The translations under genes were made by a program, and so were the position numbers. 64,000 nt of DNA from Cyanophora paradoxa CCMP329. Lineage: Eukaryota; Plantae; Glaucophyta. Where the stretch lies: contig QPMI01000217.1 of the NCBI GenBank assembly GCA_004431415.1, positions 1-64,000 of the forward strand, read 5' to 3'. The notes under the pieces were generated by a model. That model worked only from the letters and a program-made list of their open reading frames with translations, did no database searches and was not told the DNA's origin. Below are positions 1-64,000 of this stretch, piece by piece (positions within the stretch are counted from its first letter, which is position 1; each line of letters begins with the position of its first letter).

Positions 1-3000
1 GCGGCGCACAGACCCCGTCCCGCTCCACATCGGCCGGCCGGGAAGCTAGACCGAGCACCCTCGTCACGGGCGGGGGCGCTGCGGGGGCGGGGGCGGTGGC
101 GGGGGCTGAGGGGCGGGGGCGGGGCCGGGGCAGGGATGTCCTGGTCGCTGATCGAGTCCGACTCCTTCCCCACGAGCGCCCGACGAGGCGCCCCCTCTCC
201 CGTCCCCCTCCGGTGCCCCCGCCCCCGCAAACGCCCCCGTCCCGCCCCCGCCGCCCGCTCACGCGCCCTCCGCGCGCAGCCGCGCCCTGCGGCAGGCCGG
301 CCTCGCGGAGGGCGGCGCCGGCGCCCCCGCCCCCGGCGCTGCTGGCGACGACGGGCGGGACCCGTTCCTCGGCTGGATCAACACCGTGCGCCCCGCCCGC
401 CCTCTCGCCGGCCCCGCCTCGCCGCGAGCGCCGCCCGAGGCCGGCCCCGCGCAGCTCGTGCTCAGCGTGTGCGTCGTGGCGGCTGCGGCGGCGCTGCGAG
501 CGGCCCTCGCCGCCATCGCCCGCCGCCTGTCCGCCACCGGCGCCACCCCGCCCTCCTCCAGTTCCCCCAGGCCCGCCCCCGCCGCCGCCCCGCCCCGCCC
601 GCGCGGCGCGGCTGAGGGGCGCCTCGGGCGGGGCCCGGGGGCAGGTGGAGCTGCTGGCGTACACGGCGACGTACTGCGGCCTCGCCTCGAGCTCGGTCGA
701 GCTCGCCGCCCGCGGCTCCCCCGCCCACCGCGCCGCCGCCATCCTCTTCCTCGTCCGCGCCCCCCCCCCCCCCCCCCCCCCCCCCCCGCCCCGGCCCCCC
801 GCCCGGCCTCCCCCAACGGGGCCGGCGGGGCCGCAGGTGGTGGCGCTGGTGGGGTACGTCGGCGTCGCCTGCGTCGTCCTCTGGCTCAAGGCCCGCCCCG
901 CCCCGCCCCCCGCCCCCGCGCGCCTCGCCAGCGCCGCGTGACGCCGGCGGGGCAGATACGGCGGCGCCCGGCGCTCACCTTCGCTGAGGAGGACCTGGTG
1001 CCCCCCTCCCCGCCCCGCCGGCCGGCGCCCCTGACGCCGGCGGGGGCGGCATGCGCAGGTCCAGTGGCCCTCCCGCAGCGGCGCTCGCACGCCCTCGAAA
1101 AGCGGCGCCCGCACGCCCGCCAAGAGCGGCGCCCGCACCCCCAAGACCCCCAAGGCCCGCCCTAGCATTCGCTCGGGCGCCCGGGCCGGCCGCGGGAGCG
1201 CGCTGACGCGGGTGCCAGGGCGAGGCGTACGCGTGCGGGGGGGCGGAGGCGGGGGCGGAGGCGGGGCCGGAGCGGCTGCCGGTGGCGATGCCCGTCGACA
1301 TGGCCGCCGTCCACCGCAAGGCCCGCACCCGCGCCCCGCCCGCCCCGCCCCCGCGCGGGGGGCCTGACGGGGCGGGGCGGGGCGCAGCTCTCGGTCATCG
1401 AGATCGCGCAGCAGCGGGACGACGCGCGCCGGCGGGCCCGCTTCCGGCGCGAGTCGCAGGGGCTCGTCGACATCCGCGCCATCGAGCGCGAGGGCCGCGG
1501 CCGCCGCCTCCTCCGCAACCCGCCCCTCAACGCCCCCGCCCCCGTGCGCCCGCCCCCGTCGACCCACTCGCCGCCCCGCGACGCACCTCCGACCGGACGG
1601 CGCCGGCGCAGGGCGGGAGGTACGGGGCGGCGGGGGCGGAGGCGCAGAAAGAGGCGGAGGCAGGCGGGGCGGACGCAGGGCTCGAGCTGGCGAGCCGCGA
1701 GTTCGACGACCTCGAGGAGGCCTTCCCGCGCGCCCGCCGGGGCCCCGCAGCGCGGGGACCGACTGGGCGGGGCGCGCGGCCGCCTACGACGGGGGCCCCC
1801 GCGAGCTCTCCCCCCGCTCCATCCGCTTCCCGTGCGCCCGCTCGCCCGCCCCGCCCGCCTGCGAGCGCCCGCGAGCGTCCGCCGACGCGGACGTGCGGCA
1901 GGTCGGGGCGCGCGACGCCGGGCTGGGCGACGCCGGGCGGGGTGCACCTCTCCGGCTTTGCGACGCCAGCCGATCGCGAGGGCGCCGCGACGCCGGGCTG
2001 GGCGACGCCGGGCGGGGTGCACCTCTCGCTGGGCGGGAGCCCGCGGGCCCCGCGCAGCGGCGCCCTCACCCCGGCCTCCTTCTTCGCCTTTCCCGGCCCC
2101 GGGAAGGGCGCCGAGACGGCCCCCGCCTCGGCCGCCCCCTCCCGCCCGGGCAGCGCGACCGCCGCCGGCCGGCGGGCGCGGCGGCCGGCGCCGGGGACAT
2201 TGGCTGCGGCACTGCAGGCCCGCGACTTCGACTCGGCGCTGCGGCCGCCCGGGCGCTCGCGCAGCGGGGCCGCCACCCCGGGCCGCCCCGCCCCGCCGCC
2301 CCGCGCGAGGCGGCGCGGGGGACGGCGGCGCCGGGGCTGGACCCGGCGATCCCGTGGGGCGAGGCGATCCCGTGGGGCGAGGTTGCATCCGCCCGCCGGC
2401 CCCTCGGCCGCTCCCAGCCCGGCGCCCCCGGCCTCAGCAGCGGCGCCGCCACCCGGCAGCCCGCAGCGGCGCCGTCTCCCCGGCGCGAAGCGGCGGCTCC
2501 GGCGCCGCCACGCCGTCGGCACCGCGCAGCATCGTCTTCGCGCCCGGCGCCCGCAGCGGCGCCGTCACGCCGGCGGCCCGGAGCGGGGCAGTATCGCCGG
2601 CGTTGAGCAGCGGCTCCGGCGCCGCCACGCCGGCAGCGCCGGCAGCGCCGCGCAGCATTGTCATTGCGCCCGGCGCCCGCTCCGGAGCCGTCACGCCTGC
2701 AGCCCGCAGCCGAGCCGTATCGCCTACGCTCAGCGGCGGCTCCGGTGCTGCTACACCGCCGGCGCCGGCAGCGCCACGCAGCATCGTCATCGCGCCCGGC
2801 GCCCGCAGCTGCGCCATAACGCCGGTGGCCCGGAGCGGAGCCGTATCGCCAACGCTCAGCGCCGGCTCGGGTACAGCCACGCCGGCGGCGCCGGCAGCGC
2901 CTCACAGCATTGTCAACGCGCCTGACACACGCTCCGGAGCCGTGACGCCTGCGGCCCGCAGCGGCGCCGCCACGCCGGGGGCGCCGCGCAGCGTCCTCGG

Positions 3001-4643
3001 GCTGGCCACGGCGGGAGCCGCGGGTTCGAAGCCCCCGGCCCCGCGGGCGGCCCCCAAGAGCGCCCCGAGCCTCTTCCCGTTCCGGCCGCGCAGCGGGGCC
3101 GTGACGCCGCTGCCGGCCGGCTCGAGCGGGCAGGCGACGCCGCCCCCGGAGCCGGCCCACGCCGTCGGGGGCGTCACCCCGGGGCGCTCCCTCCGCCGCC
3201 TCCCCGCCCTCAGCGTCAGTCCCAAGCCCGGCACCGAGTCCCCGCCCGCCAAGCCCGACGCGGAGGCCCCGCGGGCGGCCCCCGGGGCGGCCTCGGGCGG
3301 TGCGCGGGGGCGGCTGTCAGCGGGGGCGTCTGCGCGGGCGCGGGGGCGCTGGCGGGGGCCCTGCGGGCCGTCCTCGAGCAGCTCCACCCCGAGAAGCGCC
3401 AGGTGCCCCGCCCCGCCCCGCCCTATCGCGCGGCGCTCGCCCGGGCCGGCGGTGTGCTGAACTGGGCGGGCAGGCGGGGCCGCGGATGGCGGTGGTGGCG
3501 CTGCAGGCGACCTCCCTCTGGCGCGAGTACGCCGCCGCCGCCCGCCGCGCCGCCCTCGCCGCCCACAAGCCCTGTCCGCCCCGCCCCGCCCCGCCCCGCC
3601 CCGCCCCGCCTGCTCGCCGCCGGGCCTCATTACCACGCCCCGCGGCAGCCGGCTACTGGGCCCCGGCCCCGAAGGGCGGGGCGGCGCCCCTCGCGGCCCC
3701 CCAGGCGCCCCCGCGCTCGCTGCAGGCAGCCGCCCCCCCCCCTCCCCCCCCCCCCTCCCCGCCCCCGCCCCCCGCGCACGCTAATGCAACGCAGGCGCTG
3801 GGGTTCCTGTACGAGGACTTCCGCTTCGAGCGGCTCGCCTTCCTCTGCGGCTCCTTCCGCCTCGCCAAGGCCCTCGCCCAGGTCCGCCCCGAGGCCCCGC
3901 CCCGCCCCGGCCCCGGCCTGAGGCGGCGCGGGCGCAGGCGGTGGTGGTGCATGCCGTGCGGGAGCCCGTCGCCCAGGCCGCCCTCCTCATCGCCATCGAG
4001 GCCCGCCCGCCCCGCCCCGCCGCCCTCGAGCCCGGGCCCGCGGCCGGGGCTGAGGCGGGCGGGGCGCAGCTGCTCTTCCTCGCCTACTGCCTCTGGTCCC
4101 GCCCCTACAGCATCTTCGCCGTCAACGCCCTCGTCCGCCCCGCCGCCCCCACCGCCCCACCGGCCCGCCGGCCGCTGAGCGCGCGCCCCGGGGCGGGCGG
4201 GCGTGGCAGGCGGTGGTGGTGTCGCTGGGGCAGACGGCGGCGTACGTGTGCGCGTGCCTGTACTACGCGGGGGCGGTGGGCCCCGCGGGGGCCGGGGCCG
4301 GCATGACCCTCTGCGGCCTCCTCTCCGCCGCCGCCCTCCTCCTCTTCGCCCTCACCGTCCAGGCCCGCCCCGCCCCGCCCCCCTCGCCCCGCCGCCCTCG
4401 CCGCTGCTGATCGTGGGTGGCGGGGGCGCAGCTGCCGCTGATGGCACGGGCGGTGTGGCGGCTGCTGCTAGAGGCGGCCGCCGTGCGGGGCGAGCCCCTC
4501 CGCGTCTGGCTCTCCCAGGTCCCCGCCCCGCCCTCGAGCTCCACGCGCCCCCATATCCATCCAGTCGAGGTTCTAGATCTCTAACGCCCCGCGCGCAGGC
4601 CCGCCTTGGCTTCTCCTGGTGGCGCAAGGGGCGCCGCAACTGA
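1..4643 (+). CDS. Multi-exon, multi-pass membrane protein (5'-truncated), TRP-like/PF06011-type TM region with a large low-complexity S/T-P-rich insertion
   Basis: Spliced exons give hydrophobic helices (LVLSVCVVAAAAALRAALAAIA; VVALVGYVGVACVVLWLK; LLFLAYCLWSRPY; MTLCGLLSAAALLLFALTVQ) and the motifs GFLYEDFR and RPY typical of PF06011-like proteins. Introns are bounded by G(T/C)..CAG with CTGAC/CTCAC-like branch points. Stop TGA at 4641-4643. The middle part needs indel corrections. Confidence 0.5.
2460..2995 (+). repeat. Coding tandem repeat, 126-bp (42-aa) unit, ~4 copies (PRSIVIAPGARSGAVTPAARSGAVSPTLSGGSGAATPAAPAA)
   Basis: Unit anchor CCGCGCAGCAT-like at 2522, 2648, 2774 and 2900, an exact 126-bp spacing. 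Many differences fall at third codon positions. Confidence 0.85.
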
Positions 4644-5578
4644 TTTTGATTTTAAATATTGCGCTTGCAGTTTCAGATGATCGCGATTCTCGCCGCTTAA
4701 AAAGATAGGTACCGCCAGCTGTTGCATTCTGCTTTTTGCCGTAATCGTTATTGCCGGAAGCTATAGATCTAGATCTAGAGCGCGCGTAGCCATTCCAAAG
4801 TATAGCGTAGCTCTCGAAGGTTTTATTTTGTCGCAGATCCCGCCGCGATCCAGTTTTCCGGATCATCGGATATGGAAGCGCACGTATACGTATACGGCGG
4901 TATTCGTGTAATACGTAGCATTATGGTAGAACTTTATCGAGTTATTGAGGCACTCAGTGACTCAGGATCACACTGTTATATTCATGATCAAATTTTCAGC
5001 TAAATTACAGTGCGTCATGATATACTATGATATATAGGCATAGAACGAATATCAAGCTTGGATATTGCAAGCGCTGGCACCCGAACGAGCCGGATGGTCC
5101 GGCCGAGCCGCTGGAAACAGCGGCGCGTGGAGAGGGGGGTTAACGTTGCTCCCCTCCCTGCCTGGCCAGACCTATCCGAGCAATTTTTCAAAAGCGCTGG
5201 CGCCCGGCCTGAATTCATGATTACAAATTATCATCGTGACTATTAAACATGGCCATGGTGCCGCGCAGCGCCCCGTACGCGTGGCATGCATGTGGCACGC
5301 GCGCGCGCGCATGCATCACGCGCGCGCATGCGCCATGGCCATAATTATTGAATTGAATCTAGAATTGCATGCGCAGGCCATAGGCCCATAGCTAGAATTG
5401 CATGCGCAGGCCATATATAGCCAGGCTAGCTAGGGGCCCGCGCGGCCGGCCGATCGCGAATTTGTAATTTCGCGCGCCCCGCGCGCTTTTCGCGCCGACG
5501 TCGACGCCTCCAGGCCGCGGCTTGGGCTTGACGGCTCGTGGAGGGGGTACGCGGGCATTCCAGCCGCAGCGATCCAAA

Positions 5579-6805
5579 ATGCAATCCTTCGTAGCTGGCT
5601 TTCCCGCAACCGTCGCGCACCGGGGGAGCATCGAGTGCTCTTCGCACGTACGGTGCTGCCCGCCCTCCCCGCCGCGGGGCTCTCTCGCTGCGCCGGCGCG
5701 GCGCGCCTTCTTCGCCGGCGGCGACGCGCACGTCCTCGGCACATTTCAGCTCCGCGCGGCCCATCGGGAGGTGAAATGGACCGCGCCGCTGCCCGGGACG
5801 GCGCCGGCGCGGCCGTTTGTCGTTCAGGCTGCGGCGGTGTCGGGCGAGAGCAGCAGCCCCGCCCCGAAGCGCTTCCAGCTGCTTCAGTCACTTCCCGGCA
5901 GCCTGAGGCGCTGGGGCTGGTTCGGCTTCTGGGCGCAGCTCGTCCTCTGCAGCATCTCGGTCCGCTTCGATCTTTCTCCGGGCCGGCGGCGCGCCCGGCG
6001 GCTGATCGCCCCGCGCAGTCGATGATCCTGCTATTCTCGAGGGCGTTCCAGGACCCGTACGCGACGGGGGCGGCGGCGGGGGCGGCGTCGGGCGTGGCGG
6101 GCCTCTCGTCGGCGCTGCTCGGCCTCGGGTGCTCCTTCCTGAGCCTCTTCTGGCAGTATGGGTACATCCGGCTGGCGAAGCGGGTGCGGCGGCGGGAGCA
6201 GGAGCTCGTGGGGCAGCAGGAGGGCGCCGGGGGCACGCTGCCGGTGCTGGAGGAGGAGCTGCAGGGCAAGTTCGAGTCGGCAAGGGGCGAGGTCGCCCGC
6301 TCCCTCAAGATCGGCCTCTTCATCAACCTCGTGCCCCCGCACCGCCCTGCCCGCCGCCCGCCCCGCGTCGCAGGCCGACGGGGCGGGGCGGGGCGGGGCA
6401 GGTGGGGATGTTCCTGACGCTGATCGGGGCGGAGGCGACGATCGGGGTGCTCATGGGCAAGGCCCTCGCCCAGGGCGTCGTCAACCCCTGGGGCGCCGCC
6501 CCGGGCCGGTGCCCGCCCCGCCTCTCCCTGCGCCCCGCCCCTCCCGGCCCGCCCCGACCGACGCGCCCCGCACAGCTTCGTGCAGGCCCTCGACATCTTC
6601 ATCGTGCAGGCGCGCCCCGCCCCGCCCCTCCCACCGCGCCCCGCCGCGCCCCGGGCGCGCCCTTGCGAGCGGGGCGGGGGCGGGGGCGGGGACCGTGCAG
6701 GCGAACACGAACACGCTCTTCTCCCACTTCGTGGGCCTCTGCGTCGGCCTCCGCCTCCTCAACAAGCTCGCCGCCGTCAGGGGGCCCCGCCCCGCCCCCC
6801 AGTAG
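5579..6805 (+). CDS. TIC21: Plastid inner-envelope TIC21/PIC1-family protein (DUF3611) with N-terminal transit peptide; 5 exons
   Basis: Spliced protein contains LRRWGWFGFWAQLVL, SFLSLFWQYGYIRLA, GLFINLVGMFLTLIGAEATIGVLMGKAL and VQALDIFIVQANTNTLFSHFVGL, which are DUF3611 signatures. N-terminus MQSFVAGF is followed by an Ala/Arg/Pro/Ser-rich presequence. Confidence 0.85.
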
Positions 6806-6971
6806 CCCCCTCCCCGCCCCGCGCGTCGCTGTATATAGCCGGCTCCTTGAGCTTTGCTTGCGTGATTTTGCATTCGACGCGCGCCCTAGGCCTCTGCTCG
6901 TGCGCGCGGGGCCCCGCTTGGAGCTTGGGCCGGCGGGGCCTGAAGGCGGGGCGGGGCGGCGCGGGGCGGGG

Positions 6972-8336
6972 CTAGCGGAAGACGAACTTCTGGGCGAGGA
7001 GGTGGACGGCGGCGACGGTGGCGGCGCAGGAGAGGAGGAAGAAGGGCGGGACGAGGTGCGCCGCCATCTCCAGCCGCGGGTCCGCCGCCGCCGCGAACAC
7101 GAAGAAGGCCAGGTGGTGCACCCCCGCGTACCCGAACGACCCCGCCCTGCCCCGGGTTCGATCCCTGCCCGGGCTCGGGGGGCGGGGGGAGGGCGGCGGG
7201 GCGCACCCGACGCAGGAGGCGAGGAGGGGGATCGGGGAGGAGGAGGCGGGGGAGGAGGCGCGGGCGGGGCGGGAGCGCAGGAGCCGGCTCGAGATGATGC
7301 CTGCCGCCAGCGCGCCGATCAGCCGCCCGGCGCCAGGCACTGGGCGCGGCGGTGCGGGGCCGGGGCGGGGGCGGGGCACCGGCGAGGACGCAGAAGCCGT
7401 CGAGGGCGGGGGCGAGGTCGGCGGCGAGGAGGACGGCGGGGAGCATGGCGGCCGCCTCGCCCTCGGCGCCCGTCACGGCGGGATCGCGGGGGCGGGGCGC
7501 GCGGAAGGCGAGGCAGAAGGCCCCGACCGCCAGCGAGCCCGAGAGGAACACGAAGCCTGCCCGGCCCCGCTCGCCCCAGGCGGGGCGGGGCGGGGCGGGG
7601 CGGGGCGGGGCGGGCGGGGCGGGCGGGGCGGGGCGGACTGAGGCGAGAGGCGCGGGCGGTGAAGGAGGCGCGGGCCTTGGCGCCGGCCTCGTCGTCTTTG
7701 TCGGAGGGGGCGGGGGCCTGGAAGAGCACGGCGCACACCAGCCGGTACCGGTTCACCGCCGTCGCCGCCGCGAAGAGGCACCAGAGCTCCAGGAAGAGGT
7801 GCAACGCGTACGGGCCCGCGCCGAGCGGAAGCACCGCCCGCGCGTCGTACTGCGCGAAGAGGACGACGCGCGCGAGCAGCGCCCCCGCCGCCATCACCGG
7901 CAGCTTCCCGGAGAGCACGCGCCGCGTCCCGCTCGACGGAGCCCGCCGCCCCGTCCACGTCTGCACCGCCAGCGCCACGCACACCACCGCGAGCAGGCCG
8001 TCCGCGAGCGCCGCCTGCGCCCCCGCGGCCGCCGGCGTCACGCGCTCGGCGCCGGCCGCCGAGCGCGAGCGCGAGCGCGCGGCGAGAGATCGAGCGGACC
8101 AGGCGGTGGAACTCGGTGTACAGCAGCGGCACGGGGCCGGCCGTAGACGCGGCGAAGGCGAACGCGTAGACGTGGACGCCGCCGAGGGCGACGGCGGTGA
8201 TGAGCAGCACCGCCGCGAGCGACGCGTCGACGCGGTCCAGCGCGACGGGCGGCGACGCCGGCTTCGCGCCCTCCGCCGTCGCCGCGGCCGCCTTCTGCGC
8301 CCGCCTAGCGCTCTTTCGCTCGGCCTGCGCCGCCAT
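6972..8336 (-). CDS. Hypothetical multi-pass membrane protein (multi-exon)
   Basis: ATG at 8336 (MAAQAERKSARRAQK). Several hydrophobic exons (LAAVLLITAVALGGVHVYAFAF; ALHLFLELWCLFAAATAV; FFLLSCAATVAAVHLLAQKFVFR*) are separated by typical C-rich short introns. No family recognised. Confidence 0.6.
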
Positions 8337-8864
8337 CGACCGCTGGCTAAGCCACTCGATTGACCGCCTGCAGCTTCGCCGCGTGCTTCCGTGTGCTCTA
8401 CCCCGCTGCCGTCCCGCCCCCCCGATTGTTGGCAGCTCGGCGCCGAGTCGGTGGCCAGCTGTGCTGTGCTTGCCGGATCATTCGCTGCTGTACCGATCCG
8501 GCCGCCAGCTCCGATCGGATCCCAAGCGGCGGGCGTTGATTGCAGATTGCCATCAGATTTCATCGCCGGACCGGCGCTGATCGGCGTAGCCTGCCTTCCG
8601 CCAAGGTCCTCGCATCTGTGCCGACTCACTGCCGAGTCGTGAATCGGGCGCCGGGCACGATCAGCGGTGCCTGAATCGCCTTCTTCTGGAGGGGCGCGCT
8701 GGGAGAAATCAGGACCGCCGGCCGCGCGTACGTGGACAAACGTCCGATTTCGAAGAAGCCGACGCGGCCAGCGCGGCGTCGGCGACCAGCAAGCGTAACG
8801 TGCGCCGCCACCGGCCCGAAGACGTCGACGACGTCGACGGTGGCGTGACGCGCGCGCAGACACG

Positions 8865-10851
8865 ATGCCGCTCGGCCTCTCGAGGCGCTTCAATGAAGTG
8901 GTTCCGAAGCTGCTCGACGCCCCTCCCAAGAAGATCGTGCTGTGCGCGGGCGCCCCACGCAAGCTCGCTCCCTCCGCGAGCGCGCTGAGGCGGCGGCGGC
9001 GTGCAGGTCGGGCCCGAGCGGGTTCCTGGGGAGCCGCGTGTTCCGGGCGATCCTGCAGATCCACGAGCTGAGGAAGCACCACGGGATCGAGCCGGGGGAG
9101 CTCATCCTCCTCTCCGGCTCCCCCGGGAACCTCATGCGGAGCCTTTACAAGCGCTGGGGCCCCGAGCGCATGACCACGGTGCGGGCTTCGCGCGTGGACT
9201 ACTTCGGCCAGCACAACGTCGAGGAGTGGACCGACCAGCTCGGCAGCCTCGGTGCCCCGCCCCGACCCGCCCCGCGCGCCGGCGGGCCTGAGGGCCTGGC
9301 TCGGGGGTGCAGGGGTGGAGGGGGAGCACGCGGTGTTCTTGAACCTGGCGGCCGTCGCGGGGCCCATCCAGGGCATCCAGGACGCCATGGCGCGGCCCCC
9401 TTCCCCCGCCCCCGCCCCCGCCCTAGAACGCTTGCTTGCGCCGCCCCGCCGGCGCTGACGGGCCGGCCGCCGGGCTCCAGATGGACGTGAACTACCGGGC
9501 CCCGCTGGCGGCGGCGCGCGCCTGCGAGAACCTCGGCTTCGGGCACTGGGTCCAGAGCTCCACCCAGGCCACCAACGCCGAGCGCGCCGGCCAGGTGCTT
9601 GCCCCCGCCCGAGCGCCCGCCCCCGCGCCCAGGGCAGGGCGGCTCACGCGGGCGGGCGGGGGCAGGTGCCGTACAGCCGGGCCAAGGCGATGTGCGACTA
9701 CGCGCTCGCGCGGTCGACGCGGCTGCCCGTCACCATCGCGTGCCTGGGGCTCCTCTACTGCAAGGAGGACGGGCTGATCGGGCAGACGCGCAAGGGCGAG
9801 AGCCTCCTCAACCTCATCGACCTCTCCCTCCTCCCCCTCACACCCATCATGGTGCACTTCCCGGCCCCCGCCCCGCCCCGCCCCGCCCCGCGCCGCGCCC
9901 GTAACGGACTGCTGTCAGGGGGACGGGAAGGCGCCGCTGCAGCCGCAGGAGGTGCTAGACGCGGCCACGCGCCTCGCCTACCTCGCCGTCTCCGACCCCA
10001 AGGGTGAACCCCGCCCCGCTTCCCGTCCTGCACGCCGCCCTCGCCCCGCCCTGACTTGTGCTCGCGCGCGGCAGAGCGCCCGCGGCAGCTGCGGGACCCG
10101 AAGAAGGACAAGTTCTTCGTCCGCCGCACCGACCTCTTCCGCCACTACGACGCCGGCGCGCCCCCCGCCCCGCCCGCCCCGGCGCGCCCGCGCTCGGGGC
10201 CCGCCCCTTACGCCCGGTGCAGTGGGCCCCGAGACGATGACGATGATGGAGATGCTGGAGAAGTTCTCGAGGGCGCAGGTGCCGCCCCGCGCGGCGCACG
10301 CGCCCGCCCGCCCGCCCTCCCCCTCGGGGCCCCGGCCCGTGACCTCCGCCGCCTTGCCTCGCCTCCGCGCGCAGGGGAACTCGCGGTTCCGCCCGGTGCA
10401 CATCGGGTACCGGAACATGGAGCGCGTCCTCAACGTCAAGTCCCTCGGCAACCTCAACCGCCAGTTCGGTCCGCCCCCGCCCGCTCGAGCTCGCCCCCCG
10501 GCGGCCAACTCTCGCGGCGCAGTGTCGCTGCTGCGGTCGGAGCAGGACGCGAAGAACCCGATCATCGGGGACCACGCCGTGTGGGAGTCGGTGCCCGCCC
10601 CGCCCCGCCTCGGGCGCCCGCGGGCCGACCGCGCCCCGCAGATCCTCGGGCGCGAGGTCCCGCTGATCACTCTGGACGAGGCCTTCGAGAAGAACGTCGA
10701 GATGGTCGAGGCGGAGCGCAAGCGGCGGCGCTTCCCCTACCTCGGGACCCTCAGGTGGGCCCTCCAGAACCCGAAGGTCATCCCCCCGGGCCTCGCCCTC
10801 GGCTGGGAGATCACCCTCTCCTTCCTCTTCGGCATCCGCCGCCACGACTGA
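8865..10851 (+). CDS. NAD(P)-binding Rossmann-fold protein (atypical/extended SDR, epimerase/dehydratase-like), multi-exon
   Basis: Spliced KIVLSGPSGFLG (GxxGxxG-type), VFLNLAA, DVNY, WVQSS and PYSRAK (YxxxK) motifs. Stop at 10849-10851. Confidence 0.75.
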
Positions 10852-11527
10852 GCCTCGGAGCTCGACTCGGCGAGGCCGCCGCCGCCTGCCGCCATCCTCC
10901 CCGGCTGTACATTCTGTACACTTCCGTGCATTCTTGTAACACTAGCACAATTCTTCGGTCTCTTCATGATGCCTTTTCCTACCTCATGTACGACGTCTCC
11001 GCTGCTGTTTCGCACTGTCTTGTAGCATCTCCGAGGCTCCGTGTTGTTAGCGTTCTACCGAGCTACCAGTAGGACTGCAGCTCATGATCAGCGGCTGCAA
11101 TTCGGATCGATGTTTTTTATAATTAATTCTCGGATGTGCTCGGAAACACGCCACAGCTTCAGTACGTATACTAGTGGTTACAAGCCCGCGGCCGGCGCGC
11201 CGCGGCCCCGGCCGCGGGCGCCGCTCGATCGAATTCGAAGCTTAAGCGCGCGACCGTGCGCAGCTGCAGTCGGGCCGGCTTGCCATGGGGCCGGGTTGCC
11301 ATGGGCCGGGCGCGCTGATCATGATCGAAGTTGGGACGCCGTGACGGGGTACGTGTATGCGAAGACTAACTGGTCTTTCTGTACCCGTGAAGTCAGTTTG
11401 AGTTTTTAAGCGCGCGGTCGAAGTTGTTGCGGCGGTCATGGAGGCACCGGGCGCAGCGGCCGCTGGCCCTGAAACTCGTCAAATTGAATTCGTCATCGGT
11501 TCCAACAGGAGGGCCGCGCTTTCTCTT

Positions 11528-12056
11528 TCATGCCTCGACCGTGCTGTCAGGGATGGCGGCAGCCTCGCCCTCCGGCTGCAGCTTGCGCTGGGCCTCTCGG
11601 AGGCCATTGTGGAGTTCCGTGAGATGGGCGATGACGCCGAATACACGGGCGAGGAGCCGCGTAAGGCGGCCGATCTCGATGGGGACGCCCAAGCTTAAGG
11701 CGCGCTCCAATTTTTCAAACATTCCCAGCTCGGGTATTCGTGCGAGGTCGTGCTGGAGGGTGCGTGTAGTCCTTCCTGCATATTCTATCGCGTACTGTCA
11801 AGCGTGACGGGCGCCGCAGGTGCTTCCGAGGGGGCCGGGTCGCGCAGTGAGAACCTTGTCGGGACTCCAGTGCTGGGCGGGTCCGACGCATCGCGAGTCG
11901 ATTCCCGTAAGCGTACTCATTTATCTCGCGCATCTGACTGCTTACCGACGGGGGCGCAGCCACGGGGACGAACGTGTCAGCGCCGAGTGGGTCGTCGAGA
12001 GGCGCCGCGTCGAGCTCTCCGTCGGGCTCTTCCGGTTCGCGCATCCAGTCCGTCAT
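11528..12056 (-). CDS. Small hypothetical protein (~130 aa, 3 exons)
   Basis: MTDWMREPEE...APPS | GTAAG intron | HWSPDK | GT..ACAG intron | YAIEYAGR...PDSTVEA* joins in frame. No recognisable domain. Confidence 0.35.
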
Positions 12057-12591
12057 GTTTATTCCCTTTCCGACCGCAACGCAGGCACGGAAAGTCCCCT
12101 GGAGGTCACCCGCAAGCTCGGTTTTAGTCCTGCTGTGTCCGGTGCGCGTTCGGACGCCCCCATGGCCATCGCTTGGCAATCGCTGATCGCGATTCTGCGG
12201 CCCTGTCTTCAGCCCCGAGTCCATCCACGTGCACTGCAAATGCCGCTCCTCTCATCGTGAAGAGACAGAAGATGCGTTTCTACATCCCAGCGATTCCCTT
12301 AAGGCTCAAGGCGCTCCTATGCGCAGCGGCTCCAGACGAGTCAGTGCCAGAGAGGTGGGCGGACGGCGGGGATCGGCCCAACTCCTATTTACTCACCCCT
12401 CTTTTGGCTAGACTCGAGTTTGCGCACTGGTCCCGGCCCCGCCCGTGCGCTGTGCGACGCACCTATGGACACACACTTAAAATCGAGTAAATTAAACTCT
12501 CTCGTGAAGCGGGGGTATAGATAGACCAGTTAGTTCTGCAACAACGTGTACCCCCCTGGGCAACGACGTTGACAGCCCGCATTGCCCCGCA

Positions 12592-14764
12592 ATGCCGCTC
12601 CCTATAGCGGCGCCTTTCAACAGCACCAGTGGCCGCGCTCTGCCTTTCGAAAAGGCTCAGGATTCGCCGCTGGGAGGATACGAAGTGCGCGAGCCCTAGA
12701 ATCGCCAGCCCGCGCCGCGGCCCGCTGAGCCCGCACTGACTGACTCCGTGGCTTCCACGCAGGTACCTGGCGCGTTTGATCCAGGTAACGAAGCCCGCGC
12801 TCGCGCCATGCTCCTAGACTCGGAGGGCTGACGCGGCCGCACCCTTGATGCCGCAGTCCTCACGAAGGGATCGCGGGTGCAAAAGGGCGCTTTGAACGTG
12901 CGTCGCTCGGACATAGCTAAGCCACGCCGGGCTCGTCGCCCGCTAGCTTTCCGATGCACAGTCCGGCTGCTGCTCCCGCCAAAGTGATGCTGACCTCGGC
13001 GGCCATTCCGCAGCTCGTCTCATCTAAGCGGTTTGCTGACACGAAGAACGCGGCGCCCGGTCCCGGAGCGTGTAAGCGGGCCCCGCACACACTCACCCCG
13101 GCGCTGGCTAAGGGCGGTCGGCGCAGACACGCCGCCCTCCTGCTTCGATGCGAAGCCCAAGCGCGTGGCGAGGCCGCTGAGCGCCTCCAAGCCCGCCAGT
13201 GCGCAGCCGCCCTCCCGCCGGGCGCCCGCGCCTGGCGCGACGGGCGGCAGGCACGCGGCACCCGATGGGGAGCCGGACGCCGGCGGCGAAGAGCAGCCTC
13301 GGGCAGTCGGCCTCCGCGGTCTCCGTGGGCGGCGGCCACGCCCTCTCCCCGCGCGTCCCCCAGTCCGCCCGCTCCGGTGCCCCCTCCCGCCGGCCGGGCG
13401 CGCCGGGCGGGTGCGAGCGGGCGGGGGGCGCAGCGCGGTCGGTGGGGCTGAGCGAGTCGCCGCCGTCGTGCCGGCCGGTGTCGGCGCGGGGCTCGGCGAG
13501 CAGCGCCTGGGCCGCCCCGGCGCCCTCGACCGCGGCGCCTGGCTCTCCCGCGTCCTCCGCAGGCCCGCCCCGCCCGCCCGCCTGCCCGCTCGCCCTGACG
13601 CCCCGCGCAGCGAGGGATCGGTGACCCGCGCCCGCGCCGCGCCGCGCCGGGCCGGGCCGGGCCGGGCCGGGCCGGGCCGGGCTGACGGGGGCAGGGCCCG
13701 GCGTACTCGCCGCGGGTGGGGTTCGAGGCGCTCGCGCAGGGGCCGGGGAGCGGGCGCAAGTCCAAGTCCCCCCCGGGCTTCGGCACCGCCCAGCGCTTCG
13801 CCAAGGGTCCGCCCCGCCCCCGCCCCGCCTGCCCGCCCCGCCCGCCTGCCTCGCACGCGAGCGGGGGCGGGGCGGCAGACGAGACGCCGGCGCCGGGCCC
13901 CGGGGCGTACGCCGCGCGCCACTCCTACACCACCTCCCCCAGCGCCCTCGGTCCGACCCCACGCCCCTGCCCTTCCTGGGGCCCCGCGCCGGGACGGGGC
14001 CGACGGCGGGCAGGGCGGAGCCCGAGCGGGAAGTGGCGGGCGGACAACACGGGCCGGCGGGACACCTGGCTGCCCCAGAGTGCGCAAGCCGGGCGCGCGG
14101 GGAGCGCGGGGAGATGGGGCCGCGTGGCTGAGGGGGGCCCCCGGGGGGCGCAGCGCACGAGACGGCGCACGCGGATATGGCGGGGCACGGCCCGGCGGCC
14201 CTGGGCGGCTCCCCCTCCAAGGCCTCCCTGCACGTCCCCTTCGCCTCCACCGCCCCCCGCTTCTCCGACTCCGGTCCCCGCCCCGCCTGCCCCGCCCCGC
14301 CTGCCCCGCCCGCCCTCGCTGACGCCGGCCGCCCCCGCGCACAGCCGCGTCCAACGTGTCGCCGGGCGTGCGCAGCGCAGCCCCGCCCCCGCGCCCCGCC
14401 CTCGCCGGGCGCCGCCTGAGGCGGGCGGGGGCGCAGCCGGGGACGTACGCGTCGCACCTGCGCGGCAGCTTCGAGGCCCTCCACTCGCCCGGGCTCCGCC
14501 GCCGGCCGGCCCGCCCGCCGAGCTCGCCCTCTCCGCGACCGCGCCGCCTGGCTCCGGCCCCGTGCGCCCCGCCCCCGCCCCCGCCGCCCTCTGCGTGACC
14601 GCTGACGGGGCCGGGCAGTGGAGGGCGCCGGCCCCGGGGCGTACGACGTGGGGATGGCGGCGGGGAGCCCCTCGCGCTCCCGCAAGGAGGCCCTCGGCGG
14701 CTTCTCCCCGCGCTTCCCCGAGGCCCCCGAGCGCTCCCCCGGCCCCGCAGTCTACACCCCCTAG
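12592..14764 (+). CDS. SHIPPO-repeat (PGP-repeat) protein, ODF3/CIMAP1-like axonemal protein
   Basis: Spliced exons give repeated PGPGAY / PGTY / GPGAYDV / PGPAVY motifs interspersed with F-G/A-S/T-x-x-R-F motifs (FGTAQRF, FASTAPRF, FSPRF). Confidence 0.75.
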
Positions 14765-14872
14765 CCCCCCGCCCCGCCCCCGCCCCCGCCGCTCGAGCAC
14801 GAAACAAGAGACTGCGCAATGCCACTGCCTGCCTGCCTGCCTCTGTCTGCGTGCCCGCGAGCCTGCCTTGCC

Positions 14873-16763
14873 CTAGCTGGCCTGGAGGACGGCGGCGAAG
14901 AAGCCGTCGGGCCCGCCGCGCTCGGGGGCGACGCGGAGGAAGTCCCCCGCGGCGCTCAGCCGCCCCCCGGCCGCCTCCAGCGCCGCCTCGACCACCCGCT
15001 CTCCCTCCGCCGAGAGCACCGAGCAGACCGCGTACACCAGCCGGCCCCGGGCTGCCCCGGCCCCGCCCGCCCCGGCCTCGGCCCCCGCGCGCGCGGGGCG
15101 GGGGCGGGGGCGGGGCGGGGAGGGCGCACGCGGACGTAGGGGAGGGCGTCGGCGATGATCTGCTCCTGCTTGCGCGCCAGCTCCGCCACCCCCGCCGCCC
15201 CGATGCTCCACTTCTGCCCGCCCCCAGCCTCGACCCGGGGCGCGGGAGGGGCGCGGGAAGGGCGGGGCGGGGGCGGGCCATGTCGGGGTTGCGGCGGAGG
15301 GTGCCGGTGCCGGAGCAAGGGGCGTCCACCAGCACCCAGTCGCACTTGCGCCGCAGCGCCGCCAGCGCGGGGGACGGGCCCGCCGGCAGCACCTGCCGCC
15401 CCCGCGCGCCTTAAGATGGGAGCGGAGGGGGGCGGGGAGGGCGGGGCCGGGGGGCGGGGGTGCGGGCCTGGACGTTCTGGACGCCGGCGCGGCGCAGGCG
15501 CTTGCGGGCCTGCTGCAGGATCCCCTCCCGCACGTCGTGCACGTACCCCTGCCCCGGGACCCGCCCCCCCGCTCGAGCGGGGCGGTGGGGGGGCGGGGCG
15601 GTGCGGCGGGGGGCGCGGGGGCGGGCCTGGCCGGTGCCGCGCATGCCGGGGGCGATGGCGAGCATCTTGCCGGCGGCGCCGCCGCAGTAGTCGAGGACGG
15701 TTTCGCCGGGCCCGGCCTCCACCAACCCGGCGACGAGCTGGGAGCCCTCGTCCTGGAGCTCGAAGAGGCCCTCGCGGAACTCGGGGGTCCCGACGAGGTC
15801 CACGCCGGCCTCGAAGACGACCCCGTGCGGCGCCCGCCGCGTCGGCCGCGACCCCGGGAAGCGCCCCAGCAGCGACTCCCGCTTCACCCGCAGCGCGTTC
15901 GCCCGGATCGTCTGCGCCCCGCCCCGCCCCGCCCCTGTCACCCCGGGCGGGGCGGTGCGGGCGGCGCAGGGGGGCGGGCGCCTTGGGGGCCTGGGTGTTG
16001 AGGGCGAGGGCGAGGGCGCGGGCGCCGGGCTCGCCGTAGTCGTCGACGAGCATGGCGTAGAGCTCGCGGGGGAAGGAGACCTCCTGGTGGGGCCGCAGCC
16101 CCAGCGCCTCCAGCCGCGGCGAGCGCCCCTCCCGCAGCAGCTCCTCCACCGCCTCCCCGTGCCGCCGCCAAGCCCCCAGCCGCAGCTCCCACGTCGCCTG
16201 CCCGCCCCGCCCCGCCCCTTCAGGCCGGCGCGCGGGGCGGCGGCGCCCGGCGCGGGCCGGGGGCGGGGCGGCGGGCCTGGCGGCGGGAGTCCTCGCGCAG
16301 GATGACGGCGTCAAGGAGGCCCTTCCACCGCAGCAGCGCGTACGCCGTCTCCGCGAGCAGCCGCCGGTCCTTCGAGCCCAGCGCCCGGTTCGCCCGCGCG
16401 TAGCTGCCCCCCCGCTGCGCGTCACGCGGCGCCAACGACGCGCGCGGGGCGGACGGACTGCGACAGGGCGAGGTCGAAGGGCGGCCGCTGGTTCGCGTCC
16501 CACTCCGTGAGGACAGCGAGCAGGTGGCGCTCGACGAAGAGTTCGTTCGGGCCCGTCGAGGAGCGCCCCGGTCGCGTCGACGCGCAGCGAGCGCCTGCGG
16601 GCGCGAGGATCCCCGCGGCCGCGGCCCGCGGCGCGCCGCACGCGAGCAAGGCCGTCGGCCGAACCGTCGCGGCGATCGGCGCGCTCAGGGCCCGGCCGGC
16701 GAGGCCAAGCCTGAGCAGCGCCCCTCCGCGTGCGGAGGGCGGCGCCATACGCAGCGCCAGCAT
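14873..16763 (-). CDS. RsmB/NOL1/NOP2/Sun-family RNA m5C methyltransferase with a likely organellar presequence
   Basis: Motifs FELQDEGSQL, VLDYCGGAAGK, VHD, DWVLVDAPCSGTGTLRRNPD, GRLVYAVCS and DGFFAAVL. Arg/Ala/Leu-rich N-terminus. Confidence 0.85.
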
Positions 16764-17035
16764 CCTTGCTCGGGCTCCGCGGTCGCGCTACCAAGCTAAA
16801 GCTCCCCTCGCGCTCTGTAATTCACTCACCTCCCTATATATCGGTAATTCACTGCCCTCGCGCTCGGCGCGGACGTAGGCGGCTGGGGAGATCGTGTAGC
16901 CCCGCTGGTGTCTTGGCCCCTTGGCCCTTGGCGTACAGCAAATCGTCACGTGGTGCGAAAACCTAGCAAAGCCTCCGGCGCTACAGCAAGCACTCTCGAA
17001 CGCCGGATATTACGTAGCGCGCTGGCTGGATCGCG

Positions 17036-18069
17036 ATGAGCAGCAACTGCCACTCGTGCCCGCTTCACTGGATCGAAAAGCTCGGGTGCCCTAGCCACCT
17101 CGGCTATAGCTCTCCTCCCATCGCTGACACCGCGCCTTGTTCGTTCGTGTTCGTCGAATTAGCTTGAAACCGCACCCAGAGGTTCGTCGAGCGCTCCGCG
17201 CCCCCGAGCGTCGGGCATTTGCCTGATCGAGCTGCGCGTGCGTAGGGTGGGTTCTACAGAGAGGTAAATGGCTTGCTTGCCAGGAGCGCTCCCGCCCGTG
17301 CCGTCCCGATGTTGCTGCGTCATGCTGGCGGGCATTGGCGCGAGCTAACCGCACTCGCGGCGGCTGACGCGCGGCGGGCCGCAGCACTATAAGGCGAGCC
17401 TCAAGGTCTCGGCGAAGTTGGGCGGGAGCACAGAGGAGCGGACGGCGTGCACGAGCATCTACTACCTCCTCAACTCGAAACGTGGGCGCGCCCCGCCCCG
17501 CCCCGGGCCCCGGGCCGACGCGGCGGGCAGAGTTCTCGTGCTTCCACAAGATCAAGTCGGATGAGACGTGGCACCACTATGAGGGCGCCACCGCCGTGCG
17601 CCCCAGCCCGTCCCCACGCCCGCCCGTCCACCCGGCGCGGGCGCCGAGGCGGGGGCGCCGGCAGGTGGTCTACGTGATCGATCCCGAGAGCGGGCAGCTG
17701 AGCGCGCTGCGGCTTGGGCGGGGCGAGCACGACTCGCTCTGCGTGACCGTCCCCGCCGGCTGCTGGTTCGCCTGCCGGGTAGAGCAGCCGTACAGCTTCG
17801 CCCTCATGGGCTGCACCGTCGCCCCCGGGTCCGCCCCGCCCCGCCCCGCCCCTCCAATTGTCCGGAGCCGCTGAAGGGCGGGGGCCGGGGCGGCAGGTTC
17901 GAGTTCAGCGACCTGACGATGGCCAAGCGGGCCGACCTCCTCGCCGCCTTCCCCCGCCACGCCGTCCGCCCCGCCCCCCCCCGCCCCGCCCCGGCACCGG
18001 CCTGGCGCCCCTCACCCGCGCTCGCTCGCGTACGCGCAGGTCATCATCACCGCGCTCACCCGCGCATAG
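17036..18069 (+). CDS. Cupin_5 (DUF985) family protein; 7 exons
   Basis: Spliced LKPHPE|GGFYRE, TSIYYLL, FHKIKSDETWHHYEG, VPAGCWFA and GCTVAPG|FEFSD, the classic DUF985 motifs. Confidence 0.9.
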
Positions 18070-18502
18070 TAGTGTCGACCCGCGCCGCCCGCCGCCCCCG
18101 CCCCGGGCCTCCCCGGCCCAGCCGCCCCCTTCCATGCAGTAGTTGCCGCTCTTCGCCTGGAATATAACGCTAGTACCGCGAGTGGAGCAGGGCTCTGTTT
18201 TGCTGCGACGGAGCTCCGGCGAGGCGGCTCGAGCGCAGGCGCGCCAGAACGTCACGGTCTAGAAAGCTGCGGGCGGCCGGCGCCCCGCCGAACCATGCAG
18301 GGGCGAAGGGCCGCGGGCGTCATGATCAGGGCATGCGCGTGTGCATCCTTCCAGCACTGCGCACACGATCTACTTAAAAAACAGGGCTCGAGGCGACGCG
18401 GTCTGCGTCTGTTGGGAAAAAGGGGCCGGCGAGGCGCGAGCGGGAGGGCTGGAGGGCGCCACGCGCGCTGCGGGCCGGCGGGCCGGCGGGGCAGCGGGGC
18501 GG

Positions 18503-20481
18503 CTACTTCTCGTGCAGCGCCTTCAGCTTGTCGAAGGCGGTGGAGAGCACCTGCGGAAGCCGGCGCCGCGCCGGGGCCTCAGCGAAGGCGCGGGGGCCGG
18601 GGCCGGGCCGGGGCGGGGCCGGGGCGGGGCGGGCCTTGAAGATCTCGGTGCCCTCGAGGAGGGCCTCGGTGTCGGACTGGTCGATCTTGTCGGGGTGGAT
18701 GTGGACGAGCAGCCGCTTGTACGTGCGCCGCACCTCGTCCCACCCCGCCTTGGGCGAGAGCGGCGGCAGCGAGGCCATCCCCCGCTTCTCCCGCCGCGCG
18801 CTGATGTCGTTCATCATCGCCACCAGGCTGCGCCCCGGCGTGAGCGGGTGCGCGCGGGGCGCCAGGGCGCGGCGCGGCGGGCCTGTTGCCCTTGCCCTTG
18901 GCCCAGCGCGCGACGCGCGCCACGATCGACTCCTGCAGCCTCGCCCGCTCCCGCTCCTGCCCGCCCCGCCCCTCAGAGCCCCGCCCGGGGCGGGCGGCGC
19001 GGTCGGGGCGGCTCGCCTCGGCGTCGCGCTTGGCCTGCTCGCGGCGCCGCTCGCGCTGCGCCTCCCGCACGTGCGCCTCCACCCGCTCCTCCTCCTCCCG
19101 CCGCCGCCGCTCCGCTCTGCCGCCCCCCGCACCCGTCGCCCCGGGCCCGCACGCCGGGCCGGGGCGGGCGGGGCCCCGCGCACCGCGCCGCTGCGCCTCG
19201 GCCTCGCCGCCGGCCTGCCCGCCGACTTGCGCGGCGTCTTGCGCGGCGTCCCCCGCGCCGTCGCCGGCCCCGCCGCCTGCTCCGTCCGTGTGTTCCGCTT
19301 GTTCTCCAGGATGAGCTGGATGCTGCACGGCCGCCTCGGGGGCGCGCGGGCGGGGCGGGCGGGCGGGGGGGCGGGTGCGCGGACAGGTCGTCGCGCTCGA
19401 TGGCGGCGGAGTAGTCGACGCGGCGGTGCTCGAGCACCGACTTCAGCTCCTTGATCGAGAGCCGCGTCAGGAAGCGCCGCGCCGGGCTCCCCGCCCCGTG
19501 CTCTGCCCCGGCCCGCCCCGTCGGCCCCCGCCCCGCCCCGCGCGGGGCCGGGCGGCTGCACCGGCCGTGAGGTTCGACATCATCTTCTGCAGCTCGTCAT
19601 TGCGCTTCTTCTTCCGCTCCTCGTACTCCTGCGCCCCGCCTCAGCGCCCGGCGCGGCCGCCCCGCAGCCCGGGCCCCGCGCGCCTGCCAGAAGCGCTCCT
19701 CCATGAGCTTCCGCTTCTTCCTCCGCTCCTCCTCCGTGTCCTCCTGCGCCTCCGCCGGTCCCGCCTGGGCCGCGCGCTTCCGCGGCGACTCCGCCGCCGC
19801 CTCCGCCACCCGCTGCGCGAAGCTGCCCCGCGCCGTCTCCGGCTTCCCTCCCGTCTCCGCCTTCCCCGCAGCCGCAGCCGCTCCCCCCGCCGCGTTCGAT
19901 GCTGCAGCCGCTGGCCGCGCGCGCGCCGCCGCCGCCGCCGCCGCTGCTGCTGCCGCCGCTACGAGCGGGTCCGGCGCGGGGCCGCGCGCCGTCTGCGACC
20001 CGCCGTGCCGCTCGGCGAAGCTGCTCCGGGTGGCGCGTACGTTCTCCTTTTCCGCGTGGTCCTGCTCGTCCGTCTTCTTCCGCTTCCGTCCCAGCGGGTC
20101 CGCCTCCGTCGGGTCGTGCGCGGGTGGGTGCGGGGGCTTCGCGGGCGCAGGCGCAGGCGCAGGCTTAGCAGCCTCGCTCTCGCGTGCCGTGCGCGCGACG
20201 TTCGCTGCGACATTGCCGAATGGCTTCAACGTCTGGAAGTTGAAGGAACTCTGCCTCGCTGTGAGCGGGACTTCTTTGGAGGCCTCCGCCGGGCCTGCTC
20301 CGCCCGTCTCCTTGTACTGGCGCTGTCGCAAATGCGCCGTGGAGTTGACCGACATCGTGGCGGACTTCGGGGGCGGGGCCTTGGGCGCAATGTTCTCCGC
20401 GCCTGCTGCGGCCGCCGGCGCCACCGCGCGTGTTGCGGATCGCAGTGATGCACGCCTCGTCGCTACTGCCTCGCTCTCCAT
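18503..20481 (-). CDS. C-terminal J-domain (auxilin-like DnaJ) protein with a low-complexity/coiled-coil N-terminus
   Basis: RVARWAKGK...EVRRTYKRLLVHIHPDK...EIFK|VLSTAFDK: an HPD motif at the C-terminus preceded by a W-x-x-GK segment, as in auxilin-like proteins. Confidence 0.75.
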
Positions 20482-20630
20482 TCGCGTGGCTGGGCTGCTT
20501 TTCGAGTTCAAAGTTTTTGATGCCGTTCGCTTGGGGTACGACGTGCACGGGGCGGGGTACGGCAAGCACGAAGCCCGCCGAAGCCGCAACCGGCAGACCT
20601 TCGCCTGCACAACGCGCGGCGCGCTGAACG
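20482..20630. promoter_or_regulatory. Compact bidirectional promoter region (J-protein / UBA3)
   Basis: 149 bp between divergent ATGs, with lower GC than the gene bodies. Confidence 0.55.
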
Positions 20631-22685
20631 ATGGAGGTCGACAGCGAGGCCCCGGAGATCGAAGGACGCTGGGACGACGTCCTCAAGCTCATCACGCGCA
20701 CGGGCCCCCTTGCGAACGCCGGCTTTGAGCCCGGCAAGGAGGTCGGTCTGCGGCGGCGCGCCCCGACTGCACGCAGCCGCCTGACCGACCGCCGCGCGGC
20801 AGGTGTTCGAGTTCCTGCGGGAGAACTGCAAGATTCTGGTCATTGGCGCGGGCGGCCTGGGCTGCGAGCTGCTCAAGGACCTCGCGCTCTCCGGGTTCCG
20901 CGACATTCATGTCATCGACCTCGACACCATTGAGGCGCGCCCGCCGCCCGCCCCGCCGCCCCCGGCGCGTACGCTGACGCGCCGCCGCGCAGATCTCCAA
21001 CCTGAACCGGCAGTTCCTCTTCCGGTGCGCCGCCGCGCCGCGCCGCGCCGCCGGCCGCGCGGCGGCTGACCGGAGGGCGGCGGGGCGCAGGAAGAGCGAC
21101 GTGGGCCAGTCGAAGGCGGAGGTGGCGGCGCGCTTCGTGAACCAGCGCGTGCCCGGCGTCCGCGTGACCCCGTGCGCCCCGCCGGCCCCGCCCCGCCGGC
21201 CCCGCGCGCGCGCGGCGGCCCACGCCGGGGGGCAGGCACTTCGGGAAGATCCAGGACAAGGAGGAGGAATTCTACCGGCAGTTCAACCTGATCGTGCTGG
21301 GGCTGGACTCGATCGAGGCGCGGCGGTGGATCAACGCGCTCGTCTGCCGCCTCCTCGAGTACGACGACGAGGGCGGCCTCCGCCAGGAGACCATCGTCCC
21401 CCTCATCGACGGCGGCACCGAGGGCGCGCGCCCCCGCTCCACGCCCCCGCCCCCCGGCCCCCGCCTCTGCTCGCGCGGGGCGAGCGGCGAGCGGCGGGGG
21501 ATGGCGCAGGGTTCAAGGGCCACGCGCGCGTGATCATCCCGGGCGTGACGGCCTGCTTCGAGTGCACCCTCGACCTCTTCCCCCCGCAGGCGCCCCGTCC
21601 CCGCCCCCGCCACGCCCCGCCACGCCTCGCCGCGGGCAAGCGCCGAGGCTCCTCGGCAGACGACGTTCCCACTGTGCACGATCGCGGAGACGCCGCGCAG
21701 CGCCGCGCACTGCATCGAGTGGGCCCACCTCATCGCCTGGGACAAGGTCCGCGGCCGCCTGGCGCCAGGTGCTGCGCCGCGCCGCCTCACGGCCCCCCCG
21801 CGGGCAGGAGCGCCCCGGGGAGACCTTCGACGCGGACGACGCGGAGCACATGCAGTGGATGTTCGAGACGGCCGCCCGCCGCGCCGCCCAGTTCGACATC
21901 CGCGTCCGCCCCGCCCGCCCCGCCCCAGCCGGCCCGCACCGCGGCGCGAGCGAGCCAGCGAGCGGGGGCGGGGGCGGGCGGGGCGCAGGGGGTGACGTAC
22001 TCGCTGACGCTGGGGGTGGTGAAGAACATCGTCCCCGCCATCGCCTCCACCAACGCCGTCATCGCCGGCCCGCCCCGCCCCGGCCCGCCCCGCGCGCCGC
22101 CCCCGCGCCTCACTGGCGTCCTGCAGCGGCGTGCGCGAACGAGGCGCTCAAGCTCGCCTCCTCCTGCTCCCAGCCCATGAACAACTACACCATGCCCGCC
22201 CCGCCCCGCCCCGCCCCGCCCCGCTGAGAGCCGCCCGCCCCGCTGACCCCGGCCTCCCCGGCAGGTACGTGGGCGGCGAGGGGGTCTACACGCACACGTT
22301 CGAGGCGGAGCGGAGCGCGACGTGCCCCGTCTGCTCGACCCGGCCCATCCCCTTCCCCGTGGGGCCCCAGGAGACCCTCCAGGCCCTCCTCACCCGCCTC
22401 GAGGAGGACGCCCGCTTGTCCGCCCCGCCCCGCCCCGCCATCCCCGCCAGCCTCGCTCTACCCGCCCCGCCCCTCACGCCTCCGGGGCGCAGCCGCCTGC
22501 GGGAGGCGAGCGTGCGCGCGGGGGGCCGCTCGCTGTACATCCGGCGCCCGCCGGCGCTGGAGGAGGCGACGCGGCCCAACCTGGACAAGCGGCTGGGGGA
22601 GCTCTGCCCCGGGGGCGCCGAGCTCACCATCACCGACCCCTCCCTCCCCGTCTCCCTCACCCTCGCCCTCTCCTTCTCCGCCTAG
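20631..22685 (+). CDS. UBA3: NEDD8-activating enzyme E1 catalytic subunit; 12 exons
   Basis: [25 protein letters not shown]|[28 protein letters not shown]|[18 protein letters not shown] (catalytic Cys), [18 protein letters not shown] and a C-terminal E2-binding domain. Introns: 20742-20802, 20935-20992, 21025-21090, 21172-21235, 21424-21509, 21590-21659, 21747-21807, 21904-21988, 22068-22126, 22194-22264, 22418-22492. Confidence 0.95.
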
Positions 22686-23176
22686 CTATTTATAGCCCGC
22701 CCCGCCCCGCCCCGCCCCACCGCCCCGCCCCCTGCACTCTCCGCCCCTCCCCGCCCCCGGCCCGCCGCGTCCAGGCGCAGTGCTCGCGATAGCCGCGCGG
22801 CCCGCTTGTGCTTTCGACGTAGGCAGACTCGGGCATCGAATTCAAATTGGAAATCAATGCTCAGATGAGGTTCAAGCGTGAGTGACTGGCCTGTGAAACT
22901 ACTGAACTCAAGAAATTATCGCATGGGATGTAAATGCTGTGTTTATGCAGCTGCGGCTGCGGCTACTGTCGAATGTACATATGCATGTCCTGGCTGAATC
23001 GAAGCGCGGCGCCTACTGTCGATCTATTTGATCTAGAAAATTTGAATGCGAATTCGAAACTGCGGAGTGCGGAGTCACTGAGTTCTAAAGAGGGGAAAGC
23101 AGCTGCAGAGAATTCGAAGCGATGAAAGCGAATTCGAATGGTTTTCGAAGAGGGGAAATTTTCAGGTTCTAGCTAT

Positions 23177-24556
23177 TTAAGCGATCACCGCGCGGTTCGA
23201 TTTATCTTTAATTTCGCAAAGCCTTTGAAGCCTAAGGCCGGGGGAGCAAGGCGTCGGGGCCGAGCTCGTCGTCCGCGTCGAGGTGCGCCTCCGCGCCCTC
23301 CCCGGCCCCCGCCCCGCCCCCCGCCGGCGTCCCCGCCCCCGGCCGCGAGGCCGACGCCGGGCGCCCCCGCGAGACGCTCCCGCGCCGCCGCCCCGCCCGC
23401 GAGACGCTCCCCGCCCGCGAGCGCGGCCGCGCCGGCGCCGCGGGGTCCGCCGGAGATCTAGAGTCGCCCGCCGCGGGGCCGGGCTCGATGGCGGCGGGGG
23501 CAGCGCGAAGCCCGGGGCGGCGCCGCGCGGGGGCGCCAGGCTGGCCAGCGCGGGGGCGGGCGGCGCCGGCGTCCCAGCCCGCGAGGAGGGCCGCGGGGTG
23601 GCGAGGGGCAGCGGGGGGCAGAGGGGCGTGGGGCGGGCGGGGCTCCCCTCGCGATCGGACGCCGGGCGCGGCTCGCGATCGGGCTGCGGCTCGGGCTGCG
23701 CGGGGCGCGGGGAGCAGGAGGCGGATCCGGAGCTCGAGACGCCGGCGAGCTCGCGATCGCGACCGGGGCCGGCGGCGGGGGATCCGGGGGCGCGGAGGGA
23801 GCGGATGCCGCGGCTGATGGGGCCGCACAGCACGGCCCCGCCGCAGGCCGCCGCCGAGGCCATCGCGGCCTGGAGCGGCGAGAGGCGGTCCGGGGGCGAG
23901 CCGGGGCCGGAGGCGGAGGGCGAGGCGAGGGCGAGGCGGCCGCGGGCGCTGGAGGAGCCCGGGGGGGAATCGCCGGGGACGGGCGAGCGGGGGGCGCGCC
24001 CGTCGCGGACGACGCGCATCGAGTGCGCCCGCGGCCGCCCCGGGCCCTCCGGCTCCGGCCCCGCGGCCGCACGCAATTGCAAGCCAGACGACGCGTACGA
24101 GTCCGCCCCTGCACGCGCACGCCGGGTCGGATCAATTTGATCGCGACGGCTCGGAGAGGATATCTTATATCGAAATTAAATATTTTGAGCCTTGACTTTC
24201 GAAGACGCATGCGCACCGGTCTCAGAGTCGACGTCACGAGGGGAGCTGCTGCATGCGCAGTCGGGGGAGGCGAGGCCGGCGGGGAGCGATGCCGGGTGGA
24301 AGGCGCCGGCGGAGGGGGTCGGGGGCCGGCCGCCCCGGTCCATCGAAAGGAGGGAGCGCGTGGAGGGCCCCAGCCCCGCGAGGTTGAGGGACCGGAAGCC
24401 TAAGGACGGCGCGCGGCGGCCGCGGCCGCTGGCGTCGGCGGCGGCGGCGGCGGCGGCGGCGCTCCGCGCGGCCTCGTAGACCTCGAGCGGGCCGGGCGTC
24501 CCCTTCGCGTCGGCCGCCAGCGCCATGTGCCGTACGCGTTCGCCCGCCCGCGCCAT
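23177..24556 (-). CDS. Possible hypothetical Ser/Pro-rich protein
   Basis: Two minus-strand coding-like GC blocks separated by a short AT-richer intron-like stretch (~24110-24190). Splice phase not resolved; no domain. Confidence 0.3.
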
Positions 24557-24900
24557 CCCAACGAGCTCCGACCACCTGCCAGAGCCGGTGCAGCAACCGG
24601 CTCTGCTTTCGAATCCCAACTCCGCCGCCACGTGCATTTTCTCGGGCGCTGCAATCGCCCTGCTCGCTGCGTGAGCCCTGCCTTCTAGATCTGGTCGACG
24701 AAAAGCCTTGAAGAGCTGCCGCCAGTGCCCGCCACTTGCAGCTGTCGGCGCGCGCCGGTTCAAGGGCTTGCCCACGCGTACGGCGCGGGGAGCGCCCGCC
24801 CGCGGGCGAACGCGTCATCGGCTGCAGCGAGGAGCGCTCACCGCGGCCGTGGCACGAGTAATATAGTATAGCTGCTCGGAGGCGAGTCGGAGGCTCGGAG

Positions 24901-25936
24901 GCGAGTCGGAGGCTCGGAGCCCGCGCACGTGCACTGGTACCGCGGTACAGTACCAGTGGGCCGCCCGGGCGGTAGACTCCGGTAGGACCGTAGTACCTTG
25001 CCACGGTGAGGCTTGCTATTAATTAATATTGGTCACGGTATTTCTCGGACGGGTTCGAGTCACCGCACCGATTAATATTCTACCAGGTACCTGGTAATCA
25101 TGAATACTTGTCATGACTCATGACTCATGATCACTTCAACGTACTCACTTGCAATTGTGCAACACTGCAACCTACCGTGCCTCCTTCCGTGCCTCCTAGG
25201 TCCCTTAGCCGCTCCTACCAGTGGCTACCACTGGCTACTAGTGGCTAGTACACTAGTACTGGCTACCACTAGCCTACCAGCGTAACCAGCCTACCACGCG
25301 GTCCACGCCTGGCACGGTACGTCCGACGGTCCCACCGTGTCATCGTGACGTCGACGGTGTCAAGCCTTCGAAAAAGGCTCGAACCGCTCGAAGTTTTTTT
25401 GCTTCCGAGCTTTCGACTTGAAACAAAAATGCCCCATGGCAATTCAATTTGGCCGTTGAGTCAAAGCCACTAGGATGCAAAATGTACTCGGTATCGATTT
25501 TCTTTGAAACAGCGAATACTGAGTACTGTCAACGAAGGAATCTTCGACAGCGTCTTTATTTCGTCTATATTCGTCAGACCTGCACTTTGACGAATATTTG
25601 ATACTCTTGAACGGGATTTTTGTATGGAGAAGGGTACTAGCGGCTGACCCGTCTATGGCGGAGTCGCGGGGCTGACGAAATTATGATGCTGTCGAACCAT
25701 ATTTTCGTCACGATTTTCGGGTTTTGTCGAAATTAAGTCTCGACGAATTTTTCTACGTCTACAGTATACGTAGCAGTGAGTGCCAGTGACTGCCGCAGTG
25801 CCAGTGAGTAGTACTGAGTACTACCACTGTACTACTCACTGAGTCAGTAGTCTTTCCATGATTCGTAATTCCTGATGCTGCGTCACAGGCTCACAGCCTC
25901 ACAGGCTCCGAGCCTCCGAGTCGGGCTCCGACTCGC
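24901..25936. mobile_element. Possible degenerate MITE/non-autonomous DNA transposon
   Basis: GCGAGTCGGAGGCTCGGAGCC (24901-24921) is the exact reverse complement of 25904-25936 once a 12-bp insertion (25920-25931) is removed. The AT-rich interior has repeated GACGAA/TTCGTC motifs (25560-25750). No TSD seen. Confidence 0.35.
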
Positions 25937-27000
25937 AGGCCGGGCTGTCGCAGCCTGCTTGAGGCGCCGTAACTCCGTGAGCTCGAGCCTGCGCGCGCAA
26001 TGCGCATGCGTCACCTGCGAATGAGTGCCAGATTTTCGAATTCTTTTCGAGAACGGCGAACGTCACGGCGTTAAGTTGTCGACGTCTTGTCGTTAACCCC
26101 CCGTCGACGTCAGCGCTTTAATTTTGCGATCGATATCGATCGCGAGCGCTGGCTCGATTTGTTTTTTGGGAGACTACGGTGGGGCGAAGTTCCCGGCGAA
26201 CCCCCCCGGTCCCCCCGTAGCCTAGTAGGTAGGTACTGATACTAGCACGCGGCGGCCTCTGCTAGCGCTCGGGCTCTGACTGGGCCGGCCGCCGGTTGGA
26301 AACGGGGTAGAGTAGTGCATGCGCGTGAGGACCGGCGCCGGCGGCGGCGCGGCCCGGCGGGGCGCGCGCGCACGCGTGCAACGCGGGCCCGCGCGCGCCT
26401 GCGCATGCGCGCGCGCACTGCCGACGCGGCCCCCGCGCCTGCAGCTGCAGCCTGCAGCTAGCTATAGCTATAGCGCTGCGCATGCGCAAATCATACTATG
26501 ATAGCTAGCGCTATAGTATGCATATGCATGCGCGCGCATGCCGGCGCCGCGCCTGCCAACTGCCGCCGGCCGGCGCGCGGCGGCGCGCGCGCCGGCGCCG
26601 CGCCCGCCGGGCCGCACTGCAGCTGCGCATGCCGGCGCCGGCGCCTGCACTGCTAGCGCGCTGGTGACGCCTCGCGCGTAATTGTTTTTTAAGTCCAGCA
26701 AGCCGCTAGCCGGAGCTCAGCTATAGCTAGCTACGCTGGCCAGCTAGCGAACCTGTCGGCTAGGTTGACGGCTAAATTGTGCGCTTGTACCCAGCAATCG
26801 GCGCCAAACTCGCAGGAGCTCTTTTTTTCCGCGTTCGGTACAACAGGTACTTGATGCGGCCTAGCGGGCCACGCGCTGCTTCCCGAGCGCTGGCATGTAT
26901 GACATGCTCTGTCGAACATTGCAAGAGCTTTCTTATGCACTTGGTCCGGCCTCTATACGACCACAGGATCAGGCGCTGCAAGGGATAGTCCAGGAAAGGG

Positions 27001-27308
27001 TCCGGTCCTTTTTTCCGCGCAGCATTCCGCTCTTTCCGGGTTCTGACAACGAATTCCGGGCTATGATGCATGCACTAACACGTGGTTAAGAGCTCGGAGC
27101 TGGATCGGGAGATGAGCAGACTCGTCATTTTGTAAGTTACCGAAAACGGGGGCCCTACCCCGTTTCCAATTAAGGAGAACAAACTTGAAATCACAAATCA
27201 AAGATACAGCAGACTATCACAAATCACATTATATAATTATCAAGCTTAAGAAGGATATATATATATATCGAACACGAGAAGGGACATGATCATACTATGA
27301 TCATGATA
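27001..27308 (+). repeat. 308-bp direct duplication, left copy (target-site duplication of the LINE)
   Basis: TCCGGTCCTTTTTTCCGCGC...CATACTATGATCATGATA, identical by eye to 42968-43275 including the 14-nt (AT)7 run. Confidence 0.95.
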
Positions 27309-29870
27309 CCCGCCGCAGGAGGCCGCGCGCCGCCGCCGCCGGTCGCCCAGGACGCGAGGGGACGAGGCCGCGACGCCGCCGACGCCTCCCGCCGACGCCG
27401 AGCAAGCCCGTGCAGCCCCGCCCGCGCCCCCCGCCCGCGCGCCGCGCGCCCCGCCGCAGGAGGCCGCGCGACGCCGCCGCCGGTCGCCCAGGACGCGAGG
27501 GGACGAGGCCGCGACGCCGCCGACGCCTCCCGCCGACGCCGAGCGAGCCCGTGCAGCCCGCCCGCGCCCCCGCCCGCGCGCCGCGCGCCCGCCGCAGGAG
27601 GCCGCGCGCCGCCGCCGCCGGTCGCCCAGGACGCGAGGGGACGAGGCCGCGACGCCGCCGACGCCTCCCGCCGACGCCGAGCGAGCCCGTGCAGCCCGCC
27701 CGCGCCCCCCGCCCGCGCGCCGCGCGCCCCGCCGCAGGAGGCCGCGCGCCGCCGCCGCCGGTCGCCCAGGACGCGAGGGACGAGGCCGCGACGCCGCCGA
27801 CGCCTCCCGCCGACGCCGAGCGAGCCCGTGCAGCCCCGCCCGCGCCCCCGCCCGCCGCCGCGCGCCCCGCCGCAGGAGGCCGCGCGCCGCCGCCGCCGGT
27901 CGCCCAGGACGCGAGGGGACGAGGCCGCGACGCCGCCGACGCCTCCCGCGACGCCGAGCGAGCCCGTGCAGCCCCGCCCGCGCCCCCGCCCGCGCGCCGC
28001 GCGCCCGCCGCAGGAGGCCGCGCGACGCCGCCGCCGGTCGCCCAGGACGCGAGGGGACGAGGCCGCGACGCCGCCGACGCCTCCCGCCGACGCGAGCGAG
28101 CCCGTGCAGCCCCGCCCGCGCCCCCGCCCGCCCGCCGCGCGCCCCGCCGCAGGAGGCCGCGCGCCGCCGCCGCCGGTCGCCCAGGACGCGAGGGGACGAG
28201 GCCGCGACGCCGCCGACGCCTCCCGCCGACGCCGAGCGAGCCCGTGCAGCCCCGCCCGCGCCCCCGCCCGCGCGCCGCGCGCCCCGCCGCAGGAGGCCGC
28301 GCGACGCCGCCGCCGGTCGCCCAGGACGCGAGGGGACGAGGCCGCGACGCCGCCGACGCCTCCCGCCGACGCCGAGCGAGCCCGTGCAGCCCCGCCCGCG
28401 CCCCCGCCCGCGCGCCGCGCGCCCCGCCGCAGGAGGCCGCGCGACGCCGCCGCCGGACGCCCAGGACGCGAGGGGACGAGGCCGCGACGCCGCCGACGCC
28501 TCCCGCCGACGCCGAGCGAGCCCGTGCAGCCCCGCCCGCGCCCCCGCCCGCGCGCCGCGCGCCCCGCCGCAGGAGGCCGCGCGCCGCCGCCGCCGGTCGC
28601 CCAGGACGCGAGGGGACGAGGCCGCGACGCCGCCGACGCCTCCCGCCGACGCCGAGCGAGCCCGTGCAGCCCCGCCCGCGCCCCCCGCCCGCGCGCCGCG
28701 CGCCCCGCCGCAGGAGGCCGCGCGACGCCGCCGCCGGACGCCCAGGACGCGAGGGGACGAGGCCGCGACGCCGCCGACGCCTCCCGCCGACGCCGAGCGA
28801 GCCCGTGCAGCCCCGCCCGCGCCCCCCGCCCGCGCGCCGCGCGCCCCGCCGCAGGAGGCCGCGCGCCGCCGCCGCCGGACGCCCAGGACGCGAGGGGACG
28901 AGGCCGCGACGCCGCCGACGCCTCCCGCCGACGCCGAGCGAGCCCGTGCAGCCCCGCCCGCGCCCCCCGCCCGCGCGCCGCGCGCCCCGCCGCAGGAGGC
29001 CGCGCGACGCCGCCGCCGGTCGCCCAGGACGCGAGGGGACGAGGCCGCGACGCCGCCGACGCCTCCCGCCGACGCCGAGCGAGCCCGTGCAGCCCGCCCG
29101 CGCCCCCCGCCCGCGCGCCGCGCGCCCCGCCGCAGGAGGCCGCGCGACGCCGCCGCCGGACGCCCAGGACGCGAGGGACGAGGCCGCGACGCCGCCGACG
29201 CCTCCCGCCGACGCCGAGCGAGCCCGTGCAGCCCCGCCCGCGCCCCCCGCCCGCGCGCCGCGCGCCCCGCCGCAGGAGGCCGCGCGCCGCCGCCGCCGGT
29301 CGCCCAGGACGCGAGGGACGAGGCCGCGACGCCGCCGACGCCTCCCGCCGACGCCGAGCGAGCCCGTGCAGCCCCGCCCGCGCCCCCGCCCGCGCGCCGC
29401 GCGCCCCGCCGCAGGAGGCCGCGCGACGCCGCCGCCGGTCGCCCAGGACGCGAGGGGACGAGGCCGCGACGCCGCCGACGCCTCCCGCCGACGCCGAGCG
29501 AGCCCGTGCAGCCCGCCCGCGCCCCCCGCCCGCGCGCCGCGCGCCCCGCCGCAGGAGGCCGCGCGCCGCCGCCGCCGGTCGCCCAGGACGCGAGGGACGA
29601 GGCCGCGACGCCACCGACGCCTCCCGCCGACGCCGAGCGAGCCCGTGCAGCCCCGCCCGCGCCCCCGCCCGCGCGCCGCGCGCCTTGCCGCAGGAGGCCG
29701 CGCGACGCCACCGCCGGTCGCCCAGGACGCGAGGGACGAGGCCGCTACGCCACCGACGCCTCCCGCCGACGCCGAGCGAGCCCGTGCAGCCCCGCCCGCG
29801 CCCCCGCCCGCGCGCCGCGCGCCCCGCCGCAGGAGGCCGCGCGACGCCGCCGCCGGTCGCCCAGGACGTG
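27309..29870 (+). repeat. Tandem array of ~140-bp GC-rich monomers (~18.4 copies) at the LINE 5' end
   Basis: Anchor GCCCCGCCGCAGGAGG recurs at 28141, 28281, 28421, 28561 etc.; 19 unit starts counted. Variants are mainly homopolymer-length changes and a few SNPs. Confidence 0.95.
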
Positions 29871-30212
29871 AGGGGGACCCCGCTGCTGTTGACCCGCTCC
29901 CCGCCACCACCTTGCCGACGCCAGCCCGGGGCCTGCATATGCATGCACTACAGCCGGATCTCTAGCCTGCCGTCCCTCGACTGCCCATGCAAGCAGACGC
30001 ATGCACGCCGAGCATATGCATGCACATGCATCCACAAACAAAATCGCCGACCTCATGCCTCTGCCCACGGACAATTGTTAACGCTAGCTACAGCTAGCTG
30101 TAGTCCTAGGACAGCCCAAACTCTGACCCGGGGGAGGAACAACCGGACGGGTACAGCAGTCAGCACCCTGGACGGCAATCCATTCGCACCGCTGGCGCGG
30201 CTGGGCGGCCGG

Positions 30213-30728
30213 ATGGCGCCTGACGACGATGCTGACAGCAACGACGACCCCAACGCGGCGGCTGACCCCCGAACTGGCCGTGGCCTGGAAAGCGGGCCGG
30301 GATCGAAGCGACAACGCCCGCAGTCGGCAGAGCCGGCCACCCCGTCCCGCCGCCACACGGAGAAGTCTATGCGTGGATACAGGCCGGGCGACACGCCAAA
30401 CCGACATGCCAACCCCCGAATGGTTCGGAACCTGACGCCCATGGAGCCCGCGGCGGAGCCGGCATCTGGGATGCCCGCGGCGGGGCGGGCGCAGCCAATG
30501 GCCGCGGTGGCCGTGGGGTGGACATCATCTGGGGCGACCTCCCCCGGGGCGGCTTTGCTGGGAGAGCCCGGGGCGGGATGGGGCCCCCCCCGCGGTGGGC
30601 GCGGACTCCCAGGCCGAGGCGCCGGCGGCAGGGGTGGACGAGGAGCACGTGGTGGCCGCGGCTTTGGGGCTGGCGCCGGCCGGGGTGGCGGCGGCCCTGG
30701 ACAGCAGCGGCTGCCCTGGCAGTACTGA
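30213..30728 (+). CDS. Possible short ORF1-like protein with an RGG-rich tail
   Basis: MAPDDDADSNDD...GGRGLPGRGAGGRGGRGARGGRGFGAGAGRGG..*; lies at the ORF1 position of the element. No RRM or CCHC motif recognised. Confidence 0.3.
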   Translation: MAPDDDADSNDDPNAAADPRTGRGLESGPGSKRQRPQSAEPATPSRRHTEKSMRGYRPGDTPNRHANPRMVRNLTPMEPAAEPASGMPAAGRAQPMAAVAVGWTSSGATSPGAALLGEPGAGWGPPRGGRGLPGRGAGGRGGRGARGGRGFGAGAGRGGGGPGQQRLPWQY

Positions 30729-33291
30729 GCTAGCTGCAACTCCAGCGCCAACCGCCGCGAGCCACAGCAAGTTAAGAGTAAGGCAGCCAAGCCCCTCCGG
30801 CCTAGATCCTGAACCAGTAATAGCGCTAGTTATACAAATGAATTCGCACACACCAAGACAAATGGCTAGGGATATGACTGCAGTGTCCATCTGTGTCAAG
30901 TCGAGAGATGAGCCTACGGGAACAAGCCTTTCGGACATCGGACCGGGTGGAGCTATTGTACTGGAGAAAGGGGCCTATACCTGCCTAGAAGCACTGCCTA
31001 CACCTGCCTAGAGAGCCGAAGCAGAGCAGAGCTACTATAACCCCCCTCAGGACAAGGGCGCCTACAGAGAGGACCGATGTATAAGCGAGGATGAGGTCGA
31101 AGCGGCTGAGCCTGAACTATAGCCCTCAATTTGGCAGGGAAGAAGCGCACTAAGAGAGCAAGGCCGACTAACCCCAGGGAGGGCCGGAAACCGGAGCCCG
31201 TGAGAGCCCGGGTGAAAACCGGCGGGCGCACAGCATCGCCGGCCGCAGCCGGCGACCTGTGCTCCTCGGCCGAGAGATACCTCCTCCAGCTGGCGCGCGC
31301 GCGCGCGGAGTCCGCTGCGGCGGGGGTTGGGAGGCCCGGGCCGCCCGAGTGCTCAGAAGCACGTCGCCTCGCCAGGAATCCAAGCATCTGTGCGGCCGCG
31401 ACGCCCACGGCCGCGACGCGGGCGTGCACTCACACGACCGACGATCATCTGCGCGGGCGCAGCGCAGGTCGCCGGCCCCATAGCCGCGGGCGGCCGATCG
31501 CTGCCGCAGAGAAGTGCTTGGGCTGAACGAGAGAGCAGCTGCTGAAGCCGCCGCTGGTGTCCGCTGGAGTAGCTCGCCGAACCGACCCACGGAGCGGATT
31601 CCTAACGGACGCGCGGCTAACCAGCTAAAGGAGGGATGGAGGCGCCGCCGAGGCGATTCGCGGCAGCCGGAGAGGCGCCCAGCGGGCAGGAGCCCGCCAC
31701 CTACTTTCTCTCCAGGTCGGGGTACGCGAATCCCAGTAATAGCGCTAGCTCTAGTCCCGCCAGAACCAGTAATAGCGCTAGCTCTAGTCCCGTCATGTAC
31801 GGACACCTCGACGCCGAAGTCACAACATCCAGATCTCGAGCTAGAGCTAAACAGGTGCAGAGCGGTGGTACCAGTGGGGGACCCAAAGGAGAACACCCGT
31901 ACTCATACGCGCCGGATGTGCACCTGGCCCTGTAGATCTAGACCCGATCACGACTTGCACGCGAGGCCCAGAGGGGTACGTGGGTGGAAAACGTACCCAT
32001 CAACTGTGCGGATCCGGCTAGCCCGGGCTCGCGCACGCTCGACAGCCACGCTAGGAGAACAGTCTAATCATGACTGCACCACCGGCCTGAAGCGCCAGCC
32101 TGTACTTACGACACCGACCGCTGCCTCCCGGACCCGGCCCCAGCAGGCCGCGGATCCTGCTGTATACGTAACACGACAGCTAGTCCCTAAGCGAAGCCAG
32201 GAGCCCGAGGCCGGTGCCGAAGCCGGCCCCCGCTACAGACCTGTACCTCAGAAGCTACTACGGTGCCGGCACCGGCTAGCCTGTCATGATCAAAGATGGC
32301 GCCAGAGGACCGACGCCGACGCCGGTACCGGTGCCGATGCCGGCCTCGACCTGACGGCGCCATCGGCACGTACGTATACGTATACGCGGCTCCGAGTAGT
32401 TATAACGCCTTGCACTAGCACTAATGCATATGATACCGAAACAGCTGGCGCCGGCACGCGCACCGGCGCCGGCGCCACCTTTAACTTGGGTAGTAACAGC
32501 CCCCCCGATCACGACCTAGCAGGCCCCAGATCCCGATCTAGAGCTAGGGCTGCCAAAGATGGGTACGCCAAGGCAATCACAACAGCTAGCGCCACCGCCA
32601 CTACAATTACTAGTACCAGTATGACACTGTGTATGTGCGCCGCCGGCGCTACCGCCGCGCGCGGCGCCAGCATAGCATACGTAGCCTCAGTGTCAGTGGC
32701 CCGCACGTGTACGGTCTGCACTGTAGACTACACATACTGCACCACATATACAGGCTACGTCTACACGGCGGTGCACGGCGCACTGCACGCCGCGGCGCCG
32801 GCCGGCGCTGCAGCTGGATCCCGACCCGAATTCGAATCTCCGCGACGCCTACCGCGAGCTCGATCACTGGCTCCGGCGAACCGTCCGAGTCCCCGGCCCC
32901 AAGACATATGCATGAACAGAAAAAGAATTTTTTCTGCCCTCCCGGACCGGCCGCTAGCGCCGGCACTACGTCGTCGTCGCCATTCATTGTGCACCCGCCA
33001 ATCGGGAGCAACCAGTCAATCGGGCCCGATAGCTGCCATGACCACAGCGCTAGAGGCTCACATGCGAATGCGGGGTGGCGCCGCCAGGCAGCGGCAGCGG
33101 GCTCGGCCCTCGCCGCGGCGGGCCAAGCTGACCCGGCCATGCTGGCCCATGCATCACGCGCGAGCCCGGCATCATGGCATCCAACGACAGCGCTATCCGG
33201 CCCGCCCCCCGCGCACCGCCGCGAAGAACCCAGGCCTGGAGTCTGGCCTGCACCAGGGGCACAAGAAAATGTTCCACCCGCCCAGAGTCCC

Positions 33292-36200
33292 ATGACCGCA
33301 TATAACACGCCTGGCCCCGCTGGTGTCGGCCGTCCCGCGCCGCTGCTCCGCACGCTATTTCCCCTCGAGCTATTTACACACGAGCGCCTCGGAGCCAAAC
33401 CTGCGGGCACTCACCGAAAATCGGGTATCATACGCCGCCGCTTTGACTCTGACCAGTATTGGAGACTCGCGACCTGGAACGCCCGCACCTGCTCTAGCGT
33501 CAACCATGTCGGCCAGATCCAGAAATATATGCTTGACTGGGGGCTGAGCGTATTAGGGGTCCAATCACTTAACTGCACCCAGGCTACGGTCAGAGCGATG
33601 CGCAGGTCAGTGACATCGGGGCTCATGCTCACGTCCGTGCACGCCGACTCGGCCACGCGCACAACTAGTGCTCAGGAGCTCCCAGCTCGAGCCCCGCCCA
33701 CCCCGCCCCTCTCGCAGAAGAAACTCCGCCAAAATCGAGCCTCCCCCCGCGGCTCCGGCGTAGCCCTTTTTTTCTCAGAAAATATGGCCAAGCACTGTTT
33801 TAAGACCTACACAATGCCAGGCCGCGTGGCCGGCTGTGAGCTTCGATTTGCAAATAATGTTCAGATCTTTATCGCCAGCGTGTACCTCCCCCCCGGCGAA
33901 AGTCGGACGGCGCGGTCTACTGAAAGTGCAAAAATCTTCGACTATCTCCGCGCGACCATGTACGCTGACTGGGCGCTCCGCCCCCGCGCGCACTTTTTCC
34001 TCCTTGGCGATCTTAACAGCTGCCTCTGTCCCGAGACGGGCAAAATCAGACAGGGGCAATATGCGACCACACGAGAACCTGATCACCGCTGGTGGCATGA
34101 ACTGCTTCACGACTGGACCCTCTCCGACGCTGCCACAGCCATGGGCACCGATGACCAAATCACCTTCATATTTCCTGACGCTCCTGACAACCCCAACCCC
34201 CGAGGCATCGCCCCAGATGGCACGCTCCGCCATGCTACCAGGCTCGACTACATCCTACAATCCCAAGTCGCGACTAACGCCCTTCGAGCGGCCCAAGCGT
34301 CGCCTAGAAACGCCCCTTTCTCCTCGGACCATTTCCCACTCCTTGCAGAGTACAGTAAACGGGCCCTGGCCATCAAATATAAACTGGGGCCCCCAGCGTC
34401 TTCGCCCGGCCCTCCGCGTTTCAAGTATGCGACACAGGCATCGCTCACAAAAATTCGCTTCAAAGAACTACTGGAAGAAAAGCTCCAGCAGCCGGTGCCG
34501 GGGTCCTCCGCTAGCGTACGAGAGCTACTCGCAACGCTGGAGGACGATGACGGCACCCCGCCAGAGGACCGCCTAGCCCGCCTGCACGAAGCCCTCAAAT
34601 CCACTCTCGCCCACATCTGTGACCTCGGCCAATCGCCAGTATTTGGCATCTTTACGCCCCCAAAAATCCCTCAAAAATTCTCCCGCCGCGGCCGCCCCGA
34701 ATCCAACCTGCTCACGAGGGCCCAGGAACTGCGCAAGGCATGGGAAGCGGCGCGCCACGGGATCGACTCCACGCCGCGCCGCGTACGGCACTCCCTCTCT
34801 GACCTGCGCAGGGCAATCTCAAATCACAACCACCGGCTTGACAAACTCCCAATAGACAAGCGGTCAGGCTATCTTAAACTCCCACTACCCCCTGTGCCGC
34901 CGCCATTCTCTGCCCGACAACCAAGCTGGCTCGACTATTTTCCAAGCTTCACCACTTGGGCCTCGGCTTTGGACACCAAAGTCCAGGCCACATTAAACGT
35001 TTCGAAGCCACGACAATCAGAGCAAACCGAGAGCGCTCGCAGCGCATGTTCAAGACAGACCTCGCCCAATACCTCCGCCAAACACTTGAAGCCCCAGAAC
35101 GCAGGCCGATTACCTCCTTCTCCCTCTGCCACGCTGGAGAATATCAGGTATACGGCAATGAAGATGCAGTGAAACAGTTCGCACGCCATCACATGCATGC
35201 CTGGACACGGCAGCGTAGCCCACTCACAGCGAACAGGGACCCGGGCGCGCTGCCACTTAGTACATGTGCACAGGAGGCCTCAATATGGCGCCGACTACAC
35301 TCCTCGCGCCAGGATATTGATGATGCAATTTATGCGTACCTAATGGAACCCACCAGCGAGGCCGAACTGGACCGAATCATCGGCTCTCTCCGAAACGGTG
35401 CGGCGGGGCCCTCGGGATTTTCCCACGAAATGATAAAAATGCTGTGGGCGGCACCGGTCCTTTCAAAGAAAACTTGCGAAGAACTACGCAAGGCGGGCCT
35501 GGACCCGGAGCCGCTCCAAGAACCCGATAACCTGTTCCCGACGTGCCGCCAGGTAATCCTCACTACGGTAAATCTGATCCTAAAACTCTCGTCTGTCCCT
35601 GCGCCCCTTCTTCACGGAAATATATGTCTTATCCCCAAGGGCGGGGAATGGGATGGGCACCCTGACAATGTCCGCCCCATTACACTCCAAGAATGCACAT
35701 TGAAGCTTGTGACTGCCATTCTCACTGACCGCCTCTCGCGCGTCCTTCGTAAACACGATATATTGCAGGGCGCGAACTTCGCCTTTACTCGAGGCAAGTC
35801 CACCGACGAGCCTCTGTACATGCTGCGCGCGCTACTGGAGGACGCAAAACAATTCTCGAAACCGATCTACCTGCTACTGCTAGATATTCGCAGAGCCTAC
35901 GACAGCGTCAGCTGGTCTAGCATGGAAATGGCACTCCGCCGCCTAAAAATTCCCGAACGGTACATAAGCCTCTACGGACAAATCTCAACATCACGTACAG
36001 CGTCCGTCGCGACAGGGTACGGCCCAACTGACCCCTTCGATGTGGAGTGCGGGCTCCCGCAAGGAGGAACCGAGTCCCCAATTCACTGGCTCATCTTCTA
36101 TGACGTATTTCTATCGGCTTTACGCGAAGTCAGCGCTGCGGAGAGCACCCAATACTCCATGGGCCCGCCGCCCTCTGCGTCTGACGCTAACCTGCCCGCG

Positions 36201-39200
36201 CCCACCCGACGCCTACCGTAGTACGAGCGCGCCTGCCCCGGGTGACCTCGCCGGGGCAAGCATACGCAGACGACACCGTACTTATTAGCGGTACAGCCCG
36301 GGGCATCCAGCTGCACGCAGACCTGGCCTCTGAATTCTTCTGGATACATGATATTGCCCTCAACGCGAAGAAAACCGAATTTACGTACAACAACGTCTCC
36401 CCACGCCCGTCTGCCCCGCTACTAGGCCCGCCCGATGCTAAAGAACCGGCCGACAAAGTCCTTGCGCCGAACAAACCATTCAAGGTGCTCGGGGTCTGGA
36501 TGACAGCAAATCTGGACTGGCGGCGGCAATTTGAGGCTGTATACTCAACAGCTCGGGCAGCCTGCGCGATACTAAGGCGTAAGAAACTCACCGCAAAGAG
36601 ACGATATACATAGTAAATAGCGTCCTTCTCCCTCGCATCACTTACGCCTGCAAGATTGTTTCCTTTACCGAGAGACAATGTGCCCAGCTCGACACTCTCT
36701 GGATGACGCTCACTAAACATCATGCCCGCCTTAGGGGGTCCACGCCCAACGCGCTCATGTGGAGCCGAGGCTTCTACGGCCTCAAGAGAACGGAGGACGA
36801 ACAGCTGGCCATTCACGTGCTCGATGAAACCATCCGCACGAACCACCCCCTGCTTCTCCCGTATACCATGCACCGCATTTTCGCAGCGCAGGAGCAACTG
36901 GGGCTTCCCCTTCCGCCATACTGCTACCCCAATTTACAGCTGGGCCCCGCAGCTTACAGAGACAATTTTGCACTAGCTGTAGCGCGAAATCTGACCCGCG
37001 CCGGCTACAAACTCGACTCAGGCAAGGACTATCTCGTTCCGGCCCTGCCTCACCCGCAGCTCGAACGCCGCTTTGTGCTCACAACACTGCTCCCCCCGCG
37101 CCTCCTGCGTGAGGCTGCACCATTCCTTTGGCGCCACGATATCCTCACAGCTGCTGAAGTCACGGGGCCCGACGGCGTCAGTGTGCTCGACTGGATTAGC
37201 TTATGGGGCAGCGGGAAAATTAAACAGCGACTCAATAGACCTCCCTCCTGGTTCCCGTCGTTCACCCGAGCAATATGTCAGCCCGTCGGCCCGCGCGCCA
37301 TCCCCCGTCGTCTCCGCTTCCCCATGCACCTGCAGCCTGCGCAAAATCCGGCTGCTGCCCAACGTACCCTTCTTGAAGCCGGCCTGCTCTCTCCCCAGTA
37401 CAAAGTCGGCGGCCTCGTTTGGACAACGGAAGCGTATCTAGGACGCATCTGCAATATCCGGCGGACAACTGACGCTGACGACGGCAGAGAACGCGTCCTA
37501 GTTGAGCTCGAACACTGGGTCCGCCGAGACAAAGGCCAGGACGACCGAGAGGACCACATATATGACACCACCGGCGAACCCGTCTCCTTCTTCCGCTGCA
37601 TAATGGATCCCAAAGAATGCGACAGCCGCTTCACAGCGAAAACGCCGGAAGCAGAGGCTCTCCGCCGCGCATGTGACCACTCAGACCCGGCCTCCCAACG
37701 GTGCCGCTGGACCGAAGACACAGCCTACATCTACCCCGCCCGACTTCAGAGCCTGGTCCCCGAGTCGCGGTCAGGCCGTGTCGCCGAGCATGCTCGCATT
37801 TTCCTTGAAGATAAAATAACGTGGTGGCCCGAGTTCCGCGACACTCATTTCCTCCCCCCGTGGGAACAGGACTGGAATTATGATCCAGATGATCACGAGG
37901 CGCCCCAGCGGCCAGACGGAGTCGCCGCTCGCGACCCTGGGACCGTCCCCCCGCCGACAGCGCCTCGGGCCTACCCCCAACGCCGACAGTTGAGCGACTT
38001 CTGCATCCCATCGTCAGAGTATGCTGACCCATTTTGGAACCTGATTGCCGCGGAGCTCGGCCGCACCTCCCTCCCGCTTGACCGCGAGGGCCGACTCGCA
38101 GCCACGGATGCCAGTACCATGGACGCTGCCTCAGAAGCTGCACTCACGGCCTACGCTGGCGTCTGGCCCCGTGAGAGCAACCCGGCCTCACTAGCTGACG
38201 AAGCTGCCCGCACGCAGCGAGGGATAGCCCTCCGTCAACAAATTCACGCACTAGCTGACCGGCTGGGCACAACCGGCGTCGATACTGACCAGATGGCGAA
38301 ACTTCGCGGCCTTGCAGACGCCATCCCGACCGACGGCAGCGACTTTTTCGTGGCCCCGTGTCCTGGCACAGTGAACAATAACAAAGGCGAGCTCCTCGCC
38401 GTCCTGTCCGCCCTGCTGCTCTCTCCCGAAGGCTGCACAGTGAAAACTGACAGCTTCACTGCAATGGCGGACTATTCCAAGTACGTCTCGCATCGCGCCA
38501 CCGCCACTCTTCGCAGCTGCATTCGAGCCTCGTACTCCCATCACCTTAAAGCGTATGCTGAGGTGCAGTGCATCCGGCTTGCACTAGCAAGGGCCGTGGC
38601 ACCCGACAGAATGCTATACGAAGAACGTCTTGTCAAAGTCAAAGCCCACCAGAAAGAATATATAACTCGGCGCCGCCCGCGCCCGGCTGCCGCCCCCGCT
38701 GAAATGGCCGACCACGACTCGGAATCAGACGCAGACTCATACGAATCCTACCTCTCTGACCGAGACCCGGTCGCTCCCGAACCTACGGAGGCGGAACTGA
38801 TAGCTCAATATGGCCCTGGCACGGGAGTATACGAAGGGCGCGCGAACCCGCTAACCGGCGCCTACAACTATATCTCCGAGCACCTCCGCGCGGGCACTGC
38901 CCACATCCACCGTCGGAACGCCCGCCGAGCCGTCCACCAAATGCAGCAAGCGTCTCGTGCCTCCAGGCGAGCAGAACGACAGAGGCGGCGCGAAGCCCGG
39001 GCTGCGCTAGGTCAGCATACACCAGGACTACCAAGCCTGCCCCTGCTGGTGGAAGAAGAACGGGTTCCAAACCGTGCATTTGATCGGGACAACGCACGAG
39101 CCGACCGCCTCGCCGCTGCGGCACTGGCTCTGCACCCCAGCGCAGACCTCTCCCGGCAGGCACTCGACGGCCGGGAACTTTCCTCCTGGGCTGACCCTGA

Positions 39201-42200
39201 GGAAGCAGCCTGGCAATCTGACCCGAAGACCCGTCCCGGCCGCAACAGTTGCATCAAAACGCGCGTGGCACGCCCGCGGGAACCGGTCTTTCCCCTGGCG
39301 GATTTGACATGGTCCTACTCTTTTCGCCCCCGCGCTGCTGGAACGAGAACTACGACACTCGTAGAGTTTACAGAGTTGAGTCTGACCCGCGAGCACACGT
39401 AAAAAATACGTGCGAATTTCGGAACTTCTCCCGTCTCCTTGCAACCGAAAAATGCCATTTGGGCAGTCCGGTAGACCGTGCGCGCCTCGCCCGCGAATAC
39501 CGCAAGAAAGGGCTCTCCCGCGATGCATCGCACCCCCTGAATGCGAGGCTTGCTCAAATCACGAAATTCAGCTTCGGACTTGCACCCCTCATGCGTGAAC
39601 GTGCCCGGGACGCCCCCCATCTCTACAGTGCAATAAATTCAAATGGACTCTGTGTTCGCGCAGGCTGCGCGTCCGTGCTAGGCCCAGACGGCCGGCCCAC
39701 CCCAGCCCCGCCATGGCAGCCGCCTGCGTCTGACCCCGAGGAAGACGGTGGGAGTCGGAACGGCCCCAACGGCGACGGCACCCCGGCCGCACGAGACGCA
39801 CGCCAGGCACCGCGGCCCCCCCCTATCGTTAGCGGGACGCCTGAAACCCACGACCATGCCTTTGGTCTCTGCCCAGCAACACGCACCCTCCGTATCGAAA
39901 CCCAAACTAAGATATTCAACCTATTGTACGAAACCATATCGTCTCAACGCCTAAAAACTGCAGTCGATGCGGCAGCAGCTGGCGACCCAGCCTACAAGCT
40001 ACCCCCGGCCCTGCGCCAGGACGGACTGTTGCTGCGCCAACTGTTCCCGGCCTTTGCACTGGCTGACGATGCAAACTGGGGATGGTCAGAGCGTCAGCGC
40101 CAACGGCCGGGCCCCCTTCCTTCGCACCTCACGCAGCCACTCTATGGCCTGCCCTATCAGTGGCAAAGCCTCGGCAGCAAACTCTTCGCCGACCTTGCCT
40201 GCGATTCTCCCCGCCACACCGTCAGGCTCCTCCTTCCTCGTAGCCTCATCCCTGCCCTGATTTACTTAGATGTACGTAGACCGGCGGCGCTTAAATGCGC
40301 CAACGCAATTATGGCCACCATCATAGACTACACCCAAGCAATCTGGAAGGCTCGCAATAGCGAAGTCCAGTCCTGGCAACGCCGACACGGGATTACTCGC
40401 CGCCAAACTCATGCACCTCGACCCTCGCGCCCTGCCGAGCCCTCACCGGCGAGGTCGATGACAGCCAGGATTAGGGATGAGCCCACGAGCCCCTCGACCG
40501 TGGTGGCCCCGGCCCCGCGTCGACGGATACGTATACCCAACGGCCAGCTCACCCTCTCATCAGACCTACAATTAGTCAGCCAGTCGCGCCGCTCTCGAAC
40601 CCGCGCTGCTCCCCCAGCACCGTGGCCGGCCACGGCCCCCCCTACAACAGCGATACCCGCAACGCCAGTGCCCCCTACCACCGCCCCGAGCTCGAGCCCG
40701 AGACCTAGACCTGTAGCTAGGCCGGCAGCTGCTAACAGCATCACCAATATTAATGCCAGTAATGCAGGGTGGCCGGCTCCGCCGTCCCCACCTGCATTAC
40801 GTGCCGCCTGGGCCCAAGTACGCCGCTCCCCTACCCGCGCTCTACCCAACAGTGCAGTCCGAGAGCTCCCGGCAGCCCGCAGCGGCCCCGCTGCACTGTT
40901 TGGCAGTGCCTCCGTATCGCTCCATGACCTAGCCACGCTGAACGGCTCGTCCTGGGTGAATGCCGACGTCATCAACTACCACCTTGCCCGACTAAACCTT
41001 CTTGCGAGCGGAGAAATTAACCCTCGCCGACGCGTCTTACTTTTCCCGCATACTTTCTACGCCGCTATTCCCCAGACAATAACGCCGGCGGGCAGCGCCC
41101 GCCTGCGCCGTCGCACCGCTGGGCGCGGAATTAATGTCTTTGACTATGACCTATTACTCTTCCCTATCCACACCCCGGGCCACTGGATCCTTGCAGCCCT
41201 CCATCTCCGTGCTCGCCGTGCTGAACTATACGATGGATACAATCTCCCGGGCCCCGAAGAGGCCCGCCGTCAACTCCTGACCCTCCTAAAATGGCTCAAC
41301 ATGGAGCGCGAATGCGCAGCCCTAGGCTCCTCGACCGGCGCCGACGACGCCCTCACCTGGCCCCTCCCCTCAGCCACCCGATTCTCCATCCCGGCCCAAA
41401 ACGATCGCTTCAACTGCGGGATTTTCGTCTGTGCCTTCGCCGAAATACTTGTCCGTGCTCTGGAACATGACCCCACGGCCTACACGCCCTCCTTCACGGG
41501 CACTGTGTCTAACTGCGCCACCTGGCGCGGCCTCATTCTTTCTCGGATTCTAGGCTCGCAGGCCTTGGATACGGAGGCGCCCACGAGCACCGCCTCCCAG
41601 CCCGAGCAGCCCCGGGCAATACTGGTGGCTGCGCTGGCCCCGGGAGAACTGCCACGGGATGCCCCCCTCAGCTGCCGGTGCGGTTACGCTGCTGCCTCCC
41701 CCGAAGCCCTGGCGCAGCACAAACGCAAAGGAAAATGTACCGCTGCAGTGTCGCCCCCCAAAACCAGCGAGACAGACCGCGCCCCCCAAGACGAAGCCAT
41801 TGCAGGCCCATCCAGGCCCAAAATAGTCACGCCCGCACCGGAACCCCAATACCGGCCCCCGCTGAGCGCGCAGCCTACCCCTAGGCCTGCGGCCCGGAAC
41901 TCGCGAGCAGACATCCGCACCTTCTTCCAACCCCGCCCGCGCCCGTCGGCCGTCAGCGACACCTCTATAGCTAGGCCTGCAGCTAACCCGACCTCCACGA
42001 CGCCCCCCAGGCTGAGCTCGAGCTCACCTACAGACAGGCCCCAGAGTCCAAAGGACAGTCCGCCAACGCAAGTGCCCCCGCCTGACACACCAGTGGCACA
42101 AGCCGACGGCACGGCAACAGTGCGGACGCGACGCCCGCGCCTCCTTCGAGAAATTCAAGAGTCGGCGGGATTCCGTGCAGCCCGAGGCAATAATCCCGGA

Positions 42201-42587
42201 CCCGGACCTCGCCCCCGCAGATCTAGAACAGCTGCAGCAGCTTCCGTCACCCCTGCTGCTGCTCACGGTCACGCCCAGCGGCGGGATGGAGCGTCGTCCG
42301 CAGCCGCATCAGCTGTGCCCGAGCCTCTTCCCGAACCTCAAGACCGGCCTCCCCACAAGACCGGCCGCCGCCCCGCCCTCCCACCGAAGAGGCCCGGCCC
42401 TCACCCCAGCCTCCTCCCCCGCACCCCCCTCCTCCACCCTTCCTCTTCTCGAAACGGGCTCTCCAGCTCCACCCTCCCCATCTCGCCCCTCCAGCAACCT
42501 GTCCCATCTGTTTTCTGTCGCTCCACCGACACCGCCACCTCCACCGCCTTCCACGCCCGCTCCTCTGTCCTGCACGGGAACACGTGA
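33292..42587 (+). CDS. LINE polyprotein (~3100 aa after 4 single-base frame corrections): APE endonuclease - RT - RNase H - Zn knuckle - Ulp1/C48 protease - Zn finger
   Basis: APE: ATWNA, SVYLP, LLGDLN, RLDYI, SDHFP (33460-34350). RT: AAGPSG, RPITLQE, LDIRRAYDSV, GLPQGGTESP, AYADD, FKVLGVW (35390-36520). RNase H: ATDAS, KGELLAV, KTDS, KVKAH, NARADRLA (38100-39120). Zn knuckle CVRAGC..ETHDHAFGLC and IWKARN. Ulp1: WVNADVIN, FY, FPIH..GHW, YD, QNDRFNCG (40915-41550). Start codon is uncertain. Confidence 0.9.
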
Positions 42588-42922
42588 GGTACCACCGCGG
42601 AGATCTCCTCCTCTCTCTTCTCATCTTTGGGATCTCGCCGCTTGGCTTTAAACCCTGAGCCTGCCAGCCAACAATCTCCCGGCCCCAGCCCCCTGCCACC
42701 TCTCTACCCCACCCCATCGTGACCGGCCCTGGCCCGTCGCGGGGGGGAGGCTCCGAGAGAGCCGCCTCAAGGGTAGAGGGGGCGGGGCTCGCAATAGGGT
42801 ATAGCCCTTGGGGCGCCTAGTCGGAGACCCAATAGTGGGGAGTAGACTAGGCTAAAGTATATTAGTTGGCCTAGGGTAGACCTAGGCCTAGGGTAGACAG
42901 AAAACGATGTTTTTTGTGTACC

Positions 42923-42967
42923 AGGGGCTCTGTCCCCTAATAAACTACGGAAAACTAAAAAAAAAAA
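42923..42967 (+). terminator. LINE 3' end: short stem-loop, AATAAA and poly(A)
   Basis: AGGGG-CTCTGT-CCCCT hairpin (42923-42938), AATAAA (42939-42944) and A11 (42957-42967) directly abutting the right duplication. Confidence 0.75.
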
Positions 42968-43275
42968 TCCGGTCCTTTTTTCCGCGCAGCATTCCGCTCT
43001 TTCCGGGTTCTGACAACGAATTCCGGGCTATGATGCATGCACTAACACGTGGTTAAGAGCTCGGAGCTGGATCGGGAGATGAGCAGACTCGTCATTTTGT
43101 AAGTTACCGAAAACGGGGGCCCTACCCCGTTTCCAATTAAGGAGAACAAACTTGAAATCACAAATCAAAGATACAGCAGACTATCACAAATCACATTATA
43201 TAATTATCAAGCTTAAGAAGGATATATATATATATCGAACACGAGAAGGGACATGATCATACTATGATCATGATA
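42968..43275 (+). repeat. 308-bp direct duplication, right copy
   Basis: Same length and sequence as 27001-27308. It begins immediately after the poly(A). Confidence 0.95.
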
Positions 43276-45401
43276 AGAACGCAAAAGACTCTGAGATAAG
43301 GAGAACGAGCACGAGGAGACTCTGAGAATTCGAAGTAGTAGAAGAGCTCAAGGGCATCGACACAGCAGTACTAGTCACACTAGAACGACGAGGAGCACGG
43401 GGACGTAGCTATAGCAAATAAGGAGAATTAACGTTAACGAGCTCGCGATCGAGCACGAGAAACTACAGTCGAATATCCAGCCAGATCTAGAATTCAAATT
43501 AAAATTTAAAGACACGACAGCCTGGCAGAGCTAGTCGCACTAAAGCTAGCTACAGCTCGAGCGCAGGTGAATTCGAATATTCAGTGCATATGATTGATCT
43601 GCAGCTGCGCGCGAATCTGCATATGCATACGCGAATATGAACGTTAACGTTTTACCGCGCACGCGTAAATATACGTACTACGGTACGTATACGTATATAT
43701 ACGCGTACGTATACGCTGCAGCTGCAGCTGCGATTCTGCAGCTGCGCGCACGCGATTGCGATGCGCACGTGAAGTTGAATTGCCAAGTTGAGGGAACTTC
43801 GGACGCTCAAGGTTCATCCTTCAAGGCTTCCGATGATAAATTTTGCAAAAAGCACGATTAGGATTGTAATATACTAAGTTATAACTTATTACTTATGACG
43901 CATGCGGACACCCGTAAAAAAACTCAGTTCTCACGGAACGGTCGAGCCAAAAATCCTCGGTAGTTTGATTGAGGTCAGAAAACTTACCTTAGGGTTGTGT
44001 TAACGCATATGAGAACACAGTGTGGCATAGTCGACGTCGGAAGTCCGACCGTCGGACGGTCGACGTCCGACGTTGCGACGGGCGACTCCCGGACCCGGGA
44101 GTCCGTTCAGCGACTCCGGAGTCCGCGTGCGTTAACCGTGAACGTTGCTGCACCGTACTACTTTTAGTACGGTACGCCACCGTACTACGGTACGCGCCGG
44201 CGCGTGGCGCCGCAGTACCGTGGTACTACCGGTAGTACTGACTCCGAACTTAAGAGTCCGAAGTTCGAGTCCGAACACGGTCTGCTGCACATGTACAGCG
44301 GCACTACAGCCACTGAGCCTGCATGGCAGAGCGTTTGGCCCAGACTCCGCCGCCCAGTGGCCCGGCGGCGGCGGGGCGCCGGCCCGGCGGCCGGCGCCGG
44401 CGCCTCTAATATGGCATGCTATAGCGCTAGGCTAAATAATACTGTAGAACTAGAAATATTAAGTGGGCTGCATATTTATAGTACTTAAAAAGTTTTGGGC
44501 AATTTCCTAAATATTACACGCCCCCACAGTGCTGGTAGACTAGAGGCTGTGGCCGGTAATTCACCAAAAAAAACATTTCGTAAATATTTCTCGCCTGCTA
44601 AAGCCGAGATTTCTCAGGGGTACTCCTTTCTTCGCCATACAAAAGCCCTGCGAAGACCGACCTACCAATAGCTAAAAAAAAGCTTAGGGCCGCGGGGATG
44701 AACCGGCATAAGCGAAGACCGACCTACCGTAGTACCAATGCTACCAAAGCCTACCATTGCTACCAATAGCTAAAAAAAAGCTTAGGGCCGCGGCCCGCGG
44801 GGCTGAACCGGTATACATGCTAGTACTGGCCGCCGGACCGCGGCCCGGCGGGCCCGCTAGCGCGCGGCCCGGCTGAACCGGTGAAAAGCGGCCGCCGGGC
44901 CGCGGCAAGTTCACTAGCCTAGTACCGTAGCTGGCCCTGCTAGCCTGGCAGTGGCAACTAGTATAAACCAATAGGCTAGCTATTAATTTGCGATCGCGAG
45001 GACGTCGACGTTCCGGGCAACTTCCGGCCCCATTACACCGAAATCTGACGGACGACTCCGAAAGCTAGCGCCCGATAGGCCAGCTTGACGTCATTGAACG
45101 GTTAGAAAAAAGCGAATTCGACAAGGCAATTTCGAAAGCAACTTCGTCATGATCAGAGATGGTTAATTAGGCCAGCTCCGCGAGGTTCGTCACCTGTTTT
45201 TTACCGGCAAAGTCCCCCGGCGACTAGTGTAAAACAAATTACAAAGTGGTCCGGTTAGACTCCGGTAAGTATATACGTATATATATATACCGGCCAACGC
45301 GCGTTCAAGAATGGGGGGGGGGGGGGGGGCTTGCCCCCCTGCTTGTAAATTTTGCAAAAAAAAAGCCGATCATGATCACAAGTGCGCCGGCGTGCGCTGG
45401 G

Positions 45402-48400
45402 CTACGTGCCGGCGTCGGCGTCGGCGGCGAGGAGGCGGAGCTCGAGGCAGTGGAGGCGGTCGTCCCGGCACCCGACCACCACGCGCACCGCCCCCGGTCC
45501 CCCCGCCCCCGCCCCCGCCCCGGCCTTGGCCCCGGCCCCGGCACCGGCACCGGCCGCGGCCCCGGCCCGGCACCGGCCCCGGCGGCCGGGACGTCGACGG
45601 CGACGGGGGAGGAGAAGGCGGGGGCGGGGAGGGCGGCCTCGGCGAGCAGGGCCCCGCCCCACGCGCACACCGCCGCCACGCGCCCCGCCGAGGCCGCCGC
45701 CAGCACCACCGGCCACGCCCGCCCGCGGGGCGCGCGAAGGCGACGAAGAAGGGCGACGCGAAGACCGGCGAGCCCAGCGGCGCCCGCCAGAGCTCCTGCG
45801 CATGCGCGCCGGTTGGGCTCAGCGGGGGCGGGGGGGGGCGGGCGGGGCGGGGCGGACGCGGCCGGAGCGGGCGCAGAGGCAGTGGAGGGCGCCGTCGTGG
45901 GCCCCCACAAAGGCCCGGTCCGCTAGGGGTACCCCCTCGTCCCCGCGGGGGCGGCCCGCAGGCGGCCGCCTCCTCGCCCCGGGGATGCAGACGCTCGAGA
46001 AGATCGGGCCCCGAGGCGCGCCTCCCACACCTGCACGGGGCGCCGGGCCCGGGGCGTCATGGGAGGGCGCGGGCGGGCGGGGCGAGGCGGGGGGAGCGGA
46101 CGGTGGCGCCGGTGGCGGGGTGGAGGGCGGTGAGGGAGCCGTCGGCGGCGGGGCGAGGAGGGCCCCCGTCGGCCCGTGCACCGCCGGCGACCCGAAGGCC
46201 GGCCCCGGCAGCCGCGCCGCCCACAGCGCCCGCACCGGCGCCTCAGGTTCGCCGCCCCCGGGGCGGGCGGGCCCGGGGGTACGGGAGGAGCTGGAAGGCG
46301 CGGACGAGGCCGCGCTGGTCGGCCGCGTAGAGCGCCCTGCGCATGCGGGGGCGGACTCAGCGCGGGAGGGGGTACGGGACGGGGCGGGCGGGGTACGGGG
46401 CGCCTCCGGGCGGGGTCGATGGCGGGGAGGCGACGACGGCGGCCGGCGGCTCGGGCGCCGGCACGCGCCCGCCAGCGCGGGGGCCCCGGGGTCCAGCGCG
46501 AGCAGGCCGCCGTCCCCGGCCCCCAGCCACAGCAGGCCCGTCCCCGCGTCCACCGTCGCCCCGCTCTTGATCTGCGCGGGCGCCCGGCGCTGAACTGATG
46601 AGCGGCCCGCCTCGGAGGAGGAGGGGCGGGGCGGGAGGCCTAAGGGGCGGGCCGGCTCGCCTGGACGCCGGTGGGGAGGTGGAGGAGGCGGCGGCCGTCG
46701 CGGGCGTCGAGGACGAGCAGCGCCCCCCGCAGCGTCCCCAGCGCGAGGCGCGCCCCGTCCGCCGAGAGGGCGGGGGCGCCTCCACCCGCCCCCGCACCCG
46801 CCGCTCCCAGTGCACCTGCGCACGCGCGCCGCCCGCGCGTCAGCAGAAGGGGGGAGAAGGAGGGGCCGGGGGCGGGGCGGACGCGGCCGGTGGCGAGGTC
46901 GGCGGCGAGGAGGCGGTGGCCGTGGCAGCCGGCGTAGGCCGTCGCCGCCCCGCCCGCCCGCACCGCCACCAGCGCGCTCCCGTCCACGCACTTCGCCAGC
47001 CGCGCCGCCCACGCCCCCGCCAGCCCCAGCCGCGGCGGCCCGGGGCTCGGCGGCCCCGCGTCGGGCGGGGGCGGGGCCGGGGCCGGGGGCGGCGGGGGGC
47101 GATGCCGGGCCCGGCGCCGGCGCGGGTGCGAGCGTAGAGGAGCGGCCCCGCCGGCGCGTCCCCTCGCCGGGCGCCTCGGCCGCCTCGTCGCCCTCCGACT
47201 CGGGCGACGGCGACCGCGCCGTCCGCCGCGGCCCCTCCGACGAGGGGCCCGGCACGGGGCCGGCGCCGGGCGAAGGGGCCGGCGAGGCGGCGCGGGGCTC
47301 GGGGAGGCGGGCCGGGAGGAGGGGCGGGGCCGGCGGCGGCAGCGAGGCGGGCGGCGGCGGCGGCGAAGGCGGAGAAGGGCGAGTGGAAGAGGGCGTCGAG
47401 CAACTCCTGCGGGGCGCGTCAGGCGGGAGGGATAAGGGCCGGGGGCGGGGCGGGGCGGGGCGGGCCTGGCGGGGGCGGGGGCGGGGCGCGGGGCGGGGCG
47501 GGGGCGATACGGGCGAGGACGGCGGCGACGAGGCGGGCGGCGGCGAGGGAGGTGCCCCGGCCTCCACGAAGAAGTCTCCCTCCTCCGGGCCCGCCAGCCG
47601 CCGCCGCACCTGCCTCGCTATCAGTCAGCGCCCGATCGGCTGGAGCGGGTGGAAGGGTTTGATGTGGGCGCACGCGGCGGCGGGGGTCCTCGGGTCGGGC
47701 CCCGCCGCGTCGGCGAGCGCCGCCGCCCACTGCGCCCGCAGCCAACCCGCCAGCGCCTCCTCCGCCCGGCCCCGCCCCGGCCCCGCGGGGAGGACGGGCG
47801 GCGCGCGCGGGGGCGCCGGCAGCGCCGCCTCGCCCCGCGCCGCCCGCCGCAGCAGCTCTACGTCCACCTGCCGCCCCGTACCCCTCTCAGCCCTCGGCCC
47901 GGCCCCTCCCTCTCCTCGCCTCTCGAGGGGCGCGCGCCTTGCCGTTGCGATTGACGGGGAGGGCGGCGACGCAGCGGAGGACCTCCGGCACGCCCGCCTC
48001 GCCCGCCCCCGCCGCCCCGCCGCCCGCCGCGCCGCAGCGAGGAGCTCCTCCTCGGGCGGGGCGCCGGGGCCCGGGACGAGGAAGGCGGCGAGGAAGGGGG
48101 CCCCGTCCCGCGCCGCCGCCACCACCCTGCCGCCCCGCCCGCCGTCAGCAGGGAAGAGCGGCGCAAAGAGGAAGGGGAGAGGGGAGCGGGCGCGCCGGGC
48201 GGCGGCGGCGTGGGGGAGGGCCTCGAGGGCCGCCTGCACCTCCTCCAGCCGCACCCGCTGCCCCAGCACCTGCCCCGGCCCGAAGGGAGGTCAGCCGCCA
48301 GCGTCCCCGCCCCCGGCCCCGGGGGGCCCGGGCGAGGGGACCTTGACGAGGTTGTCGGCGCGGCCCTCGAAGAGCAGCCGCCCGTCGGCCGCGAGGCGCG

Positions 48401-50355
48401 CGAGGTCCCCGAGGGCGCCCACCGCCCGGGGCCGCCAGCGCCGAGAGGTCGTACCCCCGGTCCGCGTCGGCGGCGGAGACGGCGCACGAGGCCGTCTCCC
48501 GCGCGATCAGCAGCTCCCCGGCCCGCTCCGCCCCGCCCGCCACCGCCGACCCCACCAGGCCCGTGATCTCCTCGGGCGGCCCGGCGGGGCCGGGGCCGTT
48601 GGCGGGGGCCGGAGGGCGAGGCGGGTGCGGGCGAGGGGCGCCCCGAGGGGCACGGGCCCGGCCTCCCCGCGCAGGATCGCCTCGCGCGGCACCTCGTGCG
48701 CCGTCGCCCACTGCCGAACCCATCGCGAGGAACAGCCGTCAGAGCGGGCCGGCGCTTCGAAAAGGAGTACAGGGAAGGAGCAGAGCGGGGCGGGGCTGGA
48801 GCTGCGCACGACGGAGATCTCGGTGGTGCCGTAGAGGTTGAAGACGCGGGCGCGGGCCGCCCCCGCCGGCCCCAGCCACGCCAGCAGCTCGCGGGGGGCC
48901 GGGCACGCCTCGCCCCCGAGCGCCAGCACCCGCAGCGGGCCCCGCTCCAGCGCACCCCGCACTCCCTCCTCTGCAGACGCTGAGGGGGAAAGGGAAAAGG
49001 GGAGGGGAGGCCGGCGCGCACGGGGGAGGCGGCGGAGGAAGGCGGGGGTGCACTGCAGCACGCTCACGCGGCGCGCCGCCAGCGCCGCCAGCAGACGCCC
49101 CGGCGCCACCTGCCCGGCCACCCGCTCAGGCAGAGGGACAGGGCCCGGGGCCGGGGACGAGGCGGGGCGCCTTGGCGGGGGGCTCGAGGACGAGGAGGGC
49201 GGCGCCGGCGCCCAGCGCCCCAAAGAGGTCGATCTGGCAGGGCCCCGTTCGCTGACGCGCGGCGCGGAGGGGAGGGCGGGGGCAGGGCGGCGCAGCACGG
49301 CGCACGACGGAGGGGTCGAAGCCTGCGGGCCGGGCGGGTCAGCGCGGGGCGGCGGGGCGGGGCGCTCGGGGCGGGGCGGGGCGGGGCGGACCGGGCGGGG
49401 AGGCGGCGAGGACGACGTCGGATGGGCGGAGGGCGAAGCGCGCGGAGAGGTCGGCCACGTTCGGCAGCGCGCACGCGTGCGGCACGAACACCTGCGCCGC
49501 CGCCCCCTCTCATCCGGCGGGCGGGGCGGGGGGCGGGGGCGGGGCGGGGGGCGGGCGCACGGCCTTGGGCTTGCCGGTGGTGCCGCTGGTGCACATGACG
49601 TACGCCAGGCCCTCCGGCAGCGGCCCGCCCACGTCCGCCCCGTCCCCGCCCTCTGCCCCGCCGCGGCGCCCCCCGTGAGCGCCCGACGCGGCGGTGGCGG
49701 CGAGGAGGGCGCGCCGATGGGCTCGGGGCGAAGGCCGCCGACGACGGAGCGGCGGAGGATCGAGAGGCCGATCCCGCGCTCCTGCGCCACGCCGCCCGCT
49801 CATGATCAGCGTCGGGGCGCGGCGGCGCGCGCGGGGCGGGCGCGGGGCGGGCGCGGGGCGGGCGGGACGGGCGCGCCCGCAGCTCGGAGCGGAGCTCGTC
49901 GCTGGGCGGGTCCTCGACGAGGACGTGACAGGCCCGCGTGCACTCGATGAGCTCCAGCAGCCGCCCCGGCCGGCTCGCCGGCAGCGGCGCGTAGGCCGCC
50001 CCCGCGCGGAGGATCCTGCCCGCCCGAGCGGCGCCCCAGCCCTCAGAGAGCGTCTTAGAGGCTGAGGGAGGCTCGCGCTAGCCCCCACGCACCCGAGGAT
50101 GCCCGCCACGAGCTCGAGGGGCCGGCTAAGCAGGAACGCGACCACGGGCATGTCGCCCGGCGCGACGTGGAGCGTTCGCCCCAGGTAGCCGCTGATGACC
50201 TCCGAAACGTTAAAGAGCTCCTCGTAGGTCCAGGAGGTGCCGGTCTCGGAAAGGATCGCCGTCGCCTCGGGCGTCGCGCGCGCCGACCGCTCGAAGCATT
50301 GATGCAGCCTCGTCGCTCCCGTCGCTGTGCTGCTCGGGAGCGAGCACACATCCAT
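45402..50355 (-). CDS. AASDH: AASDH/ACSF4-like NRPS-type protein (adenylation - phosphopantetheine carrier - PQQ-like beta-propeller); many exons
   Basis: A-domain motifs TYEEL, LRAGAAY, AYVMCTSGTTGKPK, LGGE, NLYGTTE, GELLI, GDL and GRADNLVK..GQRVRLEEV. Carrier DFF..AGGTSL (needs +1 G in a G-run near 47556). PQQ repeats IKSGA, IFSS, FVGAHDG, FSSP and VVGCRDD. Confidence 0.85.
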
Positions 50356-50438
50356 CGGCGCGCGGCCGAATTCCGGCCAAGTAGTGGCGCGAACTTGCGA
50401 ACGGGGGGTACCGGACGCTCGAAGAGGCCTCATCGCTG
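50356..50438. promoter_or_regulatory. Extremely short bidirectional promoter region (AASDH / TRP channel)
   Basis: Only 83 bp between the divergent predicted ATGs at 50355 and 50439. Confidence 0.5.
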
Positions 50439-53400
50439 ATGGCCGCCGGCTACGCGCCGGGCTACGGCGGGCTGCCCGGCCTTCCCGGGCTGCCTGTGCT
50501 CGACCCGAACGCCGATCTACCGCCCCTCTGGGCCGCTGCCGCCCGGGGCGATGCATCTCTTCTCAAGTGCGTGGCATTCAAATCGTGGCCGGCCGGGCGG
50601 CGCCCGGCTCCTGCGAGGGGCTCTAGCGATGATATAACTTACGAAGGCACTGACGGAGTCCGCCCCGCAGGCGCCTGCTGGCGTCCTATCCGCAGACCGT
50701 GAACGAGCCCTGGCGGCAGACGAACGTGATGCCTATCCAGGTGGCGGTGAAGGAAGGACACGTCGCCTGCGTGAGGTTAGACATGCTTTTGCGACCGCCA
50801 AGCCCGGGCGGGCCGCCCGTGAGAATCGCATCACAGGTTGCTGCTGAAGGCGCGGGCGGACATTACGTCGGAGAGCCCCATCGACCGGTGGGTCGCCTCG
50901 CGCTCTCCTGGCGTCTAGCAGCTTGACGCCGGGGCTGACGCCGGCCCCACAGCAAGAACCCGCTCTCCATCGCCGCCGCGGCCGGCAATGCGGAGATCTG
51001 CGAGTGCGTGCCCCCGGGGGCCCCGCCCGGCCGGCCGGGCGCTGAGCGGGCGCGGCGCAGGGCGATCCTGGCGGCGGCGGGCCCGTACGCGCGGGAGCTG
51101 ACGAACAAGCGGAACTCGGACGGGTCGACGCCGCTGCTGCTGGCGGCGCAGTTCGGGCACGGCCGGACGGTCGCCAAGCTCCTCGAGTACGGCGCCAACG
51201 CCCTCATCGTCGAGGAGGACGGCCTCTCCGTGCGCCCTCGACCCGCTCCCGCCCGCCCACCCGCCCGTCCGCCGAGCCTCGCCGACCGAGGCCGGCTGGC
51301 CGGCTGGGCGGGGCGCAGGCGATCGAGGTTGGGATCCGGGAGGCGAAGCGGGAGGTGGTGCAGGCGCTGGCGGCCGGCTCGCCGCTGCCGCCGGGGCGCG
51401 AGGCCGGCGTCGTGCGCGCCATCGTCGCGCTCTGCAAGGCCGACACGCCCGTCGAGGCGATCGTGAAGCAGCCCTCCGCCGGCCGCCTCAACATCGCCCT
51501 CATGATGCTCATCCAGGTCCCCTTCCCGCGCTCCTGCGCCCGGCGCTCGCCTCTGACCGGGCCCGCCGGCCCGCCCGCAGGCGAAGTGGCTGGTGACGAT
51601 GCGGCGGGTGGGGGCGGACGAGGGGCGGCACCTGGTGGAGCGGTGCACGAACGTGGCGCGGGAGGTGCTGGACGGGTACGAGGCCTACTACCAGCTCAAC
51701 GTCGACCGCCGCAAGTCCGGCTTCCGCTCTGTCGCCCAGATCGGCCCGCCCGCCCCTCCTCCGAGCCCCGCGCCCGCCCGCCCCGCCCCCTCTGAGGCGC
51801 GCCTGGCTCGCAGTGATGGAGGACGCGCTGAACGCGCACCAGGGGGGGGACGAGGGGGGCATCCGGCGCGCCCTCTCCGCCCTCGTCCCCAAGGTCGAGG
51901 GCCTCCCCCGCGAGTTCGCCCGCCTCCAGACCGACCTCTGGAACGGTCCGCCAGGCCGCCCCCCCGCTCGCCCGCTTGCCCGCCCCGGCGCCCTTCTTAC
52001 CTCCGGCAGTGTTCGCGGAGGGGCGGGCGCTGGGGCGGTCGGACCTGGGCCTGCGCGCCCGCGACGGCGTGCTGCGGTTCCTGGGGCGGCCCCGCGAGGA
52101 CGCCCACGAGGTCCTCAGCTTCACCTTCGAGCGCGGCCTCGAGCCGACGGCTAAGGCGCTGGCCGTCCGCTGCGGGGCGCCCGAGGTCATCTCCCACCCC
52201 TTCCTCACCCGCTACGTCCACGACGTCTGGTGGGGCAACGGCTACGAGGCACGCGCCGCCCTCCTCCCTTCCCCCCCGCCCCTCGCCCTTAGCCCCGGGC
52301 CCCGCGCAGGTTGACTTCCGGGAGGAGAAGGCGCTGAAGGAGAAGGTCGCCCGCACGCCCTTCTCCCGCACCGCCGCCGTCAAGTTCTTCCTCGACTCCG
52401 CCTTCTACGTCGCCCTCCTCGGCCTCCTCACCACAAGTGCGTCCGCCCCGCTCTGGAGGGCAGGGCGGGGCTGACGGGGCGGGCAGTCGTGGTGCGGCCG
52501 TACGGGCACGGGGTGGGCGTGGAGGCGGCCTTCTGGGCGATGGCCATCCTCTGGTGGATCTCCGAGATCCTCAAGGTCGCCTTCGTCGGGACGACCCAGT
52601 ACTCGGCGTCGATCTGGAACTGGCTCGACGCCATCATAAACATCGCGCGCCCCTTTCCCTTCCTCTATCCGATGTGAAGGCGGCGCGGCTGACGGTGCTC
52701 GCATCGCGGCGCAGCTGCTGTTCGTGGCGGCGGCGTGGCGGCTGGCGAACTGGGTGGCGGGGCTGAACGGGCCCAACGAGGGGTACAGCAAGGAGCTGCT
52801 GGCCGCCCTCACGATCCCCATGTACTTCCGCCTGCTCCCCGTCTTCGGCGTCTTCCGCCCCGTCGGCCACGCCATCGTCGTCATCGAGAAGGCCCGCCCC
52901 CGCCCGCCCGCCCGGCGCCACCGCCCGCCCGCCCCGGCCCCCCGCCGACCGGGCCGTCGCCGTGCTCAGATGGTGACGAACATCTTCACGGTGTCGTTCG
53001 TGATCGCGGTGGGCTTCTTCGGCTTCTCGGTGTGCATCACCTTCTTCCTCCAGCGCGGCGCCGGCGACGACGGGCCCGTCTGGATCTTCTTCAACAACAT
53101 GTCCGCTCTTATTCCTTGCTGTTCCCCCCCGCCCGCATGCCCGACCCTCCTCCTTCCCCCCGCCGCGCCGCAGGTGGTTCCTGTTCGAGAACACGGTGGG
53201 GGACATGCACTTCGACTCGAAGGTGGACGGGCTCTCCGTGACCGCCCTCCGCATGGTCCACCGCTGCATCAACGGCCTCGTCATGCTCTACCTCCTCGTC
53301 CGCGCCCCCGCCCCCGCCAGCTCCGGCCTCCCCCAGGCCTGACCTGCCCCCCGTTCCCTGCGCCAGATCGCGCTCTTCACGAACAGCGTGCACGAGGTGA

Positions 53401-56400
53401 TGTCGGCGGGGCGGACGGAGCAGGCGGCGCAGAAGGTCTACGTCTCCACGGCGCTCATGTACTCCTCCCGCTCCATCGTCACCATCCCGCCCTTCGGCGT
53501 GCTCTACCTCCCCTTCGCCATCCTCTGCTCGCCGACCCGCGCCGAGGCCGAGATGCGCCGCTTCTACGAGGCCATCATCTACTTGTCCGCACCCGCCCCC
53601 CTCCTCGCCCCGCGCGGCCGTCTTCTCGCCGCCCGACCCGCCCCGCTCACGCCGCCCCGCCCCGCCCCCGGCAGCATCCCTGACATGCTCTGGTACTGCG
53701 TCAAGTTCGTGTTCGGGTGCCTCTTCGCCGGCTGCGCCAACTTCTGGGAGGCCTGCGGCTGGTGCCGCTGCCGCCCCGCCTGGCAGGCACGAACTCCCCC
53801 AGTTCCTCCCCTGCCCCGGCTTCGCCTGAGGCGGTCCCGCGGGGCGCAGGACTTCCGGCGGTACGTGGTGCGCAACCCGAACAAGATGCCCAACGACGGC
53901 CACCCCGCCCTCCGCGCCGTCCGCCCGCCCCCGCCTCCGCCCCTCTCCGCCTTCTGACGCCCCCGCAGCGTGTGCCCTCGGTGATGGTCCCCCCGGGCGC
54001 CCTCGCCGGCTCCCGCCAGGCCGCCGCCCGCGCCGCCGCCGTCGCCGCCTCCGCACCCAAGCTCGGCGCCATCCCCCGCCTCGCCCTCCCGCCCCTCGCC
54101 GCCCCGCCGCCCCGATGGCCATGATGGCTCAGGCCCCGCCCCAGCCGCGCCTCTCCTTCAGCTACGCGGCGCCGGCCAAGGCCCCGCAGCTGCCGCCCGT
54201 CCAGTTCAGCGCTCCCGCGCCGGCGCCGGCGCCGGTGACCTTCCAGGCGCCGGCGCAGCCGCAGGCGCCGCTGCCGCCGCAGGGGACGTACGGGCCGCCC
54301 TACGGCGGCAGCGTCTTCGACGTCTCGCCCTCCGCGCACGACGGCTCCCTCCAGCAGCAGCAGCAGCGCGGCTTCGAGCTGCCCCCTAACGCGTATGAGC
54401 GGCCCCGCTACGAGGCGGGCCCGCCCCAGGGCCGCGGCGCCGCCTACGCGGTGCCGGCCGGCCCGGAGGGCGGCCCGGGTGCGCGGGCCGCGGACGGACG
54501 GGCGAGTCGGGGCGCCGGAGCGGGATGTCGGAGCGGGACGACGACGGGATCATGGACTCGATCGGGCGCTGGTTCAAGGACGACCTCATGCCCGTCTTCA
54601 CGGGGCGCACGCCGGAGCGCCGCTCCCGCCGCGACCGCGACGGCCGCTCCTCCGGCGGCCGCCCCTCCTCCGCCGCCCCCGCCCCCGCCGCCGGCAGCGC
54701 CTCCGCCTACGGCGGCGCCCCCGGGTACGGGAGCGCCTCGGGGTACGAGCCGGCGGGGCGGACGGGCGCTACAGCGCGGGGCGCATCTCGCGCGCCAGCG
54801 TCCCGCCGACCCCTACGGCTCCTACGGGCGGCCCTCCTCCGCCCGCTCCCTCTCCGCGCCCCCGCCCCAGGCCCAGGGCGGCGCCGTCCCGCCGCCCCGC
54901 CCCGCCGCCCTTCGCGCGGCCGCGCAGCGCGGGAACCTGCAGGCGCTGGAGTACCAGGGCGAGTACGACACGGGGTACGCCCCGCGTTCGCCGCCGCGGA
55001 CCCTGAGCGGGACGCGGCGGCGGTGGCGGCTGCCTGCACGGGCTCGTCGGCCCTCCCCGGCTGGGACCTACCCGGCGACCCGCCGGCCCCGCCGCCCCGC
55101 TGCCCCGCCTCCTCCCCGCCGTCTTCTCCGCCCGCGTCGCCCGGCGCGAGCTCGAGACGGGCGGCGCGGCGGCGATGCGGCCGGCCTCGTACGGCGGGTT
55201 CGAGGCCCCGGCGCAGGGCTACGAGGCGTACGGGCAGCAGCAGGCGGGCCAGTACGCGGAGCAGGGTACTACGGCGGGGGCGGGGGCGCGGGGCCGCAGT
55301 CGGAGGCGGCGCTCGCGCAGTCGCTCGTCGCGGGGGCCCTCCAGCAGCAGGCCCAGGCGCAGGCGCAGGCGGAGTACGAGCAGCAGGCGGCCGCCTACGA
55401 CTCCTACGGCGCCTCGCAGGCCGCCGGGCCCTACCCAGGCTACGCCGCCAGCATCGCCCTCGCCACGGGGCCCGGCCCGCCGCCCGCCCGCCCACCGCCC
55501 GCCGCGCCTACTCCGGCGCCGCCACGCCCGTGCCGATGGCGCCGATGACGGCGTGCGGCACGTCGGCCGCCTCGGCGCAGGCGGCCGTCGCCGAGGCGCT
55601 CGCCCTCTCCACGGGGCGCGCCGTCCCGCCGCCCTCGCCGGGGCGCATCGCCGCCGCCGGCCCCGCCCCGACCCTCCAGCAGCAGCTCCAGGCGCAGGCG
55701 CAGGCGCTGAACCACACCGCCAAGGTCCCCGCCGTGCCACCCTCGCCCGGCCGCCTGTCCGCCGTGCCGCCGGCGCCGCCGCAGGCGCAGCAGGCGCAGC
55801 TGCAGGCGCAGCTGCAGCAGCTGCAGGCGCAGCAGTACGCGCAGCAGCTGCAGCAGCAGCAGCTGCAGGCGCAGTTCCAGCAGGCGGCCGGGCCGCTGGA
55901 CCTGTCGGACGTCGAGGTGGAGGAGGAGCCGTGGGACGAGGAGGACGCGGACCGCGTCGAGGACGCGTACCGCGCCTACTTCTCCCTGCCCGACCTCTCC
56001 GCGGGGCCCCGCGCCGTGCGGCCCGAGGACCTGCCCGAGCCGTACGTCGACCTCGTCACCCCTGCCGCCGACCGCGACGAGACCGACAAGGACGCCGTCT
56101 CCTGTGCGCCCCGCGCCCTCCTTCTCTTCTTGTTAGTTTTCGGCGCCGCCTGACGGGGCCCGCAGCGTACGTGCAGGACGAGATCATGGCGCGGCGGCCG
56201 GCGGCGGCGTCGCGCAAGCAGACCCCCGCGCAGCGGGCGCGGGCCCTGCGCGGCCTCGCGCGGCGCCTGGACGCGCTGGCGGCGGGGCAGGCGCGCCTCG
56301 CCGAGGCCGTCGCCCGCGTCCAGCTCTCCCAGGCCCAGCTCGCCCTCCAGCTCGCCTCCCCGGGCGGGCCCACCGGCGCCGCCCGCTCGCTACCCGGCGG

Positions 56401-56970
56401 GGCCGGCGGGCCGGCGGGCACCATCGTGGCGCGCGTGATCGAGGCGCGGGGCCTGAAGAGCGAGGACTGGCTGGGCAAGAGCGACCCGTACGCCCTCCTC
56501 AAGGTCGGCAACCGCACGAAGCGCACCAAGACGATCAGCAACACGACGAGCCCCGTCTGGAACGAGGAGATCGCCGTGTACGCCCCGGCGCCCGCCCGTG
56601 GCGCGGCCCTTCCCCACAGCCGCCGCTTACGGCGCCTCCCTCCCTCCGCGCCCCCGCAGGGAGTTCTCGAACGGGCCCGGGGAGCAGGAGGTGGTGCTGC
56701 AGCTGTGGGACGAGGACGTGGGCATGCCGGACGACTTCCTCGGGCAGGCCAAGCTCCCCGCCGCCCAGCTCCTCTCCGGCGCCCCCCTCGACCAGTGGCT
56801 GCCCCTCACCTCCTCCGACGGCCGCTCCGCCGTCCAGGGCCAGGTCCGCCCTTTGTGTACCCCCTCTCCTCCCTCCCTCTCCCCTCACGCGCGCGCGCGC
56901 GCCCCCGCAGGTGCACGTCGTCTTCCAGTACGTACCCGGCGGCAAGCCGGCCCCGCGCCCCTTCAAGTGA
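50439..56970 (+). CDS. Ankyrin-repeat TRP cation channel with a long P/Q/Y-rich tail, coiled coil and C-terminal C2 domain
   Basis: Ankyrins (PLWAAAARGD, PIQVAVKEGH, PLSIAAAAGN, TPLLLAAQFGH), pre-S1 (ISHP..YVHDVWWG), SIWNWLD, FRLLPVFGVFRPVG..IEKM, S6 LYLL|IALFTNSV and post-TRP-box IPPF. C2: VIEARGL..SDPY..T.SPVWNE..LWDED..DDFLG. Stop at 56968-56970. The tail needs a few indel corrections. Confidence 0.8.
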
Positions 56971-57161
56971 AGGCCCCGCACCCCCCGGCGCATTCCCCCC
57001 AGCTCTTCATAGCGTGCCCAGCTTAGGTCGACCAGGCTGTTTATGTAGCGTGCCGCCCCCTCTGCGTTTCTTGCGATATCGATTTTACATCGCGCCACTC
57101 TACCGGACGGGAGGGAGCAGCATCTGCCGGGGGCGGGCCGGGGCGGGGGCGGGGCGGGGCG

Positions 57162-58587
57162 TCACTGGCCGGGGACGCCCTGGTCGCCCAGGTCGATGCC
57201 GAGGGCGGGGAGGAAGTTGGCCCCGAGGGCCTCGATGAGGGTCTGGTGGGGCACGCCCTGCGCCACCGCCTGGTGCAGCAGCCGCAGCAGCCGCCGCCGC
57301 GGCTCGCTCGCCTTCTCCGGCTCTGCCCCCGCCTCAGATCGAGCCCCCGGGGCGGAGGGATGGGGCGCCGGGGGCGGTGGGTGGGGGCGGGGCGCACCAC
57401 GGTACATTGGGAGAGGGCTTTCGGAGCGCCGGGGGGAGCTCTGCCGCGAGACGCGCACGCGGCCCGTCGCGCCGTCCGCCGTCGCCGTGAAGCCCTCTGC
57501 GCGGCGGCGGCCTCGAGCTCAGCGGGCCGCGCGCGCGGCGGGCGGGGGCGGGTGCGGGGGCGGGGGCGGGGGCACCGACGGGGACGCCGGCGAGGAGGAC
57601 GAGGGAGACGCATGTGTAGAAGAGGTCGTCCGCGTCCTGCCGCGTCGTCCGCCCCTCCAGCCGCACCCGCATCGCCCCGCCCACCGCCAGCGTCCCCCGC
57701 GCCCCGAAGCTGAACCGCTGTCGCTCCGATGTCCGCGCGCACTCGAACGGGCCCGCGGAGGCACTCCAGCTCCCTGCGCGCCCCGCGCTTCAGCGGGCGC
57801 GAACGGGCCGCCCGCGCAGGAGGATCGCGAGCGGGAGCACCGTTGCCGGGGCCGAAATCGAACGCGACGCGCTTCGGCGCGTAGATGGGAGACCCTCGCT
57901 GCCAGTGCGCCTCGTAGATGTCGATGGAGGCGTGCTTCACGATCGCCAGGCTCGGCGTCTTGTACGTGAGGTGCTCGCTCGACTCCGCATCCGCGTTCCC
58001 TGTGCTGGACCAGTACGAGCTCTCACGGATATCTGCAGTGTGGCGCGAGTCGAGAGTGTTCACGATGCCCTCCGTGTCCTCGTGGTCTGCACAGCAGTGT
58101 CAAGCGGCGCTCTAACTCCAGAAACGTGGGGCATGAAGTCCGCATCAGGCCCACGAAGGATTGCGTTCGGCAAAGAATCGTGACATAAAGAAGTTTATAG
58201 AGCTATTCGGCATACTGCTATGGGGGTCGCCGGAAAGGGTCGCCGAAGAGGGTCGCCTGCAAATCTAGACAGCGCAGGAGTGGAGCGCGAACCGGTGCTG
58301 GATGCCTCGATCACCCCACAAATGCAGCTGCGCAGCTCGGAGACTGCCGCCGCCCTGTGCGCGGCCTGGAAGAGCGGACGCCAGTCGTCCTCCGTGTCGA
58401 CGTCCGAATTTTGCAGGGCGGGGAAGTTCTTGAAGCACAGCGCCTGCCATAGATGCGGCTGATCTGCGAGCCGGTGCAGGGAGGTGCAGGTCGCCGAGAC
58501 GGAAACGAGGTCGTTGGCGCCCAGGAACTCCAGCACGTGGCTCTGCAGCTCTTCAGGTAGCGAGAGGAAGTCTACGCAGTCCGACAT
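57162..58587 (-). CDS. F-box protein resembling the plant At4g00755-type family
   Basis: N-terminal F-box LSLPEELQSHVLEFLGANDLVSVSATCTSLHRL..LW. C-terminal EASST, SYWSSTG, E.LTY, QRGSPIYAPKRV.F and LEGRTTRQDADDLFYTCVS. Confidence 0.8.
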
Positions 58588-58786
58588 GCTGCTCTGGTGC
58601 CTCTGACCTACGACGGCCCGCGTTGCCGCCTCTACCCCGCGCAGCGTCCTCGCCTCTACCCCGGAGCCTGGCTTCAGTTTCGCTCCAAGCGGGAAGTCGA
58701 CGAACGGCCAGGCGCCGGAGCGCTTAGAAGATAACGAGGAACCGACCGGAGGCCTCCGAAAGGGGGCGACCCGCGGCGCGGCGACG

Positions 58787-61406
58787 ATGTCTCGCCAGCC
58801 GAGCGGCCTCACGGCCGGGGACCTCCGGCACATTCTCATAAACTTCTTCAACAAGCGCGGCTTTCAGTCGGTCGCCGCCCAGCTGGAGAATGAATTCCCG
58901 CGGGTGCAGGGCGTGGAGGACATGACACGCAGCCTGGCAATGGACGCGCAGGAGCTAGCTTGCCAGATTCTAAGCTTCAACAACATGGACAACGACCCGG
59001 CGCGGTACCAGCAGAGCTACGGCGAAGTGCGCGAGTGGATCCACCAGTCGCTCGAGATCTACAAGGTTCGCGCCCCGCTAAGCGCCTTTCGCCCGCTGCC
59101 GCTTGCGTGCGGGAGCGGCGGCCCACGCCTCGGCGTTCTCCGCCGCCGGCGGACGCGCCGCTCAACTGATGTCCACGCTCGCATCGCGCAGGGCGAGCTC
59201 CTCGCCATCCTCTACCCCATCTTCGCGCACTGCTTCCTGGAGCTAATCGAGCGCGGCTACATACAGGAGGGTGCGGCCCGGGCGCCGCTGCCGGCGCGCC
59301 GGCGCCGCCACGCGTGCGGTTGACGGGGGCGGGCGGCGCAGCGCACGACTTCTTGGCGAAGTGCCGGGAGGAGCACGAGCACGGGCACGGGATCGAGCTG
59401 CATGCGCTGCAGGCGGTGAACGACCGGCAGCACCTGGAGGAGAACGAGATCGCGTACAACCTGCGGACGGAGAAGGCGAGCGTGCGGATGTGCCAGTACA
59501 GCTACAACCTGCTCCTCGCCTTCCTCCACCAGTCGCGCCTCATGCTCATCGTCTCCATCCTCAACCAGCACGTCGACATCCGGAGTGCGCCCCGCCCCGC
59601 CCTGCCCCCGCCCTGCCCTGCCCCGTCCCGCCCCGCCCCGCCGGCCGCGCGGGCACTAGCTAATGGGCGGCAGCGTACCCCGGGTTCCCGTCGGCGATCG
59701 GGGAGGACGAGCCCGGGGCGGCGTCGAGCTTCCTGGAGCGGGAGCACTCGTCCATCAACAAGCGGGAGATCCACTGGGGCACCCTCGCCCCGGAGCCCCG
59801 CGTCGACAAGGACAAGGAGAAGGAGAAGGAGAAGGACAAGAAGAAGGACGACAAGGAGGGCGACAAGGACGTGCGCGCCCCCCGCCGGGGTACACCCCCG
59901 CCCGCCGGCGCCTGACGCGGGGGCCGGCAGGGCGGGGCGGGGGCGGGCCCGTCGGGGGCGGCGGGGCCGGAAGGGAAGGAGAAGGAGGACAAGGAGAAGG
60001 GGAAGGACGAGAAGGAGAAGGGGAAGGAGAAGGCGGAGGGCGGGGGCAAGCGGGCCAAGAAAGAGGACCCCAAGGCCGCCGCCGCGCACGCCGCCGTCGC
60101 CAAGAACAGGATACCCCTCCCGCCCAAGTGCGCCGCTCGTCCAGCCCCGCGGCGCGCGAGACACGTAGCGAGGGGGCGGGCGGGGGCAGCTGGGAGGAGC
60201 TGCGGCGGGAGGAGTTCGAGGAGGCGCGGCGGGCGGCGGCGCTCTCCGCCAAGGCCCTCCCCTCCGTCTGCTTCCACACTTTCCTCAACGCCGGCAACTC
60301 GTCCGCCCCGCCCCGCCCCGCCGGCCCTCTCCCGCCCCGCCCGAGCCGTGGGGGCAGGCTGCACGGGGTGGAGTTCAGCGCCGACTCGCGCCTGGCGGCG
60401 GCCTCCCTCGCCGACTCCTCCCTCTCCCTCTTCTGCCTCGACCCCCAGGCCCGCCCCGCCCCGCCCCGCCCCGCCGGCGCGGCGCGGCGCCCCGGCTGAA
60501 CCCCCGCAGGTCTCGTCGACGCTGGAGCTGTTCGCGGGGGCGGGGGCGGGGGAGGGGCGCGGGGCGGGGGCCCCGGGGGAGGCGGGAGCGCCCGTGCGGC
60601 TGGTGGGGCACGCCGGCCCCGTCTACAGCGCCTCGTTCAGCCCCGACAATCGCTTCCTCCTCTCCGCCTCGGAGGACGCGACGGTGCGCCTCTGGAGCCT
60701 CGAGCTCGGGGCCAACCTCGTCGCCTACCGCGGCCACAACTACCCCGTCTGGTCCGTCGACTTCAGCCCCGTCGGCTACTACTTCGCGACGGGCGGGTAC
60801 GACCGCACGGGGCGGATCTGGTCGAGCGACTACCCGTACCCCCTGCGGATCCTGGCGGGCCACCTGTCGGACGTGGACGTGGTCAAGTTCCACCCGAACT
60901 GCAACTACGTGGCGACGGGCTCGACGGACCGCTCGGTGCGGCTGTGGGACGTGCAGTCGGGGGAATGCGTGCGCATCTTCACGGGCCACAAGGGCCCCGT
61001 CCACGCCCTCGCCTTCAGCCCCGACGGGCAGTACCTCGCCTCGGCCGGAGAGGACCGCGACGTCTTCATCTGGGACCTCGGCGGCGGCCGCCGCGTCGAG
61101 CACATGCCGGGGCACGAGAAGACCGTCTGGTCCCTCGACTGGTCCCGCGACGGCCGCCTCCTCGCCTCGGGCTCCGCCGACGCCACCGTGCGCCTCTGGG
61201 ACCCCCTCAAGGGCCGCCAGCTCTCCACGTCCGCCCCCCGCCCGCCCCGCCCCGCCCCAGCCCCTCGCGCCTCACCCTCTTGCAGGGAGCGGGACACGCT
61301 GCTGAAGACGTTCCGGACGAAGTCGACGCCGGTCTTCGCGACGCGCTTCGCCCGCCGCAACGTCCTCCTCGCCGCCGGGCCCTACCAGGGCAACGACCGC
61401 CCCTAG
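58787..61406 (+). CDS. TAF5: TFIID subunit 5 (NTD2 + WD40 repeats)
   Basis: YQQSYGEVREWIHQSLEIYK|GELLAILYPIFAHCFLEL (NTD2), ALPSVCFHTFLN, and WD40 repeats GHAGPVY, YRGHNYPVWSVDFSP.GYYFATG, LRILAGHLSDVDVVKFHPNCNYVATGSTD; C-terminal TKSTPV. Confidence 0.95.
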
Positions 61407-61844
61407 CGCCCCGCCGGGCCCCCCGCCCCCTCCCCGGCCTCCCCATGCAACGGCTCTCCTGTCTTGACCCTCTGTCCTAGTTCATAGAACGCAGCGCCGT
61501 ATTCGAATCACATTGGTCCTTTCGAAGCGATTCGAAGGCTAGTACAGTCGAAAACGAGGGGTGAGGGGAGAGGCGGGGGAGGAGGGGGGGGGGCCGGGGC
61601 GGGCGGGGGTAACATATGCCATGATCATTATGCCTAGTAGCATGCGATCATGTATATATATATATATATATATATACGTATACATGTGATCATGGACTCT
61701 GAGACCAAGGGCGCCGGCGCCAGCTAGCGCTCGCGGTGCTACGTATACAGAGTGCATGCACTGCTGCATGCAGAGCCTAGCTGTAGATAATAATTATAAA
61801 TCAATAATCATTAGTATGACTTCAACAGGCGCAGGGGACACGCA

Positions 61845-63952
61845 TCAGTCGAAGATGCGGAGGACATCCTTAACCTCGCCGCGGCGGGGGGGCAGGAGAG
61901 GCTTGCGGCATTTCGGGCACTCGTTCGTCCCCTCCTTGAGCCGCTGCACGCACGTCGAGCAGAAGACGTGGCTGCAGTGCGGAAGAAGGCGCCGCTCTGT
62001 CGGGTCCCGCTCCTCCCGGCAGATCTGCGGCGCTGGAGTAAGACGCTTCTAGGCGCGCCCGTCGGGCCGGGAGGCCGGGGCGGGCGCACGGGACACTCGT
62101 ACGTTGCTGGGCCCTCAGTGCGCCTCCGCTTGACGCGCTCCTCGGCGAGAGCCTCCGCCCGCTCCTCCGCGAGGGCGGCGACCTGTGCCTCGAGCCGCGC
62201 CGCATGCTCCGCCTCCATCCTGGCGCGCTCCTCGGTGCGCTCCTCGGCGAGGCCCCTTGAGAGCCATCTTCCGCCGCTTGCGCGACTCCGCAGCGCCGCG
62301 TCCGCCGCCTCCAGCGCCGCCACCGCCCTCCCCTCGTGCGCCGCCCTCTCCGCCGCCTCCGCCGCCACCCGATCGCGCAGTGCTGCGAGCTCGTCCCGCA
62401 GCGCCGCGACCTCGGCCACCACTTGCTCTACTCGCGCCGCCGGCTGCTGCTGGACCGCCGCCGGCGCCTGCTGCAATGCTGCCGCCGCCGCCGTCGCCGG
62501 CCGCAGAGGTTGCTGCTGGGCCGCCGATGCCGGCTGCTGCAGCACGGGCTGGGGCGCCGGTGGCTGTGCTGAGGGCTTGGAGCGCCGCCTCTGCCCCGGC
62601 TCTGCTGACCCCGACGCTGAGGCAACCGCAGCGGGGGCGGGGAGGGAGCGGAGGTGGGCGAGGGCGGCGGCTCCCGACACGCGGGCATGCTCCGGCAGGT
62701 CCGTGAGGGGGTTGCCTTCTACCTCCAGCGTCTCCAATTGCAAGCCCGCGAACTCCGGCGAGCTCTCAAATAGACGCAATCCCCAGATCTGCCCGATCTC
62801 CTTAGGCAGGGCCGCTAAGCGGTTGAACCTCACATCCAGCCGCCGCAGCTGCACGAGCTCTCCAATCTCAAGCGGCAGCGTCGTCAGCTGGTTGTAGCTC
62901 ACGTAAAGGTATAGCAGAGCCGTCAGCTGACCGATCGTCGACGGGAGAACCGTCAACTGGTTGTTATTTTGCTGGCTGGAGCCTAGAATCAGCTTCTGCA
63001 GGTTGGCGAGGTGACCGATCTCCGGCGGCAGTGCCGTCGGCTTGTTGCCGCTCACGTCCAGCTTCTGCAGGGCCGCGAGCTGGCCGATCTCCGCCGGCAG
63101 CGCCGCCAGCTGGTTGTCGCCCACCTCGAGCTCCTTGAGGCTCGCGAGGCGCCCGAGCTCACGCGGCAGCGTCGCTAGCCCGTTGCCACACAGGGTAAGC
63201 TTCTGCAGGTTGGCGAGCTGACCGATCTCCGGCGGCAGCATTATCAGCTGGTTGCCGCTAATGTCCAGCTCCTGCAGGCGCCCCATCTGCAATACCTCCA
63301 ATGGCAGGCCTGTGAGCTTGTTGCTGCTGACGTTTAGGACCTGGAGGTTCGCCAGCTGACCAATCGCCGGCGGCAGCTCTGTGAACTGATTGCGATCCAG
63401 AAGCAGCAAACGCAAGTTGGCGAGGTGCCCGATCTCCGACGGCAGCGCCGTTAGCTTGTTGCCGCTCAGCCACAGCTCTGGCAGGTTGACGAGCCAACCG
63501 ATTTGCGGCGGTAGTGCTGACAGCATGTTGCGCGACACATCCAGTAGCCGCAGGTTGGCAAGTTGACTGATTTCCGCAGGCAGCGTGGTCAGCTGATTGA
63601 TAGCCACGTCCAGGTACTGCAGGGCTGCTAGCTGACCGATCTCCTCCGGCAGCGCCGTCAGCTTGTTGGCGCCCACGAGCAGCTTTTGCAAAGCCGCCAG
63701 CCGACCGATCTCCGGCGGGATGGCTGCCAGCTGGTTGAAGTCGATGACCAGCGTCTCCAGACTCGTCAGCTTGGCGAGCTCCGCGCCGGGGATGCTCGTG
63801 AGTTTGTTGCCGGTGAGGCCTAGAACACGGACGTTCGCGGGGCCCGCGCGGTCGATCTCTTCCGATGGCCACGCCGTGCGCTCAGATGTCCCACACCAGT
63901 CATCGCCAGCGAGGTCCAACTTGCCCTCGCTTGCTATCCAGCCGCTCTGCAT
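61845..63952 (-). CDS. LRR - coiled-coil - C3HC4 RING protein (putative E3 ligase); 2 exons
   Basis: About 16 repeats of 23-aa LRR (LPPEIGQLANLQ.L....NQL). Removing intron 62025-62089 yields CP|IC...CSHVFCSTC...CPKC (RING-HC). Stop TGA at 61845-61847. Confidence 0.88.
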
Positions 63953-64000
63953 TCACACAGCGGATCTACGGCGCAGTGAGACGCGCGCCACGAGCGCTCG

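Follow-up and report, generated by a model that had tools for sequence, protein, structure and literature searches.

A plus-strand non-LTR retrotransposon (LINE) of 15.7 kb lies between two identical 308-bp direct repeats in the GC-rich alga Cyanophora paradoxa, and the repeats have the geometry of a target-site duplication (TSD) and not of long terminal repeats, because they lie outside the tail of the element and outside its first 5′ monomer. [quoted passage not shown] With respect to its length, the TSD is unusual, but it is not unprecedented, as the examples of Dualen-4b_cRei and human L1 illustrate. A sequence-only reading of this DNA had proposed a LINE insertion with a 308-bp TSD. The anatomy of the element (APE, RT, RNase H, and a poly(A) signal and tail inside the repeats) and the flank of another family copy support this proposal, though the background given for it was incomplete. 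All coordinates refer to the window, i.e., the whole stretch of 64,000 nucleotides that was analysed.

The 308-bp repeat and its boundaries

The duplicated target consists of the following two copies.

27001-27308, strand not assigned: left copy of the 308-bp target, 42.5% G+C, intergenic, identical to 42968-43275
42968-43275, strand not assigned: right copy, recognised by its identity with the left copy

The copies agree at 308 of 308 positions with no mismatch, and the identity extends by zero bases beyond either end. This pair (family D8) is the only long two-copy direct repeat in the window, and a 28-nt probe from its start occurs at two places there, both of them the 308-bp copies, where shuffled sequences lead one to expect none. 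The right copy begins one base after a run of eleven A's (A11, 42957-42967), which itself sits 12 nt past an AATAAA signal (42939-42944), and the left copy ends one base before a 140-bp tandem array that starts at 27309. The exactness of the repeat and its position with respect to tail and first monomer are thereby demonstrated. The sequence-only reading had described this identity (which has sharp ends on both sides), the direct contact of the right copy with the poly(A) and of the left copy with the first monomer, and a target start, AAAGGG^TCCGG, that is not T/A-rich like an L1 site, and on all these points it was accurate.

Outside the 308-bp repeats no short duplication was found; the flanking pentamers are AAGGG and AGAAC. 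As to the nature of the target, a tRNA scan of the window returned no tRNA, no Rfam family was found in 24500-31500 (comprising left flank, left 308-bp copy and the 5′ portion of the element), and the 308 bp contain no tRNA, snRNA or rRNA.

Anatomy of the element

Between the repeats, the following features were found, all on the plus strand.

27309-29875, +: 5′ array of 140-bp monomers, 18.4 copies, 88% G+C (Tandem Repeats Finder, period 140, 97% matches)
29876-33291, +: 5′ region in which no ORF1 or domain was recognised (no Pfam match; translation looks non-coding)
33292-42658, +: long reading frame of ~3,100 codons, with six -1 frame steps in the window copy (frame map)
33460-34341, +: APE (Pfam Exo_endo_phos, E 1.3e-05; WNAR and SDH motifs)
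35631-36499, +: reverse transcriptase (Pfam RVT_1; AYADD at 36260; frame break near 36165-36200)
38101-39111, +: RNase H (weak Pfam RNase_H match, E 0.021; candidate catalytic D, E, D, H, D)
39648-39872, +: CCHC zinc-finger-like motif with a long insert (CVRAGC ... ETHDHAFGLC, read from the translation)
40911-41486, +: Ulp1/SENP (C48) cysteine protease (Pfam Peptidase_C48, E 1.3e-10; PDB SENP1, E 8.7e-14)
42939-42967, +: AATAAA at 42939-42944 and A11 tail at 42957-42967 (sequence reading)

The long frame carries its demonstrated LINE domains in the order APE-RT-RNase H-CCHC-Ulp1/C48, and the element has what characterises an APE-type non-LTR retrotransposon, namely a non-LTR RT, an N-terminal APE-like endonuclease and a tail followed by the TSD, with neither LTRs nor an integrase. 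The Exo_endo_phos match scores 25.5 bits against a curated cut-off of 24.5. RVT_1 is matched over profile positions 1-143 in one frame (E 2.9e-16) and 151-204 in the next, and a sequence search of the PDB gave the R2 RT (1.6e-11) and human L1 ORF2p (1.4e-07) as best matches, the score being slightly higher against R2 than against L1. For the RNase H, the candidate motifs by sequence are ATDAS, KGELLAV, KTDSFT, VKAHQ and NARADRL, and a homologue (P0003) matches RNase_H at E 1.9e-04. The CCHC-like motif is conserved in the Cyanophora homologues, and language-model look-alikes of this region carry zf-RVT (score 0.90, weak). The candidate catalytic motifs of the protease, again by sequence, are GHW, YDG and QNDRFNCG. 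A search for a gene record with the product of the window ORF found none. Elsewhere in the window, an LRR gene at 61811-63949 has mainly bacterial LRR proteins as matches (34-52% identity), with no near-identical match among them.

A restriction-like endonuclease (RLE) was looked for downstream of the RT. It was found neither by Pfam nor by searching the PDB with the sequences of the two downstream pieces, which gave no R2 or RLE match. The region past the CCHC motif has only three relatives among 1.84 billion representatives, two of which are Cyanophora-type EukProt models, the third (P0128) being near-identical to that family, and an AlphaFold2 model of 39342-40421 built on a 7-row alignment reached a pLDDT of 40.6, which is too low to use. 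By eye, RQDGLLL...ALADD vaguely resembles the KPDLV...D core of the R2 RLE, and we do not claim an RLE on this ground.

Upstream of the long frame, the monomer array is presumed, by analogy with L1 monomers, to be the promoter region of the LINE. No ORF1 was recognised in 29876-33291 by Pfam or from the translation, and the open stretches at 29802-30725 and 31484-33292 gave no Pfam match. At the other end, a contig of X15 holds another family copy that is tailed straight after AATAAA+G, as expected for a tail added post-transcriptionally.

In an LTR retrotransposon, the terminal repeats lie inside a TSD of 4-6 bp and are accompanied by a PBS and PPT, gag and integrase. Within the element, Pfam found no integrase, gag or aspartic protease, and no PBS or PPT context was found either. 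An LTR retrotransposon was hence rejected as a candidate, given repeats that lie outside the poly(A) tail, flanking pentamers that differ and the lack of these three proteins.

The frame steps of the window copy deserve a comment. Related proteins continue across its frame breaks in tblastn alignments, and P0001 and P0002 align in frame 1 with the end of the long frame as far as 42655. At nine places, the window copy has one C fewer in a C-run than the short-read contigs of the family, and inserting four C's that are present in these contigs yields an open frame from 36583 to 42584. The apparent frameshifts look like C-run undercalls of the assembly, and the nine missing C's point to a long-read assembly that is incompletely polished within repeats. 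In practical terms, such undercalls in the repeats of this assembly can mimic frameshifts.

Other copies, the target and the proposed integration

Copies and flanks were compared in short-read contigs (Logan) of public runs over up to 6,000 bases of the window; X1-X14 are resequenced DNA samples. A family size of about 9 copies is suggested, because contigs of the element have a depth of about 1,030-1,180, compared with about 117 for one unique flank contig. In an RNA-labelled contig, the tail of another family copy is followed by CCCGGAGGGCGG..., a GC-rich flank and not the 308 bp. Because this copy has a different 3′ flank, the 308 bp are not part of the element. The sequence-only reading had warned against the same 308 bp recurring at unrelated loci, which is not what this one other family copy displays. 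Scanning metagenome contigs for exact occurrences of the element's 3′ end gave no match.

The summed contig depth over 42900-43299 is 1,860-2,666 in X1, i.e., near twice that of the element, but it is not a copy number and counts pieces down to 18 nt. This depth, together with at least one further junction at which left-flank-like sequence enters the 308 bp, is what one might see if the 308 bp were a terminal direct repeat of the element or a fixed, sequence-specific target present at every copy. However, besides the limits of the depth itself, the repeats are found beyond the poly(A) tail without a flanking 4-6-bp duplication, integrase, gag and PBS or PPT context are lacking, the 308 bp hold no tRNA, snRNA or rRNA, and the tail of the other family copy meets a different, GC-rich flank, all of which makes this explanation very improbable.

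The unique right flank at 43376-43898 is matched perfectly by contigs (523/523 in X1 and X5, 522/522 in X12). Among the contigs listed, none bridges 42903-42968 or crosses either junction; this gap and the nine C-run undercalls relative to short-read contigs are what would make one suspect that the assembler created the duplication, or joined the junctions, around a multi-copy 16-kb repeat. Had two LINE copies been joined chimerically, however, the flanks would be unrelated, in place of 308 identical bases whose ends coincide with the tail and the first monomer; the perfect right flank and the contigs in which the first bases of the 308 bp follow left-flank-like sequence likewise speak against an assembly artefact, for which we see little chance. 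Judged solely by the geometry and the 308/308 identity, the insertion would be very recent and the duplication would be no artefact.

In two contigs, left-flank-like sequence leads into the 308 bp, with an agreement of only 0.85, and the left junction of this paralogue reads ...CAAAGGGATAGTCCAAGAAAGGG and then TCCGG. Furthermore, there are loose contig ends at 42968 and 43196. The 308-bp target thus seems to have at least one paralogue, which leaves some room for histories based on recombination, either a Campbell-type homologous integration of a DNA circle that carries the LINE and the 308 bp, or ectopic recombination between paralogues of the target. Homologous partners for such a secondary rearrangement would exist, with the target region seemingly repeated elsewhere (the loose ends). 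Yet it requires a prior insertion beside the same 308 bp and does not predict that the repeat ends match the tail and the 5′ end of the element to the base, whereas a staggered break explains both ends in one step and has published precedent; we therefore hold a rearrangement to be most unlikely.

The preferred reading, TPRT with a distant second-strand break, places the two breaks as follows.

26995-27006, -: putative first nick, on the bottom strand at 27000/27001, placed by the junction of the poly(A) with the right copy
43270-43281, +: putative second break, top strand, CATGATA^AGAACG, placed by the junction of the left copy with the first monomer, at a distance of 308 bp from the first nick

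The APE of the element would nick the bottom strand at 27000/27001, and cDNA synthesis on the polyadenylated RNA would be primed by the 3′ end so released. This priming would proceed without T/A microhomology; the top strand at the nick, AAAGGG^TCCGG, has no T-run to pair with the tail. The top strand would then be broken 308 bp further along, and fill-in of the two single-stranded stretches would duplicate the 308 bp. The earlier suggestion of roughly two nucleosome units found no support, 308 bp being off the 147-bp ladder. With this one insertion analysed, we lean slightly towards a recurrent property in this genome, be it of these LINEs or of the way in which the host resolves the intermediate, while a one-off distal break, as in a minority of human L1 insertions, is a serious contender that falls just short of even odds.

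The proposed long stagger compared with other LINEs

Second-strand cutting and joining is the least understood step in LINE integration, and elements or hosts in which the second break lies hundreds of bases off are natural handles on it. To our knowledge, a long TSD as the habit of a family is documented only for Chlamydomonas Dualen and rotifer R9, while in human L1 it is a repair-dependent outcome. A tentative and rather doubtful extension of our finding is that a glaucophyte lineage of giant, polyadenylated, RLE-less LINEs routinely places the second-strand break 100-300 bp away. If this were true, kilobase-scale staggers would not need the dual APE and RLE endonucleases proposed for Chlamydomonas Dualen, and the long stagger would be an older property of the APE-RT-RNase H-CCHC-Ulp1 architecture or of how these algae resolve TPRT intermediates. 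Each jump would furthermore amount to a small segmental duplication, with a few hundred host bases copied. A further algal lineage that has its domains ordered much as in Dualen, a poly(A) tail and no detectable RLE would test the need for two endonucleases.

The element shares with human L1 an endonuclease of the APE type, polyadenylation and, on our reading, insertion by TPRT. Of the features of the L1 clade it has APE, RT and CCHC, with an ORF1 unrecognised in 29876-33291 and a nick site that is not T/A-rich. Human L1 nicks T/A-rich sites, where T's prime on the tail, in contrast to AAAGGG^TCCGG here; the present element also has an RNase H and a C48 protease, and its RT gives a slightly higher score with R2 than with L1. 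In HeLa cells, up to 10% of L1 events have TSDs over 100 bp (Servant et al. 2017, PMC5223499, citing Gilbert 2002, 2005; Symer 2002). In cells deficient in NER (XPA-, XPC-, XPD-), this holds for 57-91% of L1 events, and 38% of these TSDs exceed 1 kb; the authors attributed such large TSDs to a distant second nick (PMC5223499).

NeSL and Utopia-1_TSP are non-LTR retrotransposons that, like the present element, carry an Ulp1-like cysteine protease (Kojima and Jurka 2015, PMC4640811). There, however, the protease is N-terminal and is combined with an RLE and specific target sequences, whereas here it lies C-terminal to APE-RT-RNase H-CCHC. With respect to a long TSD in a non-LTR element, the rDNA-specific R9 LINEs of bdelloid rotifers are similar in that they have a reproducible TSD of 126 bp, according to the summary of Gladyshev and Arkhipova 2009 given in PMC9977147. 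As summarised there, R9 is of the RLE type and site-specific, with a fixed TSD in 28S rDNA, in contrast to the intergenic target here and the different flank of the other copy.

The Dualen/RandI clade was reportedly defined by Kojima and Fujiwara in 2005. An RNase H and a cysteine protease downstream of the RT, which belong to its description, are both present in our element. Dualen is, however, defined by an APE together with a restriction-like (PD-(D/E)XK) endonuclease, while here an APE is present and an RLE was undetected by Pfam and PDB sequence search. The protease is of the Ulp1/C48 type here and was drawn as Josephin-related for Dualen-4b_cRei (PMC9977147). The tail is A11, whereas microsatellites such as (ATT)n are typical of Dualen/RandI, though not defining; all eight tabulated RandI families have microsatellite tails and none (0/8) has (A)n (PMC3747384). 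The hosts differ as well, Cyanophora being a glaucophyte and that of Dualen-4b_cRei a chlorophyte. De novo insertions of Dualen-4b_cRei in Chlamydomonas reinhardtii are flanked by TSD-like duplications whose median length is 900 bp, more than half of them being over 50 bp (Lopez-Cortegano et al. 2023, PMC9977147). This median, along with the human L1 data (PMC5223499), renders incomplete the earlier statement that TSDs over 100 bp are known for only a few families. Dualen-4b_cRei and the present element are both giant algal LINEs with an APE, an RT, an RNase H and a C-terminal cysteine protease, and in both the target duplication is far longer than usual.

The 308-bp repeat and the element between its copies

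The direct repeat of 308 bp at 27001-27308 and 42968-43275 is genuine: its two copies are identical at 308 of 308 positions, and the match ends immediately at either side. It is the sole long two-copy direct repeat of the 64-kb window (family D8), and a probe of 28 nt taken from its first bases hits the window twice, at the two copies, where chance predicts no hit. The right copy (from 42968) directly adjoins a run of eleven A (42957-42967), and the last base of the left copy (27308) directly precedes a tandem array of monomers, so that both the identity and the placement claimed in the sequence-only reading hold. Both copies thus lie outside the tail and the 5′ end of the element, which is the geometry of a target-site duplication (TSD) and not that of an LTR, as had also been proposed; the pentamers bordering the copies on their outer sides are unlike (AAGGG vs AGAAC).

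The 15,659 bases between the copies are a single non-LTR retrotransposon on the + strand.

Features of the element (coordinates, strand, description)
27309-29875, +, tandem array of 140-bp monomers, 18.4 units
29876-33291, +, domain-free region of ~3.4 kb, no recognisable ORF1 or domain
33292, +, ATG of the long ORF
33460-34341, +, apurinic-type endonuclease (APE; Pfam Exo_endo_phos)
35631-36499, +, reverse transcriptase (RT; RVT_1), AYADD at 36260
38101-39111, +, RNase H, candidate catalytic D, E, D, H, D residues
39648-39872, +, CCHC motif
40911-41486, +, Ulp1/SENP C48 protease, candidate catalytic motifs GHW, YDG, QNDRFNCG
42939-42944 and 42957-42967, +, AATAAA and A11 tail, the latter starting 12 nt after the former

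The open stretches of the domain-free region are rich in Arg, Ala, Thr and Pro when translated and look non-coding. We detected neither integrase nor gag nor an aspartic protease in the element. The long ORF probably ends at 42658 rather than at 42587; frame 1 of 42227-42658 encodes a conserved C-terminal motif, LLIFGISPLG, common to two homologous proteins (P0001 and P0002).

Frame breaks, family copies and flanks

The coding region of the window copy contains six steps, each down one frame, and related proteins run uninterrupted across them (tblastn). We take these breaks to be C-homopolymer undercalls from a repeat that was left unpolished in a long-read assembly, rather than decay. The last two of the six were compared with short-read contigs: family contigs from three public DNA runs have an extra C at 39221, 39234, 39276, 39291, 42350, 42379, 42667 and 42677 and an additional CT at 42425, and a C-run is found at all nine sites where the window copy is without these bases. 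Restoring four C's (39221, 39234, 39276, 39291) yields one open frame, 36583-42584. Decay should not be deduced from seeming frameshifts in the repeats of this assembly. The unique right flank agrees with the short-read contigs at 523/523 positions (runs X1 and X5) and 522/522 (run X12), and we consider it very unlikely that the 308-bp repeat is an assembly artefact.

The flank was found in 14 DNA runs of one organism, each with ~93-124 million letters of contigs. Contig depth in X1 is ~1,030-1,180 for the element vs ~117 for the unique flank contig, a ratio which suggests about nine copies of the family. According to the contigs, these differ from the window copy by ~1%, mostly by transitions. 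The majority family contigs of X1, X5 and X12 alike are without 63 bp (41973-42035) and without 6 bp near 40527, and those of X5 and X12 only also skip 6 bp near 39776; the window copy may thus be a member of a minor subfamily. Among 5.8 billion proteins, relatives of the RT piece at E < 1e-30 are solely Cyanophora-type EukProt models (tigNNNNNNNN_g...), as are all seven matches of the C-terminal piece, with identities of 39-62% for both pieces. Names of this kind (tig000xxxxx, tig0002xxxx) are carried by contigs of the Cyanophora paradoxa assembly in bioRxiv 10.1101/674762.

The window has a G+C content of 71%, and its AT-richer intergenic DNA is assembled from widely repeated short modules. 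Contigs that match short motifs of the right flank (43296-43409, 43700-44499) are very deep, with a summed depth of 3,000-6,400 vs ~117 for unique sequence, and small joints are seen there (43316>43374, 43405>43296). Further along, an LRR ORF of 712 codons (61811-63949, - strand) has its best matches mainly among bacterial LRR or Roc-COR-type proteins (Chloroflexi, cyanobacteria, Neochlamydia; 34-52% identity), and it matches one Cyanophora-type model at 42%.

Origin of the duplication

The best explanation for the repeat, to which we assign a probability of roughly 80%, is a TSD from a distant second-strand break. The geometry and the LINE domains inside the repeats favour what had been proposed at the outset, a LINE insertion flanked by a TSD. 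Its simplest account is target-primed reverse transcription, the steps of which we infer from the end product alone: a bottom-strand nick between 27000 and 27001 would be followed by priming of cDNA synthesis on the polyadenylated RNA, the top strand would break past the 308th base (CATGATA^AGAACG), and fill-in would duplicate the interval between both breaks. At the presumed first nick the top strand reads AAAGGG^TCCGG, which offers no T-run for pairing with the tail. Recombination histories that could have left such a repeat strike us as highly improbable.

A further alternative is that the 308 bp belong to the element, or are a fixed target at every copy; finding them at other copies had been named as evidence against a TSD. 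A contig from an RNA-labelled run (X15) matches 42831-42944 exactly and then continues GAAAAAAAA CCCGGAGGGCGG... It is a second family copy, with the tail directly after AATAAA (plus a G) and a different flank. The 308 bp are thus not a constant 3′ neighbour in the one other copy examined, and no tRNA, snRNA or rRNA was found in the 308-bp target. On the other side, two contigs run into the 308 bp from left-flank-like sequence, with a mutual agreement of only 0.85, and the summed depth across the 308 bp is high, though such sums do not give a number of copies and include pieces down to 18 nt. Since the consensus of these contigs (…CAAAGGGATAGTCCAAGAAAGGG) is unlike the window left flank (26971-27000), a paralogous left junction exists, and a paralogue of the target module seems to be present elsewhere. 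We regard an element-borne or fixed 308 bp as having very little chance of being correct, and retain the TSD.

YCCGG is present at both junctions, as CCCGG in the flank of the X15 copy and as TCCGG at the window target, and these two cases (n = 2) hint that the first nick may favour YCCGG. If long TSDs are habitual in this genome, their cause could be a property of the elements or of host handling of the intermediate.

Comparison with Dualen and other long-TSD systems

The order APE-RT-RNase H-CCHC-X-cysteine protease parallels that of Dualen, the Dualen/RandI clade of LINEs, defined by both APE and a restriction-like endonuclease (RLE). R2 RTs are somewhat better matches to the RT piece (34878-36218; E 1.6e-11) than human L1 ORF2p is (E 1.4e-07), despite the APE, which would fit an early-branching or Dualen-like position. 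However, no RLE was detected in the element by Pfam and PDB sequence search. A 360-residue region from the CCHC motif onward has only three relatives among 1.84 billion representatives: P0128 and two models of the Cyanophora type, to which P0128 is near-identical in alignment. The AlphaFold model of the region (pLDDT 40.6) is too poor for use, and the proteins that a language model places closest to it carry zf-RVT, weakly scored. Furthermore, a Josephin-related protease is drawn for Dualen-4b_cRei (PMC9977147) where this element has C48, and RandI has microsatellite ends in 8/8 tabulated families (PMC3747384) where this element has poly(A). On these sequence features we provisionally class it as a LINE of the APE type whose layout is Dualen-like, and do not assign it to Dualen.

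De novo Dualen-4b_cRei insertions observed in mutation-accumulation lines of Chlamydomonas are flanked by duplications that exceed 50 bp in over half of the cases and have a median length of 900 bp, for which the dual APE and RLE endonucleases of the clade were proposed as the cause (Lopez-Cortegano et al., PMC9977147); R9, with 126 bp, is cited there as the earlier record. For human L1, TSDs >100 bp make up to 10% of HeLa events and 57-91% in XPA-, XPC- or XPD-deficient cells, 38% of those being >1 kb, which the authors attribute to a distant second nick (Servant et al., PMC5223499). Both the Dualen-4b_cRei and the human L1 cases were absent from the background of the sequence-only reading, which was to this extent incomplete, and with these precedents one 308-bp TSD is within known LINE behaviour. 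The present insertion adds to the known LINE insertions with exceptionally long TSDs a case from a family that has no detectable RLE and a poly(A) tail, and whose host is probably a Cyanophora-like glaucophyte.

Follow-up and report, generated by a model that had tools for sequence, protein, structure and literature searches.

A C-terminal Ulp1/SENP-type (C48) protease domain in the ORF2 of a 15.7-kb APE-type LINE from the glaucophyte Cyanophora paradoxa

Ulp1, OTU and Josephin domains borne by transposons have been catalogued for twenty years, and we know of no function demonstrated for any of them. SUMO control of transposons is known so far from animals and yeast. Among LINEs, the Dualen/RandI elements of Chlamydomonas, such as Dualen-4b_cRei, leave very long target-site duplications (TSDs) in their active copies, with a median of 900 bp (PMC9977147), and the Josephin protease of Dualen LINEs has been proposed to interfere with protein degradation. 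Dualen-1_GCr, from the cryptophyte Geminigera cryophila, combines C48, APE, RT, RNase H and CCHC domains in one protein of 5,287 aa (Lescot et al. 2016; PMC5029228). In nematodes, NeSL and Utopia-1_TSP are non-LTR retrotransposons containing an in-frame Ulp1-like cysteine protease (PMC4640811). Ginger1 and Mutator (ULP1-carrying MULE) elements bear Ulp1 or OTU at the C-terminus of their transposase, where the Ulp1 domain has been suggested to act in transposition or in repair signalling (PMC2836005).

The element described here was found in a window of 64,000 nucleotides, the whole stretch of C. paradoxa DNA that was analysed. This non-LTR retrotransposon of 15,659 bp (~15.7 kb), recently inserted and belonging to a multi-copy family, displays the insertion hallmarks of its class: a TSD, a 3' poly(A) and multiple copies, the latter evident as high-depth collapsed contigs in three sequencing runs. 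The flanking TSD, of 308 bp, is perfect, for which reason the copy is considered young. No second copy of the element was found within the 64-kb window. The features are listed below, with the evidence for them in parenthesis.

27001..27308, no strand: upstream copy of the TSD, 308 bp, 100% identical to 42968-43275
27309..29875, + strand: 5' terminal tandem array, 140-bp unit, ~18 copies, GC ~0.86 (TRF)
29876..33291, + strand: 5' region, UTR or possible ORF1, without any domain match (Pfam)
33466..34345, + strand: APE-type endonuclease domain of ORF2, with a possible ORF2 ATG at 33292 (Pfam Exo_endo_phos)
35631..36499, + strand: reverse transcriptase (RT), interrupted in the window copy, where 36215-36223 has 8 surplus nt (RVT_1)
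38095..39115, + strand: probable RNase H, in which a long acidic insert separates the His from the final Asp (sub-threshold Pfam match and motifs)
39651..39872, + strand: CCHC zinc knuckle (CVRAGC ... ETHDHAFGLC) with an insert of ~55 residues (direct reading of the sequence)
40296..40358, + strand: conserved end of the ORF2 body (…IIDYTQAIWKARN), with IWKARN at 40341-40358 (sequence)
40359..40916, + strand: Pro/Ala/Arg-rich linker, GC at codon position 2 of 0.75 (translation)
40917..41573, + strand: Ulp1/SENP (C48) protease domain (Pfam, SENP1 match, AF2/Foldseek)
41673..41738, + strand: C2HC zinc finger, C-x-C-x13-H-x5-C, reading CRC...H...C (sequence and AF2 model)
41739..42587, + strand: Pro/Ser/Arg-rich disordered tail and TGA stop at 42585-42587 (translation)
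42588..42967, + strand: 3' UTR, with AATAAA at 42939 and an A11 tail at 42957-42967
42968..43275, no strand: downstream copy of the TSD; identity ends exactly at both element ends

The 5' tandem array begins at the first base past the upstream TSD (TRF: period 140, 18.4 copies, 97% matches), and at the other end the A11 run directly adjoins the downstream TSD. Pfam returned zero matches for 29877-30725 and 31514-33292, within the 5' region, whose ORFs look like chance ORFs of GC-rich DNA. The host is an alga with a very GC-rich genome, and glaucophyte transposons have barely been described so far.

The presence of an APE domain upstream of a LINE-type RT identifies the element, by its domain content, as an APE-type LINE; the frame link between the two domains is broken in the window copy. 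The endonuclease is recognized by Pfam (Exo_endo_phos, E 1.3e-5, 25.5 bits against a cut-off of 24.5) and by the motifs LATWNART and SSDHFPL; the region found no match among PDB sequences and aligns with the APE portion of Cyanophora APE-RT proteins. RVT_1 matches the RT in two parts (E 2.5e-16 and 60 bits for the first, 1.6e-4 for the second), and Cyanophora RT proteins align straight through the intervening frame change, the 8 nt involved being missing from the majority contigs of the family. Single Cyanophora proteins align to both APE and RT of the element, and the RT relatives all come from the Cyanophora paradoxa EukProt set (9/9). Emiliania huxleyi, considered as host on account of GC-AG introns (56% GC-AG junctions; PMC4028052), was set aside in view of these relatives and of sequencing runs dated 2012 and 2019, which agree with the genome papers on C. 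paradoxa. Comparison of the RT with PDB gave R2 (1.5e-11) and L1 ORF2p (1.3e-7), which is a weak hint only on the clade. An RNase H is probably located after the RT: the Pfam match is sub-threshold (RNase_H, E 0.003, 18.2 bits against a cut-off of 25.8), a D/E/D/H/D motif series is found at 38095, 38380, 38440, 38638 and 39091, and no PDB sequence matched the region. Within the APE-RT-RNase H architecture proposed in the initial annotation, APE and RT are supported by significant Pfam matches; the RNase H is indicated by a sub-threshold match and by motifs. In the search for a restriction-like endonuclease (RLE) no PD...(D/E)xK pattern was found, and 39600-40500 has neither a Pfam nor a PDB match; the AF2 model of 39630-40400 (pLDDT 42.6, all-helical) is uninformative on this point, and a degenerate RLE may have escaped detection.

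The ORF at 39249-42587 (+ strand, 1112 codons) contains a Peptidase_C48 domain (PF02902) at residues 569-742, corresponding to nt 40953-41474 (E 1.3e-10, 42 bits against a gathering cut-off of 20.7), with the WVNADVINY motif starting at 40953. The complete C48 domain reported at the ORF2 C-terminus by the initial annotation was thus recovered, with the active-site positions where they had been placed: His at 41181 (GHW), Asp at 41232 (YD), Gln at 41397 and Cys at 41415 (NCG). The start originally given, 40915, misses the reading frame by one or two bases; 40917-41747 translates cleanly. Comparison with PDB by phmmer gave human SENP1 (3e-14), whose His, Asp, Gln, Cys and two tunnel Trp line up with those of the domain; SENP1/2 score at ~1e-14, SENP5, 3, 7 and Ulp1-like proteins also match, and NEDP1 is not among the matches. 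The His-Asp-Cys triad and the oxyanion Gln occur in the order typical of the family and are invariant in the alignment with cellular relatives. The AF2 model (mean pLDDT 78.8, core ~90) retrieved by Foldseek SENP5/1/3/2 and Ulp1, with E in the 1e-9 to 1e-11 range (2e-11 to 3e-9) and, the MBP-SENP3 fusion chain excepted, a TM by target of 0.71-0.78 for SENP1/2/3/5 and Ulp1. Lower scores were obtained by NEDP1 (E 3e-7, TM 0.70) and by bacterial CE-clan effectors, including XopD/NopD bound to ubiquitin, and a fold search of the ESM Atlas detected C48 clusters exclusively. Judged by sequence and model, this is a catalytically complete domain of the Ulp1/SENP type, MEROPS clan CE. The adjacent C2HC finger, which matched no Pfam family, is modelled as beta-beta-alpha (two short strands and a helix, model residues 250-270, pLDDT 83-88), and forms with C48 a compact unit of ~280 residues. 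The CxC...H...C finger and the disordered tail noted previously upstream of the poly(A) were confirmed, with the finger at 41673-41738, the stop at 42585-42587 and the A11 run at 42957-42967.

The distribution of the domain within the family was evaluated on short-read contigs from three DNA runs (2012, 2019 and 2024, with different study codes), in which the depth of collapsed contigs provides a crude copy count. The summed depth of 40900-41700, covering C48, is about that of the RT in the three runs (330-390 against 350-520 in one of them), and lower-depth contigs, 10-15% diverged, also span the stretch from CCHC to linker. The presence of the domain beyond one copy, implicit in the lineage initially proposed, is thereby supported for the family and for a subfamily ~10% diverged. 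One diverged contig covers the stretch of the catalytic core (41174-41714) with 55 differences and a 6-nt indel at the nucleotide level. In runs guessed to be RNA, next to nothing of the element was found.

In the window copy the frame is broken near 36215-36223, 36593 and 39221-39291, plus once between APE and RT, and the C48 frame is not continuous with that of RT/RNase H. The earlier statement that C48 is in frame with ORF2 is therefore correct for the CCHC/IWKARN end, but not for the RT/RNase H portion of this copy. Majority contigs lack 8 nt at 36215-36223 and have an additional C at 36593 and four at 39221-39291. Short C runs contain or adjoin four of the five bases absent from the window copy, which makes an error of the assembly likely. 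When these indels and two in-frame 6-nt deletions are applied, 34956-42587 becomes one ORF of 2,538 codons with the same stop, where the window copy shows 41 stops in the same frame. The remaining indels listed are all multiples of three (6, 6, 63, and 117 replaced by 126), the 63-nt one being located, in frame, within the disordered tail. The 37 best-supported single-base differences between the window copy and the majority comprise 20 synonymous and 17 non-synonymous changes, a rough omega of ~0.3, for a ratio which rests on a filtered subset of the differences. The base composition of the C48 segment (GC 0.60, GC3 0.66, C3 far above G3) equals that of APE and RT, with GC ranging from 0.70 to 0.86 in the host DNA flanking the element. 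C48 is a long-resident, frame-conserved C-terminal module of the family's ORF2, and not an accident of the window copy. The complete family ORF2 would reach ~3,000 codons, provided that the APE-RT break is also a defect of this copy or of the assembly.

The domain is considerably diverged from its cellular counterparts. Among 53 columns conserved at 85% or more in the 40 best cellular relatives, 32 are kept by C48 and 21 are changed; the losses include the WLND Asp, the RWT Trp and an Asp that precedes the catalytic Cys. Some of the lost residues face SUMO, the WLND Asp being one that contacts it, and the substrate may for this reason have changed. Identity to cellular proteins is 31-41% over the matched stretch and 25-33% across the whole alignment. 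A HMMER search of 1.84 billion protein representatives produced 1,792 matches (top identity 41%, best E-value 4e-15), none of them a close relative (E < 1e-30); the best ones are cellular SENP1/2-type proteins, and the long matches scanned are all cellular SENP-like, without any RT fusion. Word-indexed protein searches, either with C48 alone or with the 1112-aa ORF, returned nothing, pattern matches for C48 in JGI metagenome and IMG/VR contigs yielded zero confirmed cases, and an ESM Atlas feature search gave no usable match.

As to its role, we incline, somewhat beyond an even balance, to the view that C48 works as a SUMO-type isopeptidase or hydrolase on proteins of the host or of the element, as suggested by sequence and model. 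The order of domains in the family ORF2 is APE, RT, probable RNase H, CCHC, Pro-rich linker, C48, C2HC finger and disordered tail, and ORF2p would carry C48 to the insertion site. There, the protease may strip SUMO, or a similar modifier ending in Gly-Gly, from host chromatin, repair or silencing factors; alternatively, its substrate could be the element's own RNP. DeSUMOylation would promote target-primed reverse transcription or help the element to evade repression that depends on SUMO, and C48 is probably anchored to nucleic acid or to a partner by the zinc finger and tail next to it. A host-directed role is in keeping with the Ginger1 and Mutator transposases, which carry a C-terminal Ulp1 or OTU and have no polyprotein, and with the role proposed for the Josephin protease of Dualen. 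Of the two modifiers, the predictions favour SUMO over NEDD8, as SENP1/2 are matched at 1e-14 without any NEDP1 match, and Foldseek gives 1e-11 against 3e-7.

It is unlikely, in our judgement, that C48 is instead a processing protease, cutting a polyprotein of ~3,000 residues in cis or in trans at sites of the Gly-Gly type. Polyprotein processing is the task of CE-clan proteases in adenoviruses, poxviruses and ASFV, and is reported to have been suggested also for the N-terminal Ulp1 of NeSL. ORF2 has an unusual length and many domains, numerous positions that are invariant in SENPs differ here outside the active site, as would fit an altered substrate, and candidate sites occur at ~37408, between RT thumb and RNase H (KVGG/L, the slash marking the cut), and at ~39747, within the CCHC insert (EEDGG/S). 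However, just five GG dipeptides are present in the ORF pieces, two of them inside the RT (35640 and 36063) and one in the frame-break zone, with zero in the stretch that leads from the ORF2 body to C48, and Pfam found no ubiquitin-like domain in the same pieces. In addition, C48 still resembles SENP1/2 at 1e-14, whereas the viral processing enzymes have diverged strongly, and single-protein DNA transposases carry a like domain with nothing to process. Rather less probable still is an intact C48 which acts on another modifier (NEDD8, ubiquitin or both, as XopD/NopD) or mainly binds, for example by recruiting ORF2p to modified chromatin. The fold does match NEDP1 (E 3e-7, TM 0.70) and ubiquitin-bound XopD/NopD, and SENP-conserved residues, the WLND Asp included, are lost; yet the sequence matches are SENP1, 2, 5, 3, 7 and Ulp1-like proteins with NEDP1 absent, the best library matches are all of the cellular SENP1/2 type, and the retention of oxyanion Gln, triad and both Trp argues for catalysis rather than binding only.

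The family data bear on the last alternative, in which C48 came along by chance, as a Ulp1 exon of the host that one copy or one young subfamily picked up, a passenger that evolves neutrally and is useless to the element. The frame breaks of the window copy would agree with it, as would the failure to retrieve a related LINE with C48 from the public collections searched. Against this stand a C48 depth equal to that of the RT in three runs, a frame that subfamilies 10-15% diverged have preserved, their indels being multiples of three, the excess of synonymous differences, a fully element-like base composition, and an identity of 31-41% to any cellular protein. The passenger reading fails on the depth and frame evidence, and we regard it as very improbable.

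For the preferred, SUMO-directed role, the family offers a clean test case, being a young, multi-copy, frame-conserved element with a predicted complete active site within an excisable unit. If C48 deSUMOylates silencing or repair factors, SUMO control of transposons would be linked to a counter-measure encoded by a transposon. Even if the element is ordinary, a new domain arrangement is added to the LINE catalogue for glaucophytes. A broader view, held as tentative, is that giant early-branching LINEs may have repeatedly and independently recruited proteases deconjugating ubiquitin-like modifiers, which their unusual mode of integration, with TSDs of hundreds of bp, would require. The recruited domains would be Josephin in green-algal Dualen, an N-terminal C48 in cryptophyte Dualen and a C-terminal C48 with finger in the glaucophyte lineage, and SUMO or ubiquitin marks might be removed from the RNP or where the target is nicked. 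Were this true, the family would provide a natural example in which a deSUMOylase encoded by a retrotransposon serves as integration or anti-silencing factor.

The cellular SENP1, SENP2 and Ulp1 proteins share with the domain the fold, His-Asp-Cys, oxyanion Gln and Trp pair, but here C48 forms part of a retrotransposon protein, in which a zinc finger comes after it. A C-terminal Ulp1 domain on the main enzyme of the element is also found in Ginger1 and Mutator; these are, however, DNA transposons with DDE transposases, whose mechanism is unrelated to target-primed reverse transcription. NeSL and Utopia are RLE-type, site-specific elements with an N-terminal Ulp1, whereas the present element is APE-type; membership in this group is ruled out by the N-terminal APE and the C-terminal C48. 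In Dualen-1_GCr, C48 is located upstream of APE, beside a SET methyltransferase, and an RLE follows CCHC, whereas here C48 is C-terminal and followed by the C2HC finger, and neither SET nor RLE was detected. The novelty initially attributed to a C-terminal Ulp1 on an APE and RNase H LINE is accordingly restricted by Dualen-1_GCr, a published LINE with C48, APE, RT and RNase H; in the literature searched, no report was found of an APE-type LINE without detectable RLE that has C48 at its C-terminus. While transposon-borne C48 is itself known, its C-terminal position on such a LINE looks unreported. Chlamydomonas Dualen/RandI elements are similarly large LINEs with APE, RT, RNase H (here probable), CCHC and an added cysteine protease of the type deconjugating ubiquitin-like modifiers, but their protease is Josephin-related and not C48, and the second endonuclease (RLE) after CCHC, which defines the Dualen clade, was not detected here. 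The TSDs are long in both, a perfect 308 bp here and a median of 900 bp in Chlamydomonas Dualen, and this feature, common to the active Chlamydomonas Dualens, hints at a shared integration mechanism in protease-carrying LINEs.

Two perfectly identical 308-bp direct repeats (27001-27308 = 42968-43275) enclose the element and delimit 15,659 bp. The identity of this target-site duplication (TSD) stops precisely where a tandem array starts and precisely after an A11 tail. The features relevant to the analysis are reported below; the coordinates of the IWKARN motif, the catalytic residues and the zinc finger were checked directly on the sequence, and all positions given for them in the initial annotation hold.

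27309-29875: 5' tandem array directly after the TSD, 140-bp unit, about 18 copies, GC about 0.86
39249-42587, + strand: ORF containing the C48 domain, 1112 codons
40341, + strand: IWKARN motif
41181, 41232, 41397 and 41415, + strand: C48 catalytic residues His, Asp, Gln and Cys, respectively
41673-41738, + strand: zinc-finger motif C-x-C-x13-H-x5-C
42585-42587, + strand: ORF stop codon, TGA
42939, + strand: AATAAA
42957-42967, + strand: A11 run

The tandem array is open in all six frames, solely through its composition.

The presence of a C48 domain in the ORF2 frame was confirmed by a Pfam Peptidase_C48 match covering residues 569-742 (nt 40953-41474; E 1.3e-10; 42 bits, the cut-off being 20.7 bits). 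The start originally proposed, 40915, is out of frame, and the clean translation runs from 40917 to 41747; domain and tail lie upstream of the poly(A), with TGA, AATAAA and A11 following in that order. Description of the element as an APE-RT-RNase H LINE is sustained above the Pfam cut-off for two parts, the apurinic-type endonuclease domain (APE; Exo_endo_phos, 25.5 bits, barely over cut-off) and the RT (RVT_1, split in two pieces with E 2.5e-16 and 1.6e-4); the RNase H match is sub-threshold (E 0.003) and features a D-E-D-H-D series with a long acidic insert. This insert (38640-39090) separates the putative His of the RNase H from its final Asp and comprises about 150 acidic/Ser/Arg-rich residues. 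A second insert, Pro/Gly/Asp-rich and of about 55 residues (39669-39848), splits the CCHC knuckle between CxxxC and HxxxxC. The knuckle is followed, in order, by the IWKARN end, a Pro-rich linker, the C48 domain, the zinc finger and finally a tail some 280 residues long; no restriction-like endonuclease (RLE) was found after the CCHC.

Comparison of the C48 domain with PDB sequences by phmmer identified human SENP1 (3e-14), SENP2, then a Chaetomium Ulp1-like protease and SENP5, 3 and 7, with NEDP1 absent from the matches; the catalytic residues align, as do the two Trp of the Gly-Gly tunnel. An AlphaFold2 model, built on an alignment of 40 homologues (mean pLDDT 78.8, core about 90), matches in structure searches SENP5/1/3/2 and yeast Ulp1 (E 2e-11 to 3e-9), with NEDP1 (3e-7) and the bacterial effectors XopD and NopD ranking behind them, and an ESM Atlas fold search returned C48 clusters only. 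The zinc-finger segment is modelled with confidence (pLDDT 83-88) as a beta-beta-alpha unit, without guidance from homologues. Among the 53 columns conserved at >=85% in the 40 best relatives, 32 are kept, including all catalytic positions; among those changed are the WLND Asp, the RWT Trp and the Asp preceding the catalytic Cys. For these reasons the enzyme looks active, yet not like a typical housekeeping SENP.

When 1.84 billion representatives were searched exhaustively with HMMER, 1,792 matches to the C48 domain were obtained (best E 4e-15), 31-41% identical across the matched stretch. The long matches scanned and those named by source are cellular SENP1/2-type proteins (animals, Fonticula, an ichthyosporean, Chara), with no RT fusion among them. 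Word-indexed protein searches and metagenome and viral contig collections contained no relatives of the domain, and no donor or sister element could be named from the collections searched; gene sets cover transposon ORFs poorly, so this blank is not proof of absence. For the RT piece, a collection of 5.8 billion sequences contains only nine related proteins, all of them gene models of Cyanophora paradoxa (39-59% identical), and proteins of this species align unbroken across the RT frame changes of the window.

ORF2 of this copy is broken into several frames. The region 36100-42099 was compared with contigs from three DNA sequencing runs on the same organism (2012, 2019 and 2024, under different study codes). 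Short-read contigs span all of it, C48 included, at nearly flat summed depth (in run X1, 330-390 over C48 versus 350-520 over the RT). The majority contigs, i.e. the high-depth ones representing the commonest sequence of the family, lack 8 nt at 36215-36223 and carry an additional C at 36593, 39221, 39234, 39276 and 39291. Applying these indels together with two in-frame 6-nt deletions joins 34956-42587 into a single ORF of 2,538 codons with the same stop, while the same frame contains 41 stops in the unedited sequence. Since short C runs contain or adjoin four of the five missing bases, the frame breaks probably reflect errors of long-read assembly within a repeat, and the single-C gaps look like residual errors creating false frameshifts. 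That this copy is truly defective, instead of misassembled, is a conceivable alternative. The 8 extra nt in the RT, unlike the C-run differences, may be a genuine lesion.

Lower-depth contigs, 10-15% diverged, also extend over the CCHC-to-linker region, and one diverged contig spans the catalytic core (41174-41714) with 55 differences and a 6-nt indel. Depth similar to that of the RT in three runs, the restored frame and the diverged contigs all speak against a domain confined to this copy; judged from these reads, C48 is a genuine family-level feature. Base composition agrees with this, as do the synonymous and nonsynonymous counts given below: the GC content of C48 (0.60; GC3 0.66) equals the APE and RT values and lies far from that of the surrounding host DNA (0.70-0.86). 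The C. paradoxa genome has 67.6% GC (PMC6704402), in keeping with this species, or a close relative, as the host.

Some further differences between copies were recorded. One 6-nt deletion of the majority copies (39776) falls in frame within the CCHC insert, and 63 nt (21 codons) of the disordered tail (41972-42036) are missing from the majority contigs, an in-frame length polymorphism. When positions 36100-42099 were tallied against runs X1, X2 and X17, this copy was found to differ from the family majority mostly by transitions (in X1, T>C 93, C>T 79, A>G 49, G>A 36). Many of the best-supported sites have T in the window and C in the majority, as expected if methylated cytosines of this copy had been deaminated.

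Taken at the sequence level, ORF2p ends in a conserved module that comprises a SENP-like domain with a complete active site. This domain would strip SUMO, or a similar Gly-Gly-ended modifier, off host or element proteins during retrotransposition. That C48 is a neutral passenger is very improbable: the 37 best-supported single-base differences include 20 synonymous and 17 nonsynonymous changes, and the remaining listed indels are all multiples of three (6, 6, 63, and 126 in place of 117), which argues against neutral evolution. Processing of the ORF2 polyprotein is unlikely, and a plausible deSUMOylation-type role is favoured over it, because the domain has kept a clear SENP1/2 character, searches of the ORF revealed no ubiquitin-like domain, and only five Gly-Gly dipeptides occur there (two fall within the RT domain, one where the frame breaks lie, none at the pre-protease junction). 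In addition, the transposases of Ginger1 and Mutator carry the same kind of Ulp1 domain at their C-terminus without having anything to process (PMC2836005), and in Dualen LINEs this functional class is represented by another protease, Josephin (PMC9977147; bioRxiv 2021.04.23.441226). Slightly less likely than processing is action on another modifier, or a role in binding only.

The architecture had been regarded as possibly uncatalogued. A C48 domain in an APE+RT+RNase H LINE is already published: the cryptophyte Dualen-1_GCr, which also has CCHC and RLE, carries it upstream of the APE, beside a SET domain (PMC5029228). The C-terminal position on an APE-type LINE is unreported in the full-text literature searched, for glaucophytes as for other hosts. 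In NeSL and Utopia-1_TSP the Ulp1 domain is N-terminal, in RLE-type LINEs (PMC4640811), whereas here it is C-terminal and the element is APE-type. Giant size, the added cysteine protease and the TSD are Dualen-like, as would be the putative RNase H; 308 bp far exceeds usual LINE TSDs and resembles the active Chlamydomonas Dualen-4b, whose median of 900 bp was termed exceptional by its authors (PMC9977147). The element is not assigned to Dualen, because the defining RLE was not found. Set beside these systems, a LINE with a C-terminal C48 domain constitutes a new arrangement of a known theme.
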